A stretch of 59,261 nucleotides of DNA, counting the filler, from Dugesia japonica (Eukaryota): the NCBI GenBank assembly GCA_001938525.1. It is 4 parts of 4 records of this genome, joined end to end, with 100 filler letters (N's around TTAATTAATTAA, not from the genome) between each part and the next. Parts side by side here need not be neighbours in the genome. Positions count along the whole stretch, not along the records: positions 34,418 to 47,379 come from MQRL01638155.1; 3 more parts are not named here. One strand, written 5' to 3'. Every line of letters starts with the position of its first letter. The first letter of the stretch is position 1. The position numbers were made by a program, and so were the translations under genes. This document shows, in pieces, positions 1 to 59,261 of this stretch. The notes under the pieces were generated by a model. The model did no database searches and was not told where the DNA came from. It saw nothing but the letters and a program-made list of their open reading frames with translations.

Positions 1-116
1 AATGCTATTTTGTATATTTATTCTTTATCAATAATGGAATAATAGAAAAATAATTTCCAACCGAATAATTAAATTTTTAATAACGAATTTTTCAATAAAA
101 TATCATATATCATTAC

Positions 117-422
117 TATAAAACATTATTGACCATTTTCCATTAATCAGCTGTTCTGTAGAATTATTCCATTTTACAATCCAATGAAAATGCGTACATA
201 CCATTCTAGGATCTGTGTTTTCAGATTGTAAAGGATAAATATAATTCAATTTTAATTTTAAATCACTGAGCAAAATATTTAAATCCATTGAATATATATT
301 CAAATTTACATAAGATAAAATATCCGGAAAATTAACTTTAGATGTTTGTATGATGACTTTATTTAAAAAAACATTATAACTACAAGGATGGGAACAGTTA
401 ATTGTGTTGTATTCAAAAAAAT
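117..422 (-). CDS. Divergent domain exon 6 (xFFEYNTINCSHPC...RMVCTHFHW...WSIMFY)
   Basis: Acceptor tttctag, donor gtaatg, 306 nt, phase 1-1, open. NTINC aligns with the NITC/NIQC start of the other repeats. Confidence 0.6.
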
Positions 423-3400
423 CTAGAAATAATTGTCAAGAAATAAATTTCAATATTATTTGAATTAATTATTACATGTATTTAACTTTGTCATAAAATG
501 AACACAAATTAAAAAAAAAAATTTCAGTCAGACAAAAAATACTTATACCACGAAAAAGTAGATATTGTTTTAGAAAAGATTGTACTGAATATAGCACATA
601 TAGAACGAAGCAGGTCCATACAAAAATTCTTAATTGTGAATATTGATCGATTTATTAACTTAGTCAGTTTATCTGCAGTTTGAAAAATCGATCATAAAAC
701 TATTATTGGAATAATTCAGAACTAGTAGATATATCATTTTGAAAATGGGTTTTTTGGTTCTAGAAATTTACTGGTATCTCCCCAAGCTCTCTGCAGAAAT
801 TGATCCTAACGATTTCATTTGTGATCAGACATGCCATTATGAATGCAAAAATTGTGTATAATCAAACATTAGAAGAGTTATTGAAGATAACAAATATTTT
901 TTGATTTAACAAATTTTGTTAATATAGATTGACTTTGTTTTATATTATATTTATTTTGCGTTTTTTATTTGTTTGTAAACATAAATATGACAAATAAAGT
1001 AATAATAAGGAACTATAACATAACAACAATTAACGATGACCCATGTTTTATCACATTATGTAAAAGCTCCAATGTCATGTGCATTGATTATGCAATATTG
1101 TTAATTTAATTCCTGAAACATCTATATCATGTACAGAAATACTTAAATTTTATCAGTAAAATACTAATTTTAATCAGCCATACACAAATATATCACAAAC
1201 AAACAATAATTTTGCACTATTGTAACTAAACCTTCAATAACCAATTTAATACAAACTTCATTAAATCATGCAACTTTATTAATCAAATATGCATTAATTT
1301 ATTAATATTTATGACATCATATTCATTTCATGGCAAAACATTGATTTCATAAAAAATTTTATTATCATACACATATAGGTAAATTTATTAAAACAAATTT
1401 CTTTTAAAAATGTACACTAAGTTCTGCAAGTCATATATTACTTTCATTAGTATATATAAAATTTTAGTAAAGTGTATACTAAATTTATTAAGTTGCATAT
1501 AAATTTCATCAATACTTATAAAAAGTTTCAATCGATTTACACAAATATTTAGGAAATTCTTGTTTCTAATTGAAGTTTGTGTATATTTATTTAATGTTTT
1601 TATAACAAATTTAATAAACAATATATTTTTATAACATACATCGTTGAACATCATGTATTCATCCAACATATAAAACTTTTTATCATAAAACATAAAAATT
1701 CGAAACCATCAATAAATGGAAATTCGTTGCATGAAAATTTCCATTAAACTCATATTTATAAAATTATAATTCGTAGCATTAAATTGTAAAATCATATACA
1801 AAATTCTAAGCCAACGCCTATAAATTAATATTTAATGCAAAAATTTAAACTCGTGACATAAAATTGTAATCTGAAATACTAAAACACCACATTAAAATAA
1901 TAATCCATCATACTAAAATCAAAGCAAATGCATAATAGTTTTAAATCAATACAATAAAATTCTAATTCAGCGTATTAATATTCTATTAAGTCAAATGTCA
2001 ATAAATACATGAAAAATTAAATAAATATGTACTAATTTTAATAATTCATACACTAATTTCATAGATATTTAATAAAATATGAATTGAGATAAAAAAAATC
2101 ACATAAGATTTACACAACTACTTTAGTAAAACATTGACTAAGATATATTAGACTTCATTGAAAAAATACCTTAGATCAAATTAAATTTTTGTTTTATAAA
2201 TATATTCGAATTTTCGACTATTTACTTTGAAGCTATTATTTCAAACAATTATTCTCGCAATTATTGTAATTGTAAAACATTAAATAAAGTAAGAACTAAA
2301 TGTTTAGCACGTACAAAACCTAACTGAAAATAAAATTTTCAACAGATAATATAAATTTGAAATAACGGAAATACATTCCAGAATTGCAACGTACTTTTTG
2401 CATACTTCTGGGGTAACGAATGAGTTGGTGCTCTCATATCGTCTTACTGTCCAATCCTTTTATTTTTTCAGTTCCTGTTATTTATGATAATATCCATTTG
2501 ACAGCAGTGATACACAGCTTTAATAAGACCAATGGACTTTTTATCTATGTCATGTTTCTCCAAAATTCCTGTTATTAGTTTTAATTGCAAATTTCCAAAG
2601 GCATCTTCGATGTCTAGAAAAACGACATGATTATTTTCTTCTCTCAGTTGATTCTAATAACCAATTAATGGCAAAATTGTCTTCAGTACTTAATAAATAC
2701 TCTTAAAATTAAAGGCGATCAATGGTTAATGAAAATAATTGGAAATAAACATGTTTTCACGGCTGATTATAAAAAATGTAGGATGCATACATTTAACAAA
2801 ACACCAAATAATCACAAGTGATAAACCTATCAACATAAAACTGAACAAGCCACCAACAAGCTTAAAAGCTAAATTTAAGACACTATCATTAACGTATATG
2901 AGAATAATATCATCCGGAAATGCAACTATCTGTAGAGTATCTCTGTAATTTGTGTTAGGAAAAAGGAAAAGAAGGACAAAAGGATCTGCTCGTATTTCAG
3001 ATAAATGAATTTAAGTAAATATATAAATTATTCGAATTTAAATAAGTCTCTAAAAACTTGCTAGTTTCATAACATTTAATTACACCACGTTGCAATTATT
3101 TTTATTATTATCATTTTTATTAGGCGGTTTAATAACCATAATATTTATTATGACAATCTAAAACAGGAGGAATAAATATATATTTAATTATGATTGGAGC
3201 AGCCAACAGCAAACAAACATTGACCTGTTGTGTTGACAATACTGTTGACAATACAGCACTTTTTTGGGATACTTAATTCAACGCTCCGACAATCTCGACT
3301 TCGGTCGGAGCTTGGTCATTTGGATCTTCATCTTGATAATAATTTGACCCGTCATTACAGTAGTGACCTTTGTTTTCTCTACATGCACAATCTTCCTCAT

Positions 3401-6400
3401 TTTCCTCAATTGAATTAACGTGAATTCCATTCCTCTTTGTGTAATTATTCGTATTATTTGAATAATATCTTTGCTTGCCATTTCCGAATTCTTTTCTGGC
3501 CTGATAACTAAAATGCCTGTTCATATTTGTGTTACAATTTTTTGCGCAATGGCCTCTCCTGTTGCATCTTGAGCAACTAACTTTGGTACAGTTTCTTCTC
3601 AAATAATGTTCAGATACACAAGCATAACACCTTTTTTCTTTCTTGATAATTTCTGCTTAGATGACCTTAGATTCGTGTTGAAATTTCTTTGTTCTGGACT
3701 TCTGCGAACGGCATCTCTGTAGTTACAAACTACATTTATTTCTTCAGTTCTTACTTCGTCTTTTATGTCTTCACACTATTTTATTGCTTTAAATACATCT
3801 TCTACTTTCTCTATTTTTCCTGATTTGATTTTATGTTTAATCTTTCTGTCATCGCAACTATTTATTATTAGTTCTTTTGTTAAGTCATCTTTGTTCCATT
3901 TATGAGCCATTAACTTTTCTATCAAACCTTCAATCTTCTTCTTATAGATATTTATATATTCTCCATTCCTTTGATAATTTAGAGCTTCCTACATATCTTT
4001 AATCATTGTTGATGGACTAAAGAAAGCCTTTCTGAATCTTTCTTCAAATCCCAATGATTCGTCTTCATTTAATAGATTTCCCTTAAATCTTTATCTATGA
4101 ACTCAATTGCAACCAAATTCCCATGGCTTTTCTTTATTCCGTATAGATCACAAAATTTCGTTGTCTTCAAAATAAACTTTTCGACAACATCGNNNNNNNN
4201 NNNNNNNNNNNNNNNNNNNNNNNNNNNNNNNNNNNNNNNNNNNNCCATTTTGAAAATTTTCACCCCTTTAAAATAAACAATAACCTTAGGTGTGAAAAAT
4301 CACACTTTATTTGACCTCAAATTAATTTTTTGTTTTAATTAATAAGAAAAATTTCAAACATTATTTATTTTACTAAAAAATTAAAAGCCTTATGAAATTC
4401 AAATAATTTTTTCTATTGTTTTAATTAACATGAAAAATTTCAAACCTTAATAATGTTTTATTAAAAATTAAAATAGTTGTGCATTGAGCATTATTAATAA
4501 AATAATAATAATTATTATTAATATTATTAAAAGGGTTTTCATAGTTGTGAATTTTACCTTAGGTGTGAAATTTCACACTTTAGTTGATCTCAAATTATTT
4601 TTTTGTATTTTACACATTATTCTTTTTATTAAAAAATAAAAGCGCTAAAGAAAAATAATATTTTTTATTAGCATGTAAAACTTCACGTATTATTTATTAT
4701 TTAAATGTTTTTTATAAGTGTGCACATTATTCTCATTTATTGAGTATTACTATATATAGAAACATTGTTATTAAAACAATCATTTTATTTTATCGACGTG
4801 TGATTAGTTAGGTGTGAAATTTCATACTTCAATTGACCTAAAATTATATTTTTGTTTTAATTAACATGGAAAAAATTTTGAATTCTCACCCCTTTAGAGT
4901 AACTTTCACATCCTAAACTTTACAATTTTTTTGTTTAAATATACATTAAATGATTATTATTATTATAATTAATAATATTATTTAAGTGCATAAGATCCAT
5001 TCGTTTTCTATGTACAAGATCCATTAGTTTCATGTGTAAAAAATTCAATTGGATTTATGTGTATAATACTCATCGGTTTCATAAGTCCAAAAGACTCTTT
5101 TTGGTTTATTGCGTTCATTGGGTTCAATTGTGTTATTGGGTTCATTGTGTATGTATTGTAGTACCCTAGATGGTTGAGTATGTCTATTATTGGAATATAT
5201 TGAGTCAGTTAATTGTATTTGATGACCCTATTAGGCTAATTGTGTGTCTTTATATGATTTATTATATGTATTATATGGTTCTATTGAGTACAATATGTGT
5301 ATTATACAACTCTATAGGATTTAGTGTATAAAACCCATTGGTTTTCTATGTATAAGACTATATTAAGTTATTTATGTGTATTTAAGTGACTTTATTGGGG
5401 ATATTTATATGTATATTATACGACTATTTCGAGTTTATTGTGTGTATTATCTGAATATATAGGGTAAATTATGTGTATTATATGACTATATTGGGCTTAT
5501 TATACGCATTGGACTGTAAGTATGGAGTTTATGATGTGATTTTAACTAGTTCAATTGAGTTATTTGTATGCATTTAATGACTTTTTTTGTTAATTTTGTA
5601 TATTGTATGTGTTAATGGATTTATTTTGTGTATTATATGACTATATTGGGTTTATTGTGTGTATTATATGTCTTTATTAAGTTTATTGTATGTATTATAT
5701 AACTATATATGATTTATTGTATGTAATTATTTGTATGTATTAGGTTTATTCTGTGTATTTAAGAGACTTTATTGATTATTTGTGTGTATTATACGACATT
5801 ATTGGGTGTAATTTCTGACATTATGTGTATTTGCGTATTATATGAATATATAGAGTTTATTGCGTGTGTGTATTATAACACTATATTGCGTTAATTGTTT
5901 ATTTTTTTAATATTTCAAATAAAACAATTTCAAATTTAAAAATAATATTTAGAAATCACAAACCAGATTTTGGAATTATAAATTTTATTGATTTTTCATA
6001 TACATATTTATTGTCAACCATTTTGACAAAACATCCACATTTAATATTGTATTTTAACCATAACCGTTTTACAAATAAATGTTGATTTTTTACAGAAAAA
6101 TGTTGTAAAATGTATGTTGATTTTGAATCATTTAACAAACTTGGATTGGATTGATTCAACACAATCCAGTCGTTTGTAAATTGACATCTCCAATTCATTT
6201 TTAGTGATTTACCATATGAAGAAATACATTGGATATTCGTGTTGAAATTAAAATGTTCTGGGTATAATTCTAACTTTGGTACACCTAATGAATCCAATAA
6301 TTACTTAAATTATCTTTAAATATTCATTTTTAAATTAAATTTTTAAATTCAAAAATAGCGAAAGTAAAATAAATCTCAGAAATAACGTGTTAGATGTACC

Positions 6401-9400
6401 GTAAACTTATGTAGATTTTTTAAAATCTATTTTTTATCTTATAATTAAATAAATCTTATTGTTTATATATTGCATTTTGTTTGAATATTCAAAAACTACA
6501 AAGATGTCCAAAAATGGNTCTCTTAATGGTTCGCCTCGAAACAAGAAAAATTCTTTTGGAACNGAATACACAAGTTACCTGAAAGATGGGAGAAATGTGT
6601 AGTTAATAATGGACATTTCTTTGAATGAAATATTTTTATGTATCCTTTCAAATTTTCGTGTTTTGTTTTTCGAAAAAATTCGCTTTACTTTCCGGTACAC
6701 CTAATACTATATTATTGTTTCTTAACAAAATCAAGTTATGAAATAAGGATAAGAAAGATTTTTGAGATATTTTCGAAAATCAATAAAAAAAATCTATTGG
6801 GCTTGCAATTTAGAAATTATGGAATTTTAAATATTAGGTTGTTCAATAATTTCTGAAACGGTTTCTAAAAATCTATTTTTATCAAGTATTAAATAAATTT
6901 CAGTTTTATTAATTATCACAAGAGTTTGATTAAAGTAAATAGTATTTAAATAAAAAATCTGAGAAATTTAATTTTCTTTTTAAGAAAAATATTATGAAAT
7001 CATTAAACAACAAACTATCAGAAATTTCCAGAATGATTTCTGAGAAAAAATTTAGACTGTCCATAGATGAATGGTGTAGTTTTAAAAATCTGCGATATAT
7101 GAAAAATAATATTTATTATGGAAATGGCGACTCTGATAATTTCGAGTTTACTAGGATAAAAGGTATATATAAATTAGTAAATTTAAAACTTTTATCATTC
7201 GGATTTAGTTTTCAAAAAGATATTGTCCTCGTAACAAGCGATGGGATCAGTGTAGTGGTAAAATTTGAAAGAGAATCCCCGGCATATCACCAACTTTGCT
7301 ACAATTACACTAGTAATTCAGATATTGTTGGTAGGTATAGAATAATTAAAATTATTTCAAACATGTGTGTATTTAGTTGATATTTAAAATAATTATTATT
7401 ATAAATAATACGTATTAAAGATTTTGAAATTATTATGATGGTAGATAAAATCAAAAAATAATTATTATATTATTAATAAAAGTTTGAAAATATTTGATAA
7501 ACGCACTTGTCATTGGTAAGGTAAAATATTTGTATTGATATGGGAAATAACTAGAATTATAAGTGGCAAGACACCAACATGTTATGTTGACTAAAAGTAA
7601 AGTGAAATTAATATTCATNCGATTTGATGAGTCTATAGTAATTCGTCTAAAGATATAACTGGAATATGCAGATAAATTATGAATTTTTGAACGATCTTCA
7701 ATCAAAACTGAATGGTTGTCAAGATTACAATACCATTTCACCAAAATAAATTTATTATATTCAGTGTAGCACTCTATTTTATCTTTAAATTTGATTTTTT
7801 TTGGCTTTAGGAAGATTTTTTCTGAATAAATCGCATAAAATAATTAATCATCAAATTTTTTAAATTAACCTGTTTCAGGTAATTTAAATTCTATTATTGG
7901 TAGAGTTTGCGGTGAGATGAAATATAAAAATTTCATTTCACAAACACAAAAAATCTCTTCGTTTAATGCTCCATAATTCAAATATATTATGTTATCAGCA
8001 ATTCGTAAACTTTCAATGAATTCATTATAAAACCTTTTGGTAAGATTAGAGTAACACCTCCAATTGTAAACTAAATCCCCAATATCGAGAAAAAAACATT
8101 TTAAATTTTGAAAAACGATTGGCTTTGATGGTATCAGAATTGGATTTCTTAAATCTATGGTTAAAAAATTAATATTTTAACTAATATAAGCCTTATCTAT
8201 TATGTTATTTAAGTTATCAATTCATTTAATTCAGTGGTCCGCAAACTTTTTCTGTCGCGGCATACCTTAGTTTCTTTTTCGAATGAAATGTTCCGTGGCA
8301 CACAATTTGTAGACAGCTGATCTAGCGTAAAATTCCGAAATTTTTCAAAACACCCACTTATGGACTTTTAGAAATCTTTTCGTGGCACAAAGCTTATTCA
8401 GACCACTGACTTAATTAGTAAATTGAATAATAATTACCGGATTTTCTCATGAATAAGACCTGGTCTTATTTTTAGTTTTGGTTTTTTTTACGATACTAAA
8501 AAACCGAAAATAAGACCGATCTTATTTTCCGGAATACATATTTACGCAGAATTATGTAATTTCAAAACTCTAAATTTATTATTATATATACAAATGAAAA
8601 TATATTTAATATTAAGAATTTTATTGAATGAATTTAAAATCCTCTCTGAATTATCATTTAACTCGGGTACTAAATTTTTCATCACCATTTCTTCTTTTTT
8701 GACATTATTTTGGCTGGACGATATTGAGTAGAAAATAAATTCCCATGAAGTTGACGAATTCAATATCGCTCATAAAATTATTTTATTGATTATTTATTGA
8801 GATTACATAATTATTGTATAACTAGAAAACAGCTTCTAGCAATATATTATTTTACGGAACATTATAAACACTATTTATACGGGGAAAGATTTAAACTTTG
8901 AACTGATCACAAAGCGATTACTTTTATGATTAATACAAAAAGAACCTATTACTCCACAATTCCAGACATGGATCAATTATATAAGTAGTTTGGATATGAT
9001 TATGGAATACAGCAAAGGAGAATGTCATTTAAATGCTAACACAATTTCGAGGAATAATTACGAAACATATATTCAATGTCAAATGAATCATGAGAATGCG
9101 AAAAAAGGTAAAATGAAAACAAAAGTCTTAGCTTCAAACCAATTGTAATAAATGGCAGGAAAAGTCTGAAGAAATTAATATTATAAAAGGTAACTTAAAA
9201 AATGGTGAAATGAATTCAAAATTTAATTATCAAATGGTATCATAATGACAAATAATAATAAAATTTTGATTCCTTTAGAATGCAGAAAATTATTTGTAAG
9301 AAATGAACACAAATCATTATGTCATATAGAATTTCAAAAAATGGGAGCTCATATAAGAGAAAATTATGATATTGAAGGCCTAGAAGAAATTGTAAAAGCG

Positions 9401-12400
9401 GTTACTGAAAGTTGTAAAAATTTTCAATTAAGAAAAACACTGACTCAAAAAAAGAAAAAATTATCAGTATTCCAGTTGATGACATCTGTGAAATCATTCA
9501 TATTGATTTTTGTGGTTCTTTAAAGAAAACATTTTATGGAAAACTATACATTTTAGATATAATTGATGAATTCAGTATATTTATATCTTTCAATGCAGTT
9601 TCACATTAAGAGGAAAAAACCACTGCTACAATATTAAAAAATAATTTGATTTTAAAATATGGTGCACCGAGAATAATACATACAGATCGTGGGAAATCAT
9701 TTGAATCAAATCTATTCCAACAATTAGCTAAGGAATTAAATCCAATAGTCAAGTCCATATCATCATAGTAGCAATGGAATAATTGAAAGACAATTTCGAA
9801 CTATAAGAGATCCTTCATATTAGCTTACAAGATAAGAAAAAGCAGGACTGGGCTGAAATTTTACCAGAAATAGAATTCATGTTGAACACCACAATTCAGA
9901 GAACAACGAATGTATCTCCAGCTGAAATAGTTTTTGGGAAAAATTTACATAAAGAATGATAAAAGAAATATAAATGAAAGAAATCTAAAGCGTAAAAGAA
10001 TAAACAATTTAAATAACCATGAAAATTCCAAAAATTTCGAAAAGAATAATACAATTAGAAAATTTATTATTGGTAACGAAGTTTTAATTAAAAGAGAAAG
10101 TACACATACAAATGAAACCAGATATGAAGGACCGGCAATAATTATTGAGAAAATACATGATAGGAGTTTTAAATTAGAACTTACTAATGGTAAAAAAATA
10201 TGAAATATTGAATGGTTAAAACACTTTAAAAGGGAGGAATGTCAGATATGACTAAGAGTAATACAATACTTTCATATTGACCTTTATACAAGTAAATTGA
10301 CATATGTATGTGATAATAGGTGAATACGTGATTGACTGTTTGAATGTGTACATGATTTTAGTGCTCAGATATTATTGCATAACTGATTCCTCACTTATAT
10401 ATTTTATATATATAATTATATATATTTATTACAGTGCCATTTTGTTTTTAGAATATATATTTTAAGCTTAATTCGTTTTTAAGTCTAACAAAAATATTTT
10501 TAACAAACATAAAGTTTTAACACATATATACGCTCTTTTATTAGTTTCATTTAATAAAATTAGATAGTTTGTTAATTGAAATATTACATGATGGACTCAA
10601 AACAAGCCAAAATATTAATAATAATGAGTTTATATTCACAAATTAATAATTAATAAATTATTTCTAAAATTACCAGAATTATTGCGAGAATAATTGCTGG
10701 ACTTAACAGTTGATCCCATTTTAAAAATGCAAACAATTTTGAAAAACTTTCTAATATTGTTAAAATCAATCAAAAAGTTAAATCCTGAAGAAGACAAAAG
10801 TCTGAAATTTGAAATAATAACATCTAAAAAAAATTACAAAAAAATATAAAAAAACAACATTTTAATGAAAAATAAATTAATTATTTATAATTAAATTAGT
10901 AATTAAAAAATGCATTGACAATAATGAAAAGAATTTCGAAAATTTCTATTAATATGAATCATTCTGTAAATTTTCGTTTTTATATCAAAAATACATACTT
11001 AATTTGGCTAAGGTTATTGATACATTACTCTTTAATTTATAATTTTTTATGTATAATGAACAAGTACATTGGATATTATCTTTGTTAGAAACGTAATACA
11101 AAGATAGATTTTCTTCGGATGGCAGTAATGAATAATAAAAATTTGTTTGATAATCATTTATTAAACTAATATTTGAAAATCCTAATACTATATTGTTACC
11201 GTTAAAATCACACGACCATGAATATGAATATGAGTAAGATACTTTTGGTATACAAGTAATATTTCTGTACAATTCCAGAGGATTTGGGGTAATTATTATT
11301 TGCATGAATTCTAAATTAAAATACTTTAAATGTTATAACGCAAATATTTTATATATAATAAAGTAAAAAAAAAATGAGGTGACACAAATTTAGAAATTGA
11401 AAGATATTACAAGAATGCCAAGTAATTAGATGGATCAGCAAAGTAAGAAACAATAAAATTAATTTCATTAGAAATTTTACGCTTGAAAAATTTCAATTCC
11501 TTTATTTAAGAAAAAATGACCTTTCGATATTTTCATCAATGAACAAGAACCAAGAATAACAATTTTAGAATGATTATTCAAACACACATACTCATTGGGA
11601 TTTTCAATTTAGTGTCAATGATTTCTGGATAGAAATAATTCGTAAACAAAATATATGAACAATATAAATCCGATTCTTCTTGAAAGCTAGTGTCAAAAAA
11701 TATGTATTGGTTTACCACATGGATTGTACTACATAAGTAATCAATATATGGGTTTTTTAGAAAATTGCAAAATTCACAATCCCATTTAAAATATTTCAAA
11801 TAATGATTATGTAAGAATATAACCGCAATATTTGTCCTTAAAGTTTGGGGTGATGTTATTTGAAGTAATGGTAAATCTAGAAAATATATAATCTAATAAA
11901 TTTAAAAATAATTTAAAATAAATTTAACAAATAAGGAACTTTTAACATAATTAAAGTAAATTATGAATTAGTAAAATAATTACACAAATAACTACAGAAA
12001 TATTTCGAATGGTTCGTTCAATCGGTTCCAGTGAATTTAGGAACTTTTCGATGAGTCAATAATATGCAAACTATGATAATAATCTTTTTTTCCATTTATT
12101 AATGTCATTTAATATAATATTATGTAATTCGTATTATGCCATGAAAATTGACCACGTTGATTGATTTTATTTTTCTGTTTTTTAAATAAAATACAGATTT
12201 TGCATATTTTAATACTTAGATATTATACGCCGAAGAAATATAATCAATATTTCTAATAAATGGAAACGAATAAGACGCTAAGCATTTTCTGATGAATCAA
12301 ACCTCAATTTAAACATTTAACATTTATTCAAAATGACTACAAATAGAATAAGACAAAATGAAAACAAGAAAAAGGATAAGAAATGTATTTAGTTATGTAT

Positions 12401-15067
12401 AAATTATCAGGAAATGAAGTGAATAATATACGACCAAAAATTTAAAAGTCATAAAAGTTTTTGAAAATAATTATTGGTTTTGTTCCAAAAATTGTTACAA
12501 ATTTCTNNNNNNNNNNNNNNNNNNNNNNNNNNNNNNNNNNNNNNNNNNNNNNNNNNNNNNNNNNNNNNNNNNNNNNNNNNNNNNNNNNNNNNAATTATTA
12601 AAACAAAGACGATCCAGAAATATTGTATGCTGAAAATGAATAAAAACTGTTATTTAGAAAGAATATTTTGAAATTTCAATAGAAATAATAATTATTATTT
12701 GCGGTTTTCTGACAATTTCTTCAAATATGTCCTTCATTAAAGCATATTACATGTGGCATCATTTGATATTGTCGTCATTTCGGAATATCCAACACATTAT
12801 TATTATTATCATTATTCTTTATATCGTAGCATTTATCGTTCCTCGCATTAGCTGGTTTAATATTTTTATTTTGATATTATCTAAATTTCTCCACACATCT
12901 GGCCACTTCTGAAAATATAAATTGCTTTATTTGTGCAACTTATTATTCCATTATAGAATAATTTAAACCATATATATTATTGTGTCCATCATTTTAATAT
13001 TATTTTCAATTTCTTTCAGATCTATATGCTTATTTCATTTTTATTTCTTTTTGAATTTTGTTGTCATCAACTCAATGAATGAAAAAAATACTTTGTTAGT
13101 TCATTTTTGTCCAATTTGTTTCGTAATAATTTCACCGCAGTAGTCGATTCGTTATTTCTATAAAATCGTTAATAAGTAAACTTTGTTTCTGAAATGCCTT
13201 CCTTAATGTTTCTTCAAATCCAGTTACACTGATTTCTGCCGCTTTATAAATTGGGATGAATTCTTTATTGATTATTGTTTTTATGATTAATCCTCTTGAA
13301 GTTTCTTCGATATAAAAGTGTCAAAATATATACTACAATCACTAAATAAAGTTTCTAAATCATTATAGAATCAAGTAACCGCTCGCGAGCACCTGTGGGG
13401 TCAGTGGGAGGTCACCAATGATCTGCTCAACTGTCTTGTGTTGTTTTAATAAACGTTATAATTTTTTTTTGTGAATATAATAAATTGACTGGATAGAGTA
13501 AATTCTAATTTACTGCATGCAACCAATAGAAAATAGTGCATACGAGCTCAATTTAAATCTTGTTTAAGAGCTTGATGGCTTAATTGAGTTATATAAACTG
13601 ATACAATACAATGAATTATGTAATACTATACAACGAATTTATATAATGAAATAAACTTCCGTTCGACACATGCATCTTTTTAGAGCATGATTAATTCTCA
13701 ACGGAGTTGCACGGAATACTCATGACTAAAGTTTATTAAAGTCTGATGGAGCTATGGTATACTTCTAGATACAATAATTATCACTTCCTCATTAATAAAA
13801 TTAATGTTGAGATAGAACACATTACATGTATCTAGTTTATCAAGCATAATCCAACAATGGATGACACAAGATCAATGAAGTAGGCCGAAAGTCGAAAATG
13901 AGGAACCAAAAAACAAGATTCAATGATTAGAATAAAATTAATTAAGAAATAATATTTTCTTGTAATCAAAACAGAATATAAGGAGTAAATATTATTGTTA
14001 CGGTGGTTTAATGTGTGTTAGATACATGAACATAATTCAAATTCAATTTCATTCATCTATCAAATAGTTGGTACACCAGTCAATTGAAACGTGCTGCTCA
14101 CGGTAAGTGTCTTAATATCAACTCATATATGCTGATGTCTCTTCTTACGACAAGATCCCACGAACCTGCTTTTAATAAGTTTTTCATTATTGATTTTTAA
14201 AATTTTTTTGTAATCACTATGCATATTATAATAGTATTTGATGGTTCATTAAATTAAAAGCTTCTGTTTATATTTTTTATTTAGTTGTTAAAATAAAAAA
14301 AACAGTAGTAAAAATCAAGAATTGAATAAATAAAATATAAAATATATAAAAACATAAAACAATATTTCGGTCGAAGCATTTAGTTTAATGTAATATCAGA
14401 TACGATCAATGGTTAAGTCCAACAATTTTTCTTGTAATAAATGTAATTGTAATTGATGTAATTTAATAAAATCCAGATTTATCAATATTGTTTTTATTTG
14501 TAGTTTATTTTAATAATTTAGATAGGATTATTTAACATAAAATACAAAGTATTTATTGATGCCCTACGTTGAATTAAATTATTTACGTATAAATGGTTGC
14601 TACTTATTTGAAATAAACTTTAGTAATTGTGGATTTTATAAGTCTCCGTTTTTGCTTCACATATTGAATACCGTGTGCAACAAATTTGTTCATATCTTAA
14701 AAAAAATAGTTTTGCAACAAAAATCTTTTTGACTTCAAAATAATATTAATAAAAAAATCTTCACTTCGTAATTCCATGTGAAACATGAACTTTCCTACCA
14801 TATATGAATAAATTTCAATTATACAATTACATTCAATTGAAATATTTAAAAAAGGATAGTTAAATGAAATTGTTTCATTAAATACAATAGTGTTTCTGTA
14901 TATAAACAAAAATTTCTGTGGTAAATTGCTAGAAATTTGTGAATCACCCATTCTAAACCAACGTTTTTTTTCAAAATTGCATTCGAACTTTATGGTAAAT
15001 TTTTCCAATTCATTCTGACAGGTATAAGTGTTATTAAACAATTTTTTATAAACCACTAAAGGATCAA
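117..15067 (-). CDS. Multi-exon gene (partial) encoding at least 6 tandem ~100-aa divergent Ig-like extracellular domains; 5' and 3' exons not identified
   Basis: Six minus-strand exons (14765-15067, 11592-11876, 10999-11310, 7507-7821, 5964-6284, 117-422) have AG/GT boundaries, are phase 1-1, are 285-321 nt long (all multiples of 3) and lack stops. Most share a C-x(11-12)-[WF]-x-C ... C-x-C pattern. Confidence 0.7.
2430..2690 (-). pseudogene. Non-LTR retrotransposon reverse transcriptase fragment
   Basis: Minus strand reads HVVFLDIEDAFGNLQLKLITGILEKH, matching the RT LDxxxAF motif. Degenerate. Confidence 0.6.
2770..3020 (+). pseudogene. Ty3/gypsy RT N-terminal fragment
   Basis: GCIHLTKHQIITSDKPINIK, then a frameshifted GQKRICSYFRxMN matching GxxRxCxDxRxLN. 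Confidence 0.55.
3273..4192 (-). pseudogene. LTR-retrotransposon gag remnant with Zn knuckles
   Basis: CYACVSEHYLRRNC followed by the canonical CCHC knuckle CSRCNRRGHCAKNC. Upstream Lys/Glu-rich capsid-like sequence is broken by stops and frameshifts. Confidence 0.75.
4245..4950. repeat. Degenerate repeat array with palindromic AGGTGTGAAATTTCACACTT core; related to 40120-40540
   Basis: Core recurs at about 4288, 4561 and 4810. The tail CTTTCACAyCCTAAmCTTTACAATTTTT occurs at about 4903 and 40510. Confidence 0.65.
5200..5890. repeat. Degenerate ~31-bp minisatellite (TATTATATGACTATATTGGGTTTATTGTGTG)
   Basis: Consecutive 31-nt units are clear at about 5630-5725, with decayed copies on either side. 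Confidence 0.7.
5964..6284 (-). CDS. Ig-like domain exon 5 (xVPKLELYP...NIQC...NWRCQF...NIKCGC...IPKS)
   Basis: Acceptor cattag, donor gtttgt, 321 nt, phase 1-1, open. Confidence 0.7.
6994..7380 (+). pseudogene. hAT-superfamily transposase fragment (intronic)
   Basis: RLSIDEWCS (first catalytic D, DxW), VTSDG (second D) and HQLC (decayed CxxH motif). Confidence 0.7.
7507..7821 (-). CDS. Ig-like domain exon 4 (xKIFLKPKK...KIECY...KWYCNL...NITCWC...LPMT)
   Basis: Acceptor ttcag, donor gtgcgt, 315 nt, phase 1-1, open (contains one N). Confidence 0.7.
8232..8408. mobile_element. hAT (Charlie-like) MITE
   Basis: Termini CAGTGGTC...GACCACTG. The 8-bp flanks ATTTAATT and ACTTAATT match at 7/8 positions (TSD). 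Confidence 0.75.
8435..8537. mobile_element. Short Tc1/mariner (Tc2/pogo-like) MITE remnant
   Basis: TA-CCGGATTTTC...ATAAGACC start with inverted GGTCTTATTTT/AAAATAAGACC sub-terminal motifs. Confidence 0.4.
8820..10227 (+). pseudogene. Ty3/gypsy pol C-terminal half (RNase H, integrase, GPY/F), decayed
   Basis: TDHKAITF (RNase H), HKSLCH plus C (IN Zn domain), HIDFCG, IHTDRGKSFES, SNGIIERQFRT, RYEGPAII. Many frameshifts. Confidence 0.85.
10228..10522 (+). repeat. Polypurine tract and probable 3' LTR of the gypsy element
   Basis: AAAAGGGAGGAA lies right after pol and is followed by TG at 10240. The 3' end of the LTR is approximate. Confidence 0.6.
10999..11310 (-). CDS. Ig-like domain exon 3 (xFMQIIITPNP...NITC...SWSCDF...NIQCTC...LAKL)
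   Basis: Acceptor tttag, donor gtatgt, 312 nt, phase 1-1, open. Confidence 0.72.
11592..11876 (-). CDS. Ig-like domain exon 2 (xLPLLQITSPQ...KYFKWDCEFC...LYCSYIL...KIPM)
   Basis: Acceptor ttctag, donor gtatgt, 285 nt, phase 1-1, open. Confidence 0.7.
14765..15067 (-). CDS. Ig-like domain exon 1 (xDPLVVYKKLFNNTYTCQ...KFECNF...IECNCII...ELR)
   Basis: Acceptor tttag at 15068-15072. Phase-1 donor gtgaag is weaker. 303 nt, open. Confidence 0.6.
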
Positions 15068-17208
15068 CTAAATATGAATATATTATAATGAAAACAAATC
15101 ACATAAATTAATAACCCTAGTGTAATAATTATTAAAAAAAAAGCAGAACATTTAAAATAAAGTAATTTATTTTTTGTTAAGTCCAACAATTATTCTCGCA
15201 AATATTGTATAAATCAATATTTAAGATTTAAATTTTGTAAATTCAATTCATTTAATTTGCTGTACATAGAGTTTCTGTTTTCCCGAACTTTTTATATTCT
15301 CGAGCTTCGAGAAATCGAGAAATAAATATGTTTTCTCCAGAAATCTCGGGAAATAGGAAATTTTTAATATAAGTGAAAGTTTTTTAATTGTTGGTAATTT
15401 GTTTATATTAAAACTCAATTCGTCTACATTTTGTAAATTATATAGGTCATAGTTAAAATCTTTAAATATATATAATAACTTAACGGGTTGTAATTTAAAT
15501 AAATTATAATATATTTTAAATTATAGTATTAAAGTATATTAATAGTATTATAGTAATTATAGTATCATAGTATATTAATATTATAATATATTATTTATAT
15601 TATATATTATTATACTTTACACTTCCCAAGAATTCTAACAAAGCCGTTAAAAAAACAATTTGCTATCGATTTCATTTTGCAGATTTCGATCGTGTGTATT
15701 ATTAATATTAAAATATATTTTTTATTCAACAATTAGCCATTAAAACTTAAATGTTTTACAGTCGATAAGAAGCGTGTTTAAGTGATTGTGATTGTTTTTT
15801 GTAGCAATAAAATTAAATATTTAAGTCGCTCAATTAAAAAGTGATAAAATTTACATGATGGTTAGAAAGATTTTTTAATATTTCTTAACATATCTCTTCC
15901 TCGTATTTTAAAATAAGCAATTTAAACTTTATGAAGTTACCGGCGAGTGAGCACCACTAAGTGATGATTAAATAACAATATAAAACGAAACTTTTACTAT
16001 CTACGAGTCAGCACCGAACGATTCAACGTGAAAAATCACTAAAAATTTGAAGTGGAATACTCACAACAAAACGTCAAAAAGTGACGATAAAGAAAATGAA
16101 AAATCAGAAAAATAATATCTTAAAAATCATTTTTTGATATATTCTTGTAAAATCATAAAAGATATTATCAAGTTCGAAAACTAAGAAGAAAGATTATTTT
16201 TATTTGCATTTTAATGTGATAGACACCTGTTGATAATGTAAAAATGTCAAAGATGATGATTACTGATACGATGATCGTTGCTCGTTAGCTGTGCAAGTAG
16301 TAATAGTTGTCATCTGTCAAATATTCTAGTGAAAAACTTTTGTTTTATTATTAAACTGTATTTTTTTAAACATTTTATAATTTTTTTTTCAATTTATAAA
16401 AGTTTATTTTAATTATATTCATTATAAGCTACATTAAATTTATACAATTAAAAATTTTTTTATTATTAAATATTATAATTTTTTATTTTTTTACAATTCT
16501 TTATTTCTTTAAGTTTTATTTTTTGTAATTTCATTTAAACAAAAACTTCCATCAAATTATTTTTGTTTTTGATAATATTTCAAATACTATCAAAAACAAA
16601 ACCAATTTGATCAAAGCTTTTATTTTAATGAAATATAAAAAACGATCAATGCTTACGTCCAACAATTATTCTCGCAATAATTGTAATGGTAAAAATTTAT
16701 GTTTTTATTTTGTTTTAATTAATTTTTTATAAACGTATAATGCTTTATTTATGTTGTAATAATTATAATTATAAATTTAAAATTAATTTATAATAATAAT
16801 TAATAATAATTATAAAATTTAAGAATTATCATTTTTTTTAATAAAAAACTTTTTTTATTATATTTTGTTTAAATAAATTTAATTAATTTATTTTCTATTA
16901 ATTTCAATTACTATAATGATTATAAACAACATTGATTTTAGGTTTATTCAATTTGATCAAAATTTATTCATATTTTCTGTGAAGTTCAGAAATGCAGCCT
17001 GTTCTTAATGTTTTCCATGCTATAAGATGTTTTTCTGTTGAAATATTATGATTGTTTTGAAAATGTTTGAGGACTTCAGTTTCTTCAAACAATTTTCAAT
17101 GCTTTTAAAAAACACAGTTTCATAATTGTTAGGATCCAGCTCTCTATAGAAAATATAAGTAGGTAGATGGTAGCGCACAAGCACAATTTATTTTTCTTAC
17201 CACCCCCC

Positions 17209-17308
17209 NNNNNNNNNNNNNNNNNNNNNNNNNNNNNNNNNNNNNNNNNNNNTTAATTAATTAANNNNNNNNNNNNNNNNNNNNNNNNNNNNNNNNNNNN
17301 NNNNNNNN
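17209..17308. other. Artificial scaffold-joining spacer (44 N + TTAATTAATTAA + 44 N)
   Basis: Exactly 100 nt, has stops in all six frames, and is identical to the spacers at 34318 and 47380. Confidence 0.95.
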
Positions 17309-18945
17309 TTCAATAAAGAAACTCCAGTTAATTAAGCAACAAATCTACTACACCAAACGCTTTTCTAGCCAACCTAGTTTTTCAATTTTATTGTAAGGTT
17401 ATAATGCTACGTAATTTGAAGAGACAAAATGTCATTTTCTCACACATGTTAGCTAGCATATGCAATTGAGTTGGAAAAATTTTGTTTTAGATCATGCCTA
17501 TTGCTGCAAAAATAGAACATAATCCCATTCTTTATACTTAGATTGACACACATTCACTTTTAAAGTTTTTTAAATCTTATTTTATTGTATTGATTACGAA
17601 ACAGGTTTTATTGGCCAGTATTTAAAAAATTTCCTTCTTATTTAGCAACAGTAACTGACGATAGTCATATATTTGTCCGAAATATGTCTTACAAAAAAAG
17701 TTTTATAAAAATTAAGTTTTTTCATTTTATACATACATATATATATAAATATATACATACTAAATAATATATTAAATTTAGTTTTACTCTTTTGTATGGG
17801 AAATGTCAATTTTGTTATAATTTAGACACTTTCTGAGTAAATGTCATAATGTCTTGATTAAAATTAATTGAAAATATTTTTTACTAAAATAGTAATGTGT
17901 ATTGTTAAAAGAATAAAAATTATAACTTTTGAATATCAATATCTGTAAAAAGGCATAACCTATTATATTTAAAATTGAAATGAATACTGTTATAAATCCC
18001 AAGGAGTTAATATAATAACTACTAAGATATTTGGAACTGTTTTAAATGTTAATGTTTGTTTTTGTCAAATAATAGAATTTATATAAAAATAAACAAAATG
18101 AAGTAATATATAAATAAATTAAAATATAATTCATACTCCGATTGTTTTCTTAAAAATACAAAATTTACATTTGCTATTTATTGATTTCTTTTTTCTATTA
18201 TTTTTCTAAAAATATGAATTTAATTAATTTATTACCACGAAAATGTTATCAGTTTTATGAAAATTCCGGATTAAACAAAACCAGGGAAACATGTAAAGAA
18301 AAAAAAGAAAATGAAATTACATAAAAAAAGTAGAAAAACAGGAAACTGTTCCCGAATGTAGAAAAAAAGAGTTTGTTTAATAATTTCAAGAAAAATGGTG
18401 TAAAAATTTCAAATAACAGCAATCTATCAAACACGAAGTAAATAAATAATAATAAATTAATAAAATCCAGTGGAATTCTTGTTTCTTCATGACCAGTGAA
18501 AATAATTATGATAGGAGTAAAAAGATATTAATTGTTGTTAATTAACTGCATTTTCTGATAATTTAAGGTTATTTGTGAGGAGAAACCTATGTAAAGGAAG
18601 TGGTTTAATAATTTAATTAATAAACTGATCAGACTTTGTTTTTTTCTATAAGGTTCCCATGAAACTATCAATTAGCAAAAAAACATGATCAGTTATTTGA
18701 TGAAAGTTCATACAAATTTTAAAATTCAAGCTTTTGAATATTTAGACTAGGTTTTAATATTATTTTGGGTGAATAGAAAGTAAACAGTGAAAAGATTTAT
18801 GATGGTCCATACTACAAATAGTATGTTTGTTAGGTAAGTCTAAGAGTTCAAGGTTGAATTTAAAAAACTGAAAAATTTATTAAAAAATGAAAGATAAAAA
18901 TTTTAATTTGTTTTTAATGAACAAATTAAGCAGCCTTAAAAATGT

Positions 18946-18989
18946 ACCAGTTCGAAAGAGCGTGGGTTCGAATTTCACCACTTCCACCA
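18946..18989 (+). pseudogene. 3' half of a tRNA-Leu-like sequence ending in CCA
   Basis: ACCAG, variable arm TTCGAAAGAG, then CGTGGGTTCGAATTTCAC-CACTTCC-A-CCA. No 5' half or A-box. Confidence 0.6.
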
Positions 18990-20039
18990 TATTATGTATA
19001 ACCTCCAATTATAATTTATTTGCCAAATAAGAACTATTAATTTGAGACATTTTTTATTCACTATTAACAAAGATAAGTAATTAAAAAATTATTCGGCAAA
19101 TAGAACTAATTGTATAATTATAGTTATTGTACTTCATTTCTATTGATTGCAATTTCGAATTATTATTTATTTTATGATACTTATCAATTTGAAATTAAAC
19201 TTTAATTTTCAAAATTTTTCATAAAAAATATTTAAATACATGAATTATTTTTCAATAATTTTCAATTAATTATAATTTTAAATTTTATAAATCTTATTAT
19301 TTTCAAATAATTTTTTTGTATTTAAAACTTTTAATAATTCTATTAATGTTTAGTTTTTATCTAAAGATTTTATCCTAAAAATTTATCTTCTATTATAAAA
19401 TTTATTTAAAAAATAAACTTTTGTTTCATGTTTAAAATTCAAATTATTTTAAATTACATTTTTTAAAATTCTCAAACAAATCAAAATCTAAATCTGAAAC
19501 AATTTGTGTATCAAATTAATCTTTTCTTAAAGTGTTCTTTTAAAAATTTTCAATTGCACATTTTATAAATTCGTTTTTAACAACAAATAATTTTTTTATT
19601 TCTAAAAATTATTTAAAAAGCAAAGATCAAAGTTGCTGTTCTTTTACTTTCAATATTTCAGCAAAGCCTTCTATAGGAACTATTTTTCAGGAAATTATTA
19701 TTACAAACTTTGACATAAAGACAGATTTTAAATTAATCTGAGAAAAATCAATTTTCCTTGAATTTTAATTGTAATATAAAATTAAATGAACATTTTCTCG
19801 GTTGATTGCTGCAAAAAATAATAATGAAAAATCGATTTTATAAATTTTTTCAAATGTTTTGACATAAAAACAAATTTAAAATGATTTTTTAAAAAATAAT
19901 TTAAGTTTTAAAACAATTTAANNNNNNNNNNNNNNNNNNNNNNNNNNNNNNNNNNNNNNNNNNNNNNNNNNCTTATAGTAATGAGTTTAATAAATAGATC
20001 TAATTTCTTGGACATATTAGTAAATCCGTGATGAATATT

Positions 20040-21720
20040 TTCAATCACACATCCAAATACTGGCATATGCTGATTATATTGTACTCATTGCAACTAATAT
20101 TACTGATCTCAATAGCATTATCGAAATTACTGTGCAAACTGCTGGTCTGATTGGTTTTGAATTTCGGCCAGAAAAGTGTGCATACATGAATCTGCCGTCG
20201 AATGACACAAACAGTCAAATCTCAATATGTAACCAAAAGATGAAAAAACGCTTGACAGATGATTTCTACCAATATCTTGGAGTGCCAATCGGTGATGGTA
20301 ATGACCAAAGTCCATATAAAATTATTGAAAATTTAATAGATGATGCAAAAAAGCTTGCAAACTCTGATCTTTGTGGATGGCAGAAACTCAAAGCCTATAA
20401 ATTATTTCTTCACTCAAGACTCATATTTGCTTTTAGAACTAGTGAAATAAAAACCACAGCTCTTAGTGCCTCGGAAAATAACAACACAAGCAAATTTAGG
20501 ACTGAACTCAGACGTAGGTTGAATCTTCCTAGTAAGTCTGAAATCTTTTACTTCTACAATTCAACAGAAAATGGAGGTGCTGCATGGTTTGACCTTCTTG
20601 ATGAGTACCACACACAATCCATTATTCAGGATTTTCGACTTTTCACTTCAAAATGTGAGCTAAAAAAGCAAATAAATCTAGATTCTTTGTGCTATATTGT
20701 CAGTCCTCGTTTTATGCAAAGACATCCAACAATTAAAGAGAGTCTTGAATGGATAAACGGAAAGCCATTTATATCTAATGAGAAATCAAAGAAAACTAAC
20801 TTTCAACGTCCACGAACCTCAGTCGAATACTTCAAAAAATTACATGAAATTCAAATATCCTTTGAAGTACAAAAGGATGAAGTCGTTATACACATTTCTT
20901 CAAATATTCGTGGCACATATATTATAACTTCAAACTTCCGCAACAAAGTTGCTATGATTATTCACAAAGCAATATATGACTCTTAGGCAGAAAAAGTAAA
21001 TAAAAGTAAGATTAACAATTTTGTATTTTAAGCAACTCAGAGGAGTCCGACATTCAATAAAATGATTTATAATGGCGCACTTACTGAACATCTAGGCAAC
21101 TTATTCACTGTCTTGAACAAATAGCTTAGCAATAGCTGCAAAGCCATACATCACGAATGAAAACGGAAAAAAATGTCGCAGGTGTAAAGCTGCTGATGAA
21201 ACACTGATGCATGTGTTGTATTTGATTACATTTACAATCTCTTACTAACAGCAGTACGTCATAATGATTGCCTTGATATAATTGTGAAGAACATCAAATC
21301 TCCAGAATATATTATTGAGGTCAATACTACCAGTAAATATATGAAAGGATCAATGGAAAGAATTGACTTACAAATAACCAATGCAGAGAAAAAGACTATA
21401 TACTTGGTAGACGTGAAATGTCCATTTGATTCTGAAACACTCTTAAGAAATGTTGACATTAAAAATCTCAATAAATACGATAATCTTAAAGTTAAAATAA
21501 AAGCAGCCAAACCCGAGTACAGAGTTGAATTGTGAACATTTATCTTTGGATTACTTGGTTAAATACCACCAAAAACCTCAAAAACAATTGAAGAAATTGG
21601 TATAAATAAAAGAATTATCAATAAACTACTTAAAGAATGTTTAATGAGTAACATAGCAAATTCAGCCAGGATTCGGGACTTCCACACAAAAAGAGAATAC
21701 ATAAATTTTGAAAAATAATG
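20040..21720 (+). mobile_element. Non-LTR retrotransposon (RT + CCHC + restriction-like endonuclease; NeSL/R2/R4-type), 5'-truncated and decayed
   Basis: LAYADY (decayed YADD), GFEFRPEKC, YQYLGVPIG, CRRCKAADETLMHVL, RHN, RIDL...IYLVDVKCPF...KNLNKYDNL (REL motif), FGLLG. In-frame stops present. Confidence 0.9.
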
Positions 21721-22172
21721 TAAATAAATACAAATTAATTATAAAAATAATTTGTTTAAATATAGTTAGGAATTTGTGATTATTTGAAAATTAATTCAAA
21801 CTTAAAAATGTAAAATACTGAACTTAATTTGTTATCAGCTTTGTCTGATCCTCTTAAGATGATAAATTCTATTATTTCTGAATTTTATTGAATTAAAGAA
21901 GGATCTATTAACCCCATCAATTCTCCAATGATCAATTCAGACTCTAAGAATCCTGCTAATTTTTCTGTGGATAAACTCAACTCAATGTATAATTTTACAT
22001 TGTTATTTGAAAATGATGTCTATGCCGATAATAAATCAAAGAATAATCAGAAAACGCCGAAGAGACAATAACAGACAGTCGTGTATTATTGCGTGATTTT
22101 ATGATATTGATGGCTAGTTACATGTAGAATTATTTGTAAAATCAAATTTGTTAAATATAATAAAATTTTAAA

Positions 22173-22225
22173 TGGTTCAACGGTAATAGCATTATTTTAC
22201 AACTCATCAGTGGTGGTTCGATTCC
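22173..22225 (+). promoter_or_regulatory. tRNA-derived Pol III A/B-box remnant (SINE head or tRNA pseudogene)
   Basis: TGGTTCAACGG (A-box-like) and GGTTCGATTCC (B-box) at tRNA-like spacing. No full cloverleaf. Confidence 0.4.
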
Positions 22226-23889
22226 TATGATTGTCGACTTATTTTACACTTTGTCTTTTATTTATAACTTTTTATCTATAAGGTTTGGTGATTTTTAACA
22301 ATATTTTTCTTACTCAAGTTAAAATTCTCTATCGAATAGATAGTTTGATGTTTAAATTCAAGTTACTCTTTCCAAAATTCATAATTTCCTCCCGAAATGA
22401 AGTACGTGTTTTTTCTATATAACGTTTTATCTATAAAGTTTGATGATTTAAGGTTTACATATTTGGAATTAGTGAAAGATTCTTTATCGGATAGATACCG
22501 TTATTGCGAATTTTGAGATACTTTTCAATTTTCGACAAAAGTTGCCAAATCCAAAAGGACAGATGAATATCTTCATTAGGAAGCATTTTTCCCGAGACGA
22601 TATTTTAACTTTTTACAGTCACGTTTTTTCCTGAGTAAAATAAAATCAAATTTGAAACCATACGAGTTATGTATGCAAAGAAAATTGAGCACCAAAATTC
22701 AAAATTTTAGATTTTTCATCACAAAACCCTAAATATTTCATCCCGGATAAACTTTGGCGATTTTAAGTTTATATATTTGGAATAAGCAAAAATTTGTCTA
22801 TCTAATAGATATGATTATTTAATGTAAAAATGAGAAATAAATATTTCGAAAAATTTTTATTTGTGAATAATAATCAAATTTTGCATCGATTGATGTAAAA
22901 ATCTCAACAAAACATTTTTTCAAAAATTTTCGAAATTTCAGTTTTTCTCCCAGATTCCCATAAAAAATTGATTTAAAAATTTTAAAAATCTGAAAATTTA
23001 AACAAAAATGACCTAATTTCACAAATTTACCACAAAAGTTTAAAATAATTTTTAAAAACTTCAAAAATTTAAACAAATTCGACTTTTTCCATGAATTTTC
23101 GAAAAACTTCATCTCCAACTGACCAATCTCGAGGAAATAATTGTCTAAATCTTCCAAAAATTTGCCCAACTGACCAACCCCGAGGAAATAATTGCCTAAA
23201 GTCATACAAAAATCAACCTTCTCGAAGAATTTCCGTAGCAAATCATACAAAAATTTAAAAATTTTTTTTGTAAGACATGTTTGTTAGACAGGTACTGTTG
23301 TTAAATAAGAATGAAATTGTTTATATACTGGCCAATAAAACCTGTTTCGTAATCAATCGAATAAAATGAGATTAAAATAAATTTAAAAGTGAATGTTTAA
23401 AAATGAAGTATAAACAATTTGATTATGTCACCCAATTCTTAAGGCCTAATATGCAATTCTTTAAAACTAATTACCAAAACCGCTGTTCAAAACTGTAAAC
23501 TCATCAATTCTTATTTTGATTTTTCTATTTTTGCAGCAATAGGCATAATTTAAAACCAAATTTTTTAGACTCAATTGCATATGCTCGCTAACATGTGTGA
23601 GAAAATGACGTTTTGTCTCTTCAAATTACGTAGCATTATAACCTTACAATTATATTGAAAAACTAGGCTAGCTAGAAAAGCGTTTAGTGTAGTAGATTTG
23701 TTGCTTAATTAACTGGAGTTTCTTTATTGAAGTGATAATTAATCTAAATGTAAAATCATCAAAATATTATATTATCATTTTAAAGACTTAAATCTTTTCA
23801 AGAATGAAAGTTTTATAGTTAACTTTTCTTGATTATTTTTAAAGTTTTTTTCTTAATTATTATTTGATGTTGAGCATCGTTTGTTAAGA

Positions 23890-24290
23890 GTACTCCGCAA
23901 ATTATTATAAATCATTTATTTGTTTTATCCATTAACTTGAAGACTACTATCTAATCGGCTAAGAACATTATCAGCAATCTTAAAGTTTGATGATATACAC
24001 CACACTCGATTAACCAAACCTTTTATTAATCTATTTTTTTAATTGATAATCACAAAATCTTAGGAGTTGTATATAGTCATGTGTCTGTTGGTCTTTATAA
24101 CGTGAAATATTATAGTTGCAACCGTGTCTAAAAACAAGAACACATAAGAATGGTAGTTTACCTTCTTTTTCAACATCGATAGTGTATTTTATATTTTGAT
24201 TAGGATTGTTCATGTATTCAAGGATAACTAGTATATCATTTTGGTCTTTAAAAATAAGAAGATATCATCTAATTTATGAGGATTTGATTA
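23890..24290 (-). pseudogene. Penelope-like element RT/thumb fragment
   Basis: DDILLIF...NIKYTIDVEKEGKLPFLCVLV and KGLVNRVWCISS...LQVNG, both PLE RT signatures. Confidence 0.8.
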
Positions 24291-24446
24291 GCTGAAGAAA
24301 ACTTGATTTCTATATTACTTTATTTTGAATTGATCGTTAAGTTTAAATTTTATATCATCAAATTATATTCAAATTTTATTTTTTACACAAAACCAAATTA
24401 AAACAATTTAATTTAATTAATTGTTACAATTATATGGAAGTGTATT

Positions 24447-24612
24447 AGTAATGGGGAAATGAGGATTTTAACGCAAGGGGGTATACTCCTATAAAGCATA
24501 AGGTATAAACCCATAAATAATTAATTTTTATAAATTTGTTAAGCGATTGTTAATACTAGTGCATATTTTGGATAAACATCCCTTGCGTTAAAATCGTCAT
24601 TTCCCCATTACT
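24447..24612. mobile_element. 166-bp element with 33-bp inverted termini (AGTAATGGGGAAATGAsGATTTTAACGCAAGGG); MITE or left-terminal structure of Polinton A
   Basis: Near-perfect inverted repeats at 24447-24479 and 24580-24612, with 5'-AGT...ACT-3' ends. No clear TSD. Confidence 0.7.
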
Positions 24613-24681
24613 CGTTATATGTTTATTTAATTTTATTAATTGTATTATGAGTTTTTTCTCGATAAATTTTATCTTAGTAAA

Positions 24682-24894
24682 ATGGAAGAGTTAGTAGATG
24701 AAGTTAAACATAATCCTAAATTTATGGTAGAATTAAAAGATAATTATGTTCAAGTATTAAATTCCTCTGCTAAAGAACAAAAATTGATATTAAAAGATGT
24801 TTACCCTAAATTTATAATATTTGAAGAAGTTATAAATATGGTTGGAAATCCAATTTATGATTTAGCTATACTTTATGATTTAGCTATACTTTAA
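24682..24894 (+). CDS. Polinton A hypothetical protein (decayed; 18-bp tandem duplication YDLAIL-YDLAIL)
   Basis: ATG-initiated ORF at the start of the viral gene block. No recognisable motif. Confidence 0.4.
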   Translation: MEELVDEVKHNPKFMVELKDNYVQVLNSSAKEQKLILKDVYPKFIIFEEVINMVGNPIYDLAILYDLAIL

Positions 24895-25267
24895 AAGAAA
24901 AATTAGCAAAAACAGAAGAATACGATGAAGTTTAAATAGAAAAATTAACTTCTTAAAGAAAATTGAAAATAATAATCATAAAAACAAAGTAATAATAAAT
25001 GTAGTTAGAAAATCAAATAAAATTACAAAACAATCACTTCAATAAAATCACTTTAGAAAATGACAGTGGAATTAGATACAAAAGATATAATTGATTATGT
25101 AATAAATGTTAATAATTAAAATAAAAAATGAGGAAATCAAAAAGATATAATAATATACTTAGTATTTATTATTTGTATTTTTATTTGTATAATTCCATAT
25201 TTATATATTCCTTTTATAATTTCTTATATAATTCCTTATATGAAATCTTATATTATTACAACGAAAA

Positions 25268-25957
25268 ATGACTACAGAAAGTAAAAATGATTTGTGTGAA
25301 AAAGCTGTAGAGTATATTAATATGGGTAATACCTTTGATTCAAAAATGTTAAATAAATCTCAAAAGATTTGTATGGCAGTAAAATATCAAGAATTAAGTT
25401 TTAAAAATCCAAATTTAAAGGATTCAACTATAGCTAAAGAAATGGGGATATATGTTCAAACATTAAATAAAACTTCTAGAGAATTTAATTTAAAACCTGA
25501 GAGAAAAAGATATCATAGAGTTAAATATTCTTTTGATGATAAATCACAAAAATATATAAAAGATAATTTTGGTGATTATATTTTTAATGTTAAAACTAAG
25601 TCTTTTGAAATTAATGAAACTCCCACAAAAAAAAGTTCAACTGATAAAAGAAATAATTTAGCATTATCAAAAGGACATAGGGATCTATCAAAATATTTAC
25701 ATTCTTCTAATATAAATAAATCATTATCAACAAGTTCTATTAGTAAAAAATTAAAAAGAACATCTAATGAAGTTGGAGGAGTAATTGGTGATAATGATGT
25801 ACATAATGAAATTAATAAAGCATTTACTTTTAAAACAAAATCATATCCATTTGTTAACAAAATCATAGCCACTTGTTTACAAAATAATACCATAACATTA
25901 TTTTTTTATTCAATTTCATTATTATTCTTTACCAAACGAGTGAAGAAAATAATATAA
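25268..25957 (+). CDS. Polinton A helix-turn-helix DNA-binding protein
   Basis: NPNLKDSTIAKEMGIYVQTLNKTSRE fits an HTH pattern (IAxxxGhxxxTL). Confidence 0.6.
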   Translation: MTTESKNDLCEKAVEYINMGNTFDSKMLNKSQKICMAVKYQELSFKNPNLKDSTIAKEMGIYVQTLNKTSREFNLKPERKRYHRVKYSFDDKSQKYIKDNFGDYIFNVKTKSFEINETPTKKSSTDKRNNLALSKGHRDLSKYLHSSNINKSLSTSSISKKLKRTSNEVGGVIGDNDVHNEINKAFTFKTKSYPFVNKIIATCLQNNTITLFFYSISLLFFTKRVKKII

Positions 25958-26072
25958 AAATATAAATCTCTTAAATTAAAAATCTTTTTCTTTATTTTTG
26001 CTTGTATATTTTAAGATTATCCATCTTCAAACTAGGTAAAAAATTTATACAACTAAATTGTCTTTACTTAAA

Positions 26073-29000
26073 ATGACTAGTAATCAGTTGATTTGTCCTA
26101 ATAAACTTTGTAAAAAAGTTTTAGAAAAAATCAGGGTTAACAGGTCATATAAGATCAAGATGTTGTTATTTAAACAGAGCAATATTTACTTGTTCAAAAT
26201 GTTTAAATACTTTTAGATCTATGAGGGGATTAACAGAACATTTGAATTCTACTAATTGTGGAAATTCAGAGAAGGTTCCGTTGTTTTGTGAAATTTGTAA
26301 TAAAAAGTTTACAAGACAAAATCATGCTAAAGCACATTTTAATTCTAATTAACATAAAGAAATGGTTAATAAAATATTATTTGATCAACTTCCTGGAGAA
26401 GAAGCAATTGACTTTGATACAGAAATTAGAGATATTTTCAGAATTTACAAAGATTATGAAATTGAATATTTTAGAGAAAGTAAAGTTGAATTAACTAGAA
26501 ATTTAGAATATCCAGAGGGCCCCCATTTAGAAAGACCTATAAAAATGATAATTGAATTTCAATCTGAAATCTTAGAAATTATTATAAAGTATTTTAATTA
26601 TGGAAAAAAGATTATTGTTAGAATGAGTGTTAATTGTAATTATAACAAAGAAATAAATGGAGAAAATGTTGAAAGAGTTTTTAATTCATATTCTCAAAAT
26701 AAACAATTTACAATTTTAAGTGAAATTAATGAAGGTGTTAAGGATATTTTAAATCAACTTCAAAGATTTATTGAAGATGAAGATAGAAACGAATCAGGGT
26801 GGAATTTAAATTATATTGTTGATTATAAAATAGAACTTTCTAAATATCAATCTTTAGCTGGTTCTTCATATCAGAAATTACCTTTTTCTAAATCAGGAGT
26901 AATTAATATTNNNNNNNNNNNNNNNNNNNNNNNNNNNNNNNNNNNNNNNNNNNNNNNNNNNNNNNNNNNNNNNNNNNNNNNNNNNNNNNNNNNNNNNNNN
27001 NNNNNNNNNNNNNNNNNNNNNNNNNNNNNNNNNNNNNNNNNNNNNNNNNNNNNNNNNNNNNNNNNNNNNNNNNNNNNNNNNNNNAAAATTAAATGATTTT
27101 AAAATAAATGTATTTACTGTAACTAATGAAAAAATAATTGAACCTTTATATATTAATCATTATGAAACTAAACCCAAACAGGAAGAAAATAAATTTAATC
27201 TATTAGTGTATAAAAATCCTTTTATTCTATGTAGAGATTTACAANNNNNNNNNNNNNNNNNNNNNNNNNNNNNNNNNNNNNNNNNNNNNNNNNNNNNNNN
27301 NNNNNNNNNNNNNNNNNNNNNNNNNNNNNNNNNNNNNNNNNNNNNNNNNNNNNNNNNNNNNNNNNNNNNNNNNNNNNNNNNNNNNNNNNNNNNNNNNNNN
27401 NNNNNNNNNNNNNNNNNNNNNNNNNNNNNNNNNNNNNNNNNNNNNNNNNNNNNNNNNNNNNNNNNNNNNNNNNNNNNNNNNNNNNNNNNNNNNNNNNNNN
27501 NNNNNNNNNTAAGTAAATATCAGCATTTAATTGAAAATGAATACAAAGAATTTACAGGAGAAAGTATTCATCAAGATTTCTTTTAATTTTTAAATGAATT
27601 AAATGATAAATTAAAAGATATAAAAGAAAATAAATTAATAGAAACTTATACTGAAACTAATCCCAACGGGCCCCATCATCCTAAATTTGAGGAAACAACT
27701 AAATGTAGATATTGTGATAAAGAGATTAAAACAGGGGAACAAGTACTCGATTATGATCATTTTAACGGGGAATTTAGAGGTTATTCTCATAGTAAATGTA
27801 ATTTACAAGACAAATCGATTAAAGGTTTATTTATTCCTTTTTATTTTCACAATGCTTCAGGTTTTGACAATCATTTATTTTTCAAAGAATTAATTAGTAA
27901 ATATCCAGGAAAAGTTAGAAGAATAATTCCACATTCAGATGAAGTTTACATTTCTTTTGAATTTGGAGCTTCGCGACCTGGAAATCCTAAAGAACCAACA
28001 ATAAGACTTTTAGACTCAGCTAGAATGTGCACTCAAACTTCAATTGAGAAAATGGGAGAAACGTTAAATAAATCAGGAAAATATAATCATTTAAGAACAT
28101 TTAATCTAAAACCAAAGAAAATATCATTTCCTTATGAATATGTAAAAGGAGAACATATCAATCAAGTAATTGAATTATTAAAAAGAAACCATAAACCATG
28201 AAAAAAAGATTTTTTCAATATATTAAGACAAAAGAAAATAACTGATCGAGAATATAGTGAATTTGAATAGATTTTAGTAATTTTAATAATTTATGGGATT
28301 ACATGTTATATTATATGAAACTAGATGTAATTATTTTAGCAGATTACTTTAAAAACTTTAGAGAAACTTGTTTAAATAATTATCAAATAGATCCAAGTTA
28401 TTGTTAATCAGCTCCATGATTAACTTGGAACGCTGGTATGAAATTTACCCAAGTTAAATTAAAATATGCTCAGAAAGAAACATATTATAAATTTATTAAA
28501 ATTGAAAGAGGTGGTTATTCTGGTGTTTGTGGTGAGAGATAAATCTTTTCAAATAATCAAAAATCAAATCCTAGATTTGAAAGACCAAGACAATTAAACA
28601 AAGCACAAGTTGGAGATGTATTATTTTCATTTATTAAAAATAAAACTGTACCAATAAATTGGAAAGAAGAAACATTTTTAAAATATCTAGATGAGAATTC
28701 TTTGTATGCTAGTTGCATGACAAAGCCTTTACCAACAGGAGAAATCTATGATTGTAAAGACTTGGAATATATTAAATCAACTGATAAAATAAATTATGTT
28801 TATAAAGTTGATTTAGAATATCCTCAAGAAATTCATGAGAAAACTAAATACTTTCCTTTAGCTCCTGAACCTTTAAATATTACAAAAGAAATGTTAGCAC
28901 CTTATCAATTATGTTTTCTCCGCGGAGCTCAAGCCGAAGGCGCAAACAAGAAATTATCCAAGAAAAATATAAAATTAACACTGAATCAATTTGATAAACA

Positions 29001-29992
29001 AAATTATATTGTATTAGGATCAACATTAGATTTATATTTAAAACTAGGAATGAAAATTAAGAAAATACATACAAAATATAAAATGACTACAAAACCTTGG
29101 TTAAAAGATTACATTCAATTTAATATTGATAAAAGAAACGAAGTTAAAAGAAATAAAGATGTTTTTGGAGATGTTTTTTTTAAGTTATTAAATAATGCTT
29201 TATATGGGAAAACTTTAGAAAATATAAGAAATAGGTGTAATGTTGAAATTGTAGATAATCACAAAGATTATCAAAATTTTACAATTAAAATTAATTATAA
29301 ATCTATTAAAATATTTACAGGAGAATTTAATCCTTCCAAAGCTCCTTCTAGTCGCAAGGTTTCCGAAGCTAAAACAGCAGCAGTTCATCTTTAAAAAACT
29401 AAATTAAAATATGATAAATTGCCATATATTGGTTTTACTATTTTAGAATATGCTAAAGAAGTTATTTACGATTTTATTTATAATCAGATGGATAAAGAAA
29501 TTCCTAATAAATATAAAATTCATTACGCCAACACTGATAGTATCTTTGTTGAAATAAAAGGTCACGAAAATCTAAACAAAGTAGAAAGTCTATTAGGAAA
29601 TAGTTTATTTCAAATGAAAGATGAAAAACCAAATAATGAAATAGTTAAATGTAATTTTATAAAAGCTAAAAGTTATTATTCAAGACGATAAAACTCTGGA
29701 AACTAAACATAAAGGTGTTTCTAAAGTAAATAAAATAGGGATGGAAGATTATGATAAAGTCTTGGAAAACCCTAAAGAAATAATTTATGGAACTATTTAT
29801 GGTTTAAAATCAAGGAAACATGAAATTGAATTAACTGAACAAAATAAAATAGCTTTAACTGGTTATGATGATAAAAAATTAATCGAGGATAATGGAATAA
29901 GAACTTGGCCACATGGAAATAAATACAAATGTGAAAATTGTAATCAATGGCATTTAAGATTTGATAAATTATCTGGTAAAATAAATAGTTAA
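26073..29992 (+). pseudogene. Protein-primed family B DNA polymerase (group-2 type) with N-terminal Zn fingers and EndoVII/HNH insertion
   Basis: Three Zn-finger-like motifs, ESGW and GSSYQKLP, CRYC...DYDHFNGEFRGYSHSKCNL, ExoII FHNASGFDNHLF, ExoIII YMKLDV, PolA YLDENSLYASCM, PolB KLLNNALYGKT, PolC YANTDS (D to N), KHKGV, ALTGYDDKK. Stops and frameshifts present. Confidence 0.95.
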
Positions 29993-30054
29993 AGTGGCTC
30001 CTGCAGGAGCCAGTTACTAAAATCAATTTAAAGACGGCGTCCGCGGACGCCACT
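29993..30054. terminator. Two GC-rich perfect palindromes between convergent stop codons
   Basis: TGGCTCCTGCAGGAGCCA (29995-30012) lies right after the pPolB TAA. GGCGTCCGCGGACGCC (30036-30051) lies right after the minus-strand TAG at 30053-30055. Terminator role is inferred. Confidence 0.5.
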
Positions 30055-30712
30055 ATTTATTTAATTTATTTATAACCTTTTGTTGTTCATTAATTTGATT
30101 TTCAAGTTTCTTTAATAAATCATTTTCAATTTTATCTTCTTTTTTATTATTTGAAATTAAATCTTTAACTTCTTTTATCATATTCTTGCTTATTGATATT
30201 TCTTCATTAGTTAAAATGTCATCACTAAGAGCTTTTTGATGAAATTAAAATAACTTATTTTTAACAGTTTCTAATTCAGGAATTAAATTTTTATACTTTT
30301 TCTTTTATGATTTTATTAAAGATGAATTCAAAGTACCAATAACTGGAATACAAGNNNNNNNNNNNNNNNNNNNNNNNNNNNNNNNNNNNNNNNNNNNNNN
30401 NNNNNNNNNNNNNNNNNNNNNNNNNNNNNNNNNNNNNNNNNNNNNNNNNNNNNNNNNNNNNNNNNNNNNNNNNNNNNNNNNNNNNNNNNNNNNNNNNNNN
30501 NNNNNNNNNNNNNNNNNNNNNNNNNNNNNNNNNNNNNNNNNNNNNNNNNNNNNNNNNNNNNNNNNNNNNNNNNNNNNNNNNNNNNNNNNNNNNNNNNNNN
30601 NNNNNNNNNNNNNNNNNNNNNNNNNNNNNNNNNNNNNNNNNNNNNNNNNNNNNNNNTATTTTTCTAAATTAGGATATAAATTATCACCTTCACCTTCGTT
30701 CTCATCTACCAT
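30053..30712 (-). pseudogene. Polinton A helical protein resembling the adintovirus 'gasderminX'-type ORF
   Basis: N-terminal LYPNL and C-terminal KALSDDILTNEE. Middle hidden by Ns; frameshift present. Family assignment is from recall only. Confidence 0.45.
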
Positions 30713-30736
30713 TTTATTTTAATGATAATTTAGAGA

Positions 30737-32335
30737 TTATTTTGAAATTTTAATATTATTAATATAAATATTTGCTGGTAAAATTAAAGTAATTCTTTCC
30801 ATTGGTTTATGTTTTTCTAAAAATTGATTAATATTTATTCCAAGATTAAATTCATCTTTTTTAGTAAAATTAAATTCGTGTTCTTCTAATTTATTATTAA
30901 TTGTTATATAGATTTAAAAATAAGAAATATCACAATAACCATTAAATAAAAAATTTACTTGTTCTAATGGTTTTTCAAAATAAAAATAAAGTTCTAATGG
31001 TTCTTCAAGAAAATAATATTGATAAGGTTTTTCTTGGGAAACACTTTTTAATATTCCTTTTCTTTTTATTTTAAATGGAGTTAAACCAGAATGATAAGGT
31101 AATTCATTCTTTTTTATTAAAGTAGTTAATCTAAAAAGTATTTTTGGGTTTATTATTTTTATTTTATCAGAGTAAGGAAAATAATTATCAATTATATGTT
31201 TAATCTTGTTTTAAAACTCTTGTCTATAAAGTTTATTTTGTGGTGCGCTCTTTTTAATTTTCATAGTATAATCATTAATATCATTAATACGATCAATATG
31301 AAGATCATTTTTTATTTTATTAAATTCTTCTTCTAAAGAAATTAAATGATTATTTAATAATTCAATTCTCTGTGATAGTTTTTCTAATTCTAAATCACTT
31401 TTAATAAATTTCTCAGGTGAACAAGTACTTGATAAATTATTAATTTCTTGTTTAAGATTTTTTACTTCTCTAAGAATATCATTTAATTTAGTTTCAAGCC
31501 TTGTTTTGGCACTCCAAACATTATCTCTATAATTAATTACATTATTTTTTAATTCATTTATTTTAACAAGTAAATCAGCTTTATTTTTAATCCAAGTTTT
31601 ATTATTTTCTAAAATTTGTTGAATATAAATATATTGAGTATTTAACTGATTTGATAAAATAGAAACTTGTTTTTCTAAATTATTAATAATTCCATTAAAG
31701 TATTTTAAATTAATAGCATCAAGTTCATTTTTAGGTTTATTAATAATTTTTAAAGAAGCAATTGAATCACCACTTTCATTAACAAATCTTTTATCATTAG
31801 TTAATGATTCTAATTTTAATTTAGCAGAAACATNNNNNNNNNNNNNNNNNNNNNNNNNNNNNNNNNNNNNNNNNNNNNNNNNNTAAATTATTAATTTCTT
31901 GTTTAAGATTTTTTACTTCTCTAAGAATATCATTTAATTTAGTTTCAACCCTTGTTTGAGCACTCCAAACATTATCTCTATAATTAATTACAGTAGTTTT
32001 TAATTCATTTATTTTAGCAAATAAATCAGNTTTANTTTTAATCCAAGTTTTATTATTTTCTAAAAGTTGTTGAATATAAATATATTGAGTATTTAACTGA
32101 TTTGATAAAATAGAAACTTGTTTTTCTAAATTATCAATAATAGAATTAAAATATTTTAATAGCATTAAGTTCATTTTTAGGTTCATTAATAATTTTTAAA
32201 GAAGTAATTGAATCTCCACTTTCATTAACAAAATCTTTTATCATTAGTTAATGATTCTAATTTTAATTTAGCAGAAACATGTTTTAATACTTCTGTATTA
32301 TTTTGACTATTTAAAGTTTCTCCAAATTTATTCAT
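30737..32335 (-). pseudogene. Polinton A fibre-like protein (neck motif, coiled-coil stalk, C-terminal head)
   Basis: MNKFG start, RFVNESGDS...PKNELDAINLKYF (fibre/adhesin neck-like PxxxxDAxNxxY), long heptad region. A ~400-bp segment appears twice around an N gap. Confidence 0.55.
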
Positions 32336-32339
32336 TTAT

Positions 32340-32747
32340 TTAAAGTAATTCTTTAAAGGTAATATATAATTCATTAATAATTTCATCAAAAGATCGGGGC
32401 CCTTTGGGATATTTAAGTGAATTTAAAAAATATAAACATAATAAACCACAAATACTTGTATCAAAAGGTTGAACTTGAATTTTATTATAAATACTTACAT
32501 GTTTTTCTATTTCTTTAAATGGTTTTAAACCATAAGAATCAAAATAATAACCTTGGTAAAAAGCAACCCANTGAGTTCCTTTTTGATTTGTATTTTGATA
32601 ATTAATTATTAGTGGCTCCTGCAGGAGCCACTTTGAGATTTCATCCTTCATTAATATTTCCAGTTCTAAATTAAAAAAATCAGCTATAGAATACAAATCA
32701 AAATTAGTTTTAGTATTTATTCCAAAAGTTTTAAGAAAGTCTAGGAT
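32340..32747 (-). CDS. Adenain-like cysteine maturation protease (Polinton A)
   Basis: GT(H)WVAF, YYFDSYG and QVQPFDTSICGLLC supply the catalytic H/D/Q/C. The 5' end lies in an N gap. Confidence 0.9.
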   Translation of the reverse strand: MLDFLKTFGINTKTNFDLYSIADFFNLELEILMKDEISKWLLQEPLIINYQNTNQKGTXWVAFYQGYYFDSYGLKPFKEIEKHVSIYNKIQVQPFDTSICGLLCLYFLNSLKYPKGPRSFDEIINELYITFKELL

Positions 32748-32797
32748 NNNNNNNNNNNNNNNNNNNNNNNNNNNNNNNNNNNNNNNNNNNNNNNNNN

Positions 32798-33451
32798 TAT
32801 GAACTAATAAAGAAATAGTTTCATTATCAAAATCTATAGTATTATTATTTTCATCTATAATATTAAATAATCAATACATTTTGTATTTAATCTTGAGTAA
32901 ATTGGAGTAGAAGGTCTTTTTATAATTTTAAAACCAAAACTAACAGTATTTACTGGAAAAGAACATAATAAATTCATTGGTAAGGACTGACCGTTGGCAT
33001 TAATATAATTACCCTTGATTAAGTTACAAGTTATGTTAATCATATTTATATTTAAAATATCAACTTTATTTTCTGAATAATATTTTCCTTTTGAATAAGT
33101 TTTAAGTAAAAAACCTAAAATAGTATGANNNNNNNNNNNNNNNNNNNNNNNNNNNNNNNNNNNNNNNNNNNNNNNNNNNNNNNNNNNNNNNNNNNNNNNN
33201 NNNNNNNNNNNNNNNNNNNNNNNNNNNNNNNNNNNNNNNNNNNNNNNNNNNNNNNNATAAGCACCTGGTTCTATAGTTACTAATTTATCATTATAATAAA
33301 AAGTATTATTTTTATTAGTAATATTAAAAATAATATTATAACAACTAAAAGATAATAAAGCCATTTCATAGTTTGAGTCTAATTCTATTGGAAATTTTAA
33401 ATCAACTTTTAAATCAGATTCTTTACCAGCAACTAAAAATTGATGAGACAT
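32798..33451 (-). CDS. Minor capsid (penton-like) protein, Polinton A
   Basis: PIELDSNYEMALL...NITNKNNTFYY...IEPGAY, INITCNLIKGNY, and a frameshifted C-terminal DENNNTIDFDNETISL. Confidence 0.8.
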
Positions 33452-33456
33452 TTTAT

Positions 33457-34221
33457 CTATAAAAAATACTTGTTTTTATATACATTAAATTTTTCTCTGG
33501 TTATTAGTTTTTGCTTTAATAATTCTTTACAAACAGATTTAATTTCTTCTTCTAAATTATTATGTCCAGCTTTTACAGCTGAATTTAATAATGTTAATCT
33601 TTCAAATAAAGAAACTGGGTTTAATCCATTACCTATAATAGGAGTTTCTTTTATAGAAGTTTCTTTTTCAGAAGTTTCACTAATAGATGAAGTCTTTTTA
33701 CCAATTAAAAATTTATAATATTTATTATTGTGATGAAATGTAATATTAAATTTGTTTANNNNNNNNNNNNNNNNNNNNNNNNNNNNNNNNNNNNNNNNNN
33801 NNNNNNNNNNNNNNNNNNNNNNNNNNNNNNNNNNNNNNNNNNNNNNNNNNNNNNNNNNNNNNNNNNNNNNNNNNNNNNNNNNNNNNNNNNNNNNNNNNNN
33901 NNNNNNNNNNNGATAAATTATTTTTTGAAAGTTTTTAACATTAATAACTTCTGTTAAAAATATTGGTATAACTGCTGGTGTTTTTAAAAAATCAATATTA
34001 CAATTAGTATGTGAATAAAATGGAATTCTTTTCTCAAAAAGGTTAGAAGATTTATCCAAGTTTTCAATTGCTTTAATAGTAAGAAGTTGTTGAATAGTTA
34101 AATCAGCTTGTAAATTTCTTGATTCAATTACTTCTGTAGTAAATAAATTACCATAATNATCTCGTGCTTTAATTAATTCTTTTAATTGTTTTATTCTTTC
34201 TAATGTTTGTTCAGTATCCAT
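33457..34221 (-). CDS. Conserved Polinton ORF of unknown function
   Basis: C-terminal PVSLFERLTLLNSAVKAGHNNLEEEIKSVCKEL resembles the LxxRLxLLxxxxxAGN motif of group-2 Polintons (from recall). It is preceded by IIGNG. Confidence 0.6.
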   Translation of the reverse strand: MDTEQTLERIKQLKELIKARDXYGNLFTTEVIESRNLQADLTIQQLLTIKAIENLDKSSNLFEKRIPFYSHTNCNIDFLKTPAVIPIFLTEVINVKNFQKIIYXXXXXXXXXXXXXXXXXXXXXXXXXXXXXXXXXXXXXXXXXXXXXXXXXXXXNKFNITFHHNNKYYKFLIGKKTSSISETSEKETSIKETPIIGNGLNPVSLFERLTLLNSAVKAGHNNLEEEIKSVCKELLKQKLITREKFNVYKNKYFL

Positions 34222-34222
34222 T

Positions 34223-34317
34223 TTAAAAAGAAATTACATAGGTTTTTAAATATAATCCATTTCCTTTTATTTTAACTTTAATTCCATTTTTAAAGTTTTT
34301 AGTAATCATTATTAATT
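34223..34317 (-). CDS. 3' end of a Polinton core-like protein (IKGNGLYLK)
   Basis: GxGLYL motif. Truncated by the spacer. Confidence 0.4.
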
Positions 34318-34417
34318 NNNNNNNNNNNNNNNNNNNNNNNNNNNNNNNNNNNNNNNNNNNNTTAATTAATTAANNNNNNNNNNNNNNNNNNNNNNNNNNN
34401 NNNNNNNNNNNNNNNNN
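34318..34417. other. Artificial scaffold-joining spacer
   Basis: 44 N + TTAATTAATTAA + 44 N. Confidence 0.95.
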
Positions 34418-34474
34418 AGAATCAATAATCATAAGCCATTGAAAAATTACTTGTTAAACACATTTAAATTTTAC

Positions 34475-37130
34475 CTTGATTTTGCAAGTAAAGTTTGGCT
34501 GAAGGCCAAAAATGGCCATTGCAGAATTAACCATAACAAAGGTATGCCAAAGAGAAGGTAATCTAGATGCTAGACACAGACTGGCCATGAGGCCGGCATT
34601 AAGTGAGAGAGGATTCAATTCTCTATAGTGTTGTTGATAATGAATTTCAATCAAGTATAAACACAACTCACAGTTTGTCATTGGTTGATGACGACTCACA
34701 TGTTATGTAGGTGTGACACGCCCAACTGGCAATCAGTAGAAACAGAGTTAATGCATAAATTGTGTCTGTGCTGATGGATGCTGTCAGTGTGAGCAACACT
34801 GGGCATAGGATAATGTTGAATATCAATGTAGTTGTTCCAATTCTGATTTGCAGCCAAACTAATCGCATCATCAATCATGACAAATAACAATAAATAATAA
34901 TGAACAACTACAACTATCAACTGAAAATACAATTCGATTGATAATTGATTAGTTGTTACAAATTTTATCACAGGAATCAAATAAAAAGATAAGTTTGAAT
35001 TTGCGAAGAATTATTTGAGGAATATTATATCAATACAGTGGTACATAAATCTATTATTATTGATTATTATTAATAAATATTATTATTATTAATTATTATT
35101 ACTATTTATTATAATCAATTATTATTGATTATTTTTTATAATTAATTATTATTATTGATTATTAATATTTATTATTATTATTGATTATTATTATTGAATA
35201 TTATTATTGAATATTATTATTAATTATTATTATTGATTATTAATATTGATTATTATTATTATTGAATATTATTATTATCACAGGAATCAAATAAAAATGA
35301 GTAACATAGCTTTATTATCTTGGAACTGCTTCACTCCATGAGCTATGAATGTTACTGAAACAATATATGTGATCAACAAATTAAATTGATCAGCAATTTT
35401 TGCAAATGTTGCATGGTGAAAATCAATGTAAAAGTGTATTTTATACATTAAAAAAGGATCAAATATATTCACTATGTTGCAAATTAAACCTGTCTGATTT
35501 TGTGAAGATATCGATTAATGTATTTGCTAAATTAAGATTTATGTGACAGATGATGAATGGATAAATAAAATATTCCTATTGGTAGATGCGGTAAAGAGTT
35601 GAGAGAATAATTAAACATTGTTATACCTATACAAAATGAGAAATATTGTGTTTTGTGTAGTGTACCAAATTGTTTAGTTCTATATCGTAATATGAATTTG
35701 TGATCGTACCAGCGTACTGTTTGGTGATGATATCAATATAAAATTTAGGAAAGAAAGATAAGATTGTATTTTAGAATAACCACGGACAGACGAAGAATTA
35801 TTTTTGGAATAATAGATCAATACAGTTTAGAAATTGATGTATTATTATTATTTATTGTTTATTATTATTATGATTATTATTATCATTATTGATTATTATT
35901 ATCATTATTGATTATTATTATTGATTATTATTATCATTATTGATTATTATTATCATTATTGTTTATTATTATTAATTATTATTATAATTATTATTATGAT
36001 TATTGATTATTATTATTGATTATTATTATGATTATTGATTATTATTATTGATTGTTATTATTATTTTTATTATGATTATTATTATGATTATTGATTATTA
36101 TTATTATTGATTGTTATTATTTATTTTTATTATGATTATTATTATTATTGATTATTATTATGATTATTGATTATCATTATTGATTATTATTATGATTATC
36201 ATTATTGTTGATTATTAATTATTATTATTGATTATTATCATTATTATTTATTATTAATAATATTNNNNNNNNNNNNNNNNNNNNNNNNNNNNNNNNNNNN
36301 NNNNNNNNNNNNNNNNNNNNNNNNNNNNNNNNNNNNNNNNNNNNNNNNNNNNNNNNNNNNNNNNNNNNNNNNNNNNNNNNNNNNNNNNNNNNNNNNNNNN
36401 NNTTTTAATATAGATTATTATTATTATTGATTATTATTAAATATTATTATTATTATCATAATATTTTGTTAAGTAAGGAATGAAAGAAGCGCCTGTCAAT
36501 CATAAATAGCGCAAATAAAATGTAATAAATGATTAATTTTATGAATTTATTAAATTAAAAGCTTCAATTAAAATATTGTTTTTCCTTTTTTCCGATTTTG
36601 TCTTCATAAGGAATTACTTATAAAAAATTAGTTAAAGAAAATTTTATGAAAATGAAAATTATTGAAATCATTCGTATTTTCAGTTGATGCTTCGATAATT
36701 AATCAATAATCAAAACAAGCCAAACCGTACAATTGTCTAGATTCCGATCGATTAGAAATATAACAAAATAAGCAGAAACGATGCAACATAATAAAATAAT
36801 GCCCAAATTGGCAATGTTTAAAATATTTAAACTCATTATGATATAAATAAACACGAAAATAATAATCCTAAAATATTCATTATTTATAAATTTAATTAAT
36901 TAACAATTAATAAATAAACCAGCATAATTGATGATGTACAGATCCAGCTTCAATAACAATTTCAGATAGATTATATTCTTTGACATTCACTGAAAGTTTA
37001 TTTCAAAATACATTAATAAAAATTTTTATATACAATTCGTTTTCATGTTTTTTAAAAATGTTTCTTGATCCACATAATTATCAGGAACATCAAAATTTTC
37101 ATATAAAACTTTCTTCCACCTCTTACTCAT
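34475..37130 (-). CDS. PIGC: GPI-GlcNAc transferase subunit C (PIG-C/GPI2). Exons 37034-37130, 36920-36989, 36731-36867, ~34700-34858, 34475-~34622; last exon(s) beyond the spacer
   Basis: MSKRWKKVLY...PDNYVD..FL, PVLLTLTASISTDTIYA and LSLNAGLMASLCLASRL are PIG-C signatures. GT-AG introns of 44, 52 and ~1870 nt. The exon 4/5 junction phase is ambiguous. Confidence 0.92.
35050..36455. repeat. (ATT)n/ATTG microsatellite tracts in PIGC intron 3
   Basis: Tracts at about 35050-35280 and 35840-36455. Confidence 0.9.
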
Positions 37131-38519
37131 CTTTAATATATTAATGCCAAATTTTATATAACTATAAATTAAACTAAAAAGGCAATAATAAATGTAAATT
37201 ATATATAAATATGCAATTTAATTTAGAAAGATTATTAAATGATTAATCTTTTTAATTTAGATGTCATAACTACTATTCTAAATAAAACATCAAATGTAGA
37301 AACTCCTAGAATAAATTATATCAAGATGATTTTAAATTTTGAAATTCAAAAACATTATAAATGAAAGACATACTTTTAAATTCTTCTAGGTCGATGAAAA
37401 AACTTTGATTGAAATAAACAAACGATTTTTATTTTGATTGATTCCATAACTTCAATTTAATAAGACAATGTAGTATTGAAACGTTTGTCATATTAAAATA
37501 ATTATCAAATTTTATTAGGAATATTTTTTAACAAATAAAATGAGAATTTCAAGATTTATTAAATAGTTTTTTTTATTTAATTTACCTAAATTTGAGTAAA
37601 ATTTAATTTTCAATTGAATACGAAAAATTATTTCATTATTCCTTTGCTTGTCTATAATCAAAATTAAGTTTCAAACTTAAAAATCGTGACACTTATTTAT
37701 TTATTATTATTCTACATTAATATTTGCGGAGAACATCTTTGGCTGCTGGATAATTCGAATAAGTTCACTTATTTAACGTGTTCGCCATATAAGATTCCAG
37801 AACTAAATCTAGTTCAATAAACTAATTTCTAATAAAAAGTGCCAATCACACACCAATTCCATTCTTAAATTTAGGGAATATAAGTGATGCAATGATTCGA
37901 GAAATATATTATATCATTCATTTACAATGTTCATGTGTATGGCATCAATCATAACATACATACAGATCAAATCAATATTTAATTATCAAAAATATATACA
38001 ACTCACAAGAAATACATTAGGATCAAATACCTGCTTCGAGAAATACATAGTCTTGCTAGTAAGAGCAATTTAATTATTTAATTTGTCATTAAATTATCAT
38101 GCTAACATCTATTATCAGTTTTACAAATTCCCTTTTATTAAATTAATTAAATGATTATAATTAAAATCTTACTGTGTAGATGCTGCGTCAAATAAAGTCA
38201 TAAGAAGCCGAATTTTTGTTATTATAATTCTGAGCAACGACTATTTGAGATTCCGAAGAAACTAACTAAATGAAATTCCGAATTTCTGGGGCTCGCTTAT
38301 GCTGGAAGGTACTGAAACCGAGCCCTGTTGAGTTATTCATGATAAGATAAAGGAAAAAGATGATCGCAACCGAATATTAAAAATAATACATCTCGATAAG
38401 AACGACAACATACGGAGAAATTAAAGAAACTTGATAACTTCCAGAAGCGTATCGACATGCAAGAGAAACTAAGCGAACTACAGCTGATAGCTCAATTAGC
38501 ACATTAGTGAAAACGAAAG

Positions 38520-38960
38520 ATTGCTTGCCAGAACTGCGACAGTCTCAGGGCAGCAACAGTATTTATTTCAGACAATGAGAACTACCCAATTGAAGGCCGA
38601 GGAATATATTAAGTTGAGTAGAGGTTGTCCACAAGGATCTAAACTTCTCTCTAACAGATTCTCATTAGTTCCAATAAAATTTTATTTCGTAAAGTCATCA
38701 GAATTTTTATATTATTATTATTATTATTTATAGTATTATTGGTAATTTCTTGGAGAGTAAAAAATCAAACATCACAAGAATACCTGCGGCTAAATAAGTA
38801 GAATGTGAAATCACAATACAGGATGAAACATAATCCTTCAAAAACTCGGAGTAGATGATCAAACAAAGAGAGTGTTGCTAAATTTCTGCCGGCTTCGAGG
38901 TATCTACCCTAGAAGATATCGAGATAGAAGTAACATCGGGAAAAGTTAAAAGAAAAATCA
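38520..38960 (+). pseudogene. Highly decayed non-LTR RT fragment
   Basis: IKLSRGCPQGSKL (RT GxPQG motif) and GMKHNPSKT (GLxxNxxKT motif). Confidence 0.5.
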
Positions 38961-40119
38961 AAAATATAACAAAATTAAAACAACAAAAATTTCGAAGCCC
39001 AATAATAATAACTTTCCAACTAGATAATAATGATATTAATAATCATAATATTCATAATGTTACGATCAATTAAATTTTTCTACTAAAATTCAGCATTCAT
39101 TCTACAGAAAATTATTTTGACATCATTCGTATAAAAAGATATATAGTATAGCACTTGCTACCAGCCTTCTTTTATACTCTTTAATCTATTGTATTTCAAC
39201 TACAATTTCTTGTGTTCCATCAAAATAATCTTTTATTAAGTTTCATTTAACATGCATTCTTGCCAAAAAATTTCACAGAGATTCTTCAACATTCAGTTAT
39301 ACACATGTCTTCACATATTAATGCCGTTTGACACAACTTGCTTGACTCATATTATTTTCTATCTGGGTACCGTTAATCCATTATCAAAAGTTATATATTT
39401 TTATCTTTCATGATCACATACCCATTTCTTTTTTTGGTTTTATATTAATCTTATTATTTTTACATCTCATTGTATTATTTCAAATTTATTTTATTCCATT
39501 AATTTTTATAATTTTTCTAAATTAATTCTTTTTATTTTTAATTATTTCTATTTTTTTCGAAAGAAGCCAATTAATTACTTTCTTGGTTTTAATCTAGCGA
39601 TTGTTGACCTCATTATTTTCATGAATGTCTTTTATTATTTTGGTTATTTCTAATTTATTCTTTTATTTTCTTTGATTTAGCAATTTTGGCTAAACTGTGA
39701 TCTGCTTTATTTGAATTCCTTTTAACTTTCCCGTTAGAGGATCTTGCGCTCCTCAGTTTTTTATTAAAAAATATATTGTTTAATGAATATTTTCCTGGTA
39801 ATTATATATATAAAGTATAATCCGGTTATAAAAAATTCGTTTAAACGGAAATTAATTGTTTTAATTGTTTTTTTATTTAAACCGAAAGTTTTTAAATCAA
39901 ATTAAAATTTTGAAAATATTAATCACATTATGCAACCATAAAAACGGAAAGCTAAGCTACGTTGATAACAAGTGAATTTGGAATAAACGGGTTTGAATGT
40001 ACAAGAAGTTTGATTTCCCGATTTAAAAAAAGATACTCCATTGTATATGAGTAGGTGGTTAAAGCCTTTATAGCGCAGATGACTGACAGACCACTTCAAA
40101 CCTCGTAATATAAACAACA

Positions 40120-40540
40120 ATAGGTGTGAATTTTCACACTTTAATGTAAACAATGAACTTTATTTTTTAGCTGTGAAAATTCATAATGTAAACAACAATA
40201 GCTGTGAAAATTGACACCTTTAGCGCAAAATTTCACACTTTAATTGTAAACAATGGACTTTTACATTTATATTGTTTTTTGAATTTTCACACCTAATTAT
40301 TTTTTTATTGAAGTGTAATTTTTCACACCTAATTACTTGTTTAAAACGTGCGTAAAGTAAACAATGAAATAATGTTTTTTTTATTAGAATGTGAATTATT
40401 ACACTTCAAATATGAGTTTGTAAAAAAAAACTTTAAAGCGTAGCACATTATGAAATCGTAAAATTAAAATGTTTTTTTCACAACGAAATTTCACACCTTT
40501 GGCATGAGCTTTCACACCCTAACCTTTACAATTTTTCATA
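40120..40540. repeat. Array of GTGTGAA(A/T)TTTCACAC palindromic motifs; probable sub-terminal region of Polinton B
   Basis: About ten copies or half-copies of TGTGAA / TTTCACAC interspersed with GTAAACAA. Confidence 0.65.
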
Positions 40541-40649
40541 AAAAATGATGAGCCTCAAATATTATTTAAAAATTAAATTATTATTATTATAAATATTATT
40601 ATTATTAATACTATTGTTAATTACTAATAGCAACATTAGAAATTTTTAT

Positions 40650-40910
40650 TTACATGATGACAGGTAATGTATACAAAGCTTTAAACACTTTTTATATGCA
40701 AAATAATCTCCGTGATTATAATATGGACAAAAAATATTATCTGGTATAGATAGCTGTTAATGCTCATTTGAGTTATAATTAACAATTCAAAGATTCGGGA
40801 AAAATTTCTTGAATGTATTTATTTTCTTTCCATTGACATAAAACATTGGATCGTTTGGAATTGCTTTCAAGTCATTGATTATTCTAGATGGATCAAAGTT
40901 TAAATCTATA
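40650..40910 (-). pseudogene. Small ORF after MCP, possibly a degenerate protease
   Basis: Occupies the usual protease slot. FYVNG...YNSNEHxQ...FCPYY loosely resembles FDSYG...Q...CGxY, but no catalytic HW is seen. Confidence 0.25.
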
Positions 40911-40916
40911 TATTGT

Positions 40917-42193
40917 TTATACAACTACTATTCCATTCTTGGTGAGTTGAATTTCCGAATCAAATACTCCATATGCATACATTGTCACTTATTCCGTCAA
41001 GGATTTATGAAATTGCACATCCAACTTGAGATTTCCGGTTTTTAGTAGTTGCGGTTGATCAACTGCAAAGTCCAGAGCCAAAACAAAGGTGAAAAACGTA
41101 TACGAGTCTTTAAATTCCTTCATTGTAATACCATTGTTTCGATCTTCATTTAACAGACCCACATTACGAATAATCGATTGCACATATGCCTCAGTATAGT
41201 CAGTATCAAAGTCAGTAGTATATGTTTCTCGATAATCAACGTTTCTTGCCAAGCATATTGACTTTACACCAAAATTTGAGAATGTCAAACGAAATGAAAC
41301 GTAATCATCACTTGCTTGTTTCGATGATTGGAAAGCAATCAAAACAAATTTTAGTAATCATTCGTCGGAAAAGATATCCTTTATATTCTCCATGCGAATT
41401 TTTCGGAGTCATAAAGTGTATGATTTTTGTTTTCTGGAAAGGGTAGATTGCATTTTGATGTTCCAATCCTTGGCGATGTCCAATCATAATCGACTGATCA
41501 ACACGAACACGTCACACTACTAATTTTGCTTCGATAATGTACGCTTGTGGATTCATCTCAACTGTTTCAGTACACTTGGTATATTAGTAAATTACCGAAC
41601 CTATATTTCTCGTCAATTTGATTGTCACATTGACTCCCGGCAATAAATACTTTGGTTGGTGAAAGTTATCCAAATTAAATGCACCGCAGAGTGTTAGTTT
41701 AGAAGACGTTTTAATCCAACATTTTCTCTTGTCATCTTCTTTATGATAACCAATAGCTTCAAGAAAACTAATTTTCGTATCCGATCCAAAATTCCTTGCG
41801 GCTTCAATTACTGCCTTTGCATATACATATCATTTGTATCTTCAACTTTTACATTATTTAGTGTTAATGATGCTTCTTTGAATAGAGTATGAAACAAATA
41901 ATTTGAAGAAATCCTCTTGGTAGTATCAGTTAACGCAAAATCCGTCACATCATGCTTTACCGTCTTTTACCGTCATTTTAATAATGAGCAACGTATCATT
42001 CAAATCCAAGTAATCATTACCTGAACTAATAATATTGAATTCAATTTGTTGTCCAGCATACCCAGTTATAGAATCATTTGGGTAGATTTCTTCAAATGTA
42101 GAGCTTTCAACCACACCCTGTGGAATATTGTGATCAAAAAGCGATAATTCCGTTTTGCCGGCATAAATGCTTATTTTGCAAAGATGGTTCCAT
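40917..42193 (-). pseudogene. Major capsid protein (double jelly-roll), Polinton B
   Basis: KTELSLFDHNIPQGVVE...IYP...IEFNI...DYLDLNDTLL, HTLFK, FHQPKYLLPGVNVTIKLTRN, GNLKLDVQF. Frameshifts and stops present. Confidence 0.92.
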
Positions 42194-42551
42194 TTAATCG
42201 TTGTCTTATGTTTATAGTCAATGTTATTTTATTTTTCCGTTTACGTATTCTACTACCATGCTGTCCACCAACAACTTCCTTTAATACATTAAGTGTATTT
42301 TCCTTCACATCCGGCAACATATTCATTGCATAGTTCTTGATTAATTCTTTAAATGACTGCTTCTCGCTTATAACATCATCAACAGTTTTTCGTGCTGCTC
42401 GCCCCACTGACTTTGCAATTGGAATTCCAAATTTCTGCAAAATTGGAATTGCAAAACGACTAATTCTATGTAGCCATTTTTCACCACCTTGCTGTTGTTG
42501 ACCACCGATAAAATATGGCAAAATTCCACACATTTGTGGATGACTATACAT
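42171..42551 (-). CDS. Basic core-like (PM-type) Polinton protein
   Basis: FIGGQQQQGG...RFAIPILQK...VGRAA..TVDDVI plus a basic C-terminal tail. Sits between penton and MCP. Confidence 0.75.
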   Translation of the reverse strand: MYSHPQMCGILPYFIGGQQQQGGEKWLHRISRFAIPILQKFGIPIAKSVGRAARKTVDDVISEKQSFKELIKNYAMNMLPDVKENTLNVLKEVVGGQHGSRIRKRKNKITLTINIRQRLNGTIFAK

Positions 42552-42604
42552 TGTAATAATAGCTCGATCAAAATTTCAATAATGAATCAAATTGTAATCA
42601 AATT

Positions 42605-43957
42605 GTTTATACTTGTCGAAATGTAGATTTAAACTTGTTTTTGATCCATATGGAAAATCAATCAATCTTCCCGCATCATCACGTATTTTACTTCAATTTT
42701 GTTGATGGACGAAGATGATAAAGGTAAATACATTTTATTTTCAAGTCTTACATGCACAACATCAACAAATGAATGCTTATTACTATCAACCCATATACTC
42801 CTCAATACTGGCACGAGTACATCGCCAACCAGAATTGGATCGACTATTGATGAAATAATATATAGTTGTCTGATACCACCATGTAATAACGGTTTATGTA
42901 AACCTTTTACTTGTTCAGTAGACATGTAGAATTTCGCAGAAGGAAGACCAAGTATTAGCGAAAGACTCTCATCAAATGATACATATTCAATATTATCAAG
43001 TAATTTAAACATGACCAGTCGAAATTTTGAATCTATAATAAATTCTTTAAATATTTTGTGGCATAATTTTATAAATGACGATACCAGATTATCCAGATCC
43101 GTAACTATTAAATCGCTTTCAAATTCAAAATAATTTATTTCTGTTTTGATTTCAGTAAATTTTAATTTGACATCAGTTTTGGCAAAAGTATGCAACATTT
43201 TAGTACCTGATTCGATAAATGAATCCATTGATTTGTTTTTCATATTTTGCGAATTAAACCCCAGTAACCGAGCATCAAGTAATGAATTAATCTCCAATTC
43301 CATATTGCAATCAGATTTGATAATTATTTTCTTTTCAACATTAATACTGATTTCGCAATTAGTTTTATTTTTAAATCCAGAAACAATAGGTTTTCCATTT
43401 TTAATCTCAACATTTACATTTTCTCCAATTTCTTTTATTTTAGCCTTCATTCCTCAATAGTATTAAACTTTAATTTTAAAGTTATTGATGGAATATTTTT
43501 TTAGAATCAACTGCTCATCAGATTCAATAACTGAAACTAATNNNNNNNNNNNNNNNNNNNNNNNNNNNNNNNNNNNNNNNNNNNNNNNNNNNNNNNNNNN
43601 NNNNNNNNNNNNNNNNNNNNNNNNNNNNNNNNNNNNNNNNNNNNNNNNNNNNNNNNNNNNNNNNNNNNNNNNNNNNNNNNNNNNNNNNNNNNNNNNNNNN
43701 NNNNNNNNNNNNNNNNNNNNNNNNNNNNNNNAAATTTATCTTCAATTTTTATCACTTCTCTTATTTTATATTCAATTTTTTCAACCTTTCCGTATAGTCT
43801 GTGGACAATAATCAAAAACAAATTCTGTCATGGCAACTTCCCAATAGTCATCTTTTAAATTGATAGTGTTCTCATACTCGACGAAATACTGGCACGCATT
43901 ATTATCAGGTCGAGTTCTTGAACAACTATTGCTTGGTAAAATCATATAGAAACTCAT
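42605..43957 (-). pseudogene. Minor capsid (penton-like) protein, Polinton B, with long central insertion
   Basis: MSFYMILPSNS...PDN...INL..YWEVAMTE at the N-terminus; LYIISSIVDPILVGDVLVPVLR...MYLPL...IEV at the C-terminus. Confidence 0.9.
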
Positions 43958-44962
43958 TATTGGATTTGAGATGCTTGAATCCACGTAGGCTTTGAGTATT
44001 CATGCCATTCAACTAAATATTGTTTATATTGTCCTTGACCTTTGGTTTTGAGAATTGATTTAATTCGATATATACTTGGTTTTTCCGGCAACACTTGCAA
44101 TTCTTGCGCATAAAAGTTGCCTTGAATAATAATATCATCTTCATCACGTATTACATACATGACCGGTGTTTGTCTAGTGTTGATTTCTGAGAATTGAAAA
44201 ACTTCATCACTCCAATTATTATCAAAGCTTTTGATGAATGGTGTTAAACTAATTCGAGAAATTCGTACATGCTGACCAATTTTATATTTTGGTTTTGGCT
44301 TATTATTGATGACATACTGCCTAAAATGATTATCATCATCTGTAACATCAATTGGTTTCTTTCCTTCAATACATCAGTGTTCGGAATGATAAAATGCATA
44401 AATCATTTTTGGTTAAACATGCATCTACTTTTTGCTACCTTGTTTTGTAAACAACTTGTTTAATCGAGTGCGCAAAGTTCGATTAAATCGGTCAACTAAA
44501 GCTGCCTTGTATTGAAAAAACACTGAATAGTGTAATAATCCATGTTGCTTTAGTGATGATTTGACTTGGGTATTGTAGAATTCCTTAACTAAATAGTTTA
44601 AATAGCTCTTGACTGTACATTTCTGAGCAGTTAAAGCCAACAACATTTCCTTGCTAGATTTACGCTTTACTGGAACAACTCTAGCATACCGACTAAATAC
44701 ACGTCAAAATATATCTGTAATCATTATTTATGCTTGCATATAGAATAATTTCCATCAAATCTAATTGCCATAGTCTATTTACTCCTGTAACAATGTATTT
44801 ACGAATTGGATACCGATTCCGGATTGGTTTATTCAGACTGTATGATAGTTGATTGCTTAATCACTTCTTTGTCTCTTTTACCAAAACATTTGCAGCATTT
44901 GCAAGCTTTAAAATACCGGCGTATCCAACCGGGTCTTTTAGATTATACCACAATTGTTCCAT
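43957..44962 (-). pseudogene. Retroviral-type (DDE) integrase with C-terminal chromodomain, Polinton B
   Basis: WYNLKDPVGYAG, WQLDL, RYILTC..SRYA..VPVK.K, KEFYN, KAALVDRFNRTLR, NWSDEVF, GNFYAQEL, YLVEW...TWI. Broken by indels. Confidence 0.93.
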
Positions 44963-45092
44963 CCACTTTATCGTATCTTTTACTTGACTTTGAAAATCAA
45001 CAACGAATTTTTACTGAAATGTTTGGTATATTGGAAGAGAATGGCGCTACTCCCATTTATTTCGAGATCTGGAAAAAATCAAACTTGATTGT

Positions 45093-45520
45093 TTATATAG
45101 AATCAATGATTTTCTTTGTAGCATATAATGTGGCAGCCCCAACTTCTCCGGTTGCAGCAGCTTTGCCCAACAGACTTAAATCAGTTAAAGTGCAGCCCAA
45201 AGAAATCCATTTCCATGCTGTGGTGAACCGTAATATACTTAATTATTTTTTTTCATCTTTTCATTTTGTATTGGAAAATGTTCAATCGATATTTCTTACC
45301 ACCATCTACATCAACTCGACCCAGAACAATTTGTTGCAAAACACTAATGAAATAATTAAAAAGAAATTCTGGCATCAAATGCATCATTTGTCATCGGGAA
45401 TTTGATGGAGCTTTTAAAATAATTTTTAAGTAAAGTATGCTTCGCAAAAATCGTCTCAAACGAAGGGTTGATTTGCTACCACCCTTTTGTTTGATGACAA
45501 CCTTTTTAAATCAATATATT
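45093..45520 (-). pseudogene. Small Polinton core-like protein with QxGxG motifs
   Basis: KQKGG, LQQIVLGRVDV, QHGNGFLWAAL. Frameshifted. Sits between ATPase and INT. Confidence 0.5.
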
Positions 45521-45548
45521 TATTATTTTTAATAACTAATAATTTTGT

Positions 45549-46170
45549 TTATACCAAAGGCTTGTAAACAGTTATTCCTTGCATAGTGAATATATATTTT
45601 TTTAGTCGTTCATCATCGGGACATTGTTGTGTAAAATCAATAAATAGGTAACCATGTGTTTTTGTGGTAACATAGTGAAATGCATCAGATAAAGATCCTT
45701 TATTGTGTGGAAATGCTTGACGAAAAACATAGTCAACAACGGTTTGATCTCGAGGATTCTTGAATCAAATCAAATAGTGTACATTAAGATTACAAGTACG
45801 ATGCTTCCGCCTTGATGAAAAAGATTTTGGGTGATGAAGATTACAGTTACATCACCATGACGAGCAGTTTTTTAAAGAGATTATTAAAATCGTCTTGTTT
45901 ATTTGCCTCTTGATACAATAACATAACCTGTCTTTAATCGTTTGTTCCAATCATAATCAAATCCATCGATTATTGTCATGTTTTTTAATTTACAAAATTC
46001 TCTACCAGTCAATCCAGATTCGCCACCACCACCTTGATGCCNATAAATATGTTTGAACTTTGTCTGAAACAATTTGCTTTGCAATAATTTACAAACAAAA
46101 TGTTTTTCCACTTCCGTTTGGACCAACTATTTGAAAAACTGCATTGTTTTGTAGTAAAATTTTTTTTATG
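45549..46170 (-). pseudogene. FtsK/A32-family packaging ATPase, Polinton B
   Basis: Walker A IVGPNGSGKT, ARHGDVTVIFIT-QNLF, RTCNLNVHYLIxFKNPRD, GYLFIDF...DDERL. Frameshifts present. Confidence 0.92.
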
Positions 46171-46192
46171 TAAATAGTAATAATTGATTTTG

Positions 46193-46220
46193 TTTATATG
46201 AAGCATGTAAAAATATAAAG
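46193..46220. promoter_or_regulatory. Back-to-back TATAAA boxes in the ~80-bp divergent ATPase/TBP-like intergenic region
   Basis: Minus-strand TATAAA at 46193-46198 and plus-strand TATAAAG at 46214-46220. Weak evidence given the AT content. Confidence 0.3.
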
Positions 46221-46252
46221 CCGGTAGGTGTTGTTCTTCAAAAATTCAAACA

Positions 46253-46698
46253 ATGTTATCAAATATTAATTACAAGGCTAGTGTGGTTAATTATAAAACT
46301 CAGCTTCTACGATTCAATACTGTGTACCTCGGCAATGTGTACTAAAGATGGATGATTTTACGATAACTATATTTGAATCAGATAAATGTCGAATCATGGG
46401 TTGTAAATAACCAATCATGAATAAAGAAATTACTTGCAAAAATCTTAAATTCCAAATAGATTGCATTCAATTCATTACAGTGACATGCAATCTTAGAAAA
46501 CTAGTAAATTTATAAAGATTAAATGATTATGATGATTGTTGGTTTGAACCTAAATTATTTCCTGCATTACGTTTCAATAAATATAAACCTTTATGTGTTA
46601 ATGTTTTCACTAGTAGAAAAGTTGTAATTCTTGGACTAAAATCACTGGATTATAATGAGATCATTAATGAAATTACAAAATATTTATTGGAAATTGTT
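46253..46698 (+). pseudogene. Intronless TATA-binding-protein (TBP)-like gene inside Polinton B
   Basis: MLSNINYKASV.../..PRQCVLKMDDFTITIFESDKCRIMGCK*...IQFITVTCNLRKLVNL*RL...WFEPKLFPALRFNKYKPLCVNVFTSRKVVILGLKS aligns with both TBP repeats (IQNIVGSCD...YEPELFPGLIY...LIFVSGKIVLTGAK). One frameshift and two stops. Confidence 0.85.
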
Positions 46699-46739
46699 NN
46701 NNNNNNNNNNNNNNNNNNNNNNNNNNNNNNNNNNNNNNN

Positions 46740-47302
46740 ATACATTTATACATTTCTATTTTTTAATATTATGATGGATTATTCATTATTAAAAAACAAT
46801 GAAAAATCATTCTCAAATCCAACCAAAGTCATGAAAAAACACAATTCAAACAGTTTGTATCCACAACAACAACAGAAAATCCAAAATTTGATTTCGCGAA
46901 AATATAATACTTATGGTTTTCACTTGTAGGATGAACCGAATATTATATCATTTCAACAAAATCGGGTTATTTAAAGATGAAAGCCAAGAAGAAAAATATG
47001 CAGAATGGCTTATTTTAAGACCAAAATGCTATAGCCTATAGAAAAAAGATTCAACAACAACGATGAATACAAAGGTAATCAGTCTAAAGCAAACAGAAAT
47101 TGAGCATCAAGATTATGTCAATATATACAATGGAATTTCATATGAATTAACAATTGTTGATCAATGGCGTTTCAGATCGATTAATCATCAGATATACTCG
47201 ATTGTAAGTAGGAAACGTGCATTATCATGTTTAGATGATAAACGTTTTTGTAATGAGAAAAATACAAGTATGGCCTATGGCCACTATAAAATAAATAAAT
47301 AA
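46740..47302 (+). pseudogene. C-terminal remnant of a group-2-type pPolB, Polinton B
   Basis: KIGLFKDE...EWLILRPKCYS and FRSINHQIYSI...KRALSCLDDKR...AYGHYKI. Confidence 0.85.
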
Positions 47303-47379
47303 TTAAATTTTATTACAATTGCAATTATTGCGAGAATAATTGTTGGACTTAACCATTGATCGTTTTATAGAATTCATTT

Positions 47380-47479
47380 NNNNNNNNNNNNNNNNNNNNN
47401 NNNNNNNNNNNNNNNNNNNNNNNTTAATTAATTAANNNNNNNNNNNNNNNNNNNNNNNNNNNNNNNNNNNNNNNNNNNN
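47380..47479. other. Artificial scaffold-joining spacer
   Basis: 44 N + TTAATTAATTAA + 44 N. Confidence 0.95.
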
Positions 47480-48602
47480 GAGATAATCCGGAGAACTATA
47501 CAGAGTAAAATTTGTTTTATTTTTTTTCATTGTTAATATGATTTAAAATTATTATAAAAATAACTAAAACTTATCCGAGTGTCATCACCAAGAATTTTTT
47601 ATGGGTGATCGTGGTACAATCCGCATTTGGAAAACAGGAGAATTTCACCAAATAGAAAAAATTTGTGAATAGAGAAGCCGTGAGAATTCAGCGGAATTAA
47701 ACGGGCATAGTTCATCAGTAAAAATGAGAAATTAGGCTTTAGTACGAGCATTATAGTGTCATGATCGAAAATGGCCATGTTCATAAATTTTTTAATAGAG
47801 TTCAAAAATTAGGAGAAGATTTCTGTGGGAAATTGTGTGTAGATAAGAGATGTAGGGATTTGTCAAATTTCAACATGTGGAGCTTTACTAATAAACTATT
47901 AGGTTCTGAACTGCATATGTGATTACAGTTCAACTTACAGTGTTTTGTGTTGACCCGAATTTTTTATTGAATTTCACGTAAACCTTCAATAAATACTTAA
48001 ACCATTCATTTATTATTATTATTCACTTATTTATTATTATATATTTCATTATTAATTTTATATGTCGAAACTAGAAAAGTAAATGAATTTAATAGTATTG
48101 TTTTACATAAAGTTGAATTTCTATTTTATTTTATTATCTCGTTTCAGGAATTGATAATAAACTAAACTACCCAAGTTATTGAGTACATTTGTTTTGATAA
48201 TTAAATTAGGTCGAAAAGTCATAAACACAGTTTAATATTATGACGAGTTTTGATTACATGACAAGAAACCATAATTTTAAGATATATTTATTTATATTAA
48301 TGAGGAAAGTTCGTGCAGCTCATTAGAATTATAGGTCTCGGGTTAGAATGCAGTAATTTCGTGATTTGATGATAATAGGAACATCTTTTGAAAATTCCGA
48401 AAGATGGAGAACGAGAGAAGATGGTGGTTTCTGGCTGTTTTAGGAATGGGGACGAAGCAATAATAGGCCGCAGGCCGAAAAATCGGTACACATGATATGT
48501 TTTTTATCCTTTAAAATTTTTATTATTCATTATTGCATTTGATTAATATCTGGTTAATGTTTTTTGGGTTATTAATTGTCAAAACTGATCATAATTTCTT
48601 AG

Positions 48603-49025
48603 ATGTATAAAACCAAGCGAGTAAACCGAAGGCCCCGTTACATCTGGTTACATATAGACGGGAGAGATCGATATTATATAGAATGGTCAGAGTTCCAGGA
48701 GATGATAAGAAAGGAGAAAAAGCATTATGTCGATGAAACCGCCGATTTGAGAGCAGATCTGGATATCGTAAATCGGCGGATCGCAATAATGGAGGCGAAT
48801 TTACAGCTCCTCACGACCCAACGGGATCGGCTAATGGCTATTATAAAGGAAACCGAGCCGGAAATAACTACGTTGGATAACCACGATCCAGAAGTCGAAA
48901 CGAAATTCAGTTTTTCGGAGAATTCTATGTGGGAATCACAGGCTGAAGAAGAAGAACGAGAAATTATGAGGGATTTGATGGGCCTGAGTGGTTTTGCTAC
49001 AAATCCCTCTGTATATAAAAAATAA
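48603..49025 (+). CDS. Hypothetical intronless 140-aa protein with coiled coil and acidic tail
   Basis: ATG-initiated, raised GC, AATAAA overlapping the stop. No recognisable family. Confidence 0.45.
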   Translation: MYKTKRVNRRPRYIWLHIDGRDRYYIEWSEFQEMIRKEKKHYVDETADLRADLDIVNRRIAIMEANLQLLTTQRDRLMAIIKETEPEITTLDNHDPEVETKFSFSENSMWESQAEEEEREIMRDLMGLSGFATNPSVYKK

Positions 49026-49586
49026 ACGTGTACAAAGTGTGAATTGAGAAATTTTTGTTGATTTTTATTGAGATTTGGTTAAAGTAAATAAAAAGTGATA
49101 TGTATGTCACGATGAGCTGCAGATGCAGAGATTGAATAGTTTAGGTTTAAAATTTTGTTTTGTTGTTTCTTAAATTAAAAATTAGNTGAGTTATTACTAA
49201 ACGAGAGGACTAAAAAGAATTTTTATCAGTAAAGCAAAACGATTAAATGTGATTTGTTGTAGAGGAAGATACCGGCAATCATGACAATTAATTTAGTACG
49301 TATTGATGTGAGCTAATATTCTTATTTTGTTGGTTATGAAATGGTTTTGGTTTGAGTTTATGCAAGGTAATATTCGAGGTGTCATCGGCCTTTTCACGAT
49401 TCGTAATATAAAAGGAGATGATAATGTTATTAAAGTTCGAAAATCATCACAATAATTTTACTACTGTTTTGTCATGCATTTACATTAATATTTCACTAAG
49501 TAACAACTTTTAAAAACAGCTTTTATGATTTTAGTGNNNNNNNNNNNNNNNNNNNNNNNNNNNNNNNNNNNNNNNNNNNNNNNNNN

Positions 49587-49880
49587 ATGTCCACAAAAGA
49601 TGTCATGGATATGCAGAAGAGATGGAAAGAGGAGAAACGCGAGTTACGGAATGAGATTCTTCGTCTTAAAGGGGCACAAACTAAAGCTGACGGGAAGTAC
49701 ACGCAATTGAAAGAAAAAGAACTCGCTCTCCAGCAGGCCAACAGATTGATGGCAGAAGTGATAAAAACCTACGCCGATCGTGAGTCCAGTATGTTTAACA
49801 CGTTGCGAATATTGTGGCTGAACTATCAGCCGTTGAAAGAAGATTCAGCTAAAGATAGTGTGGTGTATCTGGATGGTTAG
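49587..49880 (+). CDS. Hypothetical 97-aa coiled-coil protein
   Basis: Open, raised GC, heptad pattern. TATAAAAG at about 49407 upstream. Start abuts an N gap. Confidence 0.45.
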   Translation: MSTKDVMDMQKRWKEEKRELRNEILRLKGAQTKADGKYTQLKEKELALQQANRLMAEVIKTYADRESSMFNTLRILWLNYQPLKEDSAKDSVVYLDG

Positions 49881-50705
49881 TACGGGCGGTAGACTCAAGA
49901 AAAAAAAGTGGTCGTTGATGTAAATTGCACTAAATGTTAGAACTGTTTAAATGTTGAATTATTTTCTCATTTTGGTTATGTATGACCGGTGTTAATATCC
50001 GTAATTTTATAATGATTAAATACTGAGCAAATGATAAAGATAATAGCTGGGGTTCAATAATAAGAATGACAAGACGCGATACCACAAAGTCGCGCTGAAC
50101 CCGTGGAATGAGGGGCATGTGAGGTGACGCAAATGCTTGTGGTTTTTAGGTATGCCCTTAGACGAGAGATCAAGTATAATCCACAAAAATGAATGGTGAC
50201 GAAAAGTGTAAAGATCAAACTTTAATTCACGATAACAAAATCCTAAAAATAATAATTTTTTGCAATTTGTTATTTATTACGTTCAGAATATTAAGGAAGA
50301 CATTTAGATTAATAAAAATAAAATTTCAAACTTTCGAAAATAATTATTATTCTTAACGTTTTCTTTAAAAAATATTCTGCAATAAATATTATGAATATTA
50401 CACTAGAAAAAACCTTTATTAATATAATTAATTATGTTTTTAAATTATTATATAGTTTTTTATGGAACATTTTTTCGAAAACAAAAGATAATAATTTAAA
50501 TAACATTTTATTAAAAACGGGAAGGACACAGAGGCCTTGTACGGTAGCGCCGTCTTCACCATCCTCTGGACGGCTCTGCATAGAAACCTGGAATTCCTAT
50601 ATTATTTTAAATTGACCAAATATTTATTGGAATTGTTTCAATTTAAATGTTTTTACACTAAATGATTTCAACTGGTTTTACTGAAAAAGGTTAATAAACT
50701 AATTA

Positions 50706-50884
50706 CACCTATCCCTCGTTTAGCAAGGAATTTAGGTTCTGTTGGATCACCTCGTTAAACAAAACCGTGCTAAGCGAGACTAACAAATGTATGGAAAATG
50801 TATAAGCGTACTTCTACAATGTAAGATCTAAGTGGAAAAAAAATTTTCAACAAAACGAAAACCGTGTTAAGCGAGATATGGGTG
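50706..50884. mobile_element. pogo/Tigger-like MITE
   Basis: TA|CACCTATCCCTCGTTTAGCA ... TGTTAAGCGAGATATGGGTG|TA: imperfect ~23-bp TIRs with TA TSD. Confidence 0.7.
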
Positions 50885-53408
50885 TATATTATTTTAGTAA
50901 ATATATTATTAAAGTTGGAGTATTAATAAAAATTAAGCTAAGTTTATTGAATTGAACCTAGATGTGTGGTTGACAGGTAATTTTGCGTCTTACTACTCAC
51001 AAGCTTGGTACTACCTCATAACTTCGTAGGCTCATATCTTGATGCTGATGAAAAGACAACTGCCACTAATAATAAAGCAAAATTTCAAGAAGGCTGGAAC
51101 AACTCTCGCAGAAATATGGTCTAAGTAGATAATCAATAATCAAGAATTTTTCGCAGAATATATAAATCCGACCGATTTCTCAGAAGCACCAGATAAACCT
51201 AATGCAAAATGGATGGGAAATCATGTTAGATAGTGAAATGCCGACTGTTCTTGTTCATATCGCAGTTTATGGAATGCATAATTTCCACAACGGTTTATTC
51301 ATTGAACAGTTGTGCTATCACATGCTGACGAAAGCCTGTGNATTCCAGACGCCAATAAGACATCCACAATAAAAATTATCTATTTTACTTCACTTGCGCA
51401 ACAAATAGGGTTTGTGCCATCAGAGGTGTTGATGGATTATCTATTTGACATATCAATAGCAGACCTTCAAAAGATATCATACCCAGATTACAAAATATAT
51501 CATGTCTCACTAGCAAGCTTGAAACGCCAACGTCAAGTTCACAGCTGCGATCATAATACTATTACCACGTCATCTAATATGTTTTCTTTTTAGTCATATT
51601 TGTGAGTTATCTGGTAATGAACACAGGTTTTGATTAATTGAGTGAATTCCAAGAAATCAATTTCTTTTCACTTATAAAAATAACAATTTTATTATTTCAA
51701 AGAAATAAATCAAATTAAATTTAAAAATAATAATCTTAACAGAAAAAAATTTTAATAGAAAAATTTGTCAATTAAATAAATTATGTACTTNNNNNNNNNN
51801 NNNNNNNNNNNNNNNNNNNNNNNNNNNNNNNNNNNNNNNNNNNNNNNNNNNNNNNNNNNNNNNNNNNNNNNNNNNNNNNNNNNNNNNNNNNNNNNNNNNN
51901 NNNTTTCAATTACAGTTCTTTTAATTTTTTTGTATTTTCTAGGTTCAAACTGGCATAAAAGAAATTTCTGAAATTGTTAAATAAAAATTACAAAAAAATT
52001 TATAGACTTAATTCTATTTGAAAAATATGTTTCTGTGAACTAAATGTAGTGAAAAATGAAATTAAAGGAAAAATTGACATAAATAATAAAATATTTTTAC
52101 AAAGTTGTGAATAATAAGAAATTTATGATCTTGTAACACTTTGGTCAAAATTAAGCAATAATAATAGAAAAATTAATAAAAAAATTCCAAAACAATTGTT
52201 ATATATTACCTATTTTAATTATTTTTAACGTAAAATGGAAAGGTAAAAAAAGTAGAAAAAAAATTATTATTAAATAAACTTTTTTCTCATTGGAAAAATA
52301 TATTGACTCACATGATTTATATTTTGACTAAGAAAGTGGTTTTGGAGTTAAAATTTAATGTTAATAAAACTTAATTTAATAATAATAGTTACAACATCTT
52401 CATCCATCTTCATAATGGTTGTTATATGTATTATTTAAACCAATCTGTTTTGAAATTTTCATAATTCTTCCCTCCTTCAAAATGTTTACCACCTCTTTAG
52501 CCAATCTACACAGTAGATCAAAAAATTTCCGGGACGGCGCTGCAAAAAAAATTTTATATGTGAAATACAACATTGGAAATAGTTATTATACACTTTCGTC
52601 TACTTGCCATATAAATTTTATGTCATTCAGTTACGTAATCGATTAACAGAATCAGTTTCAATTTATAATCTATTTTATCATTGTTCGAATACTTTAAATG
52701 AACCAAATAGCAGCAATAAAATTGAATTTTAAATGTTGAAAAACAAAATTAGCTTTGAATTTGCTATTATTAGTTGGTTATTTACTTTTATTTAGTTTGT
52801 ATTTAAAAGATTTTAGTGTAATTTTTGGGATACGAATGCAAGTTAAACAAAAACAATGCAACTCAAGTGCANGTAAACAAATAATATGAATCATACATAT
52901 GCAACACGAATAGAACTAAAATAAAGAAATTTTAATAGAGATGCAACCAATTAATGAGTCAGACATAATAATAATTTTATTGTAGTTGAAAAATCAACAT
53001 TACCTACACTTGCTGTAAATAAAAAAATAATTAAAAAATTATTTGTTGATGAACTTTTTCATAAATTTACTAGACATCAAGAAAGTTTTGCGAATAATTA
53101 TTAAATGTCCAAGAAATCTTTCACACTTACAATTTATAAGCTTAATTATTTTTATTAATAAAATTATTTTAACTTAAAATTATTTCAAACATAAAACTTT
53201 TTAACTTAAAATTTATTAGTATTACTTATGAAAAAATTTTCATTTAATTAAAACAAAAATCTTTTTTTCGCAAAATTCATTCAAATTCCAATTGCCTGCC
53301 AAAATGCAAATAATTTCTAAGTAGCTAAATAACCAGCCAAATGTAACACACTCACATATTTACAGTGACTGACAATAACTATTTTATCTCTCGATTGAAA
53401 CTCTATAT

Positions 53409-54460
53409 CAGGGGTTTTCAACCTAGGCGATATCTCCCCCTTTGGGGTGAAAGTTTACAGTAAGCGGGCGCTGAAAGCAAATGTGATTTTCAGGGAGTGT
53501 TTTTCAAAATCAGAGGGCGTGTAGTCTTTATAAATATATTATTGAAAAAATACTGATATGCAAGTATCTTATTGTTTTTTTTAAATAAAATCATAAAAAA
53601 TTGGTAAATTTCTTACTAAAATCAGCTTTGAATATTTATGGTTAGTATTGTTTAAAATTAAAATATTTTTTCAACATTATTTTATCTTTGTTATATTATT
53701 AGTGTAAAATATTTATAAATTTTTTATTATTGATAATGGCCATGGTTGTAAAACGAAAATGCAGACAATATTCTATTGAATATTTGAAATTTGGATTCAT
53801 TGCTTCGCCAATTAATGAAAAATTGCCTATGTACCTACTATGCCAGCAAGCCTGTTCTAATGAGGCTATGAAGCCTTCAATGTTAAAGAATCATCTTTGA
53901 AGTATGCATTCAGACAAAAAAGATAAATATTTGGAATATTTCAAAGGCTTTAAACTTCGCTTTGAAAAAACAGTTACAATACCAGCTTTATTAAAGCATC
54001 CTGTCTCACAATTGGACAAAGGAATGCTTCTTTCATACAAAATTTCATTTTTTAATTGACAAGTGTGGTAAATCACATAATATAGGGGAAACTTTAACAA
54101 TACCAGTCATTAATGAAGTTTTAGCAAATATGACTACACTTAATCCCAATAGTATTATTTCATCAATTCTTTGGAGCAATAGTGTTGTGTCAAGAAGAAT
54201 TGATGAAATAGCAATTAATATTGAAAATCAACTTTGCCGAGATCTTCAAACAACAGAATTCACTCTTCAGTTGGATGAAAGTACTGTAAGGGACAATGAA
54301 GTAATATTAATGGCTTATGTTCCTTATATAAAGAAAGAAAAAATTATTGAAGAAATGCTTTTTTATAAAACTTTAATTACAAATACAAAATGATCTTCAA
54401 TAATTATTATACTCAAAACATACTTGGACAAAATAAATTTTCCAATCACACATGTAGAGT
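53409..54460 (+). mobile_element. hAT Charlie/Buster transposon 5' part with decayed ZBED5/SCAND3-like transposase (from ATG 53736)
   Basis: Left end CAGGGGTTTTCAACC. KRKCRQYSIEYLKFGF...SNEAMKPSMLKNHL, SNSVVSRRIDE, FTLQLDEST. Stops present. Confidence 0.9.
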
Positions 54461-55303
54461 CTACATGCATACACAGAAAGTCATACACACATACACGGCA
54501 AGAAAAACAAATTTTCTTGCATTCTGATGGGTGGATACTATACCTTTATGAAAACATTTTCTCCTCGGGGGTTACAGTGCTCTAATATTTACCTACCTGA
54601 GAAGGATATTATTCCTGTTTATTATTTATGATATTGATGCTTATGATCGAAAAATAATCTTAGCAATTGATAATATACATATGTTTCAAGAACTTAACAG
54701 AAATGTGTTCCCCATTCGTATACATATAATACCTAAGTGAGAACCTCATCCATATCGTATTTAATTCTTTTTACAAAAACGAATGTAGGTGCATATAACA
54801 AGATGTAGTAATTGCTTCCCAGCAGGCTATTTAAAAATATTTTGGTCGATTTTGATACAAACATAAACACGATGATAAAGTTAAATTTATTTGCATCATT
54901 TGCTTATGTGCCAAAGTCAAATGTAAATTCTCATACTTTATCAAATCAAAAAAAACCATAAATGTTTTTGCTTACTTCCAAACAACAGATAAAAAATAAA
55001 TTAGAGAAAAACATTCAATTGTTGCTTATTAGAGACCAAAATTACTCTGATGCTGATATTGAGAACTTATGAAAAATATTATAAATAAAGTTTTCTACGG
55101 ACAACCGGTTGAGAAACATTGGTTTAGATCACCAATAAAAATGATTTGGCCACACCGAAGTTGCATTGGTTGTATTACAACATTTTATTGTCATTAACCA
55201 AAGAGGATTAGAAATCGAATATCTAAAATTATAAAATAATCCATTTCCTATCAAAATTTTCCGCCACACATAAATAACTTGGTTACAGAATTTCATGTAT
55301 TTT

Positions 55304-55565
55304 AATTAATTATTTTACAATTGCAATTATTGCGAGAATAATTGTTGGACGTAACTATTGATTGTTTTGCAGATTTCATTAAAATAAATCTTCTATCAAA
55401 TTTTTTTTTGAATTTGATAATATTTAGAATTTTCGACTAATTCTTCGTCAGTAATTGACTTTTTTGACTTTAAAGTCAATTCCCGACGAAGACTAAGTCG
55501 AAAATTCGCAATGTTATTAAAAACAAAAAAATATTTGATGGAAGCTTCTATTTTAATGAAATTCA
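55304..55565. repeat. Head-to-head pair of a ~160-bp dispersed repeat with hammerhead-like core; other copies at about 2175-2290, 10675-10830, 14340-14460, 15175-15215, 16575-16700, 47305-47379
   Basis: Shared tail GATCAATGGTTAAGTCCAACAATTATTCTCGCAATAATTG and head CTGA(C/A)GA-A-GAC-loop-GTC-GAAA. Confidence 0.7.
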
Positions 55566-56964
55566 ATTAATTATTTCAATTAAATTTAATCATTCAAAAT
55601 CTTCCTAACATATAATCTACCATATTCATTTATTAAAATAACTTTGCATTATTTAAAATGAATTGTGTGTATACATTGATGAATTCTAATATGGATCTGC
55701 TCAACTGCTTCCATAATATTAGTATATTCGTAACCTCCTAGTTTATCTAGCTCTTATTCGGGTAATTTGATACTCATATAATTTTTTATAATTAGTATTC
55801 TAAGTTTGCTATGAAATTCATTAAAGTTTTCATCTTGTTTTATAACCAGTATTAAGGGGTTATATTTACATTATTATTTACATTTACATTGATAAATATA
55901 TGTTCATTTGAAAATTTTACTTGTACTAGTAATAGTATTGATTTATATTACAAATTTATTTTCTATTTTCTATTTTCCTGTTACTTTATTTTATTTTATT
56001 TGATTTATTACAATATATTGATCTGTAGATATATTGATCTGTAGATATAATTATTGGCAGTAAATTAGTCTAGTGAATTATTTTTCGCATATTGATATCA
56101 TTATTGCCAAATAACTAAATGTTATTTTCATATTAATAATACATTTTTTAAACCAGTGAAATATTTTTTACAGAGAAAATCGCATTTAATGTTAAAATTA
56201 TTAGGAAAATACTTTTGGGGGGAATTTTGTTTAGTTGATCTCAAGTGAAAGCTGAGACAATAATAAATAACAATTTTTACTGGGACTGTATACTCAGTAA
56301 ATACTTATTATAGGAATAATTTTTCACTATCTATTCCACAAAAAAAAAATTTCTAAGAATCTATGTAAGGTTAAAATTTTAAGTATAAGTCATATATTAA
56401 AAATAAAACTGAATAAATCTCAACTACTATTATTATGAATTTCAATAAAACAATGAATGTCTACTCACAATGAAAAGATAAAGTAGTACTATGAATGAAA
56501 TCTTAATCAACATAATAAATAATTTATTCACTAGTGTTTCATGATTAATTAGCAATTTCTCTAGAAAACATTCAAGTGAATTTCGGTAAATATAATCTCA
56601 ACTAAACCACCTAAATTAAACCGTAGCTCGATCGACAGTTGACATTTAAAATCGGCTTGCAAACCGATTCAGTTGTGTTTATTGGAAACTGTAAATCAAC
56701 ATAAAATTTGATTTAATAATAGTTATTATTATTTAAAATATTATAATACTATAATTAAAATAATTTAATTAAGTAAGTAATACAATTATAATATAGTAAA
56801 CCCTCCAGCCACGGTTGATTTTTCAATTTTTTTGTATAGAATCGCGGGCTATTTTTATTGAATATTTATAAAAGTTTATAAGGATTTTATAGTGTCTCCG
56901 ATGCTTAAAATTTTTGAAAAAGTATAAGCAACGCGATAATAATAATAGCGTTGCCCACAGCTGA

Positions 56965-56966
<2 letters not shown>

Positions 56967-56997
<31 letters not shown>
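56967..56997. repeat. (TA)n microsatellite
   Basis: Directly visible. Confidence 0.95.
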
Positions 56998-57001
<4 letters not shown>

Positions 57002-57039
57002 GTACAAACAATATCCACAACTGGATAGTTTGCGGCGAG

Positions 57040-57340
57040 GTATTCATATTTAGATCTCTTGATTTGTTTTGCCGAAATGGTATGAGCACTTATTACCGCA
57101 GACACAATATTCTGATCATCAGTATTGGTCGTTTTTCTTTGTCTTACACTATCAATTTTACGTTCTTAATTTCCAGTTACTCTGCAATCTTAAAGAAATG
57201 TATTGACTGACGATTTAACTTCCACAATTTCCATTGTTATTTCTTTTCCAGACAATCCGCAATCTGAATATACCATAATTTGTGCTTTTTAAAATTTGTT
57301 AGCATTGCCATTGATATAATTCCATTTAAATGCGCCATCT
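57040..57340 (-). pseudogene. Tc1-like transposase N-terminal (HTH) remnant
   Basis: ERKIDSVRQRKTTNTDDQNIVSAV...ISAKQI matches the Tc1/Tc3 GRxRKTTxxDDRxI motif. Confidence 0.6.
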
Positions 57341-59261
57341 AATCTATTTAAATGGACTCAAAACAATACAATAAATACAATAAATTTAATCGATCTTACA
57401 TAAAATCTATATGAAATTTCGTTATTTCAAGCAATTTGTTTTATTTGATAGAGATTTGATTTTATTTGTGCGTATTGTCTATATTAATATATTCAATGAA
57501 TTCTAAATAATCTTTCATTCAGACAATTTAAAAACGAGTTCATGTTTATGCAATGAAAAATTATTGTAGAAATTGTTTGCGCAGATTAAGATTTTCTTTT
57601 AGTAGAATTTATTAAAAACACGATGATTTTCTGTCAGGTTGACATCTGTTAAATACAAAGAAAATGATAATTCCTAATTGGGAATTCATGTGTCAGTTAA
57701 AAATAAGACATGAAAATAGTTTTGAACTTTATCAGTTCTATTTCTCGGTCTTTTCATGAAACAACAAATTTTTGTTTCTTTACTTTAGCAGTATTTTTAA
57801 TAATGATTCTTCTTATTAGTAATAAATAAATATTTAAGATTTTCTATTTTTTTTTATTGATCTGAAATCCATAGACAAATTATTAAGGTTTATTTGTAAT
57901 TTTGTTAATTATCAAATGAAATCTGATTGGTTAATCTATTATGATAAATTTCATTGAGTGATTTTTTATTATTTTTGGAAATCAAAATTCATCATTCAAT
58001 TAAATATTTTCAAAAATTAAAATTATAAATTTTTTGATCAATAATTAAAGCCTTTTTATATAGGGTCTACTAAAATTTTAAAATCATAACATTTTCGAAA
58101 TTAGAGTTCAATCAGTGAAGATGTACAGTTAATCAAACACATTAATTTATATTTTACTCTAAATAATTGATTAATTTTAATCCATTAAATTTAATGGATT
58201 TTACGTTGCGGTTTATAATTGATTTAAATATAACTTTTTTTATATAATTTATACAAAATAAAAGAATTTAGCACAATTTTTAGTTAATATTTATTGTCTC
58301 TTTTATAACGATTTACAATTGTTGGCGTTTCCAATACTTACGCTCGTTTACTCACAAAATTACTTCTGACTTTTTAAACAAATCTACTCCCTATCAGGTA
58401 AAGATCCATCTGAGGTTTGTAATCTTCTAAAATCTCTGAAATAATAACGCAAATAACAAAAACTAATTAATTCGACAATAAATTTATTTTTATCTCACAG
58501 GCTTATACTGTATCAGCACTCTAACCAAATTCTAAAATCATTTACAATAGTTTAAATAGTATTACACAGGCATGCAAAATTAACTCTTCACATAATAACC
58601 AATAAAAATGTTTATCAAATAAAATGTCGTAAACAATAAAAATTACAAATTCAAAGATTTAATAGGAATGAGTTGGTCGCACTAATATTTCATTGGTCGC
58701 ACACTAACTTTTTAATTTTCAATTCTACGGTCAGGTACCGGTTTGAACCCCTTAGATTTTATAATAACTCAAATTGTTAATAACATTTGTCTATATTCTC
58801 CACTAAACTAACTGAATACATTATTTTATTATTTTTTTAAAGTTTGGTCGCTCAAATTCCGTTTATAATGCATAACCACAAAATCGTGCATGAGAAAGAC
58901 TTCTCGTCATTTAACAAAGATTTATGTTTTTGTTATAACTAATCAAGTTTAAGTCTCTTTAAAATTTTGACATCTTTATTTTACTTTGACTCCTGTTTAT
59001 GTTTATTCGCAACTTTGTCATGATACCAATTCCATTCACGTTTAGTGATTTTTTAAAAATAAATTATATTGATGTAACTGCATTTCGTTAACACGGCTAT
59101 TTACATTAGTATGTACATCATAGTAATATAAAAATCTAGTTTGATTTGTTTAATAGTGATTTTAAGCATAATTAACTATTACTTTTTATGTTATTTTATA
59201 AACTCATTATTTTATTTCCATTTTTATTGCTTGACCCTTATCAATACTACAATCTAATATT

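Follow-up and report, generated by a model that had tools for sequence, protein, structure and literature searches.

Short GC-rich islets lie in frame within genes and directly behind stop codons of an AT-rich element of the Polinton/Maverick type in Dugesia japonica. We consider it rather probable that they are non-autonomous micro-elements which this Polinton lineage has copied in the course of replicating itself and which have been kept only where they were harmless. Comparison of the sites shows that one 22-mer has apparently been copied between a position behind a stop codon and a gene. The initial annotation of the window, i.e. of the whole stretch of 59,261 nt that was analysed, had argued that one motif in coding and non-coding positions implies mobility of the DNA itself; origin and copying at the DNA level are borne out by one 22-mer that occurs both after a stop codon and in the protease gene, by three pPolB peptides that are gaps in homologues, by the predicted loop positions of the inserts and by the restriction of the enrichment to element A.

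The host element, element A, comprises positions 24600-34300 of the window, with 8575 non-N bases and a GC content of 22%. It encodes two proteins typical of Polintons/Mavericks, a protein-primed family B DNA polymerase (pPolB) and an adenain-type protease. The polymerase has a Pfam match to DNA_pol_B_2 (E 5e-12), homologues located by tblastn, and a predicted model whose best Foldseek matches are to phi29 polymerase (E 9e-8). The protease has a weak match to Pfam Peptidase_C5 (E 0.037), 12 homologues with 48-54% identity, and a model that matches CE-clan proteases including the adenovirus protease, every E value being above 0.001. The closest homologues reach at best 42-43% and 54% identity. 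A direct scan of IMG/VR with a piece of pPolB revealed no close homologue, and a metagenome scan yielded one related locus, which is devoid of GC hairpins. The window copy of pPolB is broken by premature stops, a frame change near the 3′ end and two N gaps; two aligned segments contain six stops, and the frames are still continuous across the inserts. No integrase, packaging ATPase or major capsid protein was seen up to the scaffold gap at 34318, the remaining ORFs of element A received no name from Pfam or PHROGs, and no long terminal repeat pair was found among the 25 longest inverted repeats, the right end of the element being lost at the gap. Searches of solved-structure sequences and the ESM Atlas and a scan for bacterial promoters and terminators added nothing. 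Element A is a multi-copy element, with 9317-15286 contigs per sequencing run matching a stretch of 7.1 kb, mostly 80-95% alike. The setting is not organellar, i.e. a nuclear-type scaffold with two Polinton-like elements and, next to element A, a reverse transcriptase remnant identified by Pfam.

All motifs listed in the initial annotation were recovered at their positions, and three further features were added (30033..30054, 32988..33000 and a segment at 27984-27996). The two genes and the islets are:

26362..29992, plus strand: broken copy of the pPolB gene, which encodes the protein-primed family B DNA polymerase of element A
26510..26526, plus strand: class 1 motif with a GC core of 13 nt flanked by AT dinucleotides, translated as PEGPH
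27660..27676, plus strand: class 1 motif, translated as PNGPH; a 5-codon insertion is probable
27964..27997, plus strand: insertion of 10 codons with a class 2 core of 11 nt (27968-27978) that is flanked by TGGA repeats and translated as GASRP
28918..28947, plus strand: insertion of about 10 codons, read LRGAQAEGAN, a class 2 core plus a GCC-GAA-GGC mini-hairpin
29326..29373, plus strand: 16-codon insertion containing PSKAPSSRKVSE, GC-rich, without a clear palindrome, edges approximate
29993..30014, plus strand: class 3 palindrome of 22 bp with ends of the AGTGG...CCACT type, its first base directly after the pPolB stop
30033..30054, minus strand: second class 3 palindrome, inner 16 bp (30036-30051) perfect, overlapping the TAG of the converging gene
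32340..32747, minus strand: gene of the adenain-type (clan CE) cysteine protease, 5′ part masked by an N gap
32394..32410, minus strand: class 1 motif within a variable loop of the protease, translated as PKGP
32611..32632, minus strand: class 3 palindrome in the protease, perfect over 22 bp, read KWLLQEPL
32988..33000, minus strand: weak candidate for a decayed class 1 motif, translated as NANGQ, within the gene that lies upstream of the protease gene

Element A contains four strong GC hairpins, compared with 0.02 expected from dinucleotide shuffles, and nine weak ones, compared with 1.6 expected; none of 100 shuffles reached either value. The corresponding values for strong and weak hairpins are 1 (0.3 expected) and 9 (7.2) in element B, 1 (0.2) and 10 (6.6) in the left flank, and 1 (0.2) and 10 (4.9; p ~0.03 for the weak class) in the right flank. 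The enrichment of strong GC hairpins is confined to element A and is absent from element B and the flanks, in agreement with the initial annotation, which had seen the islets in element A and none in element B. Among 23 related viral loci with a GC content of at most 30%, 21 have no or one strong hairpin, versus four in the 8.6 kb of element A.

The islets had been described as palindromes, which holds for one class. The 22-bp palindromes fold clearly better than shuffled sequences, with z values of −5.4 (32611-32632) and −4.2 (29993-30014). In contrast, the class 1 motifs, which have palindromic cores of only 6-9 bases, fold no better than shuffles (z +1.1, +0.4 and +0.6), and the same is true for the three pPolB islets at 27964, 28918 and 29326 (z +0.8, +0.1 and +0.5).

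The initial description of the three pPolB islets and of the peptides that they encode is correct, and comparison with homologues indicates that the islets are real, lineage-specific in-frame insertions. The closest relative has gaps of 10, 10 and 16 residues opposite them, and they are absent from relatives with 35-54% identity. The insert at 27964 faces a 10-residue gap in homologues P0323, P0001, P0255 and P0160; at this site the window is 9 or 10 residues longer than 55 of 171 homologues and 8 residues shorter than 87 of the 171, which have a longer loop of their own. Directly after the GASRP core, positions 27984-27996 (read NPKEP) differ from class 1 by 3 mismatches in 13 and are probably a decayed class 1 copy. 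The gap opposite the 28918 insert is 10 residues in P0323 and P0152, about 10-11 in P0151 and 9 in P0001, and the length of this loop varies widely among 294 homologues. The 48-nt insert at 29326 is the clearest in number, with 16 additional residues versus 189 and 15 versus 32 of the 258 spanning homologues (together 221 of 258). It has an internal 10-nt direct repeat (29334 and 29361) and forms a predicted disordered loop between two strands, with a pLDDT below 50 at residues 266-273. A derivation from the GASRP module, as its decayed reverse copy, was rejected by shuffling, the pair being absent from those with p < 0.08, and neither this insert nor the class 2 islets showed a significant likeness to other islets in that test. 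At the class 1 site at 27660, the window exceeds 83 of the 123 homologues that span the site by 4-7 residues, in a stretch where the alignment is weak, consistent with a probable 5-codon insertion at 27660-27676; the 26510 site is spanned by only eight, poorly aligned homologues.

For the protease, the view that the islets are insertions stood less well. Its 22-bp palindrome, confirmed as perfect and as having a near-exact copy at 29993-30014, adds no length relative to any of the 12 homologues: their loops are of equal length or 1-3 residues longer in 11 cases and 9 residues longer in P0301, and the alignment with L056 is gapless. In these alignments the palindrome replaces a variable loop with zero net length gain. 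The PKGP motif adds at most three residues, i.e. three versus 7 of the 12 homologues and L056, while the window is equal to two, shorter than two, and one homologue is truncated. On the structure models, the inserts map to predicted loops; the PKGP site lies in a loop between two helices and the protease palindrome at a helix end and loop. Close protease relatives carry short loop indels of their own, so that protease loops are labile anyway.

The class 1 motifs lie on the coding strand and are read as P-x-G-P (PEGP, PNGP and PKGP), as had been claimed. Each of the copies at 26510-26526, 27660-27676 and 32394-32410 resembles the other two (p 0.003-0.010 from shuffles, uncorrected for 36 pairs), the 26510 copy being the most diverged with 4 of 17 letters different. 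With up to three mismatches, the class 1 core has five matches in element A versus 0.13 expected, all on the coding strand, and four in the control, which comprised the 48.6 kb of non-N window DNA outside element A. One of the five, 32988-33000, has 3 mismatches in 13, shares coding strand and codon phase with class 1, and lies in a region that is 4 residues longer than in the single homologue L056; it is possibly, though weakly, a decayed copy. Fourfold sites carry G or C in 18 of 32 codons within the islets versus 27 of 446 outside, a comparison that is partly circular, because the islets were chosen for GC. The inserts yield five peptide patterns of their own, namely P-x-G-P-[HR], GAS[RH]P, LLQEP and the two obtained by reading through the second intergenic palindrome, and none of these occurs in the 323 proteins compared. 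Class 1 motifs were also absent from 1.18 Mb of related loci.

These data bear on the alternative that no unit moves and that each islet arose separately, by local fold-back synthesis or as repair filler in labile loops, with a likeness due to similar mutational origin and tolerated Pro/Gly-turn peptides. The islets are indeed short and mostly non-folding, the loops are variable in homologues, and selection on the peptide would fit the frame and strand that the class 1 copies have in common. However, 22 identical letters at two sites 2.6 kb apart need template copying, and so do the class 1 copies, three to five in number, whose codons end in G or C, which the element otherwise avoids; we regard separate origins as quite unlikely.

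The 22-bp palindromes are also found where two genes converge. The palindrome at 29993-30014 matches that of the protease 2.6 kb away (32611-32632) at 21 of 22 positions, and a run of 22 identical letters is shared by the two copies. One end of the second palindrome, 30033-30054, reaches into the TAG stop codon (30055-30053) of the minus-strand gene that converges on pPolB; this palindrome and the placement of both intergenic palindromes at stop codons were not part of the initial annotation. AATAAA occurs on both strands, at 29980 (plus) and at 30070 and 30061 (minus), within about 15 bases in each case. Class 3 versions have their inner six pairs intact in all four cases, represent three different sequences, and differ only by symmetric pairs. 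In the sequencing runs, a related copy has a different palindrome in place of 29998-30053: the joint that skips these positions occurs in four of four runs, and a perfect 12-bp palindrome in between was seen in one run. Although the evidence consists of one contig per run, and the runs may represent one strain, it shows that different copies carry different palindromes after pPolB, with the symmetry kept.

Because both intergenic palindromes lie exactly at converging stop codons, a functional role at 3′ ends has to be considered. Positions 29993-30054 could be a 3′-end or termination signal of two converging units, of which only the shape is kept, with an accidental copy in the protease and unrelated loop insertions as coding islets. 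The exact position at both stops, the AATAAA motifs nearby, the exclusively symmetric changes and the palindrome kept at the junction of another copy would fit such a signal, and a GC hairpin of the class 3 kind is absent from all six remaining gene ends of element A. Mimiviridae have a hairpin-defined polyadenylation that is independent of sequence conservation (PMC4402537), and a strong hairpin follows pPolB in 2 of 15 related viral loci. However, both of these hairpins are AT-rich and 13 of the 15 loci have none, an open gene contains a near-identical copy, which would be expected to do harm there as a terminator, canonical AATAAA signals exist, and the class 1 repeats are left unexplained. 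A 3′-end signal is in our view an unlikely explanation of the islets; if true, it would be the first for Polinton transcripts.

It is very improbable that the islets are assembly artefacts or linker or vector sequences. Their hexamer and octamer cores resemble restriction sites, and the scaffold is a gappy draft with 2117 N. In addition, the window has a C at 28920, where all contigs have a T (5, 3 and 3 contigs in the three runs that cover it, the fourth run having none), so that the perfect 10-bp palindrome CTCCGCGGAG at this position is peculiar to the window copy or to the assembly. Nevertheless, contigs of three runs do cover 28920, the related copy has a junction palindrome of its own, and the inserts are in frame, mutually different and decayed. 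The low contig depth at 28920 was discarded as a sign of absence, other listed places being equally low; the joint across 28856-28963 in the sequencing runs has unknown letters in between.

In the micro-element reading that we favour, two or three small families, i.e. modules of about 15 nt and 22-bp palindromes, would have been gained while the Polinton/Maverick lineage was still active. They may have been copied locally during the protein-primed, strand-displacing replication of the element, which would expose single strands, by template switching or short gene conversion. This route would also account for replacement without length gain and, by quasi-palindrome correction, for the symmetric changes. 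Purifying selection would then have left copies in frame in surface loops or behind stop codons. Dispersed copies exist at three places for class 3 and at three to five places for class 1. Several observations point against micro-elements: each class has only two to three good copies, folding is seen neither in classes 1 and 2 nor in the 48-nt insert, the protease palindrome brings no length gain, and the intergenic palindromes lie at stops behind AATAAA, as a 3′-end signal would. Furthermore, no target-site duplication is consistent; the candidates seen by eye (AT, TGGA and AA) each occur at one site.

The islets represent a known kind of element in a new setting. Like the yeast mitochondrial GC clusters (GC42; Wu and Hao 2015, PMC4478555), they are short GC-rich, partly palindromic and presumably non-autonomous units in very AT-rich DNA, with compound units, a constraint on the hairpin in the 22-bp class and an unsettled mechanism. 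However, GC42 is 42 nt long, occurs in many copies with a putative target duplication (AG) and is present or absent depending on the strain, whereas the islets have about 15-48 nt, few copies per class and no consistent duplication, and reside in a nuclear virus-like element. They are an analogue and not a member of the mitochondrial GC clusters, which are organellar. The hairpin elements of sponge and fungal mitochondria (PMC2800124) are likewise GC-rich, single or tandem, and intergenic or in genes without frameshift, and some, in Allomyces, lack flanking duplications; but they are organellar, reach 84 bp and have conserved stems with variable loops, while the stems of element A change symmetrically. 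Rickettsia palindromic elements (summarised in PMC10969869) are also palindromic DNA that is inserted in frame in unrelated genes and translated. They are about 150 bp long with a conserved peptide and have 44 insertions in one genome; the islets, at 15-48 nt, are 5-10 times shorter and share no sequence with them. The Mimiviridae hairpins (PMC4402537) resemble those of element A in their position at gene 3′ ends and in a conserved shape with non-conserved sequence, but need a viral cytoplasmic 3′-end machinery, whereas element A has AATAAA, hairpins at one junction only and one copy within a gene.

A link to repeat families of giant viruses or virophages was looked for and not found, the matches in IMG/VR being at chance level. 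The core of the first palindrome occurs at 10 loci, five of which are one AT-rich phage-like contig type, the 28918 pattern at two, the second core at 28 (all with 61-73% GC) and class 1 at four (40-60% GC); for a degenerate class 3 pattern, 1 of 120 was fully symmetric among the matches listed. We found no literature report of such inserts in Polintons, and the available parts of PMC5799277 and PMC8547959 do not describe them. For mitochondria and for Rickettsia, the way in which GC clusters and micro-palindromes move has yet to be settled. A Polinton family that is nuclear and high in copy number offers many copies in one genome as a ready series for the timing of gains, losses and symmetric changes, and pPolB as the obvious suspect enzyme. 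If our reading is true, micro-elements add residues to a viral polymerase and rewrite a protease loop.

The 22-bp palindromes as well as the 62-bp double unit 29993-30054 start with AGT and finish with ACT. Maverick termini have AGT//ACT repeats (PMC8097293), and this likeness makes a recognition by Polinton enzymes conceivable. The palindromes could then be the smallest Polinton parasites, copied by its terminal protein, polymerase or integrase, with an inner sequence that is free to change provided that the symmetry stays; we rate this as a long shot.

We scanned element A, the AT-rich Polinton-like element at 24600-34300 (8575 non-N bases, 22% GC), for GC-rich stems, with dinucleotide shuffles as the null. 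Four strong hairpins were observed versus 0.02 expected, and nine weak ones versus 1.6 expected; 0 of 100 shuffles equalled either count. In contrast, element B, the second Polinton-like element, has one strong (0.3 expected) and nine weak hairpins (7.2 expected). The left and right flanks have one strong stem each (0.2 expected), and weak stems are mildly elevated in the right one (10 versus 4.9 expected). Among 23 related viral loci of at most 30% GC, 21 have zero or one strong hairpin, one has two, and one has four. The excess over shuffles, element B, flanks, and related loci therefore shows that the GC islets are a real feature specific to element A, as the initial annotation had claimed; the motifs listed there are all present where it had placed them. 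That the islets are an artefact is extremely improbable. The islets fall into three classes.

GC islets of element A
26510, 27660, and 32394-32410: class 1, 13-nt GC core beside AT dinucleotides, coding strand, read P-x-G-P
27968 and 28918: class 2 (loose), GC cores
29993, 30033, and 32611: class 3, 22-bp palindrome with AGTGG...CCACT-type ends

With up to three mismatches, the class 1 core has five matches in element A (two being the defining copies) versus 0.13 in shuffles, and four in the 48.6 kb outside it; all five are on the coding strand. An extra match at 27984, read NPKEP, lies within the 10-residue GASRP insertion of the polymerase pPolB, so that this insertion looks like two 15-nt modules. 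Position 28920 is C in the window and T in all aligned contigs from public sequencing runs (5, 3, and 3 in three runs); with T, the two class 2 cores are more alike, and the perfect 10-bp palindrome is no longer a trait of the family. The class 3 copy at 30033 is an addition to those previously listed. The description of the islets as palindromes holds for the 22-bp class, whose folds are stronger than those of shuffled sequence (z -4.2 and -5.4), but not for the six other islets, whose folds are no stronger (z +0.1 to +1.1). CpG is depleted in element A (observed/expected 0.38, versus 0.91-0.97 in element B and flanks), and 15 of its 40 CpG fall within the 196 islet bases.

The islet peptides had also been read as in-frame insertions. 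This is borne out for three sites in pPolB, where alignment to P0323, the closest polymerase relative found (41-45%), opens clean gaps, 10 residues long at both GASRP and LRGAQAEGA and 16 long at PSKAPSSRKVSE. We compared lengths across 300 pPolB homologues, counting those that span each site. At PSKAPSSRKVSE, the window is longer by 16 in 189 and by 15 in 32 of 258 homologues. At GASRP, it is longer by 9 or 10 in 55 of 171 and shorter by 8 in 87, a clade with a longer loop of its own. The LRGAQAEGA loop varies widely in length across 294 homologues, the PNGP site is longer by 4 to 7 in 83 of 123 (a weakly aligned region), and PEGP is covered by only eight alignments of poor quality. In the adenain-type protease, PKGP adds three residues relative to 7 of 12 homologues. 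KWLLQEPL, however, adds no length: its loop is equal or 1-3 residues shorter in 11 of the 12 comparisons and 9 shorter in the twelfth, and there is no gap against the homologous locus L056. Therefore, the palindrome replaced loop sequence, or a deletion offset the insertion. The close protease pairs P0301/P0304, P0307/P0309, and P0312/P0306 differ by loop inserts of 8-9 residues, that of P0301 being in the same loop as KWLLQEPL. Mapping onto predicted structures, which the initial annotation had suggested, places all four modelled inserts at loops or helix ends; low model confidence there adds little, since low values are to be anticipated for stretches that no alignment row covers. One contig joint lies over 28856-28963, and the intervening letters are absent from the data, so that it gives no presence/absence reading for coding inserts.

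The class 3 palindrome at 29993 starts on the base directly after the polymerase stop, that at 30033 shares bases with the stop codon of the gene that converges on it, and AATAAA lies just upstream of both, one on each strand. One contig per run, in four of four runs, skips 29998-30053; as the runs may represent one strain, these count as one alternative copy, not four. In one run, the 20 letters between the joint ends start with a different perfect palindrome, TGACCGCGGTCA. The four palindrome versions comprise three different sequences, and the inner six pairs are intact in all. The exact placement at the junction and the conserved shape would suit a functional 3′-end hairpin between converging genes, by analogy with the Mimiviridae hairpin rule, as outlined in PMC4402537, and 2 of 15 related loci have a strong hairpin behind the polymerase. 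However, both of these are AT-rich, the other 13 loci lack one, and a near-identical copy lies inside an open gene; we regard this function, the main alternative reading, as rather unlikely. The post-stop and in-gene copies have 22 identical letters in common, and an independent local origin of each islet appears distinctly unlikely.

Element A carries genes for a protein-primed DNA polymerase (Pfam E 5e-12; best fold match phi29 polymerase) and for the protease (Pfam, homologues, and fold comparison). Four public DNA sequencing runs, all from a single organism, each yield 9317-15286 contigs that align to 24300-31400, mostly 80-95% alike; the family is large. The window copy is dead, its pPolB having six premature stops across two aligned segments. 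Since the frames run through the inserts, the gains would predate this death.

Protein-primed strand-displacement replication exposes single strands. It is fairly probable that the islets are non-autonomous micro-elements, copied inside the lineage by template switching during such replication and filtered by selection. Single strands exposed in the element's own replication would allow local copying of GC modules, and selection would leave them in loops and post-stop gaps. According to PMC3820800, template switching perfects quasi-palindromes. The earlier proposal of selfish micro-elements in a Polinton lineage is partly supported: the data show local enrichment, lineage-specific in-frame gains, the 22-mer copied between post-stop site and gene, and symmetric turnover. 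Neither a mobilising enzyme nor a target duplication common to the islets was found. Copy numbers per module are small. The micro-element and 3′-end-hairpin readings are compatible, as each may hold in part. The boldest reading, quite improbable, is that the palindromes with AGT...ACT ends imitate Maverick termini (as described in PMC8097293) and that the machinery with which the element recognises its own ends copies them.

In their way of working, the element A modules resemble the GC clusters of yeast mitochondria (PMC4478555), the hairpin elements of sponges and fungi (PMC2800124), and the palindromic elements of Rickettsia (PMC10969869). They belong to none of the three systems, being nuclear, shorter, and without shared sequence. 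Full-text literature searches, which reached few subscription papers or Repbase notes, returned no paper describing such inserts in Polintons/Mavericks, and IMG/VR gave only chance-level matches to the window motifs. Five AT-rich phage-like contigs (L001, L002, L003, L006, and L008; 33-34% GC) contain a 26-bp perfect palindrome whose 16-bp core is that of the window palindrome (1501-1516 in L002), read LLQEP near a gene start. We take their genes to resemble T4-type head genes, and their palindrome is probably independent of the window's. A GC-rich hairpin repeat that occurs twice (4442 and 6032) in L065, an AT-rich viral locus with a related protease, is a possible further case of GC inserts (also L063).

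Element A stops at the second gap, which from 34318 hides its remainder, so that the sequence past it need not be contiguous; up to this gap, no integrase, packaging ATPase, or capsid gene is seen; the N runs at 17209-17308, 34318-34417, and 47380-47479 have an identical 12-letter filler at the middle. A 276-bp direct repeat (95%; 31433-31708 and 31884-32159) spans an N gap in a long minus-strand gene and represents an internal gene duplication or an assembly overlap. Just left of the first ORFs, a 166-bp sequence whose inverted arms measure 33 bp (24447-24613) begins with AGT and ends with ACT; it occurs once in the window, at a contig depth far below that inside element A, and could be a MITE or a piece of the left end. 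Inverted arms of 209 bp (17309-17517 and 23523-23731) enclose a reverse-transcriptase remnant at 20024-21532 (Pfam RVT_1, E 4e-5), presumably of a non-LTR-type retroelement.

Follow-up and report, generated by a model that had tools for sequence, protein, structure and literature searches.

In this work we analysed a stretch of 59,261 nucleotides of DNA (hereafter the window), with a G+C content of approximately 25% and presumably from an animal host. It carries a decayed element in which the packaging ATPase, integrase and major capsid protein genes are all present, which is the core of the Polinton/Maverick/adintovirus group, and next to them a broken gene for a TATA-binding protein (TBP). 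The gene names of this element were borrowed from relatives, by matches to Pox_A32, rve, DNA_pol_B_2, Peptidase_C5 and the double-jelly-roll capsid cluster. The main features are the following.

46253..46698, plus strand: broken short-form Polinton TBP gene (translation, Pfam PF00352, relatives)
46955..47302, plus strand: C-terminal remnant of a protein-primed B-family polymerase (iE 1e-35)
45561..46160, minus strand: decayed A32-like packaging ATPase (profiles and tblastn; relative L011 matches Pox_A32, E 4.8e-6)
45247..45453, minus strand: decayed small conserved gene, cluster C9 (tblastn/profile; no family match)
43963..44971, minus strand: decayed retroviral-type integrase (profiles/tblastn; relative L018 matches rve, E 1.1e-12)
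42609..43957, minus strand: putative minor capsid (penton) gene, decayed; the name follows from its position and size only (no Pfam match)
42174..42566, minus strand: small basic gene, cluster C14 (profiles/tblastn; no significant family match)
40920..42162, minus strand: decayed major capsid protein gene (relative L018 fits the double-jelly-roll cluster at 0.98)
40652..40855, minus strand: 3' part of conserved gene C3 (profiles/tblastn; no family match)
25244-34233: second, different Polinton-type element; its plus strand encodes polymerase B (matches to zinc finger, endonuclease VII-like and DNA_pol_B_2 families), its minus strand a protease and a putative penton

A preliminary description of the locus had proposed a TBP of ~150 amino acids at 46253-46698, broken by one frameshift and two stops, and this was seen in the six-frame translation of 45900-47000. 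The TBP-like frame starts at 46253, changes between 46318 and 46327 and contains in-frame stops at 46408-46410 and 46513-46515; the own stop codon of the gene is not visible, because its 3' end enters a run of N (46699-46739) at 46699. The gene is intronless. With X at the stops, the piece downstream of the frameshift matched PF00352 with an E-value of 2.7e-9 (37.2 bits, for a cut-off of 22.9), and the same piece used as a query found at least 35 solved TBP sequences at E<1e-3 among the 37 matches listed, with archaeal, fungal, plant and human chains among them. The window gene is thus a TBP gene, and it is a dead, non-functional copy.

It had also been noticed that the TBP gene is decayed to a similar degree as the viral genes, and the counts are indeed comparable: 2 stops and 1 frame change in ~445 nt for TBP, 5 stops with at least 2 frame changes over ~595 nt for the ATPase, 4 stops and 1 frame change for the integrase, and 9 stops and 1 frame change in ~1240 nt for the major capsid gene. 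Stops or frame changes occur in every longer gene of the element, and the start codon of the ATPase is not intact. Since the ATPase homology on the minus strand begins at 46160, which corresponds to position 5 of the profile, the gap between the two genes is ~80-90 bp, in agreement with the head-to-head arrangement at ~80 bp that had been described. On its other side, the TBP gene is followed only by the C-terminal remnant of the polymerase. An adenain-type protease was not found in the window copy by profiles and tblastn, the region being deleted; in relatives the protease is seen at the C3 region, and TBP-bearing relatives carry it (Peptidase_C5, E 3.7e-5). No long inverted repeat flanks the copy within 34000-59261; the copy itself is truncated, with N runs at its borders.

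In three RNA runs mapped at 80% likeness, depth was low on both strands, mostly from reads less than 95% alike, and no site with many molecule starts was seen, so that these runs are uninformative on expression and start sites. In a probable DNA contig set, at 80% likeness, all 30 bins were covered, by 29,626 contigs, which indicates that organism A has many copies related to this one, but the number also takes in unrelated records attracted by low-complexity ends. None of the 8 DNA pieces listed spans both TBP and ATPase. At 47170-47379, DNA and RNA depth lies far above that of the rest of the element, and this is probably a host repeat or a low-complexity stretch.

The search for relatives yielded 100 proteins among 101 candidates with the window piece, mostly 144-160 amino acids long and 37-68% identical, and 215 representatives at E<=0.001 in a 50% library, ordinary TBPs among them. 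Over the part downstream of the frameshift, the window TBP is 68% identical to P0002; its identity is 45-59% to many other relatives and about 25% when compared with cellular TBP. With an alignment of 71 relatives, 77 metagenome loci were fetched, of which L001-L071 were kept; the weak L072-L077 (25-32% identity) and the giant-virus loci L078-L079 were left out of all counts. The intact TBP of L011 matched PF00352 in two stretches with 65.2 bits. Of the 71 related contigs, 32 bear one or more of the genes for ATPase, integrase, putative penton, capsid, protease and polymerase, most of the remaining contigs being short, and 17 of the 20 contigs of at least 4 kb carry Polinton core genes. Polymerase B lies alongside TBP on L011, L018, L048, L056, L057 and L062. 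Gene order is variable. TBP and ATPase occur together at 21 loci: at 18 of them the ATPase lies downstream of TBP in the same orientation, at two the pair is divergent and separated by other genes, and at one the ATPase is far upstream, while a direct head-to-head pair was seen at none. The TBP gene thus does not always lie between ATPase and polymerase.

In a quick tree of 53 rows (LG+G4), the window protein and its three nearest relatives fall inside the clade from Polinton contigs, with SH-aLRT values of 97 and 99 for this placement. The cellular-type comparison rows numbered 12, vertebrate TBPL2 among them. AU tests, from which the long-branched L044 TBP ORF was left out, rejected a grouping with the vertebrate TBPL2 rows (p-AU 7.7e-5) and with all 12 cellular-type rows (p-AU 2.4e-5). 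The retrocopy of a host TBP, under which the window protein should group with cellular TBP, is refuted by this placement and these tests, and the gene is found on many Polinton-type contigs. Median pairwise dN/dS was 0.198 for the TBP genes of the loci (67 overlapping, non-independent pairs) and 0.104 for the ATPase (7 pairs); the intact relatives of the window TBP are under purifying selection. Taken with the Polinton context, the tree and the AU tests, this shows that the TBP gene is a maintained part of these elements, and the suggestion that a Polinton lineage carries a minimal viral TBP is thereby borne out.

The family comprises a short form of ~145-155 amino acids, without an N-terminal tail, and a long-form subclade of 163-179 amino acids (L048, L054, L056, L057, L060, L062, L064-L066 and L068). 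Among 11 still longer proteins (337-2000 amino acids) nine are rodent TBPL2 and no fusion was seen, which is weak evidence. Five divergent two-lobed TBP-like proteins without genomic context (P0204, P0237, P0243, P0218, P0228) lie between cellular TBP and the Polinton clade, and on a giant-virus contig (L078:869-2566) a TBP of 566 amino acids is fused with a SAP domain. TBP-bearing elements also carry accessory genes, among them a ubiquitin-conjugating enzyme, RING fingers, a leucine-rich repeat and KilA-N (accessory loci L011:225-719, L044:1710-2168, L048:13315-13893, L029:1918-3327 and L067:606-1739). The small genes C1, C17 and C22 often flank TBP (L018:1788-2135, L028:667-1236, L049:1088-1828), have no significant family match and carry no box of the kind described below; their products presumably resemble single-strand DNA-binding proteins. 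The acidic and His/Cys motifs of C3 (40652-40855, L032:5870-6352), which has no Pfam match, may be those of a DEDD-type nuclease.

The fold is that of TBP by profile, by Foldseek and by structure alignment. The predicted model of the intact relative P0003 (pLDDT 95.4) superposes on human TBP over 152 of 153 residues (Z 13.7, rmsd 2.7) as a two-lobed saddle, and Foldseek matched it to TBP chains with E-values down to 1.8e-9 and to giant-virus TBPs down to 1.2e-9. Like cellular and archaeal TBP (PF00352), the Polinton protein thus has the two-lobed saddle, and it shares with them the C-lobe helices, three of the four DNA-intercalating phenylalanines and both TFIIB glutamates. The motifs TIFES, LFPA and NVFTS that had been read as carrying these phenylalanines are present in the window sequence, and the matching residues are invariant in 71/71 relatives; conservation in alignment A1 is inflated because matches were gathered by shared words. 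Unlike in cellular TBP, the first phenylalanine is replaced (by Pro in the long-form register), and this loss of one of four could weaken DNA binding. Of the pair of positions that contact TFIIB, one is E in 67 and D in 4 of the 71 relatives and the other is E in 71/71; section 11 of PMC7221094 describes two C-lobe glutamates as contacting TFIIB.

The second difference from cellular TBP lies in the N lobe, where the basic helix 2 of the eukaryotic protein is absent in the short form and acidic in the long form. In the P0003 model the strands of this lobe are predicted to be present and the long helix 2 missing, and the N-lobe linker of the short form mostly measures 16 residues versus 29. The long form keeps helix 2, with both N-lobe helices, and has 0-2 basic (K/R) and 3-7 acidic residues there, versus 8 basic residues in helix 2 of two cellular-type rows. 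According to section 12 of PMC7221094, the basic surface of this helix binds TFIIA, TAF1, Brf1/2 and Mot1. The acidic helix of the long form suggests, from its sequence, that the regulator surface may have been lost stepwise.

A third difference concerns the DNA face, which is polar in the Polinton protein at the positions of V71, V122, I194 and L205, within an overall identity to cellular TBP of ~25%. In the 71 relatives, N69 is invariant on this face, V71 is replaced by N in 68, V122 by R in 70, T124 by M in 71, I194 by R in 70 and L205 by N in 71, in yeast residue numbers, the N-lobe register being less sure than the C-lobe register. The long-form subclade, although more distant, shows the same changes nearly throughout. 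Two of these residues, I194 and L205, are among the three TBPm3 positions that alter TATA specificity in yeast, and the 3' half of the TATA box is read by the N lobe (PMC1636458).

A short motif precedes the minus-strand genes of the window element. The candidate promoter elements are the following.

46214..46220, plus strand: TATA-like TATAAAG, 33-39 nt upstream of the TBP start; candidate host-read early promoter
46191..46198, minus strand: TATAAACA box in the divergent gap before the ATPase (motif search, as for all boxes below)
45546..45553, minus strand: TATAAACA box before C9
45090..45097, minus strand: TATAAACA box before the integrase region
44021..44028, minus strand: TATAAACA box within the 3' end of the integrase, ahead of the putative minor capsid gene
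42604..42611, minus strand: TATAAACA box before C14
42209..42216, minus strand: TATAAACA box inside C14, before the major capsid gene
40914..40921, minus strand: TATAAACA box at the capsid gene end, before the deleted region leading into C3

The window holds 7 copies of TATAAACA on the coding strand and 0 on the other, one ahead of each of 7 minus-strand genes, and in 300 shuffles the mean was 0.42 and none reached 7. The TATAAAG at 46214..46220 differs from these boxes and, by its sequence and position, may be an early promoter read by the host.

For the related loci, contigs were merged at 80% TBP identity into 45 groups, and ATAAAC was searched within -110..-5 of each gene start. It was found upstream of the ATPase in 17/17 groups, the capsid gene in 9/9, the putative penton in 10/11, the integrase in 10/12, C14 in 6/6, C19 in 7/7, C9 in 5/7, the phospholipase in 5/6, C3 in 7/11 and the protease in 3/6, so that the box is not universal among late-type genes, as the last two show. 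Upstream of TBP itself it occurred in 4/44 groups, of C1 in 1/14, of C7 in 0/5 and of C17 in 1/7. When pooled, 69/80 late-type genes had the box, versus 7/71 TBP and neighbour genes, 2/80 on the opposite strand and 26/473 windows of coding background; the late/early grouping was not blind, as it was made after the upstream sequences had been seen, and the counts are not independent events, because contigs were merged only at 80% identity and are related by descent. Both subclades have the box (31/33 for the long form, 48/59 for the other), and the long-form subclade also carries a phospholipase A2-like gene.

The box is preceded by T or C in 57/61 cases and followed by A or G in 61/61, giving (T/C)ATAAAC(A/G), and its distance to the gene start has a mode of 30-39 nt and ranges from about 10 to 100 nt. 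A C at position 7, after ATAAA, is found at 75/106 sites before late genes versus 8/55 before others. In raw counts, TBP genes are preceded by an ordinary TATA (TATAWA-type, -70..-25) in 21/44 groups and by an initiator-like sequence in 25/44. In several boxes the TAA is also the stop codon of the preceding gene. The controls are thin: the other Polinton of the window, which has no TBP match, has no box before its protease or putative penton, and one virophage-like contig without TBP has the box before 1/16 ORFs. In viral_contigs, the search for TBP-negative control Polintons gave no match by ATPase profile, capsid protein or vertebrate TBPL2, and the polymerase profile found one virophage-like contig.

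The gene content of these elements is that of the Polintons/Mavericks/adintoviruses described by Starrett et al. 2021 (PMC8502044), with ATPase, integrase, capsid genes, protease and protein-primed polymerase. The preliminary description had left open whether such a TBP had been reported. A figure legend of the same article does label a TBP on the map of a related virus, which may be a member of this family (PMC8502044). The text has this one legend entry, with no family, structure or promoter analysis of TBP, and its one text supplement gave no TBP match. In openly searchable text, which leaves subscription journals, figures, bioRxiv supplements and adintovirus record annotations outside the search, searches for a Polinton TBP or the TATAAAC box led only to the Starrett legend; the main text of further Polinton papers contained no TBP or TATA, and the text and readable supplements of PMC7221094 no Polinton.

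Nucleocytoviricota and mirusviruses often encode their own RNA polymerase. Their TBP resembles that of the Polintons in being virus-encoded and in lacking the eukaryotic N-lobe regulator surface, but those viruses mostly carry their own TFIIB (PMC7221094), whereas in the Polinton element, of ~12-20 kb, no RNA polymerase was found, and no TFIIB among the representatives scanned. The TBP mimics of herpesviruses (KSHV ORF24, EBV BcRF1, CMV UL87) would be alike in having a viral TBP fold with a more polar DNA face, and they serve TATT boxes before late virion genes where the Polintons have TATAAAC, the promoters of early genes probably being host-like in both (PMC12529657). Unlike the Polinton protein, ORF24 is described there as large, as binding Pol II directly and as depending on five further proteins of the virus, and TFIIB binding does not fit its model, while the Polinton TBP is a bare core that keeps the TFIIB contact (PMC12529657). 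With 145-170 amino acids this core is not a large vTBP of the herpesvirus six-protein-complex type, and the likeness is one of analogy only. There is no close sequence relation, BcRF1 having been reached by Foldseek only at E 6.5e-3. By this analogy, the Polinton TBP system may represent a variant form of viral TBP-driven late transcription, working like the herpesvirus mimics without being a member of their group.

The TBP gene and the box bear on two questions: by what means the capsid and packaging genes of Polintons are controlled, and whether Polintons are still virus-like. The element has a TBP gene of its own, and TATAAAC boxes stand ahead of its packaging and capsid genes, so that it is likely to carry a switch of its own for the particle-building genes. 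We regard it as probable, with some reserve, that the viral TBP is made early, recognizes the box and directs host TFIIB and Pol II to the late genes; binding, timing and recruitment are what we infer from the observed fold, Polinton context, purifying selection, conserved residues, and box with its placement. The host machinery would transcribe the TBP gene itself early, from a TATA/initiator promoter of the ordinary kind. With its altered DNA-reading face, the protein would prefer the C-containing box, which host TBP would bind only with distortion, and once bound to the box would bring host TFIIB and RNA polymerase II to the packaging, integrase and capsid genes, the two kept glutamates providing the TFIIB contact. 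Because the surface for TFIIA, TAF1, Brf1 and Mot1 is absent, such a protein might work outside TFIID and resist eviction. The outcome would be a one-gene early-to-late switch. For a TATA box with C-G pairs to fit host TBP, these must adopt Hoogsteen pairing (PMC4402545); by its title, PDB entry 1qn3 is a crystal of host TBP on a C(-25) TATA variant.

That crystal structure is one of the points in favour of a different account, in which host TBP, or another protein of the element, reads the box as a TATA variant, and the viral TBP is a decoy for TFIIB or represses host or early promoters. The viral TBP has retained the TFIIB-contact glutamates while one intercalating phenylalanine is lost, and the TBP-negative set is too small to tie the box to the TBP gene. 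A decoy, however, needs no re-tooled DNA face, yet those positions are the most conserved in both subclades, and reading by host TBP hardly explains why the C at position 7 is so strict, so that we find this account rather improbable. The preliminary description had named redirection of host Pol II and decoy as possible functions; the redirection part is favoured by these sequence data over the decoy part, because the box is common to packaging and capsid genes. Slightly lower still we place the possibility that the viral TBP reads the box together with a second, element-encoded partner, TFIIB-like or another small protein, the two forming either an orthogonal system like that of giant viruses or, as in herpesviruses, part of a system of several proteins. 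Most TBP-bearing viruses also encode TFIIB (section 11 of PMC7221094), and the small neighbours C1, C7, C11, C17 and C22 have no family match; against such a partner, no TFIIB family match was found among 62 + 15 locus proteins (cluster representatives, from partial contigs) and 33 window pieces, and the glutamates are conserved at cellular levels versus ~40% in viruses with their own TFIIB, as given in the same source (PMC7221094).

The motif contains ATAAA and often overlaps the preceding stop codon, which would suit a polyadenylation (3'-end) signal of the preceding gene, the role of TBP then being unrelated. This is very improbable in our opinion, since the ATPase box sits in a divergent gap where no same-strand gene ends, C3, the last gene of the run, ends without a box, and where a late-type gene is followed by TBP a box stands at the end of the late gene in only 5/19 groups. 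As for a one-off retrocopy or a captured host TBP that landed in the element, the window gene is intronless and broken as such a copy would be, but its identity of 68% to a database relative and 45-59% to many, versus roughly 25% to cellular TBP, its rejection by the AU test, and the presence of relatives on Polinton contigs and under selection leave this account with a negligible probability.

In its broadest form, recruitment by the viral TBP would extend to a large clade of animal-associated Polintons, with a one-gene early-to-late program based on the smallest natural two-lobed TBP, re-specified for TATAAAC, docking host TFIIB and having shed the host-control surface in two steps (an acidic helix, then none); we give this generalization about even chances. 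If true, elements of only 12-20 kb would have a virus-style timed program, the box would be a sequence marker for their late genes, and the protein would be a TBP of naturally altered specificity, in which DNA reading and TFIIB contact are uncoupled from control by TFIID and Mot1.

Several further features were seen in the window. Two coiled-coil-like open frames at 48603-49877 matched no family above the cut-off. An additional integrase-like fragment lies at 9544-9744 (iE 5.8e-6), the remnant of a reverse-transcriptase element at 20024-21532 (RVT_1, E 4.4e-5), and a hairpin at 55387-55547 has two arms of 76 nt, 83% complementary and 9 nt apart.
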